From: Glaucostegus cemiculus
Taxonomy: Eukaryota
NCBI GenBank assembly: GCA_976551045.1
Contig: CDPCPM010000160.1
Coordinates: 1,736,001-1,800,000 of the forward strand
Direction of reading: 5' to 3'
Length of the DNA stretch: 64,000 nt
Program-made: the position numbers and the translations under genes
The notes under the pieces: generated by a model
The model's database searches: none
What the model saw: the letters and a program-made list of their open reading frames with translations, nothing else
Told to the model about the DNA's origin: nothing
Shown: positions 1 to 64,000 of the stretch, piece by piece
How the letters are laid out: the number at the start of each line of letters is the position of its first letter
How positions within the stretch are numbered: position 1 is the stretch's first letter

Positions 1-265
1 ACTGTAGACACAGGTGGCGGGGTAGTCAGTGAGGTTTTCAGACGATGAAAGAAGGACGAAGCTACTTCTCTCCAGCGCGGTACCTGAATGTCAACACTTG
101 CATCAACACAGATTATCTCCAATATTTTCAATCTTTTTCCGTTCTTTTTGTACAGAATACCACTTCGCTGCTCTGTTGCATATTTCATTCAAACCTAATC
201 ATTTTTCCCTACGGACGTTTTTTTTCAATTCTTGTGCACTAATCAACACCCTGTGTTTTCAACAG

Positions 266-541
266 AACCTGTTTCCGAACCCAATATTACAGCTAATGCC
301 ACCATCCTCATAGAGTACAATGACACCGTGAATCTTACATGCTTCGCAACAGGCACGGCGGTCTCTAATCTGTGGCTTGAAGACAATACCACGATAATTC
401 CTGGTGGCAGGTTTGAACTGGGTGCCGATATCATCACACTCACAGTTTCTGCAGTGTTAAGAACAGATGGACCGTTTAACTGCATCGCATACAACTTGAT
501 TAACGAAAAGTCAAGCCAGCCATCATATCTCCATGTTTACT
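266..541 (+). CDS. Gene A, A-type IgC2 exon (A3), intact 276 nt
   Basis: ttttcaacag|AACCT ... TACT|gtaagt. Encodes EPVSEPNITAN..LTC..W..DGPFNC..LHVY with two Cys and a core Trp. Paralog of 62040-62315. Confidence 0.9.
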
Positions 542-689
542 GTAAGTGTCCCAAGAGATCACTAGTTGCACCGTTTATTACCGGTCCTGCTGGGCACCAG
601 GTTCTAGGAGAGGGGTATTGCACTTGGGGATGGTTGGACAGTGATAACCTCATTAGACTAACAGTCAAAGTACTAGACAGTCAGATGAC

Positions 690-990
690 AGACGTGTCCG
701 AAACTACATCGGCAGCTGGGGAATTCAAATTCAAACATGAAACTTCGAAATTAAAGACTAATCTCAGTAAGGGTGACCAATAAACTGCTGCATTGTGGGG
801 CAAAAGGTCTGCGTCACTCATGTACTTCAGGGGAAGGAAATACGCCGGATAACCCGGTCTGTTCTATATGTGACTCCAGGCCCAACGATCAGGCTGACTC
901 CTTACCGGACCCTCAGTTCAGCGGCAGTTGGGAATGTATATTACATGTTGGCACTGCCGGTGGCAGACACCACCTGCGAAGCAATGAGAG
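690..990 (+). mobile_element. Old SINE-like element in A3-B3 intron (copies at ~62470-62760 and, partially, 32870-32990)
   Basis: ggcagctggggaattcaaattcaa..ggtgacca..ggaaggaaat..tatgtgactccag, recognised from memory as an elasmobranch interspersed repeat. Family not certain. Confidence 0.4.
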
Positions 991-2121
991 AACAGGATTC
1001 GGGGTGAGATTCCTGAACAATGAGGTCAGGCAAGAGTCCCCGCCCGGTACACCAGGGACAATTTCTACCGCTGACATCGACCAAAAAGGCTTCACTTGTA
1101 ATAAGTACAGAGCAGGACCTGTAATGACATTCGCACTGAGTTGCGCGGGCAACGTTGTGCAGCACCTACTATTCCTTTTGCTTCCTGTTAATTTATGAGA
1201 TCCTTTCGACCCCATGCATTCAAATACACATTTATCGATTCTGAAATCTAATTTTGCATTGATTCTATTTCAACACTAAGAATCGTGATCCTTGTATGGA
1301 ACGATGTGCTTTTACAGATGAGGGGTTTGATGGTAGTCTTTGAAATTCTAGCCCAGTGCAGAATCAGCCAGGAACTCTGAAAAGAATTCCACTCCCAGGG
1401 AGTTGAGGGCGATTTCAGGGCGAGGTCAGAGCTAGGGGGAGACTGTCAGCCTCCTGACGGAGGACCAGAGAAACCAGTAGGTAGAAACAGCTGGAGATCC
1501 ATGGCCTTACTGTGCATGTGGAGGGAATGATGCTGCCTCCGCGATAGACGTAGAACACCCATTCCCATTGGGTTTAACCTGAGTGGACCAAATTTACTTC
1601 CTAACATACACGCTCTTACACACTGGGTTTTGGACAGGGAGTAAGCCTCACCAACGCACTATGAGTGGGATTTGAGAAATTGCAATTTGCATGCATTTGC
1701 ACGCCCACATACCACTGGGTTTTATTGCGCATTTATTGCAGCTGCTCCTATGTTAGTTCAAGTGTTGATGAGCTGAGTGGCCTCATTCTGAATGGGAAAT
1801 TTTCCACGATTCTGTCCCCTAACCCAGACAGACGCCGCCAACCCCAGGAAGTTACAAGGCGAGGTGATTGTCACTGACTTCTGCTGTGGAGTTTTATATT
1901 CCAGGTTGTGGTGGAGACAGGTTGGGGATGTGAGGCACCTGTTCAAATTTCATGGAAATATGATTAACCGTGAGTGGTTTATAGAGAAGTCCTTTCTCCT
2001 GTGTCTTGGAAACGTGTTGGTGTGCACTCTCTGTGGTGGTGGGCTGCTCTCCCTCTCCTGCTCTGCTTCGCTTTTGTTGTTCTTGTAATATCCTGCCATC
2101 CGCTTTGTGTATTTGTTTTAG

Positions 2122-2361
2122 ACGGACCGGATCGTCCAAATATCACTACTAACCCTGACTCCCCTCCTTACACTGCTGGAAAACACTGTCACTTCAACAT
2201 GTTCCGCAGAGTCCAGGCCAGCCGCTAACCTGGAGTGGTATCTGAACGGTGCCTTTCTGCAAACTGGGCAGAAGCTTAACGATATTTCTCTGAGCAAGAC
2301 ACTTCTCAGGCCTATAACAATTTAACAGAAAAGTACAGTGCACTAGAAATAACTGTGCTCG
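2122..2361 (+). pseudogene. Gene A, B-type IgC2 exon (B3), frameshifted with internal deletion
   Basis: ttttag|ACGGACCG (YGPDRPNIT). One extra A in GGAAAAC versus the paralog at 63894, the GNYTC segment is lost, and the donor is gtatgc. Confidence 0.85.
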
Positions 2362-2594
2362 GTATGCAATACATTTCTCCTTTTTCTACCGACGAGAACA
2401 ACGGTTTTGGTGGGATCTCGGCTGTTGAACTAAGAAGCTGAATTTGTACGGAATACTGATTCAGAACATTAATGTTGCATACTACTCCTTAATCAATAAA
2501 GGTATTGATTACGGAATATCGCACTGTTTGCTTGTGTTGATAATCATGCATGTGTCCATATTGGACCTCAAAACTGGACATTCGCCTTCCTAGC

Positions 2595-3439
2595 CTGTAC
2601 GTGAATCCAGACAGACCAGACGTGTGAAAGCTTCACTGCCACCAATTTGAGTTGGAGGGGACTGTGCACTGGAGAGGGAGTCGGAGATGAGCAATAAATG
2701 CCAATCACGTCCATGTCTCGTGAGGAATTTTACAAACAGCATTCCAGGAGTCTCCAAGCTGGAGTCAGCAATACTTAGACACCTGCTGTACAAGCCAAGA
2801 CAACTCAGAAGTAACCCACACTGTGTATACAGTGCCCCTACCTGAAATCTTCACTGTCTATTTCCATCCACCTACCCTGTCTGACCCTGCGAGTTCCTCC
2901 AGTTTTCAAGCATCTGCAGTCTCTTGTGTTTCCATATCTACAGGCGGTTGCCGCGACTGGAATGCGTAAAATTGCAAGTTCACTCCATGTGACTGCAGAG
3001 TGAATGCACTCAACTATTCTGTACGTGAGTCCAGACACACCAGCCGTGTGAACGCTTCAGTGCCGCCAGTTTCAGTAGGAGGAGACATTGAACTGGAGGG
3101 GCAGTCGGGGACGAGCAATAAATGACAATCATGTCAATATCGAGTGAAGAATTGTACAAATAGCATTCCAGGACCCTCCAGGCTAGTTTTAGCAATACTT
3201 AGACACCTGTTGTGCAAGCCAAGACAACTCAGCAGTAACCCACAATATGTATACAGTGCCCCGACCCGAAATCTCCATTGTCCATTTCCCTCCACCTACA
3301 CTGCCTGACCTTGCCTGTTCCTCCAGTTTTCCAGCCTCTGCAGCCTCCTGTGTCTCTGTGTATACAGGCGGTTGCCCCGACTTGAATGTGTAAAGTTGCC
3401 AGTTCCCTCCATGTGACTACAGAGTGAATGCACTCAACT
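2595..3439. repeat. Tandem duplication, 2 x ~425 bp
   Basis: gtacgtga.tccagaca at 2597 and 3021; both units end gagtgaatgcactcaact. Confidence 0.9.
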
Positions 3440-4184
3440 CTTTAGGCAGTTTGCACCAATACTTCTTGGTCCCTCTTCCAACTTCTTCCAAAGTGCTCCT
3501 GCACAATTCTCAGCTCTGCTGCCCGGGTCGTTTGACGGTTACACAGAGACTTTCCTCGCTGTTTCAGCCGCCGGTCTTCTCGGTCGGCAGTCCTCACGGG
3601 AGGTCGCTGCTTGGCCAAGTCACCAGGGCAGCATCCGCTCTGGAAGAGGCGGCCCTGCTTCACCACCACAATCCCGGAGGGTGTCGGAGTTGGAACCATC
3701 TAACTCCCACGCACACCGGGGGGTCACACGGCCGATCGGTGTCATGAGAGCTCCTTGTAGATTAACCCCTCTCAATCCTATTCCTTGCTCTTGTTCTGCA
3801 GGCTATTCTCCATCCAGCGCCGCCCAATTAATTTCCGAGTCCAGAGTAACTCTATTTCTAGTTGGAGCAGCTGCACATTCCCATTTAATTCTAATTCCCT
3901 GCTTTAAAATCATCCCTCACATTCTCCTTGTATAACAGGTGGAGGCTATTCTCGTCTCGGAGCTGCGAGTGTGCAGCGCCACCAGCCGCTGAGCCCCTCG
4001 TCCGCCACGCTATTTTTTTAAGCCCATTCAAATGTCAGTACCTTAGCACTCACTTTTCCGTTTTTCTGAGCCACACCTGGTAGTGGGACGAATTGGATTG
4101 TTCAGAATTTCAGAGCTGGTACATTCGTGACGACAGGTTAGACATTTTTCTCCTGTCAAACAAATGTTTGCCAACCTAATATTG

Positions 4185-4420
4185 GAGGAATGTTTTTATT
4201 TTCCCAGATAGTGGTTGGGGCGTGGAATGCGCTGTCTAGGGCGCTGGTGGAGACAAGTACATTGTTCGAATTCAAGAATTTACTGGACAAGCATTATGAA
4301 GGAATTTAAAATAGAAGGATATGTGGGAAGAGGGGGTTAGATAGCATTGGGCGAGGTTTATAGGTCGGCACAATATTGTAGGCCGAAGTGCCTGTGTTGT
4401 GCTGCTCTGTTCTCTGTTCA
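4185..4420 (+). mobile_element. CR1 LINE 3' end fragment
   Basis: gtggttggggcgtggaatgcgctg ... ggccgaagtgcctgtgttgtgctg with a gttct-repeat tail. Boundaries approximate. Confidence 0.65.
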
Positions 4421-4425
4421 GTGCT

Positions 4426-5105
4426 CTGATGACAGATTACTTCATTGCCATTTCCCTTAAACCCACCTGCGGAAATGTGTCAGCACAGATGTTCCCCACA
4501 TCTGGGGCAACTGGAATAATCAGCTTCCTAACAAAGAACCGTGTAAAACTTGTTAGAGTGATCAGATTGCAATATTTGCCGTCATCGACTCATTTATTTT
4601 GTTCACAGAAATACATTTTCACCCAATACTTCCTCCATAAATATTTCGGTTCCAAAATCTCTTCGAGGTAACAGAAGTTTAATCACAAAATAGTACAGCC
4701 ATGTATTTACACAGCAGATTTTTAACTTTTTAATAGCCTTCTTTGTTGATGAAAATGCTCCCCATGCTAATGCCAGATTATTTCATTCCCATTTCTTTAA
4801 AACCCTCCCACGGTAATATATCAGCTCAGATGTTCCCCAAATCTGGGGCAACAGGAATAATCAACTTTCCTAACAAAGAACCGTGTAAAACTTGTTGGAG
4901 TGATCAGATTACAAGATTTGCCGTCATCGAGTCATTTCTCTTGTTCACGGAAATACATTTTCACACAATACTTCCTCCATAAATGTTTCGGTTCTAAATC
5001 ACTTAGAGGTGACAGAAGTTTAATCACAAAATAATGCATCCACGTATTTAAGTAGCAGAATGTATTACTTTTTAAAAGCCTTCTTTGTTGAAGAAAATTC
5101 TCCCC
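4426..5105. repeat. Tandem duplication, 2 x ~341 bp
   Basis: ct.atg.cagatta.ttcatt.ccattt at 4426 and 4767; ORFs 4399 and 4743 are paralogous. Confidence 0.9.
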
Positions 5106-5339
5106 TGTAAAGATAGCTAGTTATATAAGATCATGATTGGTTTGATATGTAACTGCTCGATTACTTGCAGTGATTCCATGCATTTAGAGCATGTGGCTGT
5201 CGCTGACGACCTCTGTACTTGTTCTGTAGCCCAAACTGGCCTTACGAAGGTGAATGTCAGCTGTCTTCTTAAACCACTGAGTCTCTTTCTGTTCTTGTAA
5301 CAAACAAACAGTTCCCACGCAGTGATTGGCTGTTGAACG

Positions 5340-5790
5340 CCACAACTAACCTGAACACATTCAGTGGAAAATATTTTACAGGACGTTTACTGTGGCTACA
5401 AGATTGGGTCAGAGTCTGGGAATCCTATGGTCAGTGTTTCACCGCCCAAAACGCCAAGTGTCTCCACAATCTACAAGGCACAAGTCAGGAGTGTGACGGG
5501 ACACTGTCCGCTTGCCTGTGGTGCTGCGGCCCCAACAACACTCGAGAATCTCCACACTATCCAGAACCAAGCAGACCGCTAGATCAGAGCCCCACACTCC
5601 CCTCGACGGTCAATCCCTCCACCACCTGCGCCAGTGGATCAGTGTGTATAATCTACAAATTGCCCGGCTGTTCCCCGCCCACGCTAGCCTGACAGCGGCA
5701 CCCCAGAAAACGACCTCGTCCACCACTAATTATAATGACAGCGACTAGAGAAGTACACCACCACCTGCAGATTCCCCAGACTTGAAAAGC
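5340..5790 (+). mobile_element. Non-LTR (CR1/L2-group) ORF2 C-terminal fragment
   Basis: TIYKAQVRSV..CPLA..AAPTTLENLHTIQNQA resembles the post-RT region of these LINEs. Confidence 0.6.
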
Positions 5791-7104
5791 TATTCGGAGA
5801 CTTCTCTGTCAGTGGGTCAACACCAGACTCGGGAGATTCTCACCCCTGCCTTCTCGTGATCGTCAGGGCAGGAGGGTAATGCCAGTACCAATAAGTGAAT
5901 AAGTAAACATATGTAGGAGATATAAAATGGACTATAGACCTATCATCCGTGCTTTTCCAACAGTTTAAATAGGGACACAGTTAACACTCTGGGATGAGAG
6001 AGGCAAGGTGTGCTGGAATTCTTTCTCAGAGGTCCCTGAGTCTTTGAAGTTCTCGGACTAGAAACAGCTATGAACAGTGAGTCAGTGTCTGTGCAAACAG
6101 CTGAGGCAGACGGAGATTTGGACTACGGGTAGGGGTCATGGGTCATGAGGAACAGACAGGAAAGTGGAGCTGAAGCCACTACCAAATCAGTCATGATATT
6201 GTGTAAATGTCGAACAGGTTAGAGTTGCTGAACGGTCGACTCCTGCTTCTGTTACACATGTTCTGTGGAAATAATAATTGAATCGAGGTAAAAGTTATCC
6301 TAGAATTTAAATCTCCAACAACAACCTTTTCTCGCTTAAGTTTCGTTTTTAGCTTGTCGTTAGTTGTCAATTCAGTCTGCCCGATAAGAATTAATTATTA
6401 ACTTGAGGTGTTTCTGAAATTCACCGCTGGTAGTTCAAGGGCAGTGCAGGTGTCTCTTATTGCACGTTATCCCTGCTAATGAGTAACCAGCAGATGAATA
6501 TCTAATCTGTGTGACATTAACTGTGGTTTGCAACGTTTGATTTTACCTGAACGCCTCACCAGTAAATATCCGAGTTAATCCGTGTCTTTTAATGTAAGGA
6601 AAGGGTAGGAGATGTGGAGGGGAATGAGGGAGATCTATCTTCACCCGGAGGTACTGGTTGAGGAGGTGTAGGGGGCGCACAGCAATTTCACAGAATTTCA
6701 CAAATGCTTAGCTAAACAATGGAATGCCAGGACATAGAAGCATGTGGACCTGGCACTGGAAATTGGGATTACTACGGATAGATAACAGCTGGCCGGCATG
6801 AACATAGCAGGCCAAAAGGTTCTGTTCCCATGCTCCGTGACTCTGTGGCTCTCTGACTGATCTGATGCAGTCCTGTGGTTGTTATCACAATGGACTTTAA
6901 CCAGCGTGTTTTTATTTGCTTTAAAGTCTCTTCATGAAAAAAAAGCAGAGAGGAAGTGTGAGACCAAAGGTGATTAACCGCAAATACCCGGTCAGTTGCC
7001 TTTGGAGAGGGTGAGGAGTAGAGTTGTGAGAACGAACTTCAATAGTGGAATGTCTTGAAATGTTAACCTTGCGTTTAACACCAGGAAGTATGCAGACAGA
7101 TTGC

Positions 7105-7283
7105 GATAGAGGGAGAGAGGAGAGACAGAGGAGAGAGGAGAGAGAGAGAGTAGGAGAGAGGAGAGAGAAGAGAGATTGAGGTGGAGAGAGCAGGGAGTGG
7201 ACAGAAAGAGAGGAGGATAGATAGACAGGGGAGGTAGAGGAGAGGGAGGAGAGAGAGTCGAGAGTGACGGCGAGAAAGAGAGA
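7105..7283. repeat. GA-rich low-complexity tract
   Basis: Imperfect (GA)n/(GGAGA)n. Confidence 0.9.
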
Positions 7284-8153
7284 ACAGTTGTTCACAGTTA
7301 CGGAGCAGATAACACGACACACTGACAGACGAGCAAAATTAATAAGCCGTAATTTTAACCAAAGACATCTCTTAAAAACGGATTCTATTGTTGTTTTTCA
7401 TCTGTGCATCCACATCTGTATTTGTTGTTCTTACAAATAACTGATTCATCATCATATGACAAGAGTTTACATTTAAACACTGCAATGCTGGCTTGCTTGA
7501 TCATTGATTTTACCTTTGCAGGAGGTCAAACATTGCCTTTTCAATAAATCTCAAGCACATCAGCAGCATTGGGTTGTCTGCCTTTCGGCCCCTCGAGCAT
7601 ACTATGTTATTCAATGACGTAATCTCTCTCCGTGTTCCTCAGAACACTTGACGCCCCGGTCGCCGAATACACCTCCGTCTCTGCCGGCTTTTAACACATA
7701 GTTCATGATCCCCCGCAGCTCTTTAAAAATGCCTCCCCACCTCCGGTTGAAGCTGGTGACCCCATAATTCTGAACCTTCGTCCCCAGCTGTACTATTTCC
7801 CGAGAAAAGGAAATATCTTCTCTACAGCTGTATTACTCTGGTGTGCTTGATATCAGATCAAACTGAAATTAAAAGTTATAACGCCAACACAGACCATGAG
7901 AAAAATAGGAGAAGGTGCCGGCCACTCGGCCTCTCTAATATGCTCCTCCATTCGAATCAATGCTGATCAATGTTGGCCTCAGCTCCGCTTCTGTGCCATA
8001 TCGCCTTAACCCTCCTATTCTTCAACTCCAATTCCTCTGCAGTAAAGGCCAAGGTGCCGGTGACAACAATGGCTTGGTGAACAGAGGGCTAGCGGATGTG
8101 AGGATACTGCGTTAAAATGTGCAACTCCATTTCTCCTTTACTTCTATTTACAG

Positions 8154-8434
8154 AACCCGTGTCTAATGTCATTGTAACACGCAGCAATTTAAGTCCCGTG
8201 AAAATCAACGATACAGTTGTACTCATTTGTGACGCGCAGGACACTATTCGTGGACGAAAATGGTTGAAAAATAACCAACCTATCCAGGAAAATGACAGGA
8301 TCTTTACATCTTCAGATAAAGCAAAGCTGACCATAACCTGTGTTAACAGAACTGACACGGGAACATATTGCACACGGGTACCGTAAGGAATAATTACAAC
8401 AGCGGCAGTGCAGCAATCTACCTGCAAGTTAACT
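8154..8434 (+). pseudogene. Gene A, A-type IgC2 exon (A4), frameshifted
   Basis: tttacag|AACCC; EPVSNVIV..LICDA..W..DTGTYC then stop. The G strand (VRNNYNSGSAAIYLQVN) continues in another frame to a gtaagt donor. Confidence 0.85.
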
Positions 8435-8521
8435 GTAAGTATGCAGAGTGCTCAAAATATTAGATTCCGTTTAATATTACTGATTACAGAATCCACATAC
8501 CTTCTCGATTTCTGTTTGCAG

Positions 8522-8778
8522 ATGGACCGGACAACGTCAAAATTCTGCCTCAGAGTCCAGTTGTGGTAGATATTGGTTCACCTCTTACATTAACTTGTTC
8601 TGCCCAGTCAGTCCTCAGCGGTGAATATAAATGGTACAATGGGACAAATCATCTGCAGACCGGACATCAGTACACCATCGAGGCAGTAAGGTAGGTTGAC
8701 AGTGGGAATTATACTTGTGAAGGTTATAACAACGTAACCATGAAACGCAGCAACGTACTGGCGAGGTAACCGTACGGG
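8522..8778 (+). pseudogene. Gene A, B-type IgC2 exon (B4), in-frame stop
   Basis: Follows an 87-nt intron. YGPDNVKILPQSPVVV..LTC..W..DSGNYTCEGYNNVT with TAG at 8692-8694 and a late frameshift; donor gtaagt. Confidence 0.85.
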
Positions 8779-11700
8779 GTAAGTCAATGTTTCTCTCTAT
8801 ATTTGACTGAGATTGTTTTCATAAAGATCTCACCAAGTGTATTTTCTGAGCCTCGCGCTCTCCTGCTCTGTCTGACTTCCTGATTGGAAGGATAATAATT
8901 CAGTGTTGTTTGGAACCTGAAATGTGGAAGGAAGTATCAGCCAAGACAGAGGGTATAAAGGTAGTTAGTTATTAGCCGTGAACCAGTTATTTTAACCTCC
9001 TTGTATACGGCTGTATCGATGAGGTTACATTCCACTTTTCACAAAGCTTTGCTAACAGAAAAACAAGTAAAACTCTGGGTGAACTTAACGGAGACTTGCC
9101 CCTGTTTCACTGTTTCAATGATGGAGGGACTTACTGTGTCCCTGCTTGTTGGCAGGGCCACCAGAAACGATTCTACACAATGACAGTTTCGTTTGACAGC
9201 TCCGCCTTTTGTGGACGGCATATTCTGAAGTTTTGAGATGCGGGAATGTTCCTCAACACCCAAAAACTCGGGCAGTACTAATTGAACTTCAGGAAGCGCG
9301 GAAGCAAATAATCCTGCGTGTGTAAAAATTAACAGCTGGGGATACCGAAAACAACAATTGTTGGGCCAATTACGATAATTTAAGTAACAGAATGTTCTTG
9401 AATGAAGTCAGAAATCTCGAGCAACCATCGGCAGGCCGGGCAGTGTCCGCGGACAGAAAAACTGCGTCAATATTTCAGGTTGAAGATCCTGACCCAGGGC
9501 AGAGAGTTGGAGGAATCAGTAACGGGGCCTCAAAGGTGAAGTGGACCGTCACCGGAGATGGAGGGAAATGAGACTGTGGGATTTCTCAACCAATTCTTGC
9601 GGAGGGTCTTCGACTTTAATTGTTAACTGTTTCTCTCTGCACCGGTGCTGCCTGACCGAATGAGTGGTTCCAGGATTTCCGCTTTTTATTTCAGATCTCG
9701 AACGTCTGCAGTTTTACGTTTCCCATTTTCAACAAGTTCAGATCATATAGCCGGTGTAGAAGAATTACCCTTTATCCTCAGACAAACGGCCGGACGCGGG
9801 GTCCGGGGTTTTAATGTGCTTACGGACTCTGTCTCGGCAGGGCATAGTGAGAGGCTAGTTGGAAGAGCACAAGTGTGCAGGAATAGAGACTGTTTTCCCT
9901 GAAGGTAAACCGGGTTTCCGGGAGGAGTCTCTGAGGATACCTTGGCTCATTGAGAATGTATTGAATTTGGAGCTTCAGGAAAAAAAGAGATATTGCGTAC
10001 AAAAGCAATGAAATTTTCTAATCATTCCTAATACCGTGCTTGGGCTACAAGTGTTGTCTGCTGTCCCGGTGGCCACGCCAGGGAGCATGTGAATGTCTAA
10101 GAATCTGCAGAGGTGATCTGTCGGCGTGCACCCATGGGTCAGGGATTTCAGTTCCCGAGACAGAGGAGAGAACCGGGGAATATTCCACCCGGAGTAAAGC
10201 AGATTGAGGGACGACTTGTCAAGGAGTACATGGGGACGTCTGCTTTTGGCAAACAATAAATGCAGTCAAGTTGTGTGGAAGAACTATTTAGCGGATGACT
10301 TGGAACTCACTGCCTACAGGTGCTGTAGAGGTGCAGGCAATTATTGATTGTGAAAGAAAATGGTGTCGGCTCCTGACAGAGATAATCTCGAAGCACACCC
10401 GGATAAAGAGAGGCAATCTCACTCTCTACAGAGCAACCATGAACTGAAGGGCCGATTGGTCATTCCTCTGCATCGCACTGACTTTATGACTCACAGACGT
10501 CAGCAGGGAAATTGCAATTTCCCAACTGTAAATGTTGGAAAAACTGAAAATGTTGAAAATATGAAATAAAGTGTCGGAAAAAATAGCATGTCAGGCAGCA
10601 GCTGCGGAAGGAGAAACGCTTAACTTGAACGGCTCCCCTCTCCACTGATGCGTTGCCTGACAAGCTGGTCTTTTCCAATATTTCTTTTTTCATTTCTCCG
10701 CACTCTTGCTCCCTGGGTCCGCGTTTCAGAAGACAAAGATGTTCAACCAAAGCTTTACAAAAGAGTTATTAAAAGAAACTGCTGCAAACATTCATCAGGT
10801 CAGGCAGCAGTTAACATTTCCGGTCAGTATCTCTCTGCGCAAGTTGCCTAACTTTCTGGGTGTTTGCAGGTTTTTCTGCAACTATTTCAGATTTCCAACA
10901 TATTCCGTTATTTATTTCATTCTTTTCATTTTCTGTGGAATTACTGAGGGTCTGACTTCACACTACTGGCCTTGGTTTGGTAATTTGACAATATGTAAAA
11001 ATAAAGCACATTCCTCTAGCTGTAATTTGATTTAGAGTTCGTGTACATCCGAAAGCAAGCGCCCTTTGAGATGGTCTGTGCGGTCACTCAGCTCAAGGAA
11101 CAGTTAGGGATAGCTAATAAATTCTGACCTCGTGGGCGAAGCCTGGATCCAAAAAGGACTCGATGAGGAATGTATCAAAATGCAGCAGAACCTAATTTCT
11201 CCTGACAGGTTATTACGTACGGTGATACGTTTTCATGGGGAGATTCGTGCCTTGATTCTGGTCCAGATGTGGATTAACCAAAACGGTTGTTTCCAGCTCC
11301 GCTTTCGATTTTTGTGCCACTCCAGGGCATGAAGAACGGCAGAAGGTTTACCGTCACAGTGGCCACGGAAAGCAAACCTCCACCGACACTGGAGACGGCA
11401 ACAGTTACTGATCAGTTTAGGCCCACTATTTCATCAACAAACGTTATTGTCTGTAATTCTTCATGTGTTTTATTTTCCGACCCATTTTAAACTTCCTCGC
11501 CACCAAACCCCCGGCCTACACACAAGCGGAGTGGACGCTGGACAGCACAAGCGTGTTCTGGAAAAGCAATACCTGACCTCTCTAAATTAAAAGCAAGGGA
11601 AATGGAAATTCTGCTTAGCTGACATCTGTTCGCCGAATTTGATGTTAATTTGAGAACAACGATTTTCTGCCATTTATTTTCTGATGTTTAAATCTCAACA

Positions 11701-11808
11701 ATCAGCTCGAAGTACCACAAGCAATCAAAATTGCACGGATATTGACTCTGTTTACTTAGTTACATTACAATGCATTACGTCTCGTTCTTTCCTCATTTCC
11801 ATTTTCAG

Positions 11809-11935
11809 CTCGAAATATTCGCTCTCCCGGAGATTTGTCACCTGGGGCGACAGCCGGGGTTGTGTTTAGTGTTCTTGCTGGAGTTGTAGTTGTGGGTTCA
11901 TTCGCTGCCTTGTCAATCAAGAAAAATGAAAACAG
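11809..11935 (+). CDS. Gene A, transmembrane exon
   Basis: ttttcag|CT ... AG|gtaaat, phase 1 to 2. Encodes RNIRSPGDLSPGATAGVVFSVLAGVVVVGSFAALSIKKNEN, resembling the CEACAM LSxGAIAGIVIGV TM motif. Confidence 0.85.
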
Positions 11936-13157
11936 GTAAATAGGTTTCACTCAATCTTTAGCGGTATGTTGATTATACTCCCCAAGGCCTGATGTCCGAA
12001 AGTAACCAACGATTTGTTGTTGAATAATTTGCGTTTCCTCTATCCTGTCAGCCTATTGGGTCCGTATTTCTACAGTAGTTTCCACACTTGCTCGATTTAC
12101 AGGTGCTCTTTAAGTCTGCTCTGCTTTTTGACGATTATTCATTCAACCCCACTACTGCAGTGTAGCAGTCAAGATGCTCCACGTTCTTCCGTGACATAGA
12201 AGGGACATTCGGCCCAGTTCCTTCCCCTTTTATTTGTAACTGGACTAACTCTACGCATACACGACAGGGGCACAGCAGCAACCACAAGTCGCTGGATCTG
12301 CGCATCAGCACTGACTGCTGCTCTGCTGAAATCGTCGGGTACAGAGGCCTGTATTATTAATCTGGCGTCTTTCGTTGAAATCCCACCATCCGAACGTGAG
12401 AGGCTGAAGATGGAGAAGATCACTCAGCCCTTCGAACCTATTATGCGCTACAATTTGATTGTTGATTTGATCTTGGCCTCAGTTCAACTTATCCCCCATT
12501 CCCAAATGCCCTTCACTCTGCATTGCACCAAGGATTTTTCTCTCGGCCATGCATATGTTCCATGCTTCCAACTCAACAGCGTGACAGAAGCCAAAGACTC
12601 ATCGCCTCTAATTACTCACCACATCTTCTGAGGCATGCGACGCCTTCTTCTGAACTAATCCCGCTTGTTCTGGAGAAGTTCACTGTGGGAAACAACAGCT
12701 CAACCTGTCCATCCCTCCTCAGAAATACGCTGCAGGTTCAGAGACGGTGAGAGCTAACTTCAGCTGACTGAATAAATCTGTCTAATGACCATGAACTGCA
12801 AAATCCTCACAAAGTCCAAGCCGATTCACACTTTCCATCTGGAACGCGAGTGTCCGTCACTATCTAGTCTTGTCTCCACGTATCTCAGAGACCATATGTG
12901 GAGAGATAAATGTATCAACTTAATATTCTTTCATCAGAAATATCGTTATTTGAGCATAAGTCGGCCGAATGTGATTATTTCTACTGGCGACTTGATTGAC
13001 GCCCAGACCACGTAATTTGATATTCCCGCTTCAACGTCCTGTTCTCTGCTGTCAAGGTGCAACGATTTGCTGGCGGAATTACCACTCACTGAATTAGTCT
13101 ACTGAAACAATCTTTTATTTTCAGAATTCATATTTTGATCCGTTTTTGTTTACTTCG

Positions 13158-13207
13158 GATGAAAGCTCCGGAGATATATCATAGAAGCGGAAAACCATGA
13201 GTAAACT
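13158..13207 (+). pseudogene. Gene A, cytoplasmic exon 1 (degenerate)
   Basis: G ATG AAA GCT CCG resembles gene B G GTG AAA GGT CCG; 50 nt, phase 2 to 1, donor gtgagt. The acceptor AG is damaged (ttcg) and there is an in-frame TGA. Confidence 0.55.
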
Positions 13208-13214
13208 GTGAGTA

Positions 13215-13770
13215 GAAAGCGTTTTTCACAGCTATCAGTATAAGACGTTGGTTGGGCCACAGTTGGAATATTGTGTGCTCTTCTGTTCACCGCAGTATGG
13301 AAGGTATGTGGTCGTGTGCGGAAGAGATTCTCCAGGATGTTGCCTGGAATGGAGGACTTTAGTTCCAAGGAGAGGTTATACGCTGGGATAGTTGTCACTG
13401 GAGTGTAAGAGGCTGAAGCTGACCTTTCAGGGGTTCACATAATCATGAGCTATATACTCACAGACCTTTCCTCGCGTAGCGGAACCTGAATCAAGAGAAA
13501 ATATGTGAGAGGGAAAATAGTGAAAGCAAATAAGAGAGGCACGTTTGTCATACAAACTGCGGTGGGTGATTGGAACTAGCTACCAGAAGAGATGGTTCAG
13601 GCAGGCAAATCACAGCGTTCACAAAGCATTTGCACAGGTGTATGTACAGGAAATGTAAAGAGGGATAGGATCCAAATGCAGGAACGTAGGATCAAAGTGG
13701 ATGCACATCTCTGTTGGTATGGTCGCATCGGGCCGAATGGCCTGTTTCGCTGCTGAAATACTCCATCACT
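13215..13770 (+). mobile_element. CR1 LINE 3' fragment
   Basis: Degenerate LVRPxLEYC..WSP region, ggatgttgcctggaatggagg, gggccgaatggcctgtt. Boundaries approximate. Confidence 0.7.
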
Positions 13771-14353
13771 TGATTCTGCGCTGATACCTGAACGTCTCAG
13801 ACAAGTTCTTATAATTCGGAGAGTCAAATATGTGAAAGAGGCAGTCGGAATAATGAAGTATCCTGGAATGGACTTAAGCGGCTGCATAGAGAGTTATGTT
13901 CCAGTGAGACGAAGGGGCATCGGACGAGATGACTGAGAATGATTACCTCTGTGTCGAGTTGCTACTGTCTGGAATGTCGCTCCACGCTTCAGTTTGGTCG
14001 CTTGTCAATCTTCAAGGTTGTAAGACACTGAATGGAAATTGAGTAACAGTTGAGTGTACCCGGTGAGGCCCATCTCCTGCAAAGGAAAATCTGCAATGCC
14101 TGACCTGGCTGTGGACTGAACTGGATCGGCATCAACATCTCTAGGATAACGAGAATCTCCAAATCCTGCCACCGAGAAGGAGAAGAACAGGATCAGAACT
14201 TAATTAGGTCAAATCTACAGGGCTTGTGAGAAAGGGGCGGCCATGGAATTAATGTGACAGCAGATGCAATGTGTCCAACAGGCTTCCCTCTGTGTTGCGA
14301 AAATTATTTTGAATCTGTTTGCTGAAATAACTAAACGTGTCGTATTCCCACAG

Positions 14354-14417
14354 ACACCTTGGCTACGGATGTGCAGACTCAGCACAGATGTATGAAAATG
14401 TGCCAAGAAATCAAAAG
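14354..14417 (+). pseudogene. Gene A, cytoplasmic exon 2 (TLAT..QMYENVPRNQK), 1-nt deletion
   Basis: cccacag|ACACCTTGG ... AAG|gttagt. Aligns with gene B exon 25447-25511 but is 64 nt instead of 65. Confidence 0.75.
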
Positions 14418-15094
14418 GTTAGTACAAGTACATCATGATGACTTTGTAATCGCCATCAGTTTTGTATACAGAACGGACAATGTTGTTGTGGAACCGTGGG
14501 AATAATCCCTCATACAGCAGTTGTGGACTGGGGTCAGCAGACTGGGGACCTTAGGAATATATGTATAAAACTTAAAATTGATTCTTTCTTTCATGTTCGA
14601 ATTCACTCTTGTACATCAGAACAATTTTTAAAACACGTTTGGAGGAGTGCATGGATAGGAAGCCTTGACAGGGATATGGGCCAAACACGGGAAGTCGGGG
14701 CAAGCTTGTTGCCACCATAGTCGGGATGGAACAGATGGGCCAAATGACCTGTCTCCATGCAGTAGGATTGCATGGCTCTGTGACTCTATGACTCGTTGGG
14801 AATGGTCCTGATCACGTGCAGCTCGCCAATTGACTTCACTGCCGAAATATCGTACCACTGGACTCTCTAATAATTGGGCTTAAAGACACTCAGTGTGTTC
14901 ACATCTGTGAGAGGACATTTCCATAGAATTGTGAAGCAAATTTATCTGTGTGCAGAACAGGCCTTCGGTACAAAATTGTTCAAAGCAGCAATGGATGTGA
15001 ACACTGAATCCACCTGGTTTCATTTGGGAGGAGAGATAATGACATACTCTGGTCGGTTGATTTATTCGTTATTACTTTATTTTCCCATCCACAG

Positions 15095-15133
15095 AGTAGT
15101 GCTCACCCGACCGATGAAAACTCCACTTACATG
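15095..15133 (+). CDS. Gene A, cytoplasmic exon 3 (SSAHPTDENSTYM), first half of ITAM
   Basis: Polypyrimidine tract + acag|, 39 nt, phase 0-0, donor gtaagg. Homologous to 22156-22197. Confidence 0.8.
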
Positions 15134-15447
15134 GTAAGGGAATTGTGTTTTATTCCTTTTTAGGTAAATGATTCCAGTTTCCCCATTTCGAAACAAAACC
15201 AAGCGGTAACCACTTTAACATGGGAACCCCCTCCAACACATGGCAAGTTCACAGCTGATCCTGTCTCCCACGTCCACTTTCCCGCACGATGCCCATGTAC
15301 GCGGATTCACTTACTGTCCGAGAGCCTATCAGGCTCATCTTAAATCACACTCAAGGGGTTCTATATGATCTTCTGATACACATTTGCCATTGTCAGCTTC
15401 TGAAAATGTTTGTTTGCGAATCATAACAACCATTTCATGTCCAACAG

Positions 15448-15525
15448 GGGCTGGAGTTGGGAGATCGATCAGCTTACAGCGATCTGAGGAAGGATGAGAG
15501 CAGAACGAAGACAACATGTTCTTAA
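15448..15525 (+). CDS. Gene A, cytoplasmic exon 4 (GLELGDRSAYSDLRK...*), second half of ITAM
   Basis: ccaacag|GGGCTG; homologous to 21816-21859. The position of gene B's donor reads ggatga, so the frame runs on to TAA at 15523-15525. Confidence 0.75.
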   Translation, partial: GLELGDRSAYSDLRKDESRTKTTCS

Positions 15526-16736
15526 AAAAGGAAACATTTGCATTCTTCATCATGTCTTTGAAACGTGGACCAATAGAATGGACAGATATCTGCTACAATT
15601 CCATGAGACTATTAGGAGACATACATCAAGCAGTGTAGGCTATAGACAGGTGAAGGGAGACACTAAATTTAAGAGGAACAACTTTACTGAACCGGTAGCC
15701 GTGTAAAACTTACAACGTGACAGGAAATATGCACTTCCGGGACATCTCAAAAACTTACGGTGTTTGACTCCATCGGCTATAACTCCACACAGGTTCCCAC
15801 TGCGGGCCAACGTGAATTGTATTTTGTTTCCTCAGACCACCTCACCTGTGATGCAGAGGGATTTGTTGGTTTATGAATGGCGAGAACAACAGGACAACAA
15901 ACCAAGGAAGATTCCGCTTCATAATGGCTCTCTCATGTTTCCATTACAGCCGTTGTCCATGTCACCTTCTGTTCTTCCCGTGTTTTTCTCTGTCATATCC
16001 TCGCGGCTGAGTCATCGCCCAGCATTAGGAAGAATGGTGTCATTTGGCCTTGTTTCCCACAACGCGCCAAACACTGTTCCCACCTGTCACTTCTCACCCA
16101 CGTCTGGTTGCCACCAAGATTTGCCCCACATCATTCCCGTGCAAAGTGGCTCCTCTCCCTTCTTGATGCAGATCATCGACTGGTTCGTCCTTGACCGCTT
16201 CCGCCGTCCACTCCCATAGACGAAACGAAGCGTCGAATTCAAATTGTTGGCGAACCAGACTTTGTGTTTCTATTGGCCAGGATCATCTTGCAGCCGCCCA
16301 TGCGTTACCGCGACCCCAGCACTCCGGGTATAATGATCCAATATTTTCCACGTTTCCATACCGATCCTCCCTTTTGGCAAGGAGGAAAAGATCGCACCCT
16401 CAGCAAGTCTGATGTGCGTGAGTGACAACTTATTCAACACAACATCAACAGATATTTTACTGCACAGTTTCCAGCCTCGCCTGTCTAGGCGCAGTGTCCT
16501 GGCGTAATTCTCGACAGCACTGAAAACTCGGCTTCATTACCCAGAATCACTGGATGTTGCAACTTCCTTCATTTCTCAATCCACCTTCCGACAAATGTGA
16601 GGACTGTAAATTCTGCTCCCCACATCACCCTCAATCGGTGGCACAGAGAAAAATGTGAACGTGGATGTCGTGTTTCCGTAAACAAGACTGGAATGCACAA
16701 CAAAGTGTTGGCAAGCCACAAGAAATAAAGACTGTT

Positions 16737-18755
16737 AAGAATATAAGAACACAGGACTATAACAAAAAGGAGAAACAGTAGGACATTTGCCACCATGAAT
16801 CTGCTCCGCCATTCAATAAGATCGTGACTGGTCTGGCCGTGGACTCAGCTCCACCTATCTGCCTTTACCCCATGCTACTTAATTTCCCCACTGTGATAAA
16901 AATCTGTCCAACTATGCCTTAACTATATTTAATGAGATCGTCCCGACTGAATCCCTGGAGAGAGAATTCCACAGAGTCACTATTCACTGGAAAAAACAAT
17001 TTCTCCTCGTCTGTGTCCTAACTTTACTCCCCCGAATCTTGAGGCTATGTCCCCTAGTTGTAGTCTCACATATTTGTGGAACAACCTTCCTGACTAAACC
17101 ATCTTATCTCTCCCTTTCATAATTGTATATGTTTCGTTCAGATGCCCGCTCATTCTTCTGAATTCCAGGGAGTATAGTTCCAGGCAACTCAATATCTCCT
17201 TACAGGATAAAACCCCTCAACTCCAGAATCACCCCAGTGAAAATCTTCTGCACCGCCTACAAGGCCAGCAAATCTTTTCTCAACTAAGGGGACCAGAACT
17301 GCAGGGGATATTCCAGTTGCCGCCTCAGCAGTACCGTGCAGAGTTCCAGCATAACCTCCCTGGTCATAAATTCAATCCCTCTTGCAATGAAAGCGAAATT
17401 TAAATTTGCCATCTTCATAACGTGTTGCAACTGCAAACCAACCTTTTGCGATTCATGCACTCCGAAGCCCCCTGCACAACAGCATGTTGCAATCTTTCAC
17501 CATTTAAATAATCTGATACTCTTTTTTTTCAAAGTGGATGACATCTCATTTACCAATGTTGTACAACATCTGCCAGAACCTTGCCCACTCACTTAACCTA
17601 TCAATGTCTTTCCTTTCCTATGCTTGCTTCGTGGGTCTTTTTGTTGCTTTGTGAAGTTTGACCAATCTTCCAGTTTCCCACTGCTCTTGGCGACTTTGGA
17701 TCCAGAAGCTTAAAGCTTGAAACCTTTAATTACTTCAGTTACCCAAGACTGGCTCTCCCTACCCTAACTGTCCTTGCTTTTAACTGAAATATGCTTCTGT
17801 TGACCCCCATGAAATATCTACTTGAAAGTCATATTATGTTCCTCAACTGTCCCACCTGCGTTTCCAGTCGACGGAAGCCAACAACCTAATTCCGCTGTGG
17901 TCTCCCTTGTTCAGGCGAAATACACTGGTTTAAGATTGAATTATTGCACTCTCCAATTGTATGAGAAATCCAGTCACACAATGATCACTCTTTCCAAGTG
18001 GAATCCCAAACTACAAGATCGTTAATTTCACCTGTTTCATTGCACAGCAGCAGATCAAAGATAGCATTTTCCCCTTAGGCTCACTGAAATGCTGTTCAAG
18101 AAATCTATCACCAATGCATTCCAAGAGGTCCTCCACAAGACTTCCTCGAACCAACCATTCGCCCAATCTACGTGGAATTTAAGGACCTCCTTGACAACGA
18201 CCGTTCCATTCTTACATGAACCGGGTATTTCTTGATTTATATATTTATTGTCTGTGCCACTGTCATATTATTACTCGGTAGCTTATACACAACTCGCACC
18301 AGTGATTTTTCCCTGTACTATTCCTAATCTCGACGCAGATTGACTCAATTTTCTGCTCCTTTAAATTCATATCGTCTCTCAATATCGGTCGGATCTCATT
18401 CTTAATTAAAAGCGCAACACTACTTCCCTTACTTCCTGCCTGTCCTTCCGTATTAACTGATATCTGTGGATATTTAATTCCCACTTATCTCCAGCCTTAA
18501 ACCACGTTTCTGTAATGACCACTAAACCATATCTACTGATTTGTGCCACAAGTTCACTGACCTTGATTTATGTACTACGGGCATTCAGATAAAACGCCCT
18601 GAAACTCATTGTCCTTTTATAATCCAGTAACCTTTGTGTCATTTGCATTTGGATTGACTGTACTCCACTCTCGCTTTTCCCTTTTCTAACTTTACCTCTG
18701 GTCTCTGCTTTCCTCCCCTCTTTCTTTCTGCATGGATTCCCATCCCCCTGCCAAA
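16737..18755 (-). mobile_element. CR1 LINE, internally deleted
   Basis: 3' tail near 16740; endonuclease remnant VALLIKNEI..IESICVEIRN in ORF 18263-18484. Confidence 0.75.
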
Positions 18756-19149
18756 TGAGTTTATATTATATTTGAAGAATGTTCACACATCGAATACCTC
18801 TCTTCAGTTTGTACCTTTCTCAAGTGCCTTTTCCATGCGTAAATGTTTCTATATCAAGCAAATAAACAATATGTATCGGCTTCCAACGTGTTTGTTAAGT
18901 GCTAATTTATTTCATCTATGCCAACATAATAATAAATATAACCACAAAAGGGCTCCTATATTATGTTTTCCTCCACTTCCAAACTGACGGATCTTGGCAT
19001 CCATTGGAATACAGACTGTTCAATGGGATATTCCCGTAGTGGATGTGAGTTTCTCCTTCCCCTGGCGTCGAAGTCCAATCCACTTTGAATTCAAGTCATG
19101 TTACAAGACTATGACTTGAAGAAGCCATTAACTTTGCTCTATCCGCGTC

Positions 19150-19880
19150 GACCATCTAGTTCTCCAGGTTGCCAACCATTTCAAACCCCTCCTCTATTTC
19201 CATGCCGACCCCTCCGTCCTCGGCCTCCTCCGCTACCAGGGTGAGAGAAAACGTAAGCTTGAGAAGCAACACTTCATGTTAGGCATCAGCCTGCCACCCG
19301 TCGGCATGAACTTTGAATTCTCCAATTTCAGGTACACTCCTCCTTCTCTGTCTCATTCTGATCTCCCCATGTCCTCCTGCAGACACCCATTTCCCCCAAA
19401 ACCCTAATTTTCCGCCTTCCCAATACATGAAGTATTGCTCCTCAAGCTTGTGTTTGGTGTGACCCTGGTAGCGGAGGCGGCCGAGGAAGGAGAGGTCGGA
19501 TTGGAAGTGGAGGAGGGAGTTCAAATGTTTGGCAACCTGGAGATCTAGATGGAGTAATACGCTCTTCACTCACACCCTCCTCCCTCTCGCTTCCCTCCCC
19601 TCACCGTTCCTATCTGCAAATCCCACCTTCTTTATTTGATTCCATGCTCCAACATCCTTTTCTGTGAGATGACATAATCTGCAATCAATTCTAGCCTCCA
19701 GCGATCAGCTCCGAGCCTCTTTTGCGATCTCTACTCTTACCTCTTCCAGCTGATCCCATCTGCCAATGACCCCTCCTTACCTGGATCCACAGATCACATG
19801 TCAGCTCCTGCCTCAATCCTTCTCCTTACCTCTTCATTCTAGCTATCTCCACTCTCCTCTTTCAGTCCAGAAGGGCCTGT
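19150..19880. mobile_element. Penelope-like element remnants including an inverted segment
   Basis: GIY-YIG tail-like HTKHKLEEQYF in ORF 19279-19569 and ggcatgaac..gaattctccaatttcagg, followed by a pyrimidine-rich tail. Confidence 0.55.
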
Positions 19881-21682
19881 TTCTATACCACACTGCTCCA
19901 TTTTCTACTGAATTGATGCGTGTGGAGGAAATAGCACTTGGACAACACGATCGGATGGAAACATGGAAAATCATTTAATTGTTTTATAACAGAAGCATTG
20001 ACACATGGGAGCAGCACATTTAATAAATATGGAAAGTGAACGGAGATATGTAATGTATCGGTATTCTGCAAAAATATTTTTCTCAAATTGGACAGTTGCA
20101 AAGGGAACTCAATCAGAGTCTCTGCAAGCAGAACGATAGACCGAGCCAATGATAGCGGCGATCAGGAACATAAAGTGGCTGAAAGCACTTGACTGAATGG
20201 GTTTAAAGGAGTTTGAAATAAAACGTTCAATGCGGGAGACAGTCAATAGGTCAGGCAGTATGTAAGGAGGCACAACGAGATTACGATTCATCTGGAGATA
20301 ATTTCATCAGAATCCCGGGGGCACCTTCATATCAATGACTGAGATGGAGAGACGCGGGCACCAGAACGAAGGAGGGCGCCTTCTGCAATCCCACTGCCAA
20401 CATCCCTCTTGTTTATTCGAACACCTGACGATTATCGCACTTTGCTTTGTTACACTGAGCGCAATTTTAATTCAATGTCATTATTTCTGTCTCCTCTGAA
20501 ACCTGTAACCATGACAGTAATGTGCTATTACTGCCCGTGTTTATTCCTTGTTTTCCTCGAGGCCAGGGTTAGATAGGTGTATTTGTCTCCTCAATCCATC
20601 CTCTTTGTTTCCTGGAATTCTCAATGAAGAATTAAGGACTACAAAACGACGTTCCTTTGCTCTTTATTTTACCAAAACATGACGTTAACGCTCCACTTCG
20701 GGTCCATTGGAAAGTCGGTCTTCTGCCTTGCCACTCCGTCCAACTCCATTTTTGCCTTCCTACCACAGGCTGAGGGCGGGACAGTAAAATCAGGAGAGTG
20801 ACCGGGTAGAAGACAGGTTCGTGGCTGCTGCTGGTTATGGGATTAGGCACCAAGGTTGTCATTCCCATCGTGAATGATCACAATCGCCGGTCAGCTGGAT
20901 GTCCCCCAGAAAAATCTACTGATGGGTTGTTCAACCAGAAAGCAACTCTCTCCTGCCAAAAGGGAAGTTCGGGACTGTAAGCCGCACATTATTGGGACAT
21001 GAAACGGGGAAGTCAGAGTCACCTGACCGCATAAGCAGCTGCAGTCAGGTACAGTCCAAGGGAAAACGGTTTGAGAGCTATACTCTGCAATGGTTTAGGG
21101 ACTGTCCGCAGGTACTGGTCAGAGACGGCCAAGTCCGTAATCCGGGTCAAGAGGTTAAACAAATCACATCGTATAGCAACGTTGAGAGGGGAAATGTGGG
21201 TGGATGTGGGAAGGGTTTCTATCAGATTTTTCCATAGGTCGGAGGGGAGTAGGCAGAGGTGAGGGAACCACGTCGAGCAGACACCATTAACTCATAATCC
21301 TCAGGGCTGTCGCTGTTCTGGGAATGTGACACTCGGGAGGCATCTGAGGGCTAAATGCACAACAGTTGTGAAGGAAAAGTGAGAGACGTATTGCACAGCG
21401 GTATCTTCCTCGATCAGTTGTCCTTCTGCCGTCGCCATTCACAAGCCAAGAATCCTCCACTCGTCACCAATGACGTCATCTATGGGAACAACATACAGTT
21501 CATGTTCGTGTTTGACCCTCTGAACTTTATCTCCTTCTGGCGGTCAACCGTTTTATCCAGCTACTTCATCTGTTTTAAAATGCCACTGATTCACGAAAAA
21601 TGATCCCGTAAAAGATCATTGACTCCCTCCGTGTCCCCGTCGATCTTCAGGCCGATAGTTCTACAGATCTTACATCAGCAAA

Positions 21683-21722
21683 TCATAGGCAACATGTCGT
21701 GGGCACAATCCTGGCCCTGTGT
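21683..21722 (-). CDS. Gene B, candidate terminal exon (HRARIVPTTCCL*)
   Basis: First plausible acceptor (gtaacag) 93 nt after the phase-2 donor. No homology support. Confidence 0.3.
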
Positions 21723-21815
21723 CTGTTACACAATGGCGAGACATGGAGAAATAATGGGTGTGCTTCCTTTTCAAATTACATTTTGGATCACCTGTCAAAT
21801 GATGTTCCCACATAC

Positions 21816-21859
21816 CTCTTCAGGTCACTGTAAACGGATCGATCTTCCACCTTCAGTCC
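21816..21859 (-). CDS. Gene B, cytoplasmic exon 4 (GLKVEDRSVYSDLK)
   Basis: tttaacag|GGACTG ... AG|gtatgt, 44 nt. Homolog at 15448. Confidence 0.85.
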
Positions 21860-22155
21860 CTGTTAAACGTGAAGAAATCGCCCTGATTCACAACAAATTG
21901 TAACAGAAGCCGTTATTAACAATAACAGAATTTAAAGATCATAAAATAAATCCTCGTGAGTATTTAACACTTAGACACTGAATAGAATTTACAGACGTGA
22001 GGACCAAAGAGGAAAGCGCATCTGAGACACACAGTTATGACATTAAATGGCTGAGAAGGCTCGAGGAGTCGAATTGCTGGCACTTGCTTGTGTTTCTTGG
22101 TGAGTGAAATGGAAGCATTTCCTTCAAGAAGGAAAGAACAACGAAGTTCTCGTAC

Positions 22156-22197
22156 CATGTAAGTGGAGTTTCCATCTGGTGCATTCGTACTTTTATT
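22156..22197 (-). CDS. Gene B, cytoplasmic exon 3 (NKSTNAPDGNSTYM)
   Basis: tctatccag|AAT ... ATG|gtacga, 42 nt, phase 0-0. Homolog at 15095. Confidence 0.85.
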
Positions 22198-22444
22198 CTG
22201 GATAGAGAAAAATATATATATATTTGGCAATAACACAAACTATTCAATGATCTCTCCCCACACATGAATGGTTCTCTCCCCACACATGAGGATCAATGTT
22301 CACATCTTTTACTCAATAATTCACCGTTCGCCCGCTCTGAATTACGCCTGATTTTAACACAGAGTGATAGCGAAATATTGTCCCTAAGATGGTGAAAACT
22401 TCTCAAGGCAATGACACCATTAGTGAGGCTCCAGTAATACATAT

Positions 22445-24910
22445 GAACACAAGAAATCAGGGTAGGAGTAGGTCATCTGGCCCATCGACCCTGCCCCGCC
22501 ACTCAATAAAGTTATGACTTATCCGTCCGTGGACTCGGCTCCGCCCAGCTACCTTTCCCCCATAACCCTGAATTCCCCCCCAGCATGCACAAATCTACCT
22601 AACTGCGCCTCACATAGGTTTGATGAGACAGCCTCTACTGCTTCCCTTGGCAGATAATTCCACAGATTCAATACTTTCTGGGAAAAGCAGTCTTTCCTGA
22701 TCTCCATCCTAGATCTATTCCACGAATATTGAGGTGATGCGTTATCGCCAATTCCATGCGTACTTTTATTATCGATAAGTCTTTACTTCGACACCTTAAT
22801 GATCACCTTCTGCAACTCAAGTACACAATATCCATCTGTCCCATATATCCTCTACGCTCATTATATACTCAAAGAACTCTAGTTAGTTTGTCAAACAGGA
22901 CCAGTTCTTCCTGAATTCATGCTGATGCAAACACTTCCATTCATATGTCTCGTTGTTTCTTCATTGGAGTTAGATTCAGGCATTTTCCTAACTACAGGTG
23001 TGAAACCAACTGCTATATACTTACCAGCAGTTTTCCCACATCCTTTTTAAACAATGCGCCGAGACCTGCCCAAAGACCAGAAATTTTGGTAAATTCTCAC
23101 AACCTCCTCGACGATTACTTCCGCCATTTCTTTCAGTTCCCTGGGACACAGCCCATCAGGACCAGAGGACCTGTCTGCCTTTCGGACCACGAGTTTACGT
23201 ATCATTAACTATTTACTGACTGTATCGAGGATCTCACCTCCCATCGCATCCATAACATCTTTCTTTGGCATGTTAGACGTCTCTTTCACCGTGAAGACAG
23301 ACGCGAAATTGTTGTCCTAGGTCTCGGCCATTTCCACATTACCCAATATTAATCCCCCCTTCTCCTGTTTCGAGGGACCTACGTTCATTTTAGCCACGCT
23401 TAACTGCTTTGTATAATTACAAAACCATTTACAATCTGTACCTGTATTTTGTGCCAGTTTCCTTTCATAATCTATCTTCCCTTTCCTTATTGCTTGCTTG
23501 GCGGTTCTTTGCTGCTTTTTAAAGTTTACCCAATCTGCCAGTATTCCACTACACATGGCGACTCTATGTCTGCGTGAGCATGTAGGCTTCCCTTCTTTGC
23601 TTGGTTATGCAATGCTGTCTCTCCGCACACTCATTGTCGTTGTCTTTAATTGCAATATCCTTTATTGAACACCGTAAAAAACCTCGTTCTAAGTCTTCCA
23701 CTTTTCAACTGTCCCATCATAAATTATGTGTTTCCAGTCTACGCTAGCCAACTCGTCCCCCATCCAGCTGTAGTCTCACTTGCTTAGGCATATTACGCTG
23801 GTTTCAGAAGGAACGTTGAATCCTCCAGCAGCATGAGAAATTCAGTCACGCTATGACCACCTTCACCAAGTGGATCCGGAACAACCAGGTCGTTAATTTG
23901 ACCTGTCTCAATACACGGGACTAGATCTACGATAACATTTTCCATTGTGGGTTGAAGTAATCTACCTCGGGTATATTTTATGAAGTCCTCCTCAAGATTG
24001 CCTCGACCGACTTGGTTCGCCCAGTCTATGTGGAAGTTAAGTCCTCCATGACAAATGCCGTTGCATGCTAACATGCTCTGATATTTCTTGGTTTATTACC
24101 TGTGCCACTGTAATGTGATTATTCCGTGGTCAACAGACAACTCCCACCAGTGACTTTTTCCGGGTACCAGTCCTAACCTCCACCCAGATGGACGCAATAT
24201 TCTAATCCTTTGATATCATACCGTTTCTAACGATCGGCCTGATCTCATGTTTAATTGAGAGCACTACCTCCCCTTACTAAACTTTCTGCATATCCGGCCG
24301 TATTATCTGATTGCCTCGCATATTTAATCCACAAATATTTCTACCCTGCCACTGCATTTCTGTAATGACCAATAAATCAGACCCCTTTCTACTGGTTTGT
24401 GCCACAAATTCACTGACTTTGGTTCGAATATGTGGGCATTAAAATAAAGTGCCTTTTAGATTCTAACAAGCTTGGTGCCTTTTGCATTTGACTCTTCCCT
24501 ATTCCACGCTTACTTTTCTCTTTTCTAACTTTTGCATCGCGTCCCTCTGTCTTTCTGCATTGATTCCCATCCCCCTGACATATCATTTCAAACCCTCCAC
24601 AACATCGCGAGCAAACAATCGCCCAAGGACATTGATCCCAGTCCTGCCCAGATGAAGGTCGGCCGGTTTATTCAGGTCCCACTTTCCAAAAAACCGTTTC
24701 TAATGCCCGAGGTAATCTGAAACCCTCCCTCCTGCACATATGATCAAGCCACAAATTCATCTAAACTGTGCTGAATTTCCTACCCTGACCAGCCCCTGGC
24801 ACAGATAGAAATCCTGAGATCATTACATTTGAGGTCCTACTTTTTAACTTATCTCCTTGCTCCCTAAATTCGGGTTTTAAGAAATAAATTCGGGTTTTTC
24901 CCTACGTTGT
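22445..24910 (-). mobile_element. CR1 LINE, decayed (same family as 16737-18755)
   Basis: KQAIRKGKIDYERKLAQN and NFHIDWANQVG..EEDF ORF2 remnants; matching 3' end. Confidence 0.8.
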
Positions 24911-25446
24911 TGGGATCTATGTGCACCAAGACAGGGATATGGTGGTTGTTTCTGACGACCAACTCCTCTTCGTAAACATTCCTCATAATGCGCTAGTTTA
25001 GATCTGTCCGTGGAGTAGGGGGTTGAATTTTAAGTAATATCTAAAACATGTATGACAAATAGTGGCCTAAAGTGATGGTAATCATGTACTGCTGCCTGTC
25101 ATAAACAGCGAGCAGGCCTAGAACTGATCTCAGAAAGAAATCTGCCATCTTTGCCCAGCCTTCCCAACCCTTGTAACTCCAGCACCACCCATGTTGTTTC
25201 ATTCGGATGAATCTACAGATCAAGATCAAGGTCAATCACGGGCCGACAACAATTGCGGGCGTTGTCATTAACGCTCCTCCCCAGTGAAAAGAGAAGTTTA
25301 AGAAGTTCGACATACGACTCGGGAAAGGAAAGATAATGCATGCAGTTCAGAGCTGCCAAATACAAAATTACTCTCATGGCTGCAATACAACATCGCCTCT
25401 CCTTAAAACAGCACCTAAAACCATGAATATAATGCCAGGTACCAAC

Positions 25447-25511
25447 CTGTTCATTCCTTGGGAGATATTCATAGGTCTGCAATGCGTTCGCGGTGTTTGT
25501 GGCCAAGGTGC
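25447..25511 (-). CDS. Gene B, cytoplasmic exon 2 (STLATNTANALQTYEYLPRNEQ)
   Basis: ttccatag|GC ... CAG|gttggt, 65 nt, phase 1 to 0. Homolog at 14354. Confidence 0.8.
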
Positions 25512-26002
25512 CTATGGAAATAAAACACATGCAGTCACAGCAGCGAAAAGCATCAGGAGAAGTTATTCAGCACAGAGGAAATCTATCCGGCTCCATTCAT
25601 GGGACCAGCTATCAAATTAGGTTCATGACCTCTCCTGGCTATGAGCAAATGAACATTCGTCCAGTAACTGAAATCATATGATGAAAATAAAGAGAGATTC
25701 GCTTTGCATAAACTCGTATTCACCTTCCACACTCACATTCTAGTATTGAGTTGAAAAGTTCAACTTATTTAACCGGACAAAACGTTTAACATAACAGCGG
25801 AATTCATGACCGTTGTTACGAAGTAGCTTACTTAGGCAAATATCCCTTTAAGATGGGACATTGTGTGTGTGTGCAACGTGTTGCGTCAGCAGAAGATGGG
25901 ACTAACGTGATGAGGTCACTGCAAGAAAGAAAAAGATAGGAGAGAGAGAGAGACAGACAGATGGAAAGAGAGAAGAAGGAGAGACGGCAGCTTGTTTTGT
26001 TT

Positions 26003-26704
26003 TTCATAATCAGATGCCTCCTCCACAGACAAAGCAGAATAAGCTTTTTGAGCTTTGCCTTTAATCACACTCTGTAACATAAGAGCCCATCTCCTTTTTG
26101 GCCAACTTAGACTCGTAGCAACCTTTTCAAAATGTTGGAAATACTGTTCAACCTGATCTTCATCAAAAGGAGGGACTAATCTAACCTCCCTACTGGCTGA
26201 AAACTCATCATCAGAATCAGAATCTGAACTCTGTCTCTTCAGTCTTAAATCATATTTCCTTTGTTTCTCCCTTTCCTTACTTTCCAGCTCCATCCTCCTC
26301 AATTCCATCCTCTTTTCCTCTACCTCTAGTTTCCTTTGCTCTGCCTCAGCCTCAAATTTCAATCGTTCTCGTTCAGAATCTATCTTTCTTTGTTCTGCTT
26401 CAGCCTCAAATTTCAATCGCTCTCTTTCAGACTCTATCTTTCTTTGCTCTGCCTCAGCCTCTATCTTTGCTAACTGAATTTGGGCATCAGAAATCGTTTG
26501 TTCACTGCCAGGAAATTGTTTTACTACTCCCTCTTCAAACACTTGCATCTTTACATAATGACCAGCTATTATTTTCTGGATATCTGCTTTTCTCATAGAT
26601 TGTGTTACTGTCGTAAGTTTTAGCTCTGTAGCAAGAATTAATAATTCAGACTTCTTCATTCTCTGCAATCCACTTGGTGTGGGTTTTTTCATAAACGCTT
26701 CCAT
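26003..26704 (-). CDS. gag: Truncated Gypsy gag (coiled coil + capsid N-terminal region)
   Basis: Stop-free frame with VRLVPPFDE..YFQHFEKVATSLSWP..WALMLQSVIKGKAQKAYSAL, typical of vertebrate Gypsy gag; broken at the inverted repeat. Confidence 0.85.
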
Positions 26705-26854
26705 TGCTACTGGTTTCCACACACGCGCCAATTAAGAAAATGTATTGGACCAACCCCAATGTCCAAACTCAGACCTCCAGCACCAGTCTTAAGTTTGACT
26801 GCAAGCCAAATCTTTGGACTGGATCCCAGAACGACACTCATTAATCTTGGGAAG

Positions 26855-26872
26855 ATCCCGGACGAGCCCCCA
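26855..26872 (-). promoter_or_regulatory. Primer binding site, tRNA-Pro
   Basis: TGGGGGCTCGTCCGGGAT, the canonical 18-nt tRNA-Pro PBS, 4 nt from the LTR end. Confidence 0.92.
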
Positions 26873-27839
26873 ATTTTGTTACGAAACCAGCAACAAAAGA
26901 AGCACACCAAGTCATACTTCAGTGTTAAAACTACTTTATTAATAACTACATCCGATAATACGTAAAATAAGAATAAAAAGTTAGTATATTAGTACACAAT
27001 AATATGTTAAAATCTTAAACTATAACCCCAAAACTACTCGTCGTGTGTGTGCGGCAAGTTCCTAAACTCCAAGTCCAGGAATTAGGTCTTAAAGTTCAGT
27101 TCAGTAAGCCGTAAGATGACACGAATAAAGGCTTCTTCACAAGCACTGTCCACCGAAGACAAAATATAGATATAGAGAGAGATTAGAGAGGAATCACGAA
27201 ATCCAAATGTTCCACTCGAAACTCAAACGACACTTCAGGGCTTACTCAGTAGTGACTTTCTCACCCTGAAAACTCCTTGTATGTTGACTGTCCATGCAAA
27301 TACCTGTGTTCTTCTACAGGTTAGCAGCAAAGTGAATTCCGTCACTTTGTTCCACAGTATCTGCCACTCGGAAGAGCATCCAAAATGTGGTTGTTCACGC
27401 AAACACCTGTGTCCTTCTACAGGTTACCGACAAAGTGAACTCCACTGGACTACTCCAGAAATCCATCCACGGATTTTAGTGACAAACACAGTTACTGTCC
27501 TTCTTCCAACGACAGAAACAAAACAAGCTGCCGTCTCTCCTTCTTCTCTCTTTCTATCTGTCTGTCTCTCTCTCTCTCTTATCTTTTTCTTTCTTGCAGT
27601 GACCTCATCACGTTAGTCCCATCTTCTGCTGACGCAACACGTTGCACACACACACAATGTCCCATCTTAAAGGGATATTTGCCTAAGTAAGCTACTTCGT
27701 AACACCGTTCATTAAGATGCAAATATCCAGCTTCAGTATCGGGTGACACACAGTTCAACAGGTCAATTCCCAGAGCCAGAGGAAATGTTAATCTTTCCAT
27801 GGGTGCAGTAACAGAGCGGATGAAAAGGAGTTCACTCAC

Positions 27840-27895
27840 TCTTTCGTCCTGAAGTGAATCTCGTGCCATAGTTTGCCTGGGGCGGACCTTTCACC
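27840..27895 (-). CDS. Gene B, cytoplasmic exon 1 (VKGPPQANYGTRFTSGRK)
   Basis: tttattcag|G ... A|gtgagt, 56 nt, phase 2 to 1. Fits exactly between the TM exon and cytoplasmic exon 2. Confidence 0.75.
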
Positions 27896-28744
27896 CTGAA
27901 TAAACATGAACAGGTAAAAGGTAAATTCTGCAGCAAGTTATTTCCTTGGACTGACAAACCGAGTGAGAACCGCTTCTGAAGTCCGATTTACTGGCTTTCG
28001 AGTTATTCCTTGCAGCTGTTCCAGCTATCCGATTTACCCACTTTACCCACTTCTCCATAGTAACTCGAGTATGGATTAATAAACTCATAATGCGCGGACT
28101 GAGGTTAGTTGTTATCGACAGGGCAAAAGTGAGTCATTAATACCCAGGAAAGACACATCAGTGCAGGCGCCAGATGTCCACCACTGCACGGCTCTATTTC
28201 TATTCCTAAGACTTCTACAAATGTCCCTGCAATGTATATATTTAACCACCTTCCTCTTAATTACGACATTGCACACTCCTTCAAAGCATCTGCAGGGAGA
28301 TCGTTAAACGTTTCAACAATGCGCCTTGCAGAAACAAAATCATTTCTTGAACAATTAGCCTGTTGCGTTTATTTTCTAATTGTGACGTTTAATTCTCGAC
28401 TCTTTCGCCAAGGTCACCAACCTCCTACTCTCCACATTATCCACTTTGCACATCACTTTTTGTTCTTCGTTCAAGTCTCCGCTCAGCCTATCCTTCTCCA
28501 AAGAAAACAGATCCAGTCTCTCCAACCTATCGCTGATCCCAGGAACAACTTTCCTGTATCTGTTCTGGGCTTTTTCTGAAGTTCTCAGCTGCTTACTGTA
28601 ATGTGGTGACCAGAAATAAAAAACAATACAGTAGCTTACAATACGGACGTGTTTTTTGTTCTGTTTTACATGTCTTCATTCCTCTAATACTCCCTGCGAA
28701 TAAAGACAAGAATTGTTTCTGCCTTATTAACGAAGATAAGAGGG

Positions 28745-29380
28745 AGACCACCACACATTTCGCCTTGGAGGTGTCTAACCTGACGGCAACAACATCGAAT
28801 TCTCTAACTTCAGGTAACCACCACCACCCCCCCCCCCTGTCCACCTTTTACCTTCTGCGACCGGCCCATCCACCCCATCTATTTCCCCTCCTCCTCCCGC
28901 TCCATCTGCCCTTCACCAACATATTCCTTCTTCGGTTTTCCCTCCCTAAAATCTTTCCTTTATTCTGTGGTCCACTGTCCTCTTCTATCAGATGCCATCT
29001 GGTTCAGCCCTTTCCCACTACCACCTAACTCCTCCCAGCTCCTGACACCCATTCTCATTCTACCCCACACTCATCTGCCAATCATCTAAACTCTTGGATA
29101 GACCTATCACCAGCCAGCTCTTGCTCAAACATTTCCCCAGCATATTTATACTGGCTACGTCCCCGCTTTCTTTCCACTCCTCTGGAAAGGTCTCGACCTG
29201 AAAAGTCAACCCATCGCCAGCCTGTTCTTGCTATACAACCTCCCCCATCTTTTTATACTGGCGACCTTCCCAATTTCTTTCCAGTCCTCTGGAAAGGCCT
29301 CGACCCGAAAAGGCATCTATCCATTTCCGTCCACAGATGCTGCCTACCCCGTTGAGTTCCCCCAGCTACTTTGTCTGTAA
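28745..29380 (+). mobile_element. Penelope-like/short repeat remnant
   Basis: atcgaattctctaacttcagg like 19310, then a twice-repeated tttcca.tcctctggaaagg.ctcgacc motif. Confidence 0.45.
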
Positions 29381-29583
29381 CTTCCTCCATTAACCTCCAA
29401 CATCGGAAATTCGCTTTCATGGTGTCAACGTCCCTTTGGAGCCACAGGCGTCATTTTATTTTGTTATGTGGCTGTTATGTGGCTGGGACACGTTGTTGAG
29501 GCTGTAATTTCGAGACCAATTCTGCCTAAATACCCTTCCCATAATTTAACGTAGAAACAAAATTCGGAAGAAAACACATTTAC

Positions 29584-29695
29584 CCACCAGTCGTCCTTGC
29601 GATGAACCAACCGTTGATTCCGCTGATCAGACCCACACCAAGTAGACCAAGGACGATGCCCGCGATGGCGACAGGGCCTAGGGTATAACTGGCAT
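29584..29695 (-). CDS. Gene B, transmembrane exon (DASYTLGPVAIAGIVLGLLGVGLISGINGWFIARTTG)
   Basis: ctttagcag|AT ... GG|gtaaat, phase 1 to 2. AIAGIV motif and a hydrophobic span. Confidence 0.85.
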
Positions 29696-30398
29696 CTGCT
29701 AAAGGTTCTAACGCACACAAGAAAGATATATTTTATATCGGAGAAACAAATTCCTTACAGTAACAATGTGCATTCGCATGGCGAACAATTTTTAATATTA
29801 ATTTATCAAAGTCTATTTAAAATCGTATTTTGTGTATCATAATGAGAGTTCAGGGGGGGGGGGGCTGGAGATATTATGGGAGACCAATACGCTGAACTGT
29901 GCTTGTCGTCACTGGAGATCAGGAGATAGAATTGTGGTGAACATACTGAGCGCAGATCGATGTCGCTCCTCTGTAATCAGTAGAAAGAGCAAAGGCTCTG
30001 TAAACAGATCATCAAACAGTCTGCGTTCCGGCGGCTGACCTGACCCTCTCCTGTGGCATTGCAACAAGCATAGCCCTCCGATATTTTCACTGTCTGGTTT
30101 GACCTGTCCTTGAGAGTCCACCAACGCTATGGTCTAAACAGGAATATAGCGTTATCCATTCAGGCCGTAGGTGTAGAGATGAAATCAATGGGGTTCTGGG
30201 GAATGGGGAAGTCGTTTTACATTCTCTCCACAACATTCATCCTTCCTGACAACATTAAGAAGTCTCATAGATGATCTTTCTATCTGGTTATCCAGTTGGA
30301 AATAAGCCGGGAGAGAGAGGGTGGGATGTTCTGGAAACGAAATGTTTGGATCTTTCATCAGCGCGTGGGAGTCGAACAAGCAAATAAAATTCACTTAC

Positions 30399-30663
30399 CT
30401 TGTGTGGTAACCTCAACAGTAAGTTTATTAATCTAGTAACATTAAGGTTACGCGTTTAATAACCCGACATGTATAAGTCCAACGGTTAACCGTGCTCCCT
30501 GACACTAGGATGAGCTTCTGCCCTGTCTGGAGCGGAATGTTCCCGTTGTACCATGCGTATTCACCGCAGGGGACTGACAGAGCAAAGCAAGTTAATGTCA
30601 GATTTGTTCCAAGATTTCCAACAACTGGAGACTGCGGCAGAAGTCTGACCTTCTCTGGCCCAT
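30399..30663 (-). pseudogene. Gene B, B4 IgC2 exon, frameshifted
   Basis: YGPEKVRLLPQSPVV..LTC..WYNG..YTC; donor gtaagt. The 81-nt intron to A4 mirrors the 87-nt intron of gene A. Confidence 0.8.
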
Positions 30664-30744
30664 CTATCAAACGAGAATATATGTCGATTCTGTATTCAGT
30701 AATATCAGACACAAACTAACGTTGTTGTTAACCTGCATACTCAC

Positions 30745-31023
30745 AGTAGACTTGCAATTTGGTCTCTCCAACGCCACTGCTGACACTGTTGCTGACGACG
30801 CACTTGTATGTCCCTGCATCATTTCTATTCACACTGGTTATAGTTAGTTCAGAATTGTCGGCAGATGTAAATATTCTACCATTTTCCTGTGTGGGTTGAT
30901 AATTTTTCAACCATGCCCATCTCTGAACAGTGCCCCAGGCAGGCGTGACTGGTCAGTGCTACAGCATCGACGTTTTCTACTGGAGTGGAATCGTTGGTCG
31001 AGACAGTGACGTCAAACACGCCT
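30745..31023 (-). pseudogene. Gene B, A4 IgC2 exon, frameshifted
   Basis: 3' part WLKNYQPTQENGRIFTSADNSELTITSVNRNDAGTYKCVVSNSVSSG..LQVY|gtgagt. The 5' part is out of frame. Confidence 0.8.
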
Positions 31024-32474
31024 CTGTAAATAAAATTGAAATGGAACTCATGTTACACTGTTGTTTTAACCATAACCTGTTCACAAGAGGTGGGTGTTGA
31101 CAACTTAAGACCACGACTAATCCTGGATTCCTGTCCAATTTGATTCAACATCCAATCGGATATCAGACTGAACAGATCTCCAGAAGCCAGAGACAGAAGT
31201 TTACTTGGTTCTAATTTGTTGGTGTTGGGCAATATTCAGAAATAAACAGGCATCTCCCATACTATGTTTGGACTCGCCTTATTAGTCCAACCAAAATATA
31301 TCACGTCGCACATATCGGGAATAAATTCCATCAGCCGCTGCGCATCACATTTTATCAATTCATCAATATCCACCTCTCACCCGTCTAATCTCCCGCTTCT
31401 CAAAACCGCTAACATCCAACATTTCTGATATAACAGAAAAGGTCAGAATATTGATCGCTGTTGTATATCGATGGTCACTGACATCCAATCTCAAACATTA
31501 CCCATAACCCTGCCTCCTATCAACAAGCCAATTCTGAATTCATTGACAAAAATAAAGCACATGTTCCGATGGCCCTATTAGAGGCAGTAATTTGTAAAGG
31601 CAAAATACTTCAGGCAGTATGTTTCAACGGATGTAAATTATATAGGACAGATAAATCCAACTGGGAATTGCATTTGGAATGAAGTCATGAAGAACACCGG
31701 TGCAAGGTTCGAAAGTATTGATCGTATTCACTATAGGGTCGCAGTGAGAATCCCCACAGCATTACAACCAATGCCTTCAGAGTGGAGTTAGTGCCACTTG
31801 CACCGTTAAACACAGCGAACCCGTATCTTGCTGCTGCCGATCAAGCTGTGGCTTCTGATTCACACGTCCCATTCCAAATTAAGGCAAAGTTAAGATCCAT
31901 TTTTGTCGATCGAAGTAACTGATGAAACACATTTCACACTTCACATCGATACAAACCATCACATGAATTATGACACAGTCCATTCAGTTTAAACAATCTG
32001 TGCTAGTCTCTAAACTCGCCCTAACTATCTTCGTCCAACCCTCTCGGTGTAATTATCGACTCCAATCGTCCTCGATGCTTTTCAACCTCTAACTAAATGC
32101 TACGTCAGATGGAACCATCCTCACAAACCAGATTCAAGGACAGATTTTTCCCCTTTTTTAGTTGTCCTGGGAGGCCAAACAACCAACTGCACTCATTGTT
32201 TATCTGCCTCCGTCACTGACGTGATCGGTGTTGAGATTTTCATTTGACAATGCACGAGCAATAAGAGGATTCAGACTGTAATTTGATCAGCAAAACAAAC
32301 CATAGTTCCGAGTTGCATTTACTCAATCAGAGCATTATTCTTCAACATACAGAATTGTAGATACTTGTACAGAATCGATACTCTGATCAGGTTCAGACGA
32401 TTAGTTCAGTCAGCCAGTGTGCACCATCACCGTTGAAAACATGACGACAGGAAAGGGAAAAACGGATGATCTAC

Positions 32475-32735
32475 CGAGCACAATAATTTCCATGGTTGAG
32501 GCATTGTGCCTTCCTGACACAGGGTTATAGGCCTCACAAGGGTAATTCCTGCGTCCCACACAGAAATACTGTCAAGCATGAGCTCTTGCCCAGTTTGTGG
32601 ATAGGCACCGTTCAAATACCAGTCCAGATCAGCAACTGGGCTCGACTGTGCGTAACATGTTGACGTGATGGTGCTTCCGGCAATGTGAAGAGCGGAGTCA
32701 GGGTTATTGGTGCTTACGTGGACGATCCGGTCCGT
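32475..32735 (-). pseudogene. Gene B, B3 IgC2 exon, frameshifted
   Basis: ttttag|ACGGACCGGATCGTCCA matches exons at 2122 and 63894; at least two indels. Confidence 0.8.
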
Positions 32736-33106
32736 CTAAAACAAAGGCATAAAATGGTTTGTGGTAAATTGCACGAACGGGAAATGTAACAGAGAAGCAG
32801 AGAGGGAGAGGAACAGGAGCCCACCACCACAGAGAGTGAACACCAACATGGTTTATATTCTTCCAAACAAGAGCCCTAGTTTAATGGTCATCGTTACTGA
32901 GACTGGGATTTTCAACTTGAAGTTTTCGATTTGAAATAAAGATCCCCAGCTGCCGAGGAAGATTGGGACACGTCTCCCATTCGACTGTCCAGTAACTCTG
33001 GCGTTGGTCTAAATAGAGCATCACTGTTGCATCGTCCCCACATTCCCTATCTCAGAATCCCGTAGCCAGCAGCACTGTGTAACGACTGATCTCTCCGGAC
33101 ACTTAC

Positions 33107-33378
33107 AGTGAACATTGAGATAAAACGGGTCGCTTATCATTCTGCTAATCAAGTTGTCTGCGCGGCAGGTGAACGGTCCATCTGTCCGTAACACTCCAGG
33201 AATAGTGAGTGTGCTGTTATCGGTGCTCAGTTCAAACCTGACACCAGGAATTATCACTCTGTTGTCTTCAAGCCACAGATAAGAGACCGCCTGCCTGTTA
33301 CGATGCATGTCAATATCACGGTGTAGAATTCTGCTACGCTTGTGGCAGTGGATTGAATAATGGGTTTGGAAACAGGCT
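33107..33378 (-). pseudogene. Gene B, A3 IgC2 exon, frameshifted
   Basis: AVSYLWLEDNRVIIPGVRFELSTDNSTLTIPGVLRTDGPFTCRA; 272 nt versus 276 in paralogs. Confidence 0.85.
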
Positions 33379-33654
33379 CTGTGAACACATGAGCTTAGTT
33401 AGTGCACAAGATTTGAAGACGCAAATCTGGAATATTATGGACTATGTTCCAAATCTGAAAGATGAATTTGCGCTTTGACTGATCTATAATGAATAAATAA
33501 GAAAGCATTAAAATACTTATATTCCACCGAGAGAGACATATCCGCTGAGCTAAGTATTGCGATGCAGATACTGCGCTGGAGACAGGTCACATCTTTCTTC
33601 ACTCAGTGATCTGAATTTTCCTCCGCCGATGGGGTGGCAATACTCCCAGAGTCA

Positions 33655-34470
33655 TAGTATTATGCACCACCACGTAAACAGGCCATTCGGCCCAAAGTGC
33701 CCATGCCGAGAAAGTTGTCTGACCGAGCCTTTCCCGTTTGCCTGTCGAAACGTTTTCAAATCTTTGTAATTATACCGGCCTCCACCACCTCCTCTGACAG
33801 TTTTCTTTCCACCGAGCCACCAGCGTCTGTGTGAACATGCTGTCCCGCAGTTCCTTTTCAAATCTTCCCACACTCACCTGAAACCGATGTCGTTTACTTT
33901 TAGGCTCCCCTACCCTGAGGACCAGCCACTTCACTGACCACCCACCAGTCTTTATAAACCTCTATAAAGTCCAACCACAGACTCCCAAGCTCCAAGGAGA
34001 AGGTCTCAGCCTATCCAGGCTCCTAGCTGAAAGCCCTCCCATTTCGGTGACCTCTTCGTGAATCCATTCTGTACCCCTTACAGCTGAAGGACACCCTTCC
34101 TATTGCTGGGCGACCGAAATTAGACGCAGTATTCCAGGTACGTTCTCAACAATGACTTAAACAGCGGTACCATCACGTCGCAACTACAGCACAGTGCCCT
34201 GACCGATGAGAAAAAGCGTGCCAAGCGCTCTTTGCATCAACCTCTCTACCAGTTTTAAGGAACTATGTACACCTCGGTCCCTCTGTTCTACAACACTATC
34301 CAGGACCTACCATTCACTGTGCAAGTACTGCCCTGGTTTAAATAACCAAAATGCAATGCAGTGCATTTGAGTTCAATTCCATCTTCCTTTCCTTGGCCAA
34401 ATGTTGTAATCCAAGATAACTTTCTTCACTGTCCACATCACCAACTTTGGTGTTGTCCGCAAATTTACCA
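33655..34470 (-). mobile_element. CR1 LINE 3' fragment
   Basis: KFADNTKVG, a degenerate RT catalytic FADD motif, in ORF 34338-34811. Confidence 0.75.
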
Positions 34471-35024
34471 ACCAGCCCTATAATAGTCCGTTCCATCTCC
34501 CTGGGCGACGGCCGCTGATCACATTCACTCCCTTCATTCACATCTGCTGACTTCGAGCATTTCTCTCCCATGTAAAGTCGGAGCCCCCAAGCCAGGGCAG
34601 ATAAACTGTTCCAACGGCAGGCGATGAATGTTCCGAGAGAGGGAATGTGGGTACAGCGCTCAGAGTCAGAAGTGGGTCTTGACACTGCAACGCTCCACCC
34701 GATGCACTCTACCAACTGCGCATGCGCAAATTGACAGACTTCTCTGCTGTGAGCACCTCTCTTTGAACAGGCGGATGCGGGGTGCCTGGAGCGAATGGCT
34801 TCATGAGACAAATTACAGTTGTTAATATATCAGGAGACAAATCAGTTATAGAGCTGCTGCAATATACTTGTTGGGCATTCGGCTCTTCAACTCTTGCTAA
34901 CAAAACAATAAGGCCAGTCCCCTTCCTAACCCATTCTTCAGAATTTCTGTCCATACCTTTGGAAGCCCGAATCGACATTATTTCCTTCCCTAATTTCAAC
35001 TTAATGTCTCACCGAAACTTACAA

Positions 35025-36353
35025 CAGAGAACAGTATAGCACATGAACAAGCCCTTCGGCCCACCTTATTGTGCGGAACTAATTAAACTAGTCATTAAAT
35101 GTCCAACTGAACTTAGCCCTTCTGCTTGCACGCTATCAATATCCCTCCATTCTCTGCACATAAATATGCCTGTCTAAGAGCGACTGACATGCCTCTATCG
35201 TATCTGCCTCCACTATCACCTCTGACAATGAACTCCAGGCAGCCCACTCTCTGTGTAAAAAACGTACCCCCGCATCCCGTTTGATCTTATCACCTCACTT
35301 CAAATGCATGTTCTCTAGTATTAGACATTTCGACCCTGGGGAATAGGATACCGGCTGTCTCCATGACTCTTCCTCTCATAATGTTGTAAAACTCTCAGGT
35401 ATCCTCTCAGCCTGCGCCACTCCAGATGAAACAACCCAAATTATCCAACCTCTCCTTATCCACAAATCATCTTTATCGCGCTGTATTTGCAACCTTCTAC
35501 ACTGTCAAGATGTCAAGAACACTATACTGTCAAGAATCTTTGTATCTCTGAGAACTTACTAATCCACCTCTCCACGTTTTCATCCGAGATATATCGATCT
35601 GTGCAGAACACCACCGGTCACGGAACTCCAACCAGAATCGGTCCCATAGACCACTCCCTGCTGTGATCTATGGACAATTCTGAATGCAAACGGCAAGTGA
35701 ACGTGGATCCCACGCATCTCAATATTCAGGATAAGCCGAACATGTGAGACCATGTGAAACGCCTACTAAAATCCATATAGACAACATCTACAGCCCGACC
35801 CTCATCAATCACCTTCGTCACCTCCTCAGAAAACACAATCAAGTCGGTAAGGCACGAATTGACCCGCACAAAGCCATGCAGACTGTCCCTAATTAGGCCA
35901 TGGTTTTCCAAATTCTAATAGATCCTATCCCTAAGAATCCTCTCCAAAAGCTGTCCTGCCGATGACGTGAGACTCATCGGTCTGTAATTACCAGGATTGT
36001 CCTTAGTTCCCTCCTTAAACAATAGAAAAACATTATCTACTCGTCAGTCCTCCGGGACATTGCTTATTGGTGGAAACTAATCGAAGAACTTGGTCAAGAG
36101 TCCCGCAATTTCATTTCTTGACTCCCTCAATAAACTCGGGTATATCCCATCAGGTCTTGGGGACATCCACCTTAATTTCTTTCAAGCGACGCAACATTAC
36201 CTCCTCCTTAATCTCAAAATGCCCTCTCATATTGGCACGGTCCACATTGTTATCACTATCATCCAAGTCCTTCTCCTTGGTGAATACCGAAGCAAAGTAC
36301 TCACTTAGAACTGTGATGCTGTTCCTCATTAATAGCGCCACGTCACCCCCCAC

Positions 36354-36423
<70 letters not shown>

Positions 36424-37000
36424 CTCTTTTAGTCTCTGTATTGGTCACATCATAGTTCCATATATTGGTCCATGCTCCATGCCTATCACCTTAACCTTTA
36501 CGCTCCTGGCATTGAAATAAACACACTTCACTCCGTCCATTCGATCGTGTCTATGACCATGATTCTGCCTTGTCTTCGTTACAGAGTTACTGGTTATGAC
36601 ACCTTCCTCTAATTCCTCCACTTTCTTACCTGGTACTCTGCTTCCCATCCCCCCGCTAAACCTTCCACGCAGATCTTGCGAACCTTCGGCCAGTATATTA
36701 ATTCCCCGCCAGTTAAGGTGAAACACGTCCATCTTGTGCAGGTTGTCCCTGCCCAAGAAGAGGATCCAATGACAGAGGAACCTAAATCTCTGCCACCCGC
36801 ATCTGCTCTTCATCCACAGATTCATCTGGTCCACCTTTCAATACCTCCCCTGACTAGCAGGGGACAGCTCGAGTAATCCAGGGATCTCTACCTTCGAGCT
36901 TCTGCTCTTCGGCTTCTTTAGTTACTCCATATATACACTGAGCAGGACGTCTTCCACCTTTCTTCCTATTTCAATTATGTCAATGTGCAACAGATCAGGC
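35025..37000 (-). mobile_element. CR1 LINE, fragmented (ORF1 esterase + RT + 3' end)
   Basis: HGFVRVNSCLTDLI.F.EEVTKVIDEGRAVDVVYMDFS; EYFASVFTKE; HLNWRGINILA. Confidence 0.85.
36361..36420. repeat. (CA)30 microsatellite
   Basis: Perfect dinucleotide run. Confidence 0.97.
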
Positions 37001-37640
37001 TGCTCACACTTTGACTCTGGCACCTGGGAGCCGAAACACCGTGGTGGTGTTCCTTTTGCAGCCACAAAATCTCTTGTCTGCAAACTATCACAATTGGACT
37101 TCACCTTCCCGCTGAGCCTCAGAGCCGGCCACAGCGCCACTGACCTGGCTGCAGCGGAAAACGGATAAGAAAGGATTTTCACGTCCCAGTGTTCAAAATC
37201 GACATGGGGGGAATGTCAACGAAATGACGTTCAGCATTCCACATGAAGAAGGAAGTGAAGATCAATTCAATTCAGGCAAGGGTCACTTGGCAATCAGAAT
37301 GATGATGGAAAACGCAGGTCAGCACAGAGGGGAATTGCTAACGCACACATGATTAATCCAAACTCATCAATATAACCTTTCTTTACAGGCAATGAAACAA
37401 AGTGCAATGTCAGTATCGATGTTGTTAAACCAATTAAAGTTATTATCTCACACAACAAACAAACACATATTGGGTATTATCGTAGGAACGTGTATTGCAT
37501 GCCCAACAGTGTATACTAATACCTAGAGAATACGTTACTCAACACCATACCAGGTGCTGATAGTTTATCAACAAATACAATGCCTCTGTTTCTACATGCA
37601 GAACTCCGACTCACGCACCACCTCTCGATATAATACATAC

Positions 37641-37903
37641 CTCGGGCGAGAAAGTCTCGTGTTGTTAAACTCGATCGTTTGGTTACATTGTTAAACGCCT
37701 CACAAGTGTAACTGCCAGTTTCATTCATGGGTAAGTCAACAAGGATTAGGCGCTCCAATTTGCTGAAGTGATGAACCATTGAAATACCACTGGAATTCAG
37801 CAGCGGGGTTCGAAACAGCCGAACAGGAAAAAATTCGCATTAGACACCGTACCGAACGCAGCAATGTTTAGACTGATGGATATGGTTAGATTTTCCGGTC
37901 CAT
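37641..37903 (-). pseudogene. Gene B, B2 IgC2 exon, acceptor AG>GG plus indels
   Basis: Inverted paralog of 60087-60350; gttttGG instead of gttttAG; 263 nt. Confidence 0.85.
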
Positions 37904-39477
37904 CCAAAACACATGCACAGTCGTTTGCAGAATGGCATCCAGGATTCGAAACCTCTTCTCCATCCCGTCACCAGGCAACTACATCCGTCTCAATACAGAG
38001 AAGCCACTGCACCATAAAGGCTACCGATTCCCAAATAATCACACCTCAGAACAGAATAACTTAGGATGGAAACACCTTCTCTCAGCCGAAGATAATCACT
38101 TGCACAAACAACGATGCAATCTGCTCTGCCACACAAGGTTAGAGTTATCTGGACATCATACTTACTGTGAAGTTAATAAGTTCTGGAGGAAAGTGGGCGG
38201 TACAACCTATATCCTGAGGGGGGGACTGTTGTCATGGTGAAAGGTCACCTGGCAGAGAGGGGGATGATTCTGCTCGGAAGGAAGGTGGGGCAACGTTTGT
38301 TTTTGCTGCAATCTCCCCACTCTCCAGTGAGAATTACAAACGACTCTTGTGAGTAGAGCATAAAATGGAAAATAGTGAGCTGTCTGTTCCCTTACTTTAT
38401 TCCAGCACCATTCCTGAATTACTCCCAACCCAACAGGGTAAATGAATTGACCTCAGGGCCTGCTTTGTATTCAATTAATTATTTTGTGTTTTGAAGGATT
38501 GTTTGAAAATTTTGTCCCTCAACATCTTTAATACTTTCCAAAATCAACAAGGCCCAAGATCAACAATTATGAAACGACGGGACTTATTTTGAAACCTGTC
38601 TAGCTCACTGATAACCTTCAGGAAAGCAAGTCAACTGCAGTACCCAATCAGGATCTATTCGTGACCCCAACCCACCCGTGCAGTTGACTGGGACTTTCTT
38701 CTCAATCGAGGCTGATTGGACAGGACAATGTTTTTGTCCTCATTTTTCCGGAGGAATCAGACATCACTGCTCGGGCCAAAATTCAATGTTCATCCTTAAC
38801 GAGGGCAGATTCCTTTCCCCAAGGACAATAGTGAACCGAATGTTTGTAACTACCTTCCTGAAAATCTCTGACCTCCACTATTGGAAGATGGGATTAACGT
38901 AGGATCTGTGCAATGAAAGAAATAAAAGTACATTCAGGGAAATGCATCAAAATTAAACGAAAACGTTGAATATGACTTCGAAACAAGTGATTTTGCCATT
39001 AAATTAAGCTCCAAGGACCTGCACCTGACGGTACCATTTTGGCGCCTTACTTTGAAGAATGAATTTGACAACTGCATTTGATTGGTTTTAGTTTAGGGTT
39101 GACACGTTCTTTGAGTATGGCTTGTCCTCTGGTTGTCTGCCATGTTGAAGGCGGGTTTGAGGGCTGAAATGGGGATTGTTTCCATACCAATGTATGCGCA
39201 GTTATGATAGAGCAGCCAAAGGTAACTCACAGATATTAATCAAACGGAAAAACGTTCACGTGGACAGTGATCCATGTCCGTGAGGATGGATTTTGTTCAA
39301 ACAGATATTAAAATAACCTGAAAAGGAGACAAGTGAATTTTCTTCCGCTCCCCATCGACCAATTGGTTGAAATTATTCAATCGAACCTCATGCCAGTGAA
39401 ACCCAATACAGAGGCGGAGATATGATTCAATGTCTCACACACTGTTAGATCACACGGGCCACCACAGTGGCACTTAC

Positions 39478-39751
39478 AGAGAACATTTAACAGACATGGA
39501 TCGCTGGTCGTCCTATTCACCCATTGTACGCATCGCAGGTGAATTCCTCGTCCGATATCAGCACCCCAGAGATAGTCAAAGTGCTGTTGTTGGAACTCAG
39601 GGTAATCCTACCTCCAGCGCTAACTGTCTCATAGTTCTTAAACCACAGATATGAAACATCCGTTCTCTTGTGGTACACGTCAAACTAACTGTGTCATTGT
39701 ATTCTACGGGTTTGGTGTCATCGGATGCGATAACGGGCTTAGAAACAGGCT
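39478..39751 (-). pseudogene. Gene B, A2 IgC2 exon, two 1-nt deletions
   Basis: Inverted paralog of the 58030 exon; 274 nt; intact AG and gtaagt. Confidence 0.85.
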
Positions 39752-41169
39752 CTGTTAAAAACACAGCAGATCATGAAATACTTGTCACATAACGTGCAGG
39801 AAGTATATCCCCAAAGAATACATATCACATGAAGCATAGTACTGCAGATACTGCAAACCCGAGATGGAAAGACAGAATGTTGTAAATACTCGATCGACCA
39901 GTCAGTGGCGGTGGGGAGGGAATCCAGGTTAAACATTCAGGTGGCCGATTAAGAACTGAATATTGCCTGCCACTTGGAGAAACTTTGCACTTCCACAAAC
40001 TTGATGTGAAATAAAGCAAAACTGTTTATCGCCTTATGCTTGAAGACCATGAAAATTCACCACCAAAATATGCGAAACAGAAGTGTGAGCAGACGAGAAC
40101 CAAGGGGCACTGAGACACAATTACTTTACAGCTTACGTTATTAATATCGCTGACAAAAAATTCGCCACAGGGACGACAGAAAGCTCCACATCTCTTGTTA
40201 CAGTACACGTTCTAATCATCACCACTGTTGTCACGGTACAGTGTTGTAGTTTCCTGTCAGCTTTGAATATACAATCAACCGCAGGCGGTTACGTTGCCCC
40301 GTTCCTATAGTTCGCAATGCTCAAGCAAACAATCGCAGACATTAAAGGAAACCTGAGTCCCACATACTCCGTGTAAATCAAACCATCCAACGTGAAGCCT
40401 TTTAGTCAGAATCATAATTTGCGGAGTTTTCATTGTACAGAGTCAAGGAGTTACACAGAAGCAGGACACGTTCTGGCCAATAACTGAAAGTCCCCCGTAC
40501 TTTCACAACCATTTCATCCACTTGCCATCTGCCATCTATGGACACTCATTCCCGGTCCCTTCGGTCCCAGTTCACAGGAAACACACAACATATATGAGAT
40601 ACTGGTAATTCGGCCGAGATCATGGCGAAAGCAAAGAACTGGCTGGCCGAGAAATTACACCACGCCGTTATTTCCAGCGAGAACTAACGTACGTCTGACG
40701 TTGTTTGTAAGTCGAATAAAGAGCAAGAGCATCAACGGGCCGATTGACAGAACAGTGTAGTTGAGTTACACGGTGCTACCGGGCTGACACGGACACTGAG
40801 CATCTCCGAATGGGATACCCCACGATACAATCAGACGTCTGCACGAACTAGGAAGCTTGACCCTTTAGAGAATTGACGCGGCAGAGACGGGTGGAAAGGC
40901 GGTTCCAGGGGAACTTGGACGGGTGATGAAGGGCAGTGTCCAAAGGGAGAGAAAAAAGAAACATAAGAGACATACTGGAAAACTGAATTACGAAAAGCAA
41001 ATGCAGCAATACTCAGCAGGTCACGAAGCGTCTTCAGGGATGGGGGGGGGGTTGTTGACAGCTTTCTGATAAGAAATCAGAACCATAAAGTCCGAAGCAA
41101 GTCTCACGTCAAAAGAGCGGGGGTGTCTGTGATAGGGCGGATATCACGGTTACCTGGGTAACACGAAGC

Positions 41170-42290
41170 TTTTCGTGAGAGGAAGATGAAAGGTTGCTGA
41201 TCTCTCTGGACAAGGATAATGGGAGGAAATATTTGCGAGTTAACAGAGAGAGGAGCGAGCATAAATATTTGCATACAGAAGATAGAGGATAGTGGTCCAT
41301 GAGACTAACTCTAGCTGGAGGTCTGTGACGAGTGGTGTTCTGCAGGGATCCGGACTGGACCTCTGCTGTTTGTGATATTTATGAATGGCCTGGATGAAAA
41401 GTTACATATGTAGATTAGTAATGTTGCAGACGAGACGAATATTGGTGGTGTTGTGGATAGCGTAGAAGTCTGGCAAAGGATATAGAGGGATATGGATCAG
41501 ATATGGGCAGAGAAATGGCAAATGGCGTTTAACCCGTTTAAATATGAAGTGTTGCACTTTCGGAGAGCAGACGTACAGGATCAGTACACTGTCTGTGACA
41601 AGACACATAAGAGTATTGATAGGCAGAGAGATCTTGGGGTACAAGTCCATAGCTCCCTGAAAATGGCTGCACAGGTTGATAAATTGGCAGAGAAACCGAA
41701 TGTTATGCCTGACTTTATTTGTCGAGGAATTGAGTTCGAGGGTTGGGAAGTAATGTTGCAAGTTTGTAAAACTCTAGCTCGGCCGCATGTGTGGTATTAG
41801 GTTCAATTCTGTTCGCCTCGTTAATGGAAGTGGAGGCTTTGGAGAGGGTTCTCCAGGATGCTGCCTGGATTAGAGGGCAGGTGTTATAAGGAGATGTCGG
41901 ACAGACTTGAATTGTTTTCTCTGGAACAGCGGAGACTGAAAGGAGACCTGATGGACAGCCAATATCTTTTCCCCGGAGTTGAAATGTCTAATACTGGAGG
42001 GCATGCATTTAAGATGATGGAGATAAATTCAAAAGACATGTACAGGCACATTTTTTACACAGAGAGTGGTGGGTTCCTTGAATGCTGCGCCAGGGGTGGT
42101 GGTGGAGGCAAATGCGATCGAGGCCTCTAAGAGGCTCTTAGGCAAGGACATGTATGTGAAAAAAATGGAGGGATATGGACATTGTGTCGGCAGAATGGAC
42201 TAGTTTAGTTAGCCACGTGATTCAATTCGTTGGGCACAAGACTGTGGGCGGAAGATCCTGTTCCTGTGCTGTACTCTTTGCATGTTCTGC
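41170..42290 (+). mobile_element. CR1 LINE RT and 3' end
   Basis: tctgtgacgagtggtgttctgcagggatc (VTSGVxQGS), VADETNIGG, WAEKWQMAFNP.K.EVLHF, QRDLGVQVHSSLK. Confidence 0.88.
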
Positions 42291-43514
42291 ACTTGAACTG
42301 TGAAATAGAGGAGTAAACAGTGACAAGAACCTCTGAAATAAAAGGTAATCGTGTAACTAATTCTGTGGAGAGAGAGAGAAATTGGATTTCGCCTGACATC
42401 AGAGATGGCCTGTGCTGACAAAGTCGGGCTGGTTATCTGAAAATGCTGAACTCGTTATTGATCCCCCGGGGTCTGCAAAGAGCCGAGGTGGCAAGTGAGG
42501 TCCCACTGAGGGATTTGCTTTGGTATTGGGTGTGACAGACAAAGACTCTCTAGGCCTGTCAGCGGGCGCTACTGACTGGGCGCTGACAGGGAGATCTCAC
42601 TAAAGCGCCGAGTGCCTTCTCTGACGCCGTCTCTGATGCTCCTAGTTCCCGACGAACCGACTCCTGCGTGTTCTTAAAGTACTTCAAGTCAGCTGACCTT
42701 GAACGTGGGGATCAACTGCTCTGGATAAACTGAAGCAGCAATGAGAAGCAGACACGGTGAGATATAGCAGGGATCAACTCAGCATCCCGCAATGATGCAG
42801 AGACCAGGACACGAGAGTGCCGGTGACCTGGACCTTCCGTGGGACAACTCTAAAGGCTCGCGTGCGATTATGTATTTCAGGAGTGAGGTTCTCACAGACC
42901 TCAGTGAGGACTAAGTTTGAGGGCGGCTCCCTCAAGTTGCACGGTTTCCGTGGAGCAGATGCCGGGGCCAGGAAAATGCGGGACATCACGGAGTCTCTGT
43001 CAATGTTCAGCTCAATGAGGGTGGAACTCTTACTGGGGTAAAACATTGGCGATTCACCCCAGAGACGTCATTTAGCCGGCCGCTAAATTCCGCCGACAAT
43101 TCACCGTGTCTTTGGGGCCTAAATCACGTTGAAATCAGGGGAGCTTGGGTGTGCGAGGACCAAGCGTAACTGGCTGTAATTCCCTGCAGTTTGTATTTTA
43201 AAATGGTGCAGTCACAGAGAACAGAGAAAAGAGCGGTCTGCAAAGCGGGATCGGCCAGTTTCCTACGGCACCGGGTTCCGCACCCACAGGCAACCTTTCC
43301 CCGAATCCGACCGCCCGGCTGTCCGCGGGGACCCCAAACTGAATCGAATACAAATTGATCCTGTCCATTACGTAAAATTTCTCGATGGGAAAGAGTGCAT
43401 CGTGTAACAATTACATTAGGCAGTAAAGGTTAAATTGTACTCATTCGCCACAGGAATAGAATGACAATAGTAGTTCGGAAATAAATGACTGAACAAGACC
43501 AACTTCTCACTCAC

Positions 43515-43833
43515 CAAGGACCCGCAGAAAGATGGTCGCTGAAGGGAGAGTGCCGCTCGTTGGAAACATGGTCACAGTGTACTCCCTGCTATCAGACATG
43601 TTCACCGACCTCAGCAGGAGCCACCCGTTAGAGGTGAATACCTCAGCCCGTGATTGGTACACAGGACCATAGAGCACATTTGCACCGTTCCACTGGGCGA
43701 CTGATGTCCCACCGAAAGCCCAGTTCCCGCCGGTGACCTCGGCCGGCGGCCACACTGAAAAAAAACGCATCTCCTCCGACGGTCATATTGATTCGGCTGT
43801 GTTCTACGTGGATGGTAGAAGCCTGAGACTCGC
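43515..43833 (-). pseudogene. Gene B, N (IgV-like, Cys-less) exon, +1 frameshift in T8 run
   Basis: cttcctcag|GCGAGTCT ... CTTG|gtgagt; 319 nt. Paralog of 48124-48435. Confidence 0.9.
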
Positions 43834-44012
43834 CTGAGGAAGATAATTTTGTATGAGGGAAAAGCGAAAGAAGAGGAGAGACTCCAGAATCTTCACTTAG
43901 CTCAATAATTAGATCGTCTCTGGGAAGCTCATCTGCTTTTCCACAACCATCCGCCGCTGTGGTCGCCCTGTGTGCGCCCTGTTAACAGTCCCTCCGACAG
44001 AGTGACCCTCAC

Positions 44013-44064
44013 CAGCAGGTATGAAGAGACAAAGAGCGAGCGCGGTGAGAGGCAGCTCCGCCAT
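44013..44064 (-). CDS. Gene B, signal-peptide exon (MAELPLTALALCLFIPA)
   Basis: gggATGg context, 52 nt, phase-1 donor gtgagg. Confidence 0.85.
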
Positions 44065-44334
44065 CCCGAGAGAGCAGCGCCTATGTGGGTTACACTCGGA
44101 AACTGAGTCGGGCTTCCTCGTCTCGGGGCCAGGTCACTGGAGTCAGTCGTCAGAAACGGCAGTGTTGATTGGACGCCTGCGGCGAGGGCAGAGAACGAAG
44201 GGCAATAAAATGCGTAGGAAGAAGGCTATTCGGCCCCTCGTGTGTCTTCCATCATGCCGTTCCATCCCACGTGACCTTCTGTTAGCACTACTTTCCTGCA
44301 CGAATCTCTAAGAGGTATAGAGAGAAGAGCGGGT

Positions 44335-44612
44335 CGACGTCTGCTTCCCAGAGTGGAAGTATAAAATGACAGAGGGCACAGGTTTATGGTGAGAGGGGGA
44401 AACTCTAAAAGAGATGTGGGAAGCAAGTGATTTCCACAGAGGGTCGTGGGTGCCTGGAACGAGCTGCAGGCGGTGCAATCAGTTACGACAGTGACTTTCA
44501 AGCAGCATTTGAGCAGGGAAATGCGCATTCGGGTAATTGAGGGACATGAAGCATGTGCAGGAAGATGGTGGGCCGAAGGGCCTGGTCCTGTTCTGTACTG
44601 TTTTATGTTCTG
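44335..44612 (+). mobile_element. CR1 LINE 3' end
   Basis: cacagagggtcgtgggtgcctggaac ... gggccgaagggcctggtcctgttctgtactgttttatgttct. Confidence 0.75.
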
Positions 44613-45289
44613 AGTTCCACGTTTTACCCCTTGATTCCTCACCATCCAAAAATCATCTTTCTCTTCTTGAATACTCAGAGACTGACCCTCCGTAGCCATC
44701 TTGGGAGTTTTCTAAATGTTCACCACCTTCTGGTTGGGAAAACAGTTTTATTCTCGTCGCCGCACTCATGCAGTCATAGATCTGAAACGAGTTTTAATCT
44801 CAAACCCAAAAATGACATTTCCAATTCACTGTCTTTTTATTTATTATCTATTATAGTCAGACCACGTGGGAGTATTAGAGACTATTACAGAATATTACAC
44901 ATTCTAATGTTCTACTTATGTGCAAAAGTCAGTGCAGGACATTGTCAACTGTGTTCTGTGGGTGCAAATATACTGTATCCTCCGGTTAGTCCTTAAATAT
45001 TCTGCTGGTAACAATCAGGAAAAAAAATCAGATTTGTCAAGCATATTTCTGATCCATGAATCTATTTTGATCCTGACCTAACGTGGTATTATTTTCTCAG
45101 AGTCCAATTACTATTTATTCAATGAGAGTCTCTTGCAACTTCCCAATCCTTGATGACAGAATAATCTCTCACAATTTTTTTCTCTTCCTCCTTTCTGACA
45201 TTTGCTACTTCTCAATCTATTGGGGATTTATTTCTAAACTTTGAGGAATTTAGAAAGAGGACACTTATTGCATCCACTTCCTCCATCGT

Positions 45290-45580
45290 CGTCGGGTAGC
45301 GGTTAGCGTAATGTTATTACAGCGGCAGCGACCCGGGTTCAATTCCAGCCGCTGACTGTAAGGAGTTTGTCTGTTCTCGCTAGTGTCTGCGTAGGTTTAC
45401 ACCGGGTGCTCCGGTTTCCTCTCACATTCCAAAACACATACAGGTTAGGAGTTGCGGACATGCTACCTTGGCGCCGGAAGTGTGGCAACACTTGCGGGAT
45501 ACGCTCCAGCACATTCTCAGTGATCCAAAAAGACGCATTTCATTGTGTGTTTTGATGTACAGGTGACGAATAAAAAAATA
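45290..45580 (+). mobile_element. tRNA-derived V-SINE (HE1-like)
   Basis: A-box-like ggtagcggttagc, B-box gggttcaattcc, V-domain-like cgggtgctccggtttcctctcacattccaaa. Confidence 0.75.
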
Positions 45581-47299
45581 TCTTATCTTCTCCCTTCTAA
45601 AACCTCCGGGTGCAGGTGATCAGATTCTAGAGATGTAATTTTTAAGCTTTTAAATGAACTGATGTTCATTTATTTAGGTCTTTTTTTTTTTCTTTTCTCC
45701 ACACCTGTTCCCCACCACAGGGTGATTTGTTGTTCCTCCTTACCTGATGACACATGACAATATTCCTTTACCTTCTCGGCCATTTCCGTATTCTTTAATA
45801 TAGTTTTGTGCTTCCGTCTGCAAAACACCGATTATTAACTCTTGCTAATCCTTTCATGTTTACCTTTCGAGAAATTCCTTCGGTAGCACTCGTAGGTGAG
45901 TGCAAATTATGTGGACTGGGAATCTACAGTACAATAGTGGGAGCGGGATTTTCTATCTTCACTGCAATGTCTCTCAAAGAGGGACACGGGTGTCTCTAAC
46001 TAAGTGACTTCTGGTTCAGTCCTCCACCTCTACGTGTACCCTCTCCCATTTATATGGCACCTGCCCTTTCGCTGCTTTATTTCCCAACATCTGTGAGACC
46101 TAAATACCCGATCTGCCAAAATCGCCAATTTGCTTGTACGTCTTTCAATTTCATGGACAGAGGTTGTTATATTGTAAGGCTGCTCCAACTGAAATGTGGG
46201 GAATATATTGGCCTTTGAAACCGACCATTCAATCCGAAGTCAGACCCTCATATTCCACACTGCCTCATCTCTCGGTCCTTGGTGTTCACCTCATTGAGAC
46301 ACTGGATTCCGGAAGGATGAACACGGTGGGTACAGAAAGGTTATTTCCCCAGAATGTGTGGTGTGAAACCAGGGGAAGCTATCTCAGGATAAATAGCCAT
46401 CCATTTAATACAGTGATGAAGATAGTTTTATTCAGCAGAGGATTCTGAATCCTTGACACTCTGTCCCACAGGGAAGTGAATATTCAGTCTCAGAGTGCGA
46501 AGTGTTTAAATTGGGAAAGGCTTGATTATGGACGCTGGAGGTTCCGGAGATTGCAGGCGACGTGCGAGATCAGACATGACCCGTCTGAAAGGCGGAGCCG
46601 GTTCCAGAATTCATATGGTCCGCGGTTCCTCTCATGACCCCAGGTCCACGGATGCCAAACCATCCTCCTGTAGTAACAGCGCTCCGCCTGGGTTCTGCGC
46701 TGTTGCACTTTGGACCACGCGACTGAAAGCAGCTGCTACAGCGTTGGGAACAGGTGTGCAGTTGTGGCCCTCTCTTTGCGATGCCCACCTGCTGAAAAAC
46801 TGAGCAGTTAAGCTACCTGACAGGGATACCCTTCCGCAGATATAGGAAAGTTAATGTAGACTTTAAAGGAGCAAGCATCAATATTGTTATTCAATTTTGT
46901 TTTTAATTTATTCTAAGAAAGGATAATATGCTTCTCCTTTGCATTTCGGGGACAAAAATATATCATCCAATAGAAAGCTGGTGGAGGGAACAGACATTTG
47001 CAGGTTCGGAACCTTGGGTCAACTGTTGATAAATCGATGACAAAGGGAGAAGGTCAGAATACCAGAGAGATGTGCAGTTCCGGGCTTCTTTCACCTTCAT
47101 ACCGGAATCGAGAGTCGGAGAAAAATAACAATGGTTTATTTTAAATTGTAATAGGTTTTGAACGGCCATTACACAGCGACGGTCTGAGCAACAAAACCTT
47201 CAGTTTCCACTGATATAGTAATGAACATTTACTTCGTAAAAAGAAAGGTGAAGTTGTCTTGCTTGTTAATGCTGATGTTCAGGAGGATCTGGGTGCACA

Positions 47300-47630
47300 T
47301 GTGTGTGGAACACAGACGTGTGTGTGAGTGCCTGTGCGTCTGCCTCCGTGTGTCTCAGAGTGTGTGTGGGTCTGTATCTGAGTGGTTGTGCGTGTGCGTG
47401 TCTCTGTGTGTTTTGTGTGTCTGTCTGTCTGTTTGTCTGTCTGAGTGTGTTATCTGTGTTTGTGTGTGTTTGTGTGTCTGTGTGTCTGTGTCTGTGTATA
47501 TGTATATCTGCCTGTGTGTGTGTGTGTGTGTGTATGCATGTGCCTATCTGTCTGTTTGAATGTGTGTCCGCGTGTGTATCTGCCTGTCTGCCTGTCTGTG
47601 TTTGTGTGTGTATGCAGGTGCATGTGTCCG

Positions 47631-47709
<79 letters not shown>
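47300..47709. repeat. TG-rich compound microsatellite ending in a long pure (TG)n
   Basis: Imperfect TG/TCTG array, with a perfect run at about 47635-47709. Confidence 0.97.
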
Positions 47710-47710
<1 letters not shown>

Positions 47711-47778
47711 TTTCTGTATTTCTGCTGCAGACAATTTGCAAGTGATTTTGATTCGCTGTAATTTCTTCTCTGTCAGCT

Positions 47779-47900
47779 GGGCGGGGACCGGACCGATCAG
47801 CGCTGCCGCTTCTGACGACTGACTCCAGTGATGTGGCCCGGAGACCAGGAAGCGCGGCTCAGTCTCCGAGTGTAACAGACATAGGCGCTGCTCTCTCGGG
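47779..47900 (+). promoter_or_regulatory. Putative TATA-less proximal promoter/5'UTR of gene C
   Basis: GC box GGGCGG at 47779-47784. About 110 nt upstream of the ATG is conserved with gene B, which has CCAAT at 44168-44172 on the minus strand. Confidence 0.4.
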
Positions 47901-47952
47901 ATGGCGAGGCTGCCGCTCACCGCGCTCGCTCTTTGTCTCTTCATACCTGCGG
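47901..47952 (+). CDS. CEACAM-like gene C, signal-peptide exon (MARLPLTALALCLFIPA)
   Basis: gggATGg context, hydrophobic leader, donor gtgagg. Confidence 0.9.
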
Positions 47953-48123
47953 GTGAGGGTCACTTTCTCGGAGGGATTGTTAACAGGGAATCACCACAGC
48001 GGCGGGTGGTTGTGGAAAAGCCGATGTGCTTCTCAGAGACGATCTAGTTATTGAGCTAAGTGCAGATTCTTGTGTCCAGCCGTTTATTTTGCCTTTCCCC
48101 TCATACGAATTTCTCTTCCTCAG

Positions 48124-48435
48124 GCGAGTCTCAGGTACTCCACGTAGAACACAGCGAGATCAATGTGGCCGTCAGAGGAGATGCGTTCTTTTCGGTGCGG
48201 CCGCCGGCCGCGGTCAGCGGTGGAAACTGGGATTTCGGTAGCAACCCAGTTGCCCAGTGGGTCGGTGCAAATGTGATCTATGATCCATTGTACCAATCAC
48301 ATGCTGAGGTATTCACCTCCAACGGGTCTCTCCTGCTGAGGTCGGTGAACATGTCGGACAGCGGGAAGTACATTGTGAGAATGTTTCCAACGAGCGGCAC
48401 TCTCCCTTCAGCGACCATCACTCTGCAGGTCCTTG
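48124..48435 (+). CDS. Gene C, N domain exon (IgV-like, no Cys), intact 312 nt
   Basis: GESQVLHV..GNWDF..NGSLLLRSVNMSDSGKYIV..ITLQVL. The NGSLLL and DSGxY motifs and the absent disulfide are CEACAM N-domain hallmarks; canonical splice sites. Confidence 0.92.
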
Positions 48436-50124
48436 GTGAGTGAGATGTTGGTCTTGTTCAGTCATTTATTTCCGACTACTATTTTCATCTTATGTTGGTG
48501 GTGAATGAAACTAATTTAATCTTTCCTGTCCAATTGACTTATCCTTACACTGTAAGCGTGAAGCAGCTTACAGGCTGTTGCACGCCCGTAGTGTATCTTG
48601 TTGAAAAGGGTATTTTTCCGATCGAGAATTTGTAATCGGGAAGGTCGATCTGCCTTCAATTCAGTTTGGGATTCCTCCTGAACAGGTATCGGACGTCTGG
48701 TAAACTACCGGCAGAGGATGCATGTGGGTGTGGGACCCAGTGCCGTGTTTCTCTGCCTGAGCCTCCCGTTCACCTCCCTCTTCCCTCCCATGATGATGCC
48801 AGCGTTTTCCACAAAAATGGGAATTGAACTTTGACCCAGGAGTTATTGCAATGTCCCCAGTTTTGCGGGCAGAGTCTGTGCAGAGAAAATAAGCAGAATG
48901 AGGGTTTCAGGTCGATGCCATTTCATCAGATAATGAGTTGAGAGGTCAATAATATCCCATCAGACCAGGGGCTTTCCTCCTGCCTGTGATCGGCTCTCCC
49001 GGGTCCTCCTGAAAGGAAAGATTTGGGCCCTATTGCAATAAACGCCAGCACTTCCAAGGACTTACACCATGTATCGCCACCAGACAAGGTAGATTTGTTC
49101 CAAGGTCTCCTGGATGGGTCTAAAAACTATCATTTGACCACAGAGGGCGAGATGCTCACTGTCACTGGAGCAGGGTTAGGAGTTCCGCAACCGTAACATG
49201 CTTTATCGGAAATTTTTCACCAATGACCAGTGCCCGATGCATGTACAAGTGATATGTTAACAGAAGACAATGGTTTTTGATACAAGTTGTTTTAATTCAC
49301 AAAACGTATTTCTTTTCTTCTGAGCTAACGGCGTTGAATGGAGATTTCAGTGGCTCATAATTGCTTGACCAAGCTGTGGTTAACAATAGAGCGCGGGACT
49401 GTTGTGTGTTTTACATTTTAACATCATGTCTCTTATCTTACGCCTTCCCGATACATGATCAGAATTCAGTACAAATGGCGCTATTCTTTGACAGATCTAC
49501 AGGTGAATTTCCTGGTTATTAACGATAATATTGATATCCTTCGCACACTCCTTCAGTGTCGCTACTTTTTCTACTGCACCTGACAAACCAGAATGAGCGA
49601 CACCAGGGTCCATTACCAATGCAGACTGGGGTTCAAAAGTTGTCCATACATTTCATTGTTGCTTTGGAGCTAAGGACAGTTTATTGATTGGGGTCAGGGA
49701 ATCTGTTCCATTCCTTTTGTATAAACAGGCAGAAATTTGTCTTCCCTCTTTCCTCCGTCACACGGTCCAGACGACAGATCTCCCTGCTGATAGGTCAAAG
49801 CTTTCAGAAGACCTGAAACACGAGACACCCCACAGTATGTCTTTGTTGCAGTTTTCTCACCCTTGGTTTGTAAATGTAAACAGTAAAGCAAATTGGGACA
49901 TAATCAGACATTTACGGACACAATTTTATATCAACCGTAGTTGGTGTCTCTGCTGTCACCTCTGCACGTGTTAGTTTGATTAATGACGTTGTAAATGGGT
50001 AGGAGCCGGTTTCATAGTATTTTCAAAGCTATTTTTCGGGGTCGCAATAACAGGTGTGATCCACTCCATTCCAACAAGTTGTAGCTGGCTACCATATTGC
50101 TGCTGAAAGCCAGTCAGATTCACT

Positions 50125-50789
50125 GTGACGTAGCCTGCCCGATGATGTGGCAGAAACGGAAACGAACCTTTGGAAAGCAAAGGTGCACCTGTTGTGTTAA
50201 TATAATATTTAAATCATGAAAAACATTTTGCGTTTATATAATTCCTATAATGTTCTAAATTATTCTCTCGTGCTACACGAGAGCCCTATAAAACAGAATT
50301 TGGAACCAGGATAATATGAGGCAGGTGGTCGATAGCTTGGGCCAAAGAGGGAGATTTGAATAGGAGAAAGATGGGGAGGGGGTAGAGATGGAGGTGAATG
50401 CGGACAGGATGACAAAAACAGGCAGTTGACTGCTGCTTCCAGTCATATTTAGAGTGACGTAGCCCGTCTAATGACGTGGCAGCAACGGAAACGAACCTTG
50501 GCATTCACTTTGGAAAGCAAAGGTGCACGTGATGTGTTAATATAATATTTAAAATATGAACAACTGGTTGCGTTTATATAGTTTCTATTATGTTCTAAAT
50601 TATTCGCAGGTGTCACACGAGAGCTTTATGAAACAGAATTTACAAACAGGGTAATATGAGGCAGGAGGTCGACAGCTTGGACAAAAGAGGGAGATTTGAA
50701 TGGGAGGAACATGGGAAGGGGTTGGTGATGGAGGGAGAGGGTGAATGCGGAAGGCATTACAAAAACAAGCAGTTGACTGCTGCTTCCAG
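50125..50789. repeat. Tandem duplication, 2 x ~330 bp
   Basis: gtgacgtagcc..ggaaacgaacc..ggaaagcaaaggtgcac at 50125 and 50455; both end gcagttgactgctgcttccag. Confidence 0.9.
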
Positions 50790-51479
50790 CACAAATTAAA
50801 AACCAGATACATGGGATGAAAGGAATAATCTCCGTTCGTGTGTTGGCGACTGAAGCTTTCAACCCCGATGTGAAACTTTCAGAACTCATCGCAATGCCCA
50901 AGTCTAGACTGGTGTGGGGATGGAAGGGGGAGGAATTCCTTGGATATACCTGGCTCCATCAGCGTCATGATCCATTTATGACTTTGCAACTGACTGTGCC
51001 CCGATATTGGTGAGGACAGACGGGTCGTTGGATCTGAAACCATCGAGAAAACAGGACAAAGAGTCCTCTCTGTGGAAAAAAATCACATCGGAGGTGTATG
51101 CTTAACGGTTTAGAAATAGAACGTTGTTGCTGCTCAGAGTGACCTTTGTGTCCGTGTATACAAATCAATGAAAGTTAACTTGCATGTTCTCCAAACAATT
51201 AAGATGTATACATTTAGACCAGCCTTAACTGATACAACACATAAATCCCCTGACCTTTATTGCAAAAGGGTCTGCGTATGAATGATGCCCTGTTCCAACT
51301 ATATCGAGCCCTGATGAGACAGCACTTGGGATACGGGTTTACCTACAAGTAGGGACGGGGTGTCAGAATACGAGATCACACTTTTAAGACTGAGGTGCTG
51401 AGTAATTTATCAGATGAATTCGACAATATTTACCATTAACATTAATAATGCCAGGGAGGGGTGAAGTCTCAGGTACTTT

Positions 51480-52235
51480 GATGTTTATCTTTGAAAAGAA
51501 AATAGTTGGAAGGCACGTTCACATCAGGAGACTGGTACCCAGCAACATATATCAATAGATTGATTGAGTGGACAAAACCCGGTGAAATGGCGTTTAATGT
51601 GGGGAAATGTGACGTCAAGCACTTCGGTGAGTGGAAACCAAGTGCAGACTATTAACTAAATGGAAAGAGATTGCAAATGAGTGATGTACGAGGGATCCCA
51701 ACGGTGCTTTGGCAGGAATCACAAGGAATTGGCAGGCAGCCGCAGCAAGTAGTTAAGGGGATAAATGGTTTATTGGAATTTCTTGCAGTGGGATTTCGAA
51801 ATAGGGAGGTTTGTTCCAGTTCTGCACGGTGTTGCTGAGGTCACATCTGGAATATTGTGCCAGTTTTGTTCCACTTACCGAAGAAGGAATACAATGGAGT
51901 TGAAGGGAGTCCGAAGGTGACTCCCAGCCCAATACCTGAGATGAGAGGGTTTTCCTTCTGGAGAGACTCAACAGGTTAGGTCTGTATTCCCTGGAATGTC
52001 AAAGACTACGGTTCTTCTCTGAGGGCAACTTCTCTCACCTAGGGAGCTGCAGATGTGGAAATATGGAGTTTATTCCAAAACACCATTCCCAGACAATGAA
52101 AATACAAGAGAATTGAGCAGTATGGCGAGAGGGCGGTAAATTGTGAGGCCAAGACTGTATCAGCCATGATCTTTTTGATCGGTGGAGTGGGCTTTTTAAT
52201 TGGTCGCATGCAGCCCCTGCATCGAGCTCTTGAAT
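51480..52235 (+). mobile_element. CR1 LINE 3' fragment
   Basis: tttaatgtggggaaatgtga (FNVGKC), gaggtcacatctggaatattgtg (RSHLEYC). Boundaries approximate. Confidence 0.7.
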
Positions 52236-52553
52236 AGTTCCTCGTATTTTCTCCTCGTTAACTAATTATTAGTGTGCAAACTCGGTGCACTATTTTGCGT
52301 GTGTTCAGTAAATCATTTCGGATGTTAGTTGCTTCATTTTGTTCAGCTGACTCGTTCAATTCCTCCTTTCCTGGCAGAAATCTCTCATCTTCTCAACCTG
52401 ACACAACACTCAAACTGTTACCACGCCTTGCATTCACAAATCACAAAGAAACAGAACCAAGATTCTCAAAACCAACTAATATATTGACTGTCTCTGTCAC
52501 GCTCCTTTGCATCATATAACACCAGTGATCGTTCCTCTCCTGTATTTTGACAG

Positions 52554-52829
52554 AAGCCATTTCTAAGCCCACCGTCTCGGCCAATAACACTCATCCCGTA
52601 GAGGACAACGACGCAGTTGCTCTAACGTGCGTTGCCACAGGGTCACCAACTTCATTTGAGTGGTTTCATCGAAATGAAACAATTCGCTCTGGTGATAGGA
52701 CTGCCCTGACTCAGGGCAATAAAACCCTCGTCATATCGGGAGTGTTGCGGACTGATGGAGAATTTGTGTGCCGTGCGTCTGATGGTAAAAATGAAAAGAC
52801 AAGTGACCCACATAATCTGAATGTTGTCT
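52554..52829 (+). CDS. Gene C, A1 IgC2 exon, intact 276 nt
   Basis: EAISKPTVSANNTHPVEDNDAVALTC..W..DGEFVC..SDPHNLNVV. PVED-DAVALTC and SDP-LNV are CEACAM A-domain motifs. Confidence 0.92.
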
Positions 52830-53460
52830 GTAAGTGTAAAAACAAAATCCGCAAGCGCTCGTTAATTATTACCAAACCTATGGACAGGACTGGGAGGGAA
52901 GTTCTGCACTTTCTGTATTTTTATCTGATTCAGATATCTGACACGAAATTTATAAAAACGTACATGGCGTCATGATGACATGTTAAACCGTGCACGTCTG
53001 AGCAATGTAGGTTTGGTAATACCTGGGGAAGCTGATCGATAGGAAGATGATCAAGGATTATGTTTCTCTGATTCCCTATCAATCACCTTGCCCAGGACAG
53101 AGTTTCCTCAGAAATGCCTTTCTGGGTACGTCAAACAAAGCTTTGGATCAACACCTACAAGGAATTAATGATTACATCCGGTTGCTGTTGAAACATACAA
53201 TTTTAACACGCAAAGTTTGCAGTGCAAAGTTTACAAAGAATCAAATTGGGAAAATGGGATTAATGTTGAAGCAAAGCTTTGTTTGCCATGAAATATTTAG
53301 GTTTTGGGTTCGTTGCAAATTTAGTTTAGTTCAATACTATGCGTGGCACAACTAGTAAATTGTATGAGTTGACTGGCTTAATGGGGCGAGGGTGGCTCGT
53401 AGTTCGGTCGCACTCCCTAGTGTTGCGTCATTTTTGAACCAAGCAATGCGTTTGTTTTAG

Positions 53461-53724
53461 ATGGACCGGAATCTCTAATCGTATCCATAAACCCAGAGCT
53501 TGCTTTATATCCTGCGGGATCAAATGTAACTTTTGCTTGTTCCGCTGTTTCAAACCCCGCTGCTCAGTTTGAGTGGAATCGCGATAATTCAACACTTCAG
53601 CAAAGCGGGGATCAGCTGATCATTGCAGACCTATCCTTGAATCACACTGGCAATTACACTTGCAAAGCTTTCAACTCGATAACACAGAAATCCAGTGTGA
53701 CAACAAGGCTCATTGTTGTTATAG
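53461..53724 (+). CDS. Gene C, B1 IgC2 exon, intact 264 nt (missed by ORF track)
   Basis: YGPESLIVSINP..GSNVTFACSAVSNPAAQFEW..HTGNYTCKAFNSIT; ttttag acceptor, gtcggt donor. Confidence 0.9.
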
Positions 53725-54339
53725 GTCGGTGAAGAAGAAGGTGAGGGCTCTCTCCTTTCTTGTGGTGGCTTTTGTTGTGTTAGCTACAGGATTAGCAGTA
53801 GATGTAGAGGAAATAGTGCGAAATTGCGCTTGTTTGCGTTATTGCTAAAATCTGCCTTTCTTGATTTTAAATTGTGATTTCAGTTGTGAAGTTTTAGTTC
53901 ATTTGCATTTATGTTGAATTTCTGCCTGTTATCTTTTTAAAACGTTGGACGTTTGTATCGGAGGCAACTGACCTTCGCGCCCAGTCCTGAAGTTAAGAAG
54001 CAACTTACGCAGTTAATTTTATGAATTTCTTTGTGGGGAAAATTGGATCTTAGCGCCAACGTTTGAGACAGAAGAGAGGCAGTGAATTTTTGCCAGGTTT
54101 GTGTCCAATTCTGAAAGGGCCACGGCTGGATCAGTGTTGACATTTATGGTCTCTGCACAACAGGAAGAATCTGACACCACTGGAGAAGATGCAAGAGGTC
54201 TGAGACAGCCGCAGTCTGGGGCAGATATTTATCGTTCCAAGAATATCGGGCTGAAGTTGCTTTCTTTGAAACAGCACAGTCCGTGCAGCTGCATCAAATT
54301 ATGTACCGAATGGTCGTTGACAAAATCGTGCCCCCTGTG

Positions 54340-55760
54340 GCCCTGATCCATGCAGCATCCTGTGAACCATTCCTGCACCCTCTGCAAAGCCTCCACATCC
54401 TCACTGCAACGGGGTGACCGGACAACGCACAATACTTGAAATGTGTTCCAACTAAAGTTTCACAAAACTCCAACATGTCTTCCGACTTTTATATTCAATG
54501 ACCCGACCAACGAAATCAAGCATTTCTTACGTCTTCTTTACCATCCTATCCACCTGCGTTTTCACTGTCAGGGAATTATGGCCTTACACCGCAATGTCCC
54601 TCTGCACGTCAATGCTTCTCATGGCCTTGTCATTCACTGTGTATTATCCCTTTATATTTGACCTCCCAAACTGCAACACCTCACACTCCACCGGATTAAA
54701 CTCCATCCGTTATTTATTTGCCCATATCTGTAAATGATCTATACTTGCCTTATTCTTGACAACCTTCTTCACAGTCCACAATTCGAGAATTTGTTTAGTC
54801 ACCGATCAGCCCATCTACTTTTTCGTCCAGGTCACTTGTACAACATGGGTTCCAATACTGATCCCTGCAGAAAACCACTGGTCACAAATCTCCAGACAGA
54901 ACAAAGCCCCTCCATCACTCTCCTCTGTCTTCTGTGGCCAAGCAAATTTTGAATCGATTCTACTAAACCCTGGCGGATTCCGTGAGCCTTAATCTTTTGG
55001 ATCGGCCTCTATTGTCAAATGCCTTACTGAAATCCATGCAGACATCACCCACTGCCCTACCCTCATGATGATCTTTGCGACCAGCTCAAAGAACTTAATC
55101 AACTTCGGAAGATAATGACCAGCCCTGCACAAAGCCTTGCTGACTGTCCCCAAACAACCAATGCTTATTCAAATGCCAGTGAATTTATGCCCGAAATACT
55201 TCTATAACTTCCGTCCCACTGATCCGAGGCTCACTGGTCTATCACTTTACCTACTGCCATTTTCAAACAAAAGAACAACTTTGACTACTCCCCAGCCATC
55301 TGGGACCTCGCTTGTGGTGAGAGGGGACACGAAAGTATATTTCAGCGGCCCAGCGGTCTCCTCCCTCGCCTCTCTCAATAACCTGGGATGGATCCCATCA
55401 GTACCTGGGGACATTCGCCTGGATGTTCTTCCAGAGACCCAACACCACCTCAGTGGTCACATGAACATGCCCTGGAAACCTCGCATACCCCTCTCTGATC
55501 TCACTGCCCTCCACGTCCTTCTCCTGATGCCAAGTGCTCATATAGTACCTTACACACTTCCTCTGGCTGCAGGCACTGAATCGTTTCTTTGTCCGTAAGT
55601 TCTCCTACACTCTCCTGGGCTACTTAATTCTTAATGCATGCCCAGAGGGACAAAGGATTTTCCTTAATTTCATTCTAAAAAGGATATTTCGTGATCAATT
55701 TTGGCCTAGTTCCCTGTTCGAGTTATTTCTTCCTTTCCTTTTATTCCTTAAGGGCCTTGT
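54340..55760 (-). mobile_element. CR1 LINE RT fragment
   Basis: Minus strand gagggtagggcagtgggtgatgtctgcatggatttcagtaaggcatttgacaa (EGRAV..MDFSKAFD); EDVEALQRVQ. Confidence 0.8.
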
Positions 55761-58029
55761 CTGATATCGGCGGCCTGTTGAATATTCCAGGCTACTTTAC
55801 GACAGTTAGGGCACCATGTCCAAGCAACAGTATTCAGTGTGCTACGCACACTGGTGAGGCAGCTTTGGTTTGACGTGTTACGAGCCACTCCACGCAGGCA
55901 GCGTCCACGGGACATTAGGGTGAGAGCGGCTGAATCGCGGTACGGCAGAAGGTGGTGAACGACGAGATCCAGAAAGCCGGTAGAAACTTGGCTCAGCATT
56001 CTTCATATTTAACTTAGAACAGTATTGCACAGGAATGAGCCCTTCCTGAAGTGCCCAACTAACGTACTCAGGAGAAGAAACGCTGCTTGTCAAAGGCAGT
56101 GAATCAGTTGTGGGATATCACAAAAGGATATCATCGGGGCCGAATTCCCAGATAACGACCATCAAAGGACTTTGCCTCGAAGAGACATTTCAAAATGAAA
56201 ATGGATGTTTTCAAATCAATGTCAATGTTAAGGAATTGCTATATGAAATAGTGATTGTAGCTGAAATCAGTTACCTGATAAAAATAAATGCTCTTTACAA
56301 TTTGGAATGCACAATTTCAGTTGGAGATGGGGATCACAGTTCTGTGGAGAACCCGTGGAATCGGATCCCAAGTGAATCCGACCACACAGCCCGCGTTAAT
56401 CCGAAGCCACTGCTGTATGCGACCGTGTTTCTGGTTTTCGACCGTGAGGTCGGATGCGTTCGCCACTAATCAGCGGGTTCCAGACTTCCGCGGCCCCCAA
56501 CGCGAAGTCACAACCGCCTGGAGCTGCGGTAAATACCTCGGCAAACCTCTGCTGCAAATCACCCCCACATGGGATGCACGCATCCGGTAAAGGTGATGCT
56601 ATCATCTGAGACACAGCCATGTTCAGAGTGCAATAGACATCTTATGTTACACAGCACCAGCTTTGAGCTCTCAGACCTTCAAAAGCTCAGGAAGCTCTGT
56701 GTTTCAAAATACCTGTTTCCGGCCTCTTATCCGTGTGCGCAGATTAGCAGTGACTTCCGCAGACACTACAAAAAGTCTCCGGCCACAGTGAACACAAACT
56801 GGTCGCTGGTAGATAAGGCGGAGGCGTGAGCGTGGCTGATGTTTGCCCATGACCAGTGCGTCTAGAGCCAGGGGCCGCAATAACAGGACGGAGATGAGGA
56901 AATATTTCATCAGGTCACAGTGAGGCACATTACGGGAGACAGGACCTTCAGCACACTGTTCCTTCCCTATCTTGGTCCTTCCCAAGAGATCTTGCTGGAA
57001 TTCTGGGGGTAAATGTGAAAGTCCGGACATGATCTGATGGGAAAGCAGGTTCTACGGGCCGAATAGCCTACACTAACTTCTATTTATTCTGTCGTAATCC
57101 TCCGTAAATCACCCCTCAACTCATTTGACATTTTGATCGCCATCCTGACCGGGCGAAATTCATTTAATTCCATCTCACGTCAAGTCCTCGGGATCACAAC
57201 CCCTGTCTCCCGATAATTAGTCATGGACATAAGTTAGAGAGGTTTCTCACAATCACTCTCACACCTCCTCTCGCATCTTTCCAACGCAAAGTAGGAAACA
57301 TAACCGATCAACCAAACGCTTTACTGCATTGTAATCATTTATGTTCACTTTCATTGCATTTACATATTGTTGTTTAATTGACTAGTTTCAGTTGGCCAGA
57401 AATAACTAGACTGGTATCAGCGGGACAACTTCTGGGACCCATATGGTTGGGATGGGAGATTGTCTTCCGAGAAGTGCCGATTGAATTTATCAGGTTAATA
57501 CATTGATTGCAGGGGTTCAATAGTCAGCAGAGTTTCCACACACCAGAACTGAATCTCGGGGGATGGAAGCTGATTCGTGTTTTGGTGTTCAAGGATTTAA
57601 ATGATCCCTGCTACTTGAGAGTCTGAGACTGGGAACGCTACTGCGCACACACGGGAGGGAAGGAACTGGGGTTTCTCGCAAGCAAAGTGCACTAAAACTG
57701 GGAAAGGTTGGAGATTGTACAAAATTGATGTTAAGATGCAGAGCGAGAAAAGGGATGGGAGATGAGAGGAAAGGGGAAGAGCTGCGCTGAGGAGTGCAGG
57801 GAAGAAAGACAGCGTCACAAATGGTGGAGGTGCAGTCGAAATGAAAGTTTCATCGTGCTTCCTTCTCCACCGCCGCTGACTGATCCGTTGAGTATTTTAT
57901 TCATTCTCTGGGTTCACCTCAGATTCCGCATCTCCAGTGTTTCTCTGTATATAAGATGTGTATTCTCTCGGGGATATAATTCTTGCACATTACGTTACAA
58001 GTAATTTACTATCTGCTGTGTTTTAACAG

Positions 58030-58294
58030 AACCTGTATCTAAGCCTGTTATCACGTCCAATGACACCAACCCCGTAGAATACAATGACACTGTTAGTTTG
58101 ACGTGCACCGCAGGAGGGACGGATGTTTCGTATCTGTGGTTTATGAACAATAAAACAGTTAGCGCTGGCGATAGGATAACCCTGAGTTCCAACAACAGCA
58201 CCTTGACTATCTCTGGGGTGCTGAGATCGGACGAGGAATTCACCTGCGTTGCGTACAACTTGGTGAATAGGAAGACAAGCGACCCACGTTCGCT
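58030..58294 (+). CDS. Gene C, A2 IgC2 exon with 11-nt 3' deletion (265 nt)
   Basis: EPVSKPVITSNDTNPVEYNDTVSLTC..EFTCVAYN..SDPRS then gtaagt. Out of phase; read-through gives L-TAA at 58296-58298. Confidence 0.85.
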
Positions 58295-60086
58295 GTAAGT
58301 GCCACTGTGGTGGTCCGTTTGATCTCATTGACGTTTAGCATTTCATTGTCCGATACAATAGATCATAACTCTGCGAGGTTGTACTGGATTTCACTGGCAT
58401 GAGGTTCGATTGAACAAAGTTAACCAATAATCCTATTGGTCGATGGGGAGCGGGGGTTTCTACCACCGTTCCTATTCAGAGTCAGTCTAAAATTTGTATC
58501 GATCAAATTCAACCTCACAACCCATTGCCCATGGATCCCAGTCCAGCTGAGCTTCTACCACTTTCTTTAACATCTCTGCATCTCCTTTCCCTGCCCCAGT
58601 TTGAAAGAGCCTAAGTCGGTGTGGAAACAATCTCTATTCCAGCCCTCAAGCCATCGCGCAACAGAAATACAATCTCTGCTCAATGGAAACTAGCGGAAAA
58701 CCCCCAAGTGCATTGTCAAACTAACCTATCAACGTAGCTGGCCAAATGTTGATGTGCTCAGAAATGATTTAAAGACAACTTCACCCTCGGGTAGCTATCA
58801 AACAACATACGCAGATGGCGTCGGTTATTGTTCCCTTGGAGTCCAATTGTTGCAATGATGCGGAGCATTCCTTCCTGGTACCGAGAACCAGGCGAATCTT
58901 CGCTCTCCAGATACTTTCCACCTCTGGGATCAGCCAAATAGTTTACCGTTTCGTTATTTGTGGTATTGAACTGGGGTTGGTGGATTTGAGGTTGAGGTTA
59001 AGAGGGGAAACTTGGGTCATGCTGACCCCTCAGAGGGTTTGAATTTCAAGGGTATGGATATGCATTGGGGAGCGATGCTCTGTAATACTGAGAATATCGC
59101 TTCACATATTTAGTTATGTATGAAATCATGTTCAAATTATTTTAGCTTCTACAATCTGATTATTTCTAAATTTTGATTAACGTCTGCCCTCTAAGTGACC
59201 CCCACCCCATCAACGTGGGCTACTCAGCTGGGTAGTTCCCGAGGAAAGAGGGGATCGACAAGGGTCTCTGGCATTGCCAGTGACGCCTGAATCCCTTGAT
59301 GACGTGTTGAAGAAATTTCCTCCTAGTAGTCTCTGATTGGAGACTTCAGCTGAGAGTCAAACTCGCTGATTGGTCTGGATTCACACCGAAGCCCAGACCG
59401 GGTAATGCAGCCGATTTCGTGCCCTGGAGGACAGGAGGAAACGAGTAATGATTTTGCCACAGCCCGGTAGCTTCCAGATTACCACTGATGAGCTTATTTC
59501 TGACTGCATCAAAAGATGTCTCAGGCCCGAATCTATCAGTGACATAGAGGTCCGTGTGGAACAAGTCAACTGATCACCTTACAACCCTCGGTATCTCGGG
59601 GAAATTCAGGAGATACCGCAAGAACGGGGTGACTGCTGTCCATTGTTATGCGCGACCCAGAAGATCCTACTTCTCTCTGGCGTATCAGGGGAGGTTGTAC
59701 CCAAAGAAAATGTTAGTCCTCCGTCCTTCCGCGCTGAGTCTCTCCAAACAGCCGATCTTCCACTATTATCCCACCTTCCCCTCCCCTATCAAAGTTGCAT
59801 TGTTCCCTGTTCTCAGTCAGATGCCACATCAGGAATAATGCCCAGATCACACTAAATTTGTCTGGTAGAGCGGTTGGCACCACCGTTTGTGCAGGTGACC
59901 ATCATCTGCTGGAAGGAGATTGTTTCCATACCGATTTCTTCTGAGGTGCGACTCGGTGGGAGCGGGTAGAATTAGTGTGGCAGTGGCTTCTCCCTATTCA
60001 GTCGGTGCAGTTGCCTAGTGACGGGCTGGAGATCTGCTTTAGAGTCCTGGATGAAATTCTGCAAACGGACTGTGCATTTGTTTTAG

Positions 60087-60350
60087 ATGGACCGGAAAAT
60101 CTAACCATTTCCATCAGCCCAGACCTTGCTGCGTACGGTACGGGGTCAAACGTGATTTTTTCCTGTTCGGCTGTTTCGAACCCCGCTCCTGCATTTCAGT
60201 GGTATTTCAATGGTTCATCTCTTCAAACAAGTGGACAGCGACTGAACCTTGTTGACTTATCCCTGAATGACACTGGCAATTACACATGTGAGGCGTTTAA
60301 CAATTTAACCAAAAGGTCAAGCTCAACAACACGAAACTTTATGGTTTTAG
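60087..60350 (+). CDS. Gene C, B2 IgC2 exon, intact 264 nt
   Basis: GPENLTISISP..FSCSAVSNPAPAFQW..DTGNYTCEAFNNLT; canonical splice sites. Confidence 0.92.
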
Positions 60351-62039
60351 GTATGTATTATGTCGATAGGTGGTGGAAGTTTCCGAGCTGTGTGTATAGA
60401 AACAGAGACGTTGCATTTGTTGTTCCACTATCAGCATCTGGTATGGTGTAGCCTGTTTTTGAGTGTGTTGTTAGTAAGGTATCAGTATGCACTCTTGGGC
60501 TTGTAGCGCGCGTTCATAAGATAATAGCAAATAGGTCGAGGTTTGGTATGTGAGATAACAACTTTAATTGGCTTATCAACATCGATACTAACACTGTACT
60601 TTGTTTCATTCACTGTAAACAAAAGTTATATTAATGGGTTTGGAAAGTCGTGTGTGCGTCAGCAATTCTTCTCTGTGCTAACCTCTGTTTATCCGTCATC
60701 ATTCTCAATGCCAAGTGCCCCTTGCCTGAATTTAATTGATCCGTACTTCCTTCTCCGTGTGGAACGCAAATTCCATCCCGTTGATATTGCACCGGGTTCG
60801 TTTTAATCTCTGGAAGGGGGAACGTCCCTTGTTTAGTGGATTACACAATGGAGTTTCAATGACCTGTTAGCTAAGTGCGATCAGGTCCTTTGACTGACAG
60901 TGGAAACTCTTCCTGTTAGTAGCGGTTCAATGACAAGGGCGCAGAACTGAATTCTGGACACGTTAGACAAACGAACCGGATGGGACAGTGGGTGGAGGGA
61001 GATGTGAAACACCTGAGTGTTGATCACCATAGCTCGCTATCGACACTGGTATTATGCTGAGGTTAGGGCTGAGCAGAAATAGTGTCGCCCAGGGCGCTCA
61101 CAATAAAGTTGACACCGTCTGGAGAAATAATCAGTTGAAGGGCCGGGGAGAGAGTGGGGAAGAGGATGACTCGCTCATTCCACTTGGGACTGACCACTGA
61201 ATTGTTACTGTTTTGTGAATCTGCACTTTCTCCTGATATCTTAACATCCGGAACTTCCTCGCTGAGTCCAGTCATCACTGACATCCCCTCATCCGCCTGT
61301 TCAAACTGAGGCGCTCACCGCAGTGAGGTCTGTCGGGTTTCGCAGGCGCTGGTGTGGCGATGCAGCGTCAAGCGCCACTTCTGGTCCCCGGGTCACCTCT
61401 CTGCCGACGTGCTGTAGGCGCCCTGCGCTGCCAACAACGCTGTCTTTATCCTCGGGACGATATCTGGGGTCTCTTCGGCCCCCTATTTCGTGTCCTGTCA
61501 TCCCGCCGAGTGGGCGGACAGATGGGGAGTGTACATTGGTGATTATTTTACTGGACAAATGAAGCCTGGGTTATTGACATATGCTAGTTGAAAGATTAGC
61601 ACTCAGTTAAGTAAACTAATCAGGAATTAACCCATCGCCGAGGAAGAAGCCACGAAATTACGGGATTCACAAGCCGAACAATGAGGAAATTCTGCTTTTC
61701 TTACCCAGTCTGTGCTACAGGTGACTCTAAACACACTGCTGACCCCAGTCTGCCTGCCAGCTTCTGGGGGCAGGTAGGCGTGGATAACAGGTGTCGGGAT
61801 AGTCAGTGAGGTTTTCAGAAAATGGATGAAGGACAGAACTGTCACTATCCAGCGCGGTACCTGAATCTCAACACTTACATCAACAAAGATTATCTCGAAT
61901 ATTTTCAATCTTTTCCGTTCTTAACAAAAGAATACCACGTGACTGCTCTGATACATTTTCATTGAAACCGAATCTCTTTCTCCCCCAGACTTTCTTTTTC
62001 ATTTCTTGCGCACTAACCAACACCGTGTGTTTTCAACAG

Positions 62040-62315
62040 AACCTCTTTCCGAACCCAATATTACGGCCAATGCCACCATACTCATAGAGTACAATGACAC
62101 CGTGAAACTAACATGCTTCGCAACAGGCACGGCGGTCTCTTATCTGTGGCTTGAAGACAATAGGATGATAGTTCCTGGACGCAGGTTTGAACTGGGTGCC
62201 GATAACAGCACACTCACTATTTCTGAAGTGTTACGAACAGATGGACCGTTCACCTGCATCGCATACAACTCGATTAGCGAAAAGTCAAGCGAGCCGTTTG
62301 ATCTCGATGTTTACT
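62040..62315 (+). CDS. Gene C, A3 IgC2 exon, intact 276 nt
   Basis: EPLSEPNITAN..LTC..W..DGPFTC..LDVY|gtaagt. Confidence 0.92.
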
Positions 62316-63893
62316 GTAAGTGTCCCAAGCGATCAGTAGTTGCACCGTTTATTACCAGTCCTGCTGGGCACCAGGTTCTGGGAGAGGGGTGTTGCACTTG
62401 GGGATGGTGGGACAGTGATGACCTCATTAGAGTAACACTCAGTGTACACGACAGTCAGATGACAGACGTGGCCGAATCTACCTCGGCAGCTGGGGAATTT
62501 AAATTCAAACCTGGAACTTCAAAATTTAAGACCAATGTCAGTAACGGTGACCAATAAACTACCGCATTGTGGGAAAAAATCTGGCTCACTAATGTACTTC
62601 AGGGGAAGGAAATGTTCCAGATAACACGGTCTGTTCTATATGTGACTCCAGACCCAACGATCAGGCTGACTCCTTACCGGCCGCTCAGTTCAGAGGCAAT
62701 TGGGGATGTATATTACACGTTGGCACTGCCAGTGACGGCCACCTCCTGTAAACCAATGAGATAAGAAATCTCCTGATGAGATTCCTGAACAATAAGGTCA
62801 GGCAGAGCCCCCGCCTGGTACACCAGGGACAATTTGTACCGCTATCATCGACCAGTAGGGCTTCACTTGTAATAAGTATAGAGCAGGACTTCTAATAACA
62901 TTCGCATTGAGATGCGTGGGCAACGTTGTGTCCCGTCTACTTTTCCATTTGTTCCCTGTTAATTTATGAGCTCCTTTCGACCCCATGCAATCAAATACAC
63001 TTTTATCGCTTCTAAAATCTGATTTTGCATGGATTCATTTTCAACTCTAAGATTGTGATCCTTCTGTGGAGCGATAAGTTCACGGATGCTTTTATAGATA
63101 AGGGGTTTGAGGGTAGTCATTGAAATTCTGGTCCAGTGCAGAATCAGCCAGGAACTCTGAAAATAATTCGACTCCCATGGAGTTGGGAACGATTTCAGGG
63201 CGAGAAAGTGCCAGAGCTAGTGGGGGACTGACACCCTCCTGACGGAGGTCCAGAGAATCCAGAAGGTAGAAAGAGCCAGAGATCCATCACTGTGGATGTG
63301 AGGGGGAAGTCACTGCCTCCCCGATAGATGGGGTGGCCACAATCCCCAGTGGGTTTAACCTGAGTGGTCTAAATTTACTTCCTAACATACACGCTGTTAC
63401 ACACTGGGTTTGGGACCGGGACTGAGACCCACCTTCGCAGTAGGACTCGAATATAAGAAATTGGAATTTGAAAGCATTTGCACGCCCACATCGCATTGGA
63501 TCTTATCATCATTTGTTACAGCTTTTCCTAAGCTCGTCCAAATTTTGAAGGGCTGAGTGGCCTCATCCTGATAAGGGATTTTCCACGATTCTGTTCACTA
63601 AACCACACAGTGGCCACCAACCCCAAAAAGTTACAAGGCGAGGTGTGCTGTGGAGCTCTGTATTCCAGATTACGGGGTGGAGACAGGTTTTGGGATGTGA
63701 GGCATCTGTTCAATTGCAGGGAAATATGACTTACTGCGTGTGGTTTATACACCAGTCCACTCTCCCGTGTGTAGGGAAGGTGTTCGTGTGCACTCTCTGT
63801 GGTGGTGGGCTGCTCTCCCTCTCCTGCTCTGCTTCGTTTCTGCTTTTGCTGTTCATGTAATTTACTGCCATCCGTTTTGTGCGTTTGTTTTAG

Positions 63894-64000
63894 ACGGACC
63901 GGATCGTCCAAATATCACAAATAACCCTGAGTCCTCTCCTTACCTGGCTGGAAGCACCGTCACTTTAACATGCTCCGCAGAGTCCAGGCCAGCCGCTAAC
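63894..64000 (+). CDS. Gene C, B3 IgC2 exon (cut by window end)
   Basis: ttttag|ACGGACCG; YGPDRPNITNNPESSPYLAGSTVTLTCSAESRPAAN, open frame. Confidence 0.88.

Follow-up and report, generated by a model that had tools for sequence, protein, structure and literature searches.

Paired CEACAM receptors have been described in mammals, frogs and reptiles and are a standard example of a host-pathogen arms race. In human, the inhibitory receptor CEACAM1 has an ITAM-type partner, CEACAM3, with a matched N domain, and the mechanism by which granulocytes use this system for uptake is stated in PMC13278318. In Xenopus, according to PMC5112662, one inhibitory Ceacam gene is accompanied by several ITAM relatives, the YxxL motif is split by a phase-0 intron, most ITAM tails contain YxN, N exons are converted across opposite-strand genes and the front face of the N domain is diversified. 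The marsupial ITAM CEACAM1-related genes, as presented in PMC2832619, have four cytoplasmic exons with YxN in exon 2 and YxxL-x7-YxxI/L; by the same paper, the first cytoplasmic exon is common to the ITAM and inhibitory genes of opossum, and a conversion tract in canine CEACAM1/CEACAM28 spans the leader and N. The sequence features have their like in the ray locus described here. The CEACAM literature that we found for cartilaginous fish rests on skate ESTs, and our literature search found no description of a paired-CEACAM system in this group.

The DNA analysed (the window) is a stretch of 64,000 nucleotides from the ray Glaucostegus cemiculus. The original prediction, made from the letters alone, had taken it for cartilaginous fish DNA with an expanded, fast-turnover cluster of CEACAM receptors. 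Both statements hold: among named relatives Pristis pectinata comes closest (88% on one Ig exon), and the window is part of an approximately 1.4-Mb array of 53 CEACAM units. Unlike the Xenopus arrangement of PMC5112662, the ITAM genes of the ray alternate head-to-head and tail-to-tail over this distance and most copies are broken; there are 31 complete genes, six of them fully intact and another 15 broken only in skippable IgC exons. The six intact ITAM genes are units 17, 22, 26, 36, 38 and 40. The count of ITAM against ITIM paralogs that had been proposed gave an ITAM core in 30 of the 38 tails and one inhibitory-type gene, unit 52; gene C of the window (unit 46), whose 3' end had been in question, runs on past the window, and its ITAM tail lies at positions 1821616-1827641 of the contig. 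Human CEACAM3 consists of a single Ig domain, unlike the intact ray genes, which have 7 or 9 Ig domains, the 9-Ig ectodomains with 35-40 N-glycosylation sequons. The predicted 7 to 9 Ig ectodomains are true of the intact members.

The assignment to the CEACAM family is based on the exon organization and the N domain. A- and B-type IgC exons alternate, each with phase 1-1, and the N domain is IgV-like without a disulfide: Cys is absent from 28 of 30 aligned open N exons and occurs once in each of the other 2. The V-set match of the N domain falls under the Pfam cut-off, and its best matches among solved sequences are CEACAM1 (E 4.7e-5); in a fold search PD-L1 and TIGIT rank above CEACAM N domains, which indicates a generic V-set and is not diagnostic. 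Most of the database relatives are named CEACAM, although the two highest-ranking ones are multi-Ig proteins of great length with other names. Synteny with LIPE, TMEM145, CXCL17 and BCL3 is a further mark of CEACAM loci. LIPE lies on contig C414, where no CEACAM match was found in 100 kb, and TMEM145/GPR180-family matches lie on C95 and C104; the array contig ends 23 kb past unit 52. In catshark, a CEACAM5-like gene adjoins lipeb and tmem145 (bioRxiv 10.64898/2026.03.04.709523). The same ectodomains occur with either type of tail, and with joints at identical residues, in automatic shark and ray RefSeq models called 'CEACAM1/5/6-like' (for example XP_051901304.1, XP_051901533.1, XP_051901461.1, XP_041032668.1 and XP_041032670.1), names that carry no ITAM/ITIM or pairing information; Pristis has at least 5 models among the matches listed, compared with 38 tails in this genome.

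A paired activating/inhibitory system had been suspected, and an inhibitory-type partner is indeed present at the array end. Unit 52, the last gene of the array, is intact, with a 971-aa open frame and AG/GT at all tail exons. Its tail is of the ITSM/ITIM type with the motifs TEYAAV, IIYTNP and TDYATL, of which only TEYAAV fits a strict consensus (ITSM); TDYATL and IIYTNP, whose tyrosines lie in the last exon, fit only looser patterns. The first cytoplasmic exon is 53 nt long, as in human CEACAM1; different from CEACAM1 is an extra phase-1/1 tail exon carrying TEYAAV, which is absent in some relatives' isoforms. Similarity of the unit 52 tail to mammalian CEACAM1 tails is weak on profile comparison (11-12 bits versus 10.8 for the best of 500 shuffles). 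The same tail type was recognized by eye in 14 of 60 chondrichthyan relatives, after removal from an automatic ITIM class of 18 proteins of four ITAM-type models that were cut short or wrongly joined (P0016, P0041, P0044 and P0097).

The ITAM unit 42 is 100% identical to unit 52 in L, N, A1 and B1. The likeness of this closest pair forms a 33-kb same-strand block of 98.3-99.7% that is not N-restricted and covers the whole ectodomain, unlike the sharing in PMC5112662; the block may simply have arisen by recent duplication, or it may be duplicated only in the assembly. Unit 42 depends on the skipping of two broken exons. On the opposite strand, the ITAM units 23, 25 and 39 are 90% identical to the N exon of unit 52 and only 54-65% in the downstream intron; the sharing ends at the N exon 3' end. 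Units 37 and 38 have a common L-N block of 94-97% with flanks of 36-72%; conversion tracts that take in the leader are a further difference from Xenopus (PMC5112662). For the closest fully intact ITAM genes, the N identity to unit 52 is only 60-67%. As defines paired receptors, a closely similar ligand-binding domain is found on opposite tails and is kept alike by recombination.

The N domains were also compared between species, using relatives' proteins that are automatic gene models and leaving out 7 of 33 from which no N domain was obtained. For 5 of the 6 elasmobranchs compared, the inhibitory N domain groups with an ITAM receptor of the same species. Its best match is the same-species ITAM in Carcharodon (93%), Pristis (90%), Mobula hypostoma (90%) and this genome (100%), and the Mustelus inhibitory and ITAM N domains pair in the tree (100/95); Mobula birostris is unpaired, its inhibitory N domain matching best (77%) the M. 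hypostoma orthologue. Among 20 distinct N exons, the front face, with strands taken from a predicted model (pLDDT 93), has a pN/pS of 1.69 (bootstrap 1.17-2.54), and the rest 0.57 (0.40-0.84). The dN/dS of the whole N is 0.93-0.95, a pairwise rate that is not independent among converting paralogs.

Because N domains are common to intact ITAM-tail genes and one gene of inhibitory type, we consider that the array is probably a paired system under birth and death, with genes A and B as dead copies in it. By analogy, it likely extends the pathogen-decoy system of mammalian and frog CEACAMs to sharks and rays. If it works as in those animals, a microbe would bind unit 52, the counterpart of CEACAM1, at its N domain, and unit 52 would signal via tyrosine phosphatases. 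On phagocytes, the products of the ITAM genes would present this N domain or variants of it. Once these receptors cluster, Src-family kinases would phosphorylate YMGL-x7-YSDL, and the phosphorylated tail may then recruit Syk, plus Grb2 at the upstream YEN, resulting in uptake. Gene conversion and unequal crossing-over would maintain the match between the decoys and unit 52, with dead copies like A and B left behind.

The N sharing might instead be a by-product of tandem duplication in a diversified activating repertoire, serving pattern or allo-recognition or homophilic adhesion signalling without any decoy. The just 60-67% N identity of the intact ITAM genes to unit 52, the swapping of N exons among ITAM genes themselves (e.g. 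37/38), and the 9-Ig ectodomains with their 35-40 sequons, unlike a one-domain decoy such as human CEACAM3, would all suit such a repertoire. We regard it as rather unlikely, since the N domains of the two tail types group by species in 5 of the 6 species above and the opposite-strand sharing stops where the N exon ends.

The paired-receptor reading leads to a wider and more tentative proposal, for which the chances seem to us somewhat short of even: the jawed-vertebrate ancestor may have had an inhibitory/ITAM CEACAM pair with a four-exon tail of YxN and split ITAM, pathogen pressure may have re-matched N in each shark or ray lineage, and this ray may have expanded the pair to 38 tails in a recombining array of activating receptors with 9 domains, unit 42 being a new decoy with an exact copy of the inhibitory tip. 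If true, the CEACAM ITAM tails of tetrapods would have been inherited and not captured anew. Scored against the ITAM-tail profile of elasmobranchs, a frog CEACAM tail reaches 13.2 bits (6.9 for the best of 500 shuffles); mammalian ITAM tails do not score on it, and homology to mammalian tails was not detected. If sharks and rays have both tail types, within-species N matching and a diversified front face, the system would go back to early jawed vertebrates, and undiscovered CEACAM-binding microbes of elasmobranchs would be expected; units 52, 42, 26 and 38 are concrete genes for testing.

In the window, the tail exons were located in genes A (unit 44, + strand) and B (unit 45, - strand). Those of gene B are C1 (27840..27895, 56 nt), C2 (25447..25511, 65 nt), C3 (22156..22197, 42 nt) and C4 (21788..21859), downstream of the transmembrane exon (29584..29695); all have AG/GT and phases 2-1-0-0, and the spliced tail reads ...DGNSTYM|GLKVEDRSVYSDLKR. 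In gene A, the transmembrane exon (11809..11935) is followed by C1 (13158..13207), C2 (14354..14417), C3 (15095..15133) and C4 (15448..15525), and spliced C3 and C4 read ...DENSTYM|GLELGDRSAYSDLRK. In both genes C3 ends in YM, the first half of the split YxxL, and C4 supplies GL-x7-YSDL and then a stop, giving YMGL-x7-YSDL. The junctions originally given, 22156/21859 and 15133/15448, are exact. The phases 2-1-0-0 claimed for both genes hold for gene B and fail for gene A, in which the C1 acceptor is lost (CG), C1 has an in-frame TGA and C2 is 64 nt versus 65 nt in intact paralogs. The dN/dS of exon C1 is high, 7.05 on 16 codons.

The split motif is real and not due to chance, as four cytoplasmic exons with a phase-0 split YxxL and YxxL-x6-8-YxxL are found in 30 of the 38 array tails, with YxxL-x7-YxxL kept in these; among 60 chondrichthyan relatives in the database, 18, belonging to 8 species, also have it. 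YxN is present in 27 of 37 C2 exons of the array. Since interruption of YxxL by a phase-0 intron is a known hallmark of CEACAM ITAMs (PMC5112662 and PMC2832619), it is no new feature. The term "canonical" is not borne out: the acidic residue at -3, required by the ITAM consensus quoted in PMC2832619, is found in none of the 30 cores of this genome, which have N there, and in 7 of 18 relatives. By the same paper, marsupial ITAMs have E at this position, and eutherian ITAM-like CEACAM tails also lack the acidic residue. At E up to 10, a Pfam search listed its ITAM family for none of six ITAM-tail relatives.

The missing acidic residue in 30/30 cores, and the match of both motif halves to the loose SxYxxL, could mean that the tail is only inhibitory or endocytic and does not activate Syk. 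This is improbable: the spacer is 7 in 18/18 ITAM-class relatives (which were selected for 6-8), an upstream YxN is present in all 18 and D at -3 in 7 of them, and a phase-0 split has been described as characteristic of CEACAM ITAMs. As far as sequence can tell, the separate, non-homologous inhibitory-type tail in the array favours the ITAM reading over the ITIM one.

The original prediction presented A and B as two receptors, overlooking their lesions; both are pseudogenes. Gene B has an open leader exon (44013..44064) and an N exon (43515..43833) with a +1 frameshift; leader plus N meets a stop after 80 residues. Its six IgC exons (30399..39751), A2 (39751-39478), B2 (37903-37641), A3 (33378-33107), B3 (32735-32475), A4 (31023-30745) and B4 (30663-30399), are all broken; in total, 15 frame or splice lesions in 1923 nt hit 7/7 Ig exons, N included. 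Gene A has no leader and N exon, about 7.5 kb being deleted relative to an intact pair, and carries 13 lesions, with 8 of 13 exons broken, two of them tail exons. Its A3 (266..541) is open, B3 (2122..2361) and A4 (8154..8434) are frameshifted, and B4 (8522..8778) has a frameshift and an in-frame TAG. The ITAM is in frame with all four tail exons in gene B; in gene A only the skipping of C1 brings it into frame. As a rescue of gene A this was rejected: skipping restores the frame but leaves the gene lacking its leader, N exon and upstream region, and in copy 30 the C1 lesions are present while the C2 deletion is not, which points to chance. Most lesions recur in the four copies of each gene, in blocks only 95-97% alike; because of this recurrence we concluded that they are inherited and not sequencing noise. 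The two genes are of interest only as fossils of array turnover.

Gene B might be alive as an ectodomain-less ITAM adaptor, its leader spliced straight to the transmembrane exon (both phase 1), as the leader, transmembrane and tail exons (372 nt) hold 0/15 lesions and C2-C4 differ from an intact sister at only 6 of 179 nt. This very improbable candidate was not supported: the lesion spread has P = 0.07 by chance, pN/pS is 0.59 in leader, transmembrane and tail versus 0.64 in dead IgC exons, C2 has YEY in place of YxN, and C1 is frameshifted in copy 35. That A and B are intact and the lesions assembly errors is hardly credible, given the same lesions in copies 3-5% apart, the nonsense and splice substitutions and 7.5-kb deletion among them, and the clean neighbouring genes; two DNA sequencing runs from a single sample neither confirmed nor removed the lesions, because they gave low-depth contigs mostly about 90% alike over the exons.

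Gene C (47901..64000 in the window, + strand) lies head to head with gene B. Its exons follow in the order leader (47901-47952), N (48124-48435), A1, B1, A2, B2, A3 and B3, and A2 (58030-58294) is frameshifted and 11 nt short.

Re-reading of the window confirmed the positions of the tail exons assigned in the original prediction to the CEACAM genes A (plus strand) and B (minus strand). In gene B, the transmembrane (TM) exon and the cytoplasmic tail exons C1, C2, C3 and C4 all have AG/GT ends, with phases 2-1-0-0, and the spliced tail reads ...DGNSTYM followed by GLKVEDRSVYSDLKR; the spliced C3 and C4 of gene A read ...DENSTYM followed by GLELGDRSAYSDLRK. The split motif of both genes is real. 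The ITAM of gene A loses its frame when all four tail exons are included and regains it if C1 is skipped.

The view of the two genes as working receptors was not borne out. Using the Ig domains of the window as query, tblastn revealed stops and frame changes in most Ig exons of both, and the lesions were counted against intact sister genes. Gene B carries 15 lesions, spread over all 7 of its Ig exons and including a +1 shift in the IgV-like exon (N), and its leader and N reach a stop after 80 residues. Of the 13 lesions of gene A, 10 fall in IgC exons and 3 in tail exons (a CG acceptor at C1, a TGA within C1, and a C2 short by 1 nt), and about 7.5 kb present in an intact pair, with leader, N and the shared upstream region, are missing from it. 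The blocks that hold the four copies of each gene are 95-97% alike, and since most of the lesions recur across the copies, these lesions were inherited. We concluded that genes A and B are almost certainly pseudogenes. In gene C (plus strand), A2 lacks 11 nt and another three exons, outside the window, are broken; all are IgC exons and skippable.

An N exon query gave at least 50 matches, every one on contig CDPCPM010000160.1 (0.48-2.0 Mb). The stretch 426001-2086208 of this contig was read, and exons were mapped by alignment to two reference genes. The array comprises 53 units (0.62-2.03 Mb), mostly in head-to-head pairs in which a 9-Ig plus-strand type alternates with a 7-Ig minus-strand type; genes A, B and C are units 44, 45 and 46. 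YxxL-x7-YxxL is kept in 30 of the 38 units having C3 and C4, none of whose ITAM cores has D/E at -3, and YxN is present in 27 of 37 C2 exons. Leader, N, TM and four tail exons are found together in 31 units; 15 of these have lesions in IgC exons only, 10 are broken elsewhere, and 6 (units 17, 22, 26, 36, 38 and 40) are fully intact. The products of the intact ITAM genes have 9 Ig domains and 948-949 aa in five cases, and 7 Ig domains and 788 aa in one. In exon C1 of the plus-strand ITAM genes, dN was 0.31 and dS 0.04 in a small sample (16 codons, 8 distinct copies).

An identical 1-nt loss in exon B2 was observed in five minus-strand ITAM units (23, 25, 39, 41 and 51), and is the sole lesion of units 23 and 25. 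Since no fully intact minus-strand 7-Ig gene was found among the array units, these five may function by skipping B2 or produce short secreted forms.

The N domain gave a weak V-set match and lacks the cysteine pair; its best match among solved sequences was CEACAM1. The predicted model has a V-set fold (pLDDT 93), for which a fold search ranked PD-L1 and TIGIT above CEACAM N domains. An IgC profile matched 132 proteins, and the best 120 of these include 60 from sharks and rays, the closest being from Pristis pectinata (88%). Among those 60, 18 (8 species) have ITAM tails and 14, judged by eye, inhibitory-type tails. In all 18 ITAM tails the spacer is 7 residues long and a YxN lies upstream, and D occupies -3 in 7 of them; since these relatives are automatic gene models, they support the junctions and do not prove splicing. 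In a synteny check, LIPE and TMEM145 matched other contigs; in the catshark, bioRxiv 10.64898/2026.03.04.709523 puts a CEACAM5-like gene next to lipeb and tmem145.

Unit 52, the last of the array (2003699-2062760), is intact and has a TM exon unlike those of the other units. Its four tail exons were located by an exon scan and the tails of relatives, giving a frame of 971 aa with the motifs TEYAAV, IIYTNP and TDYATL, of which TEYAAV alone fits the strict ITSM consensus in PMC2832619. The first tail exon is 53 nt, as is the first cytoplasmic exon of CEACAM1 according to PMC13278318, and both its ends resemble C1 of the plus-strand ITAM genes. No second inhibitory-type tail was found in 426001-2086208.

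Unit 52 and ITAM unit 42 are 100% identical in leader, N, A1 and B1, within a same-strand shared block of 33 kb (98.3-99.7%). In unit 42 and the sister units 28, 32 and 46, the A4/B4 exons resemble those of unit 52, and after them come what is left of a second A3-B3-A4 and then an ITAM tail, a structure such as unequal crossing-over between the gene types would give. The unit 52 N exon is also 90% identical to those of opposite-strand units 23, 25 and 39, with the downstream intron 54-65% alike and the A4/B4 exons 71-73%; in units 37 and 38, the leader-to-N block is 94-97% alike and the flanks 36-72%. With the fully intact ITAM genes, unit 52 shares just 60-67% N protein identity. For comparison across species, N domains were obtained for 26 of 33 relatives. 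The best match of the inhibitory N was a same-species ITAM receptor in Carcharodon (93%), Pristis (90%), Mobula hypostoma (90%) and Glaucostegus cemiculus; in Mustelus the two pair at 100/95 in the tree, a short isoform there being a product of the inhibitory gene. Mobula birostris showed no such pairing, which thus occurs in 5 of 6 species.

Whole-exon dN/dS was 0.93 for N and 0.36-0.87 for eight IgC exons. For the front face of N (codons 32-57 and 85-100, strands taken from the predicted model), pN/pS among 20 distinct N exons was 1.69 (1.17-2.54) versus 0.57 (0.40-0.84) for the remainder, values from non-independent pairs that recombination may have inflated; none of 10000 permutations gave as large a pN difference.

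We consider it likely that the locus is a paired CEACAM system, here in an elasmobranch. By analogy with mammalian and frog CEACAMs, microbes would make use of the inhibitory receptor's N domain, and ITAM paralogs on phagocytes would bind the same adhesins and then become phosphorylated. Recruitment of Syk by a phosphorylated ITAM is general ITAM signalling, and in this way the paralogs could take up the microbe, while recombination would hold the N domains in match and leave dead copies behind. Tetrapod CEACAMs with four tail exons, a YxN in the second of them, the phase-0 split and N conversion are already described in PMC5112662 and PMC2832619; the cartilaginous fish evidence cited in PMC4079198 and PMC3628338 is skate ESTs only. 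The literature searched, from which most subscription papers were missing, yielded no work on paired ITAM/ITIM CEACAMs of sharks or rays.

The C1-C2 intron of gene B contains a 1.9-kb insert with repeated ends (window 25808-27704) and a 271-aa minus-strand frame (25919-26731) that looks gag-like. It is high-copy in DNA runs and passed over by the contigs of those runs; its presence in copies 35 and 45 and absence from 31 and 49 give the order of duplication. Elsewhere on the contig, four leader-N units, each with a flagged lesion, lie in tandem at about 1.5-kb spacing (706185-711191); the exon mapping assigned them no IgC, TM or tail exons. A similar leader-N unit at 723136-723635 is open. A divergent minus-strand N-(A-B)3 CEACAM-like gene (573984-606727) has its matches in whale shark and catshark models whose tail is very short, and the plus strand holds another gene, of N-A type (548969-552152); the TM exons of these two genes were not located. 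Three tandem IgV exons (484851-493595) belong to a conserved, unnamed multi-IgV gene and are 69-85% identical in sharks and rays; in eight species the relatives of this gene and the CEACAM genes agree in the length of their longest contig, which points to conserved linkage. An open frame of 309 aa (444315-445241) resembles, by eye, a single-exon class A GPCR.
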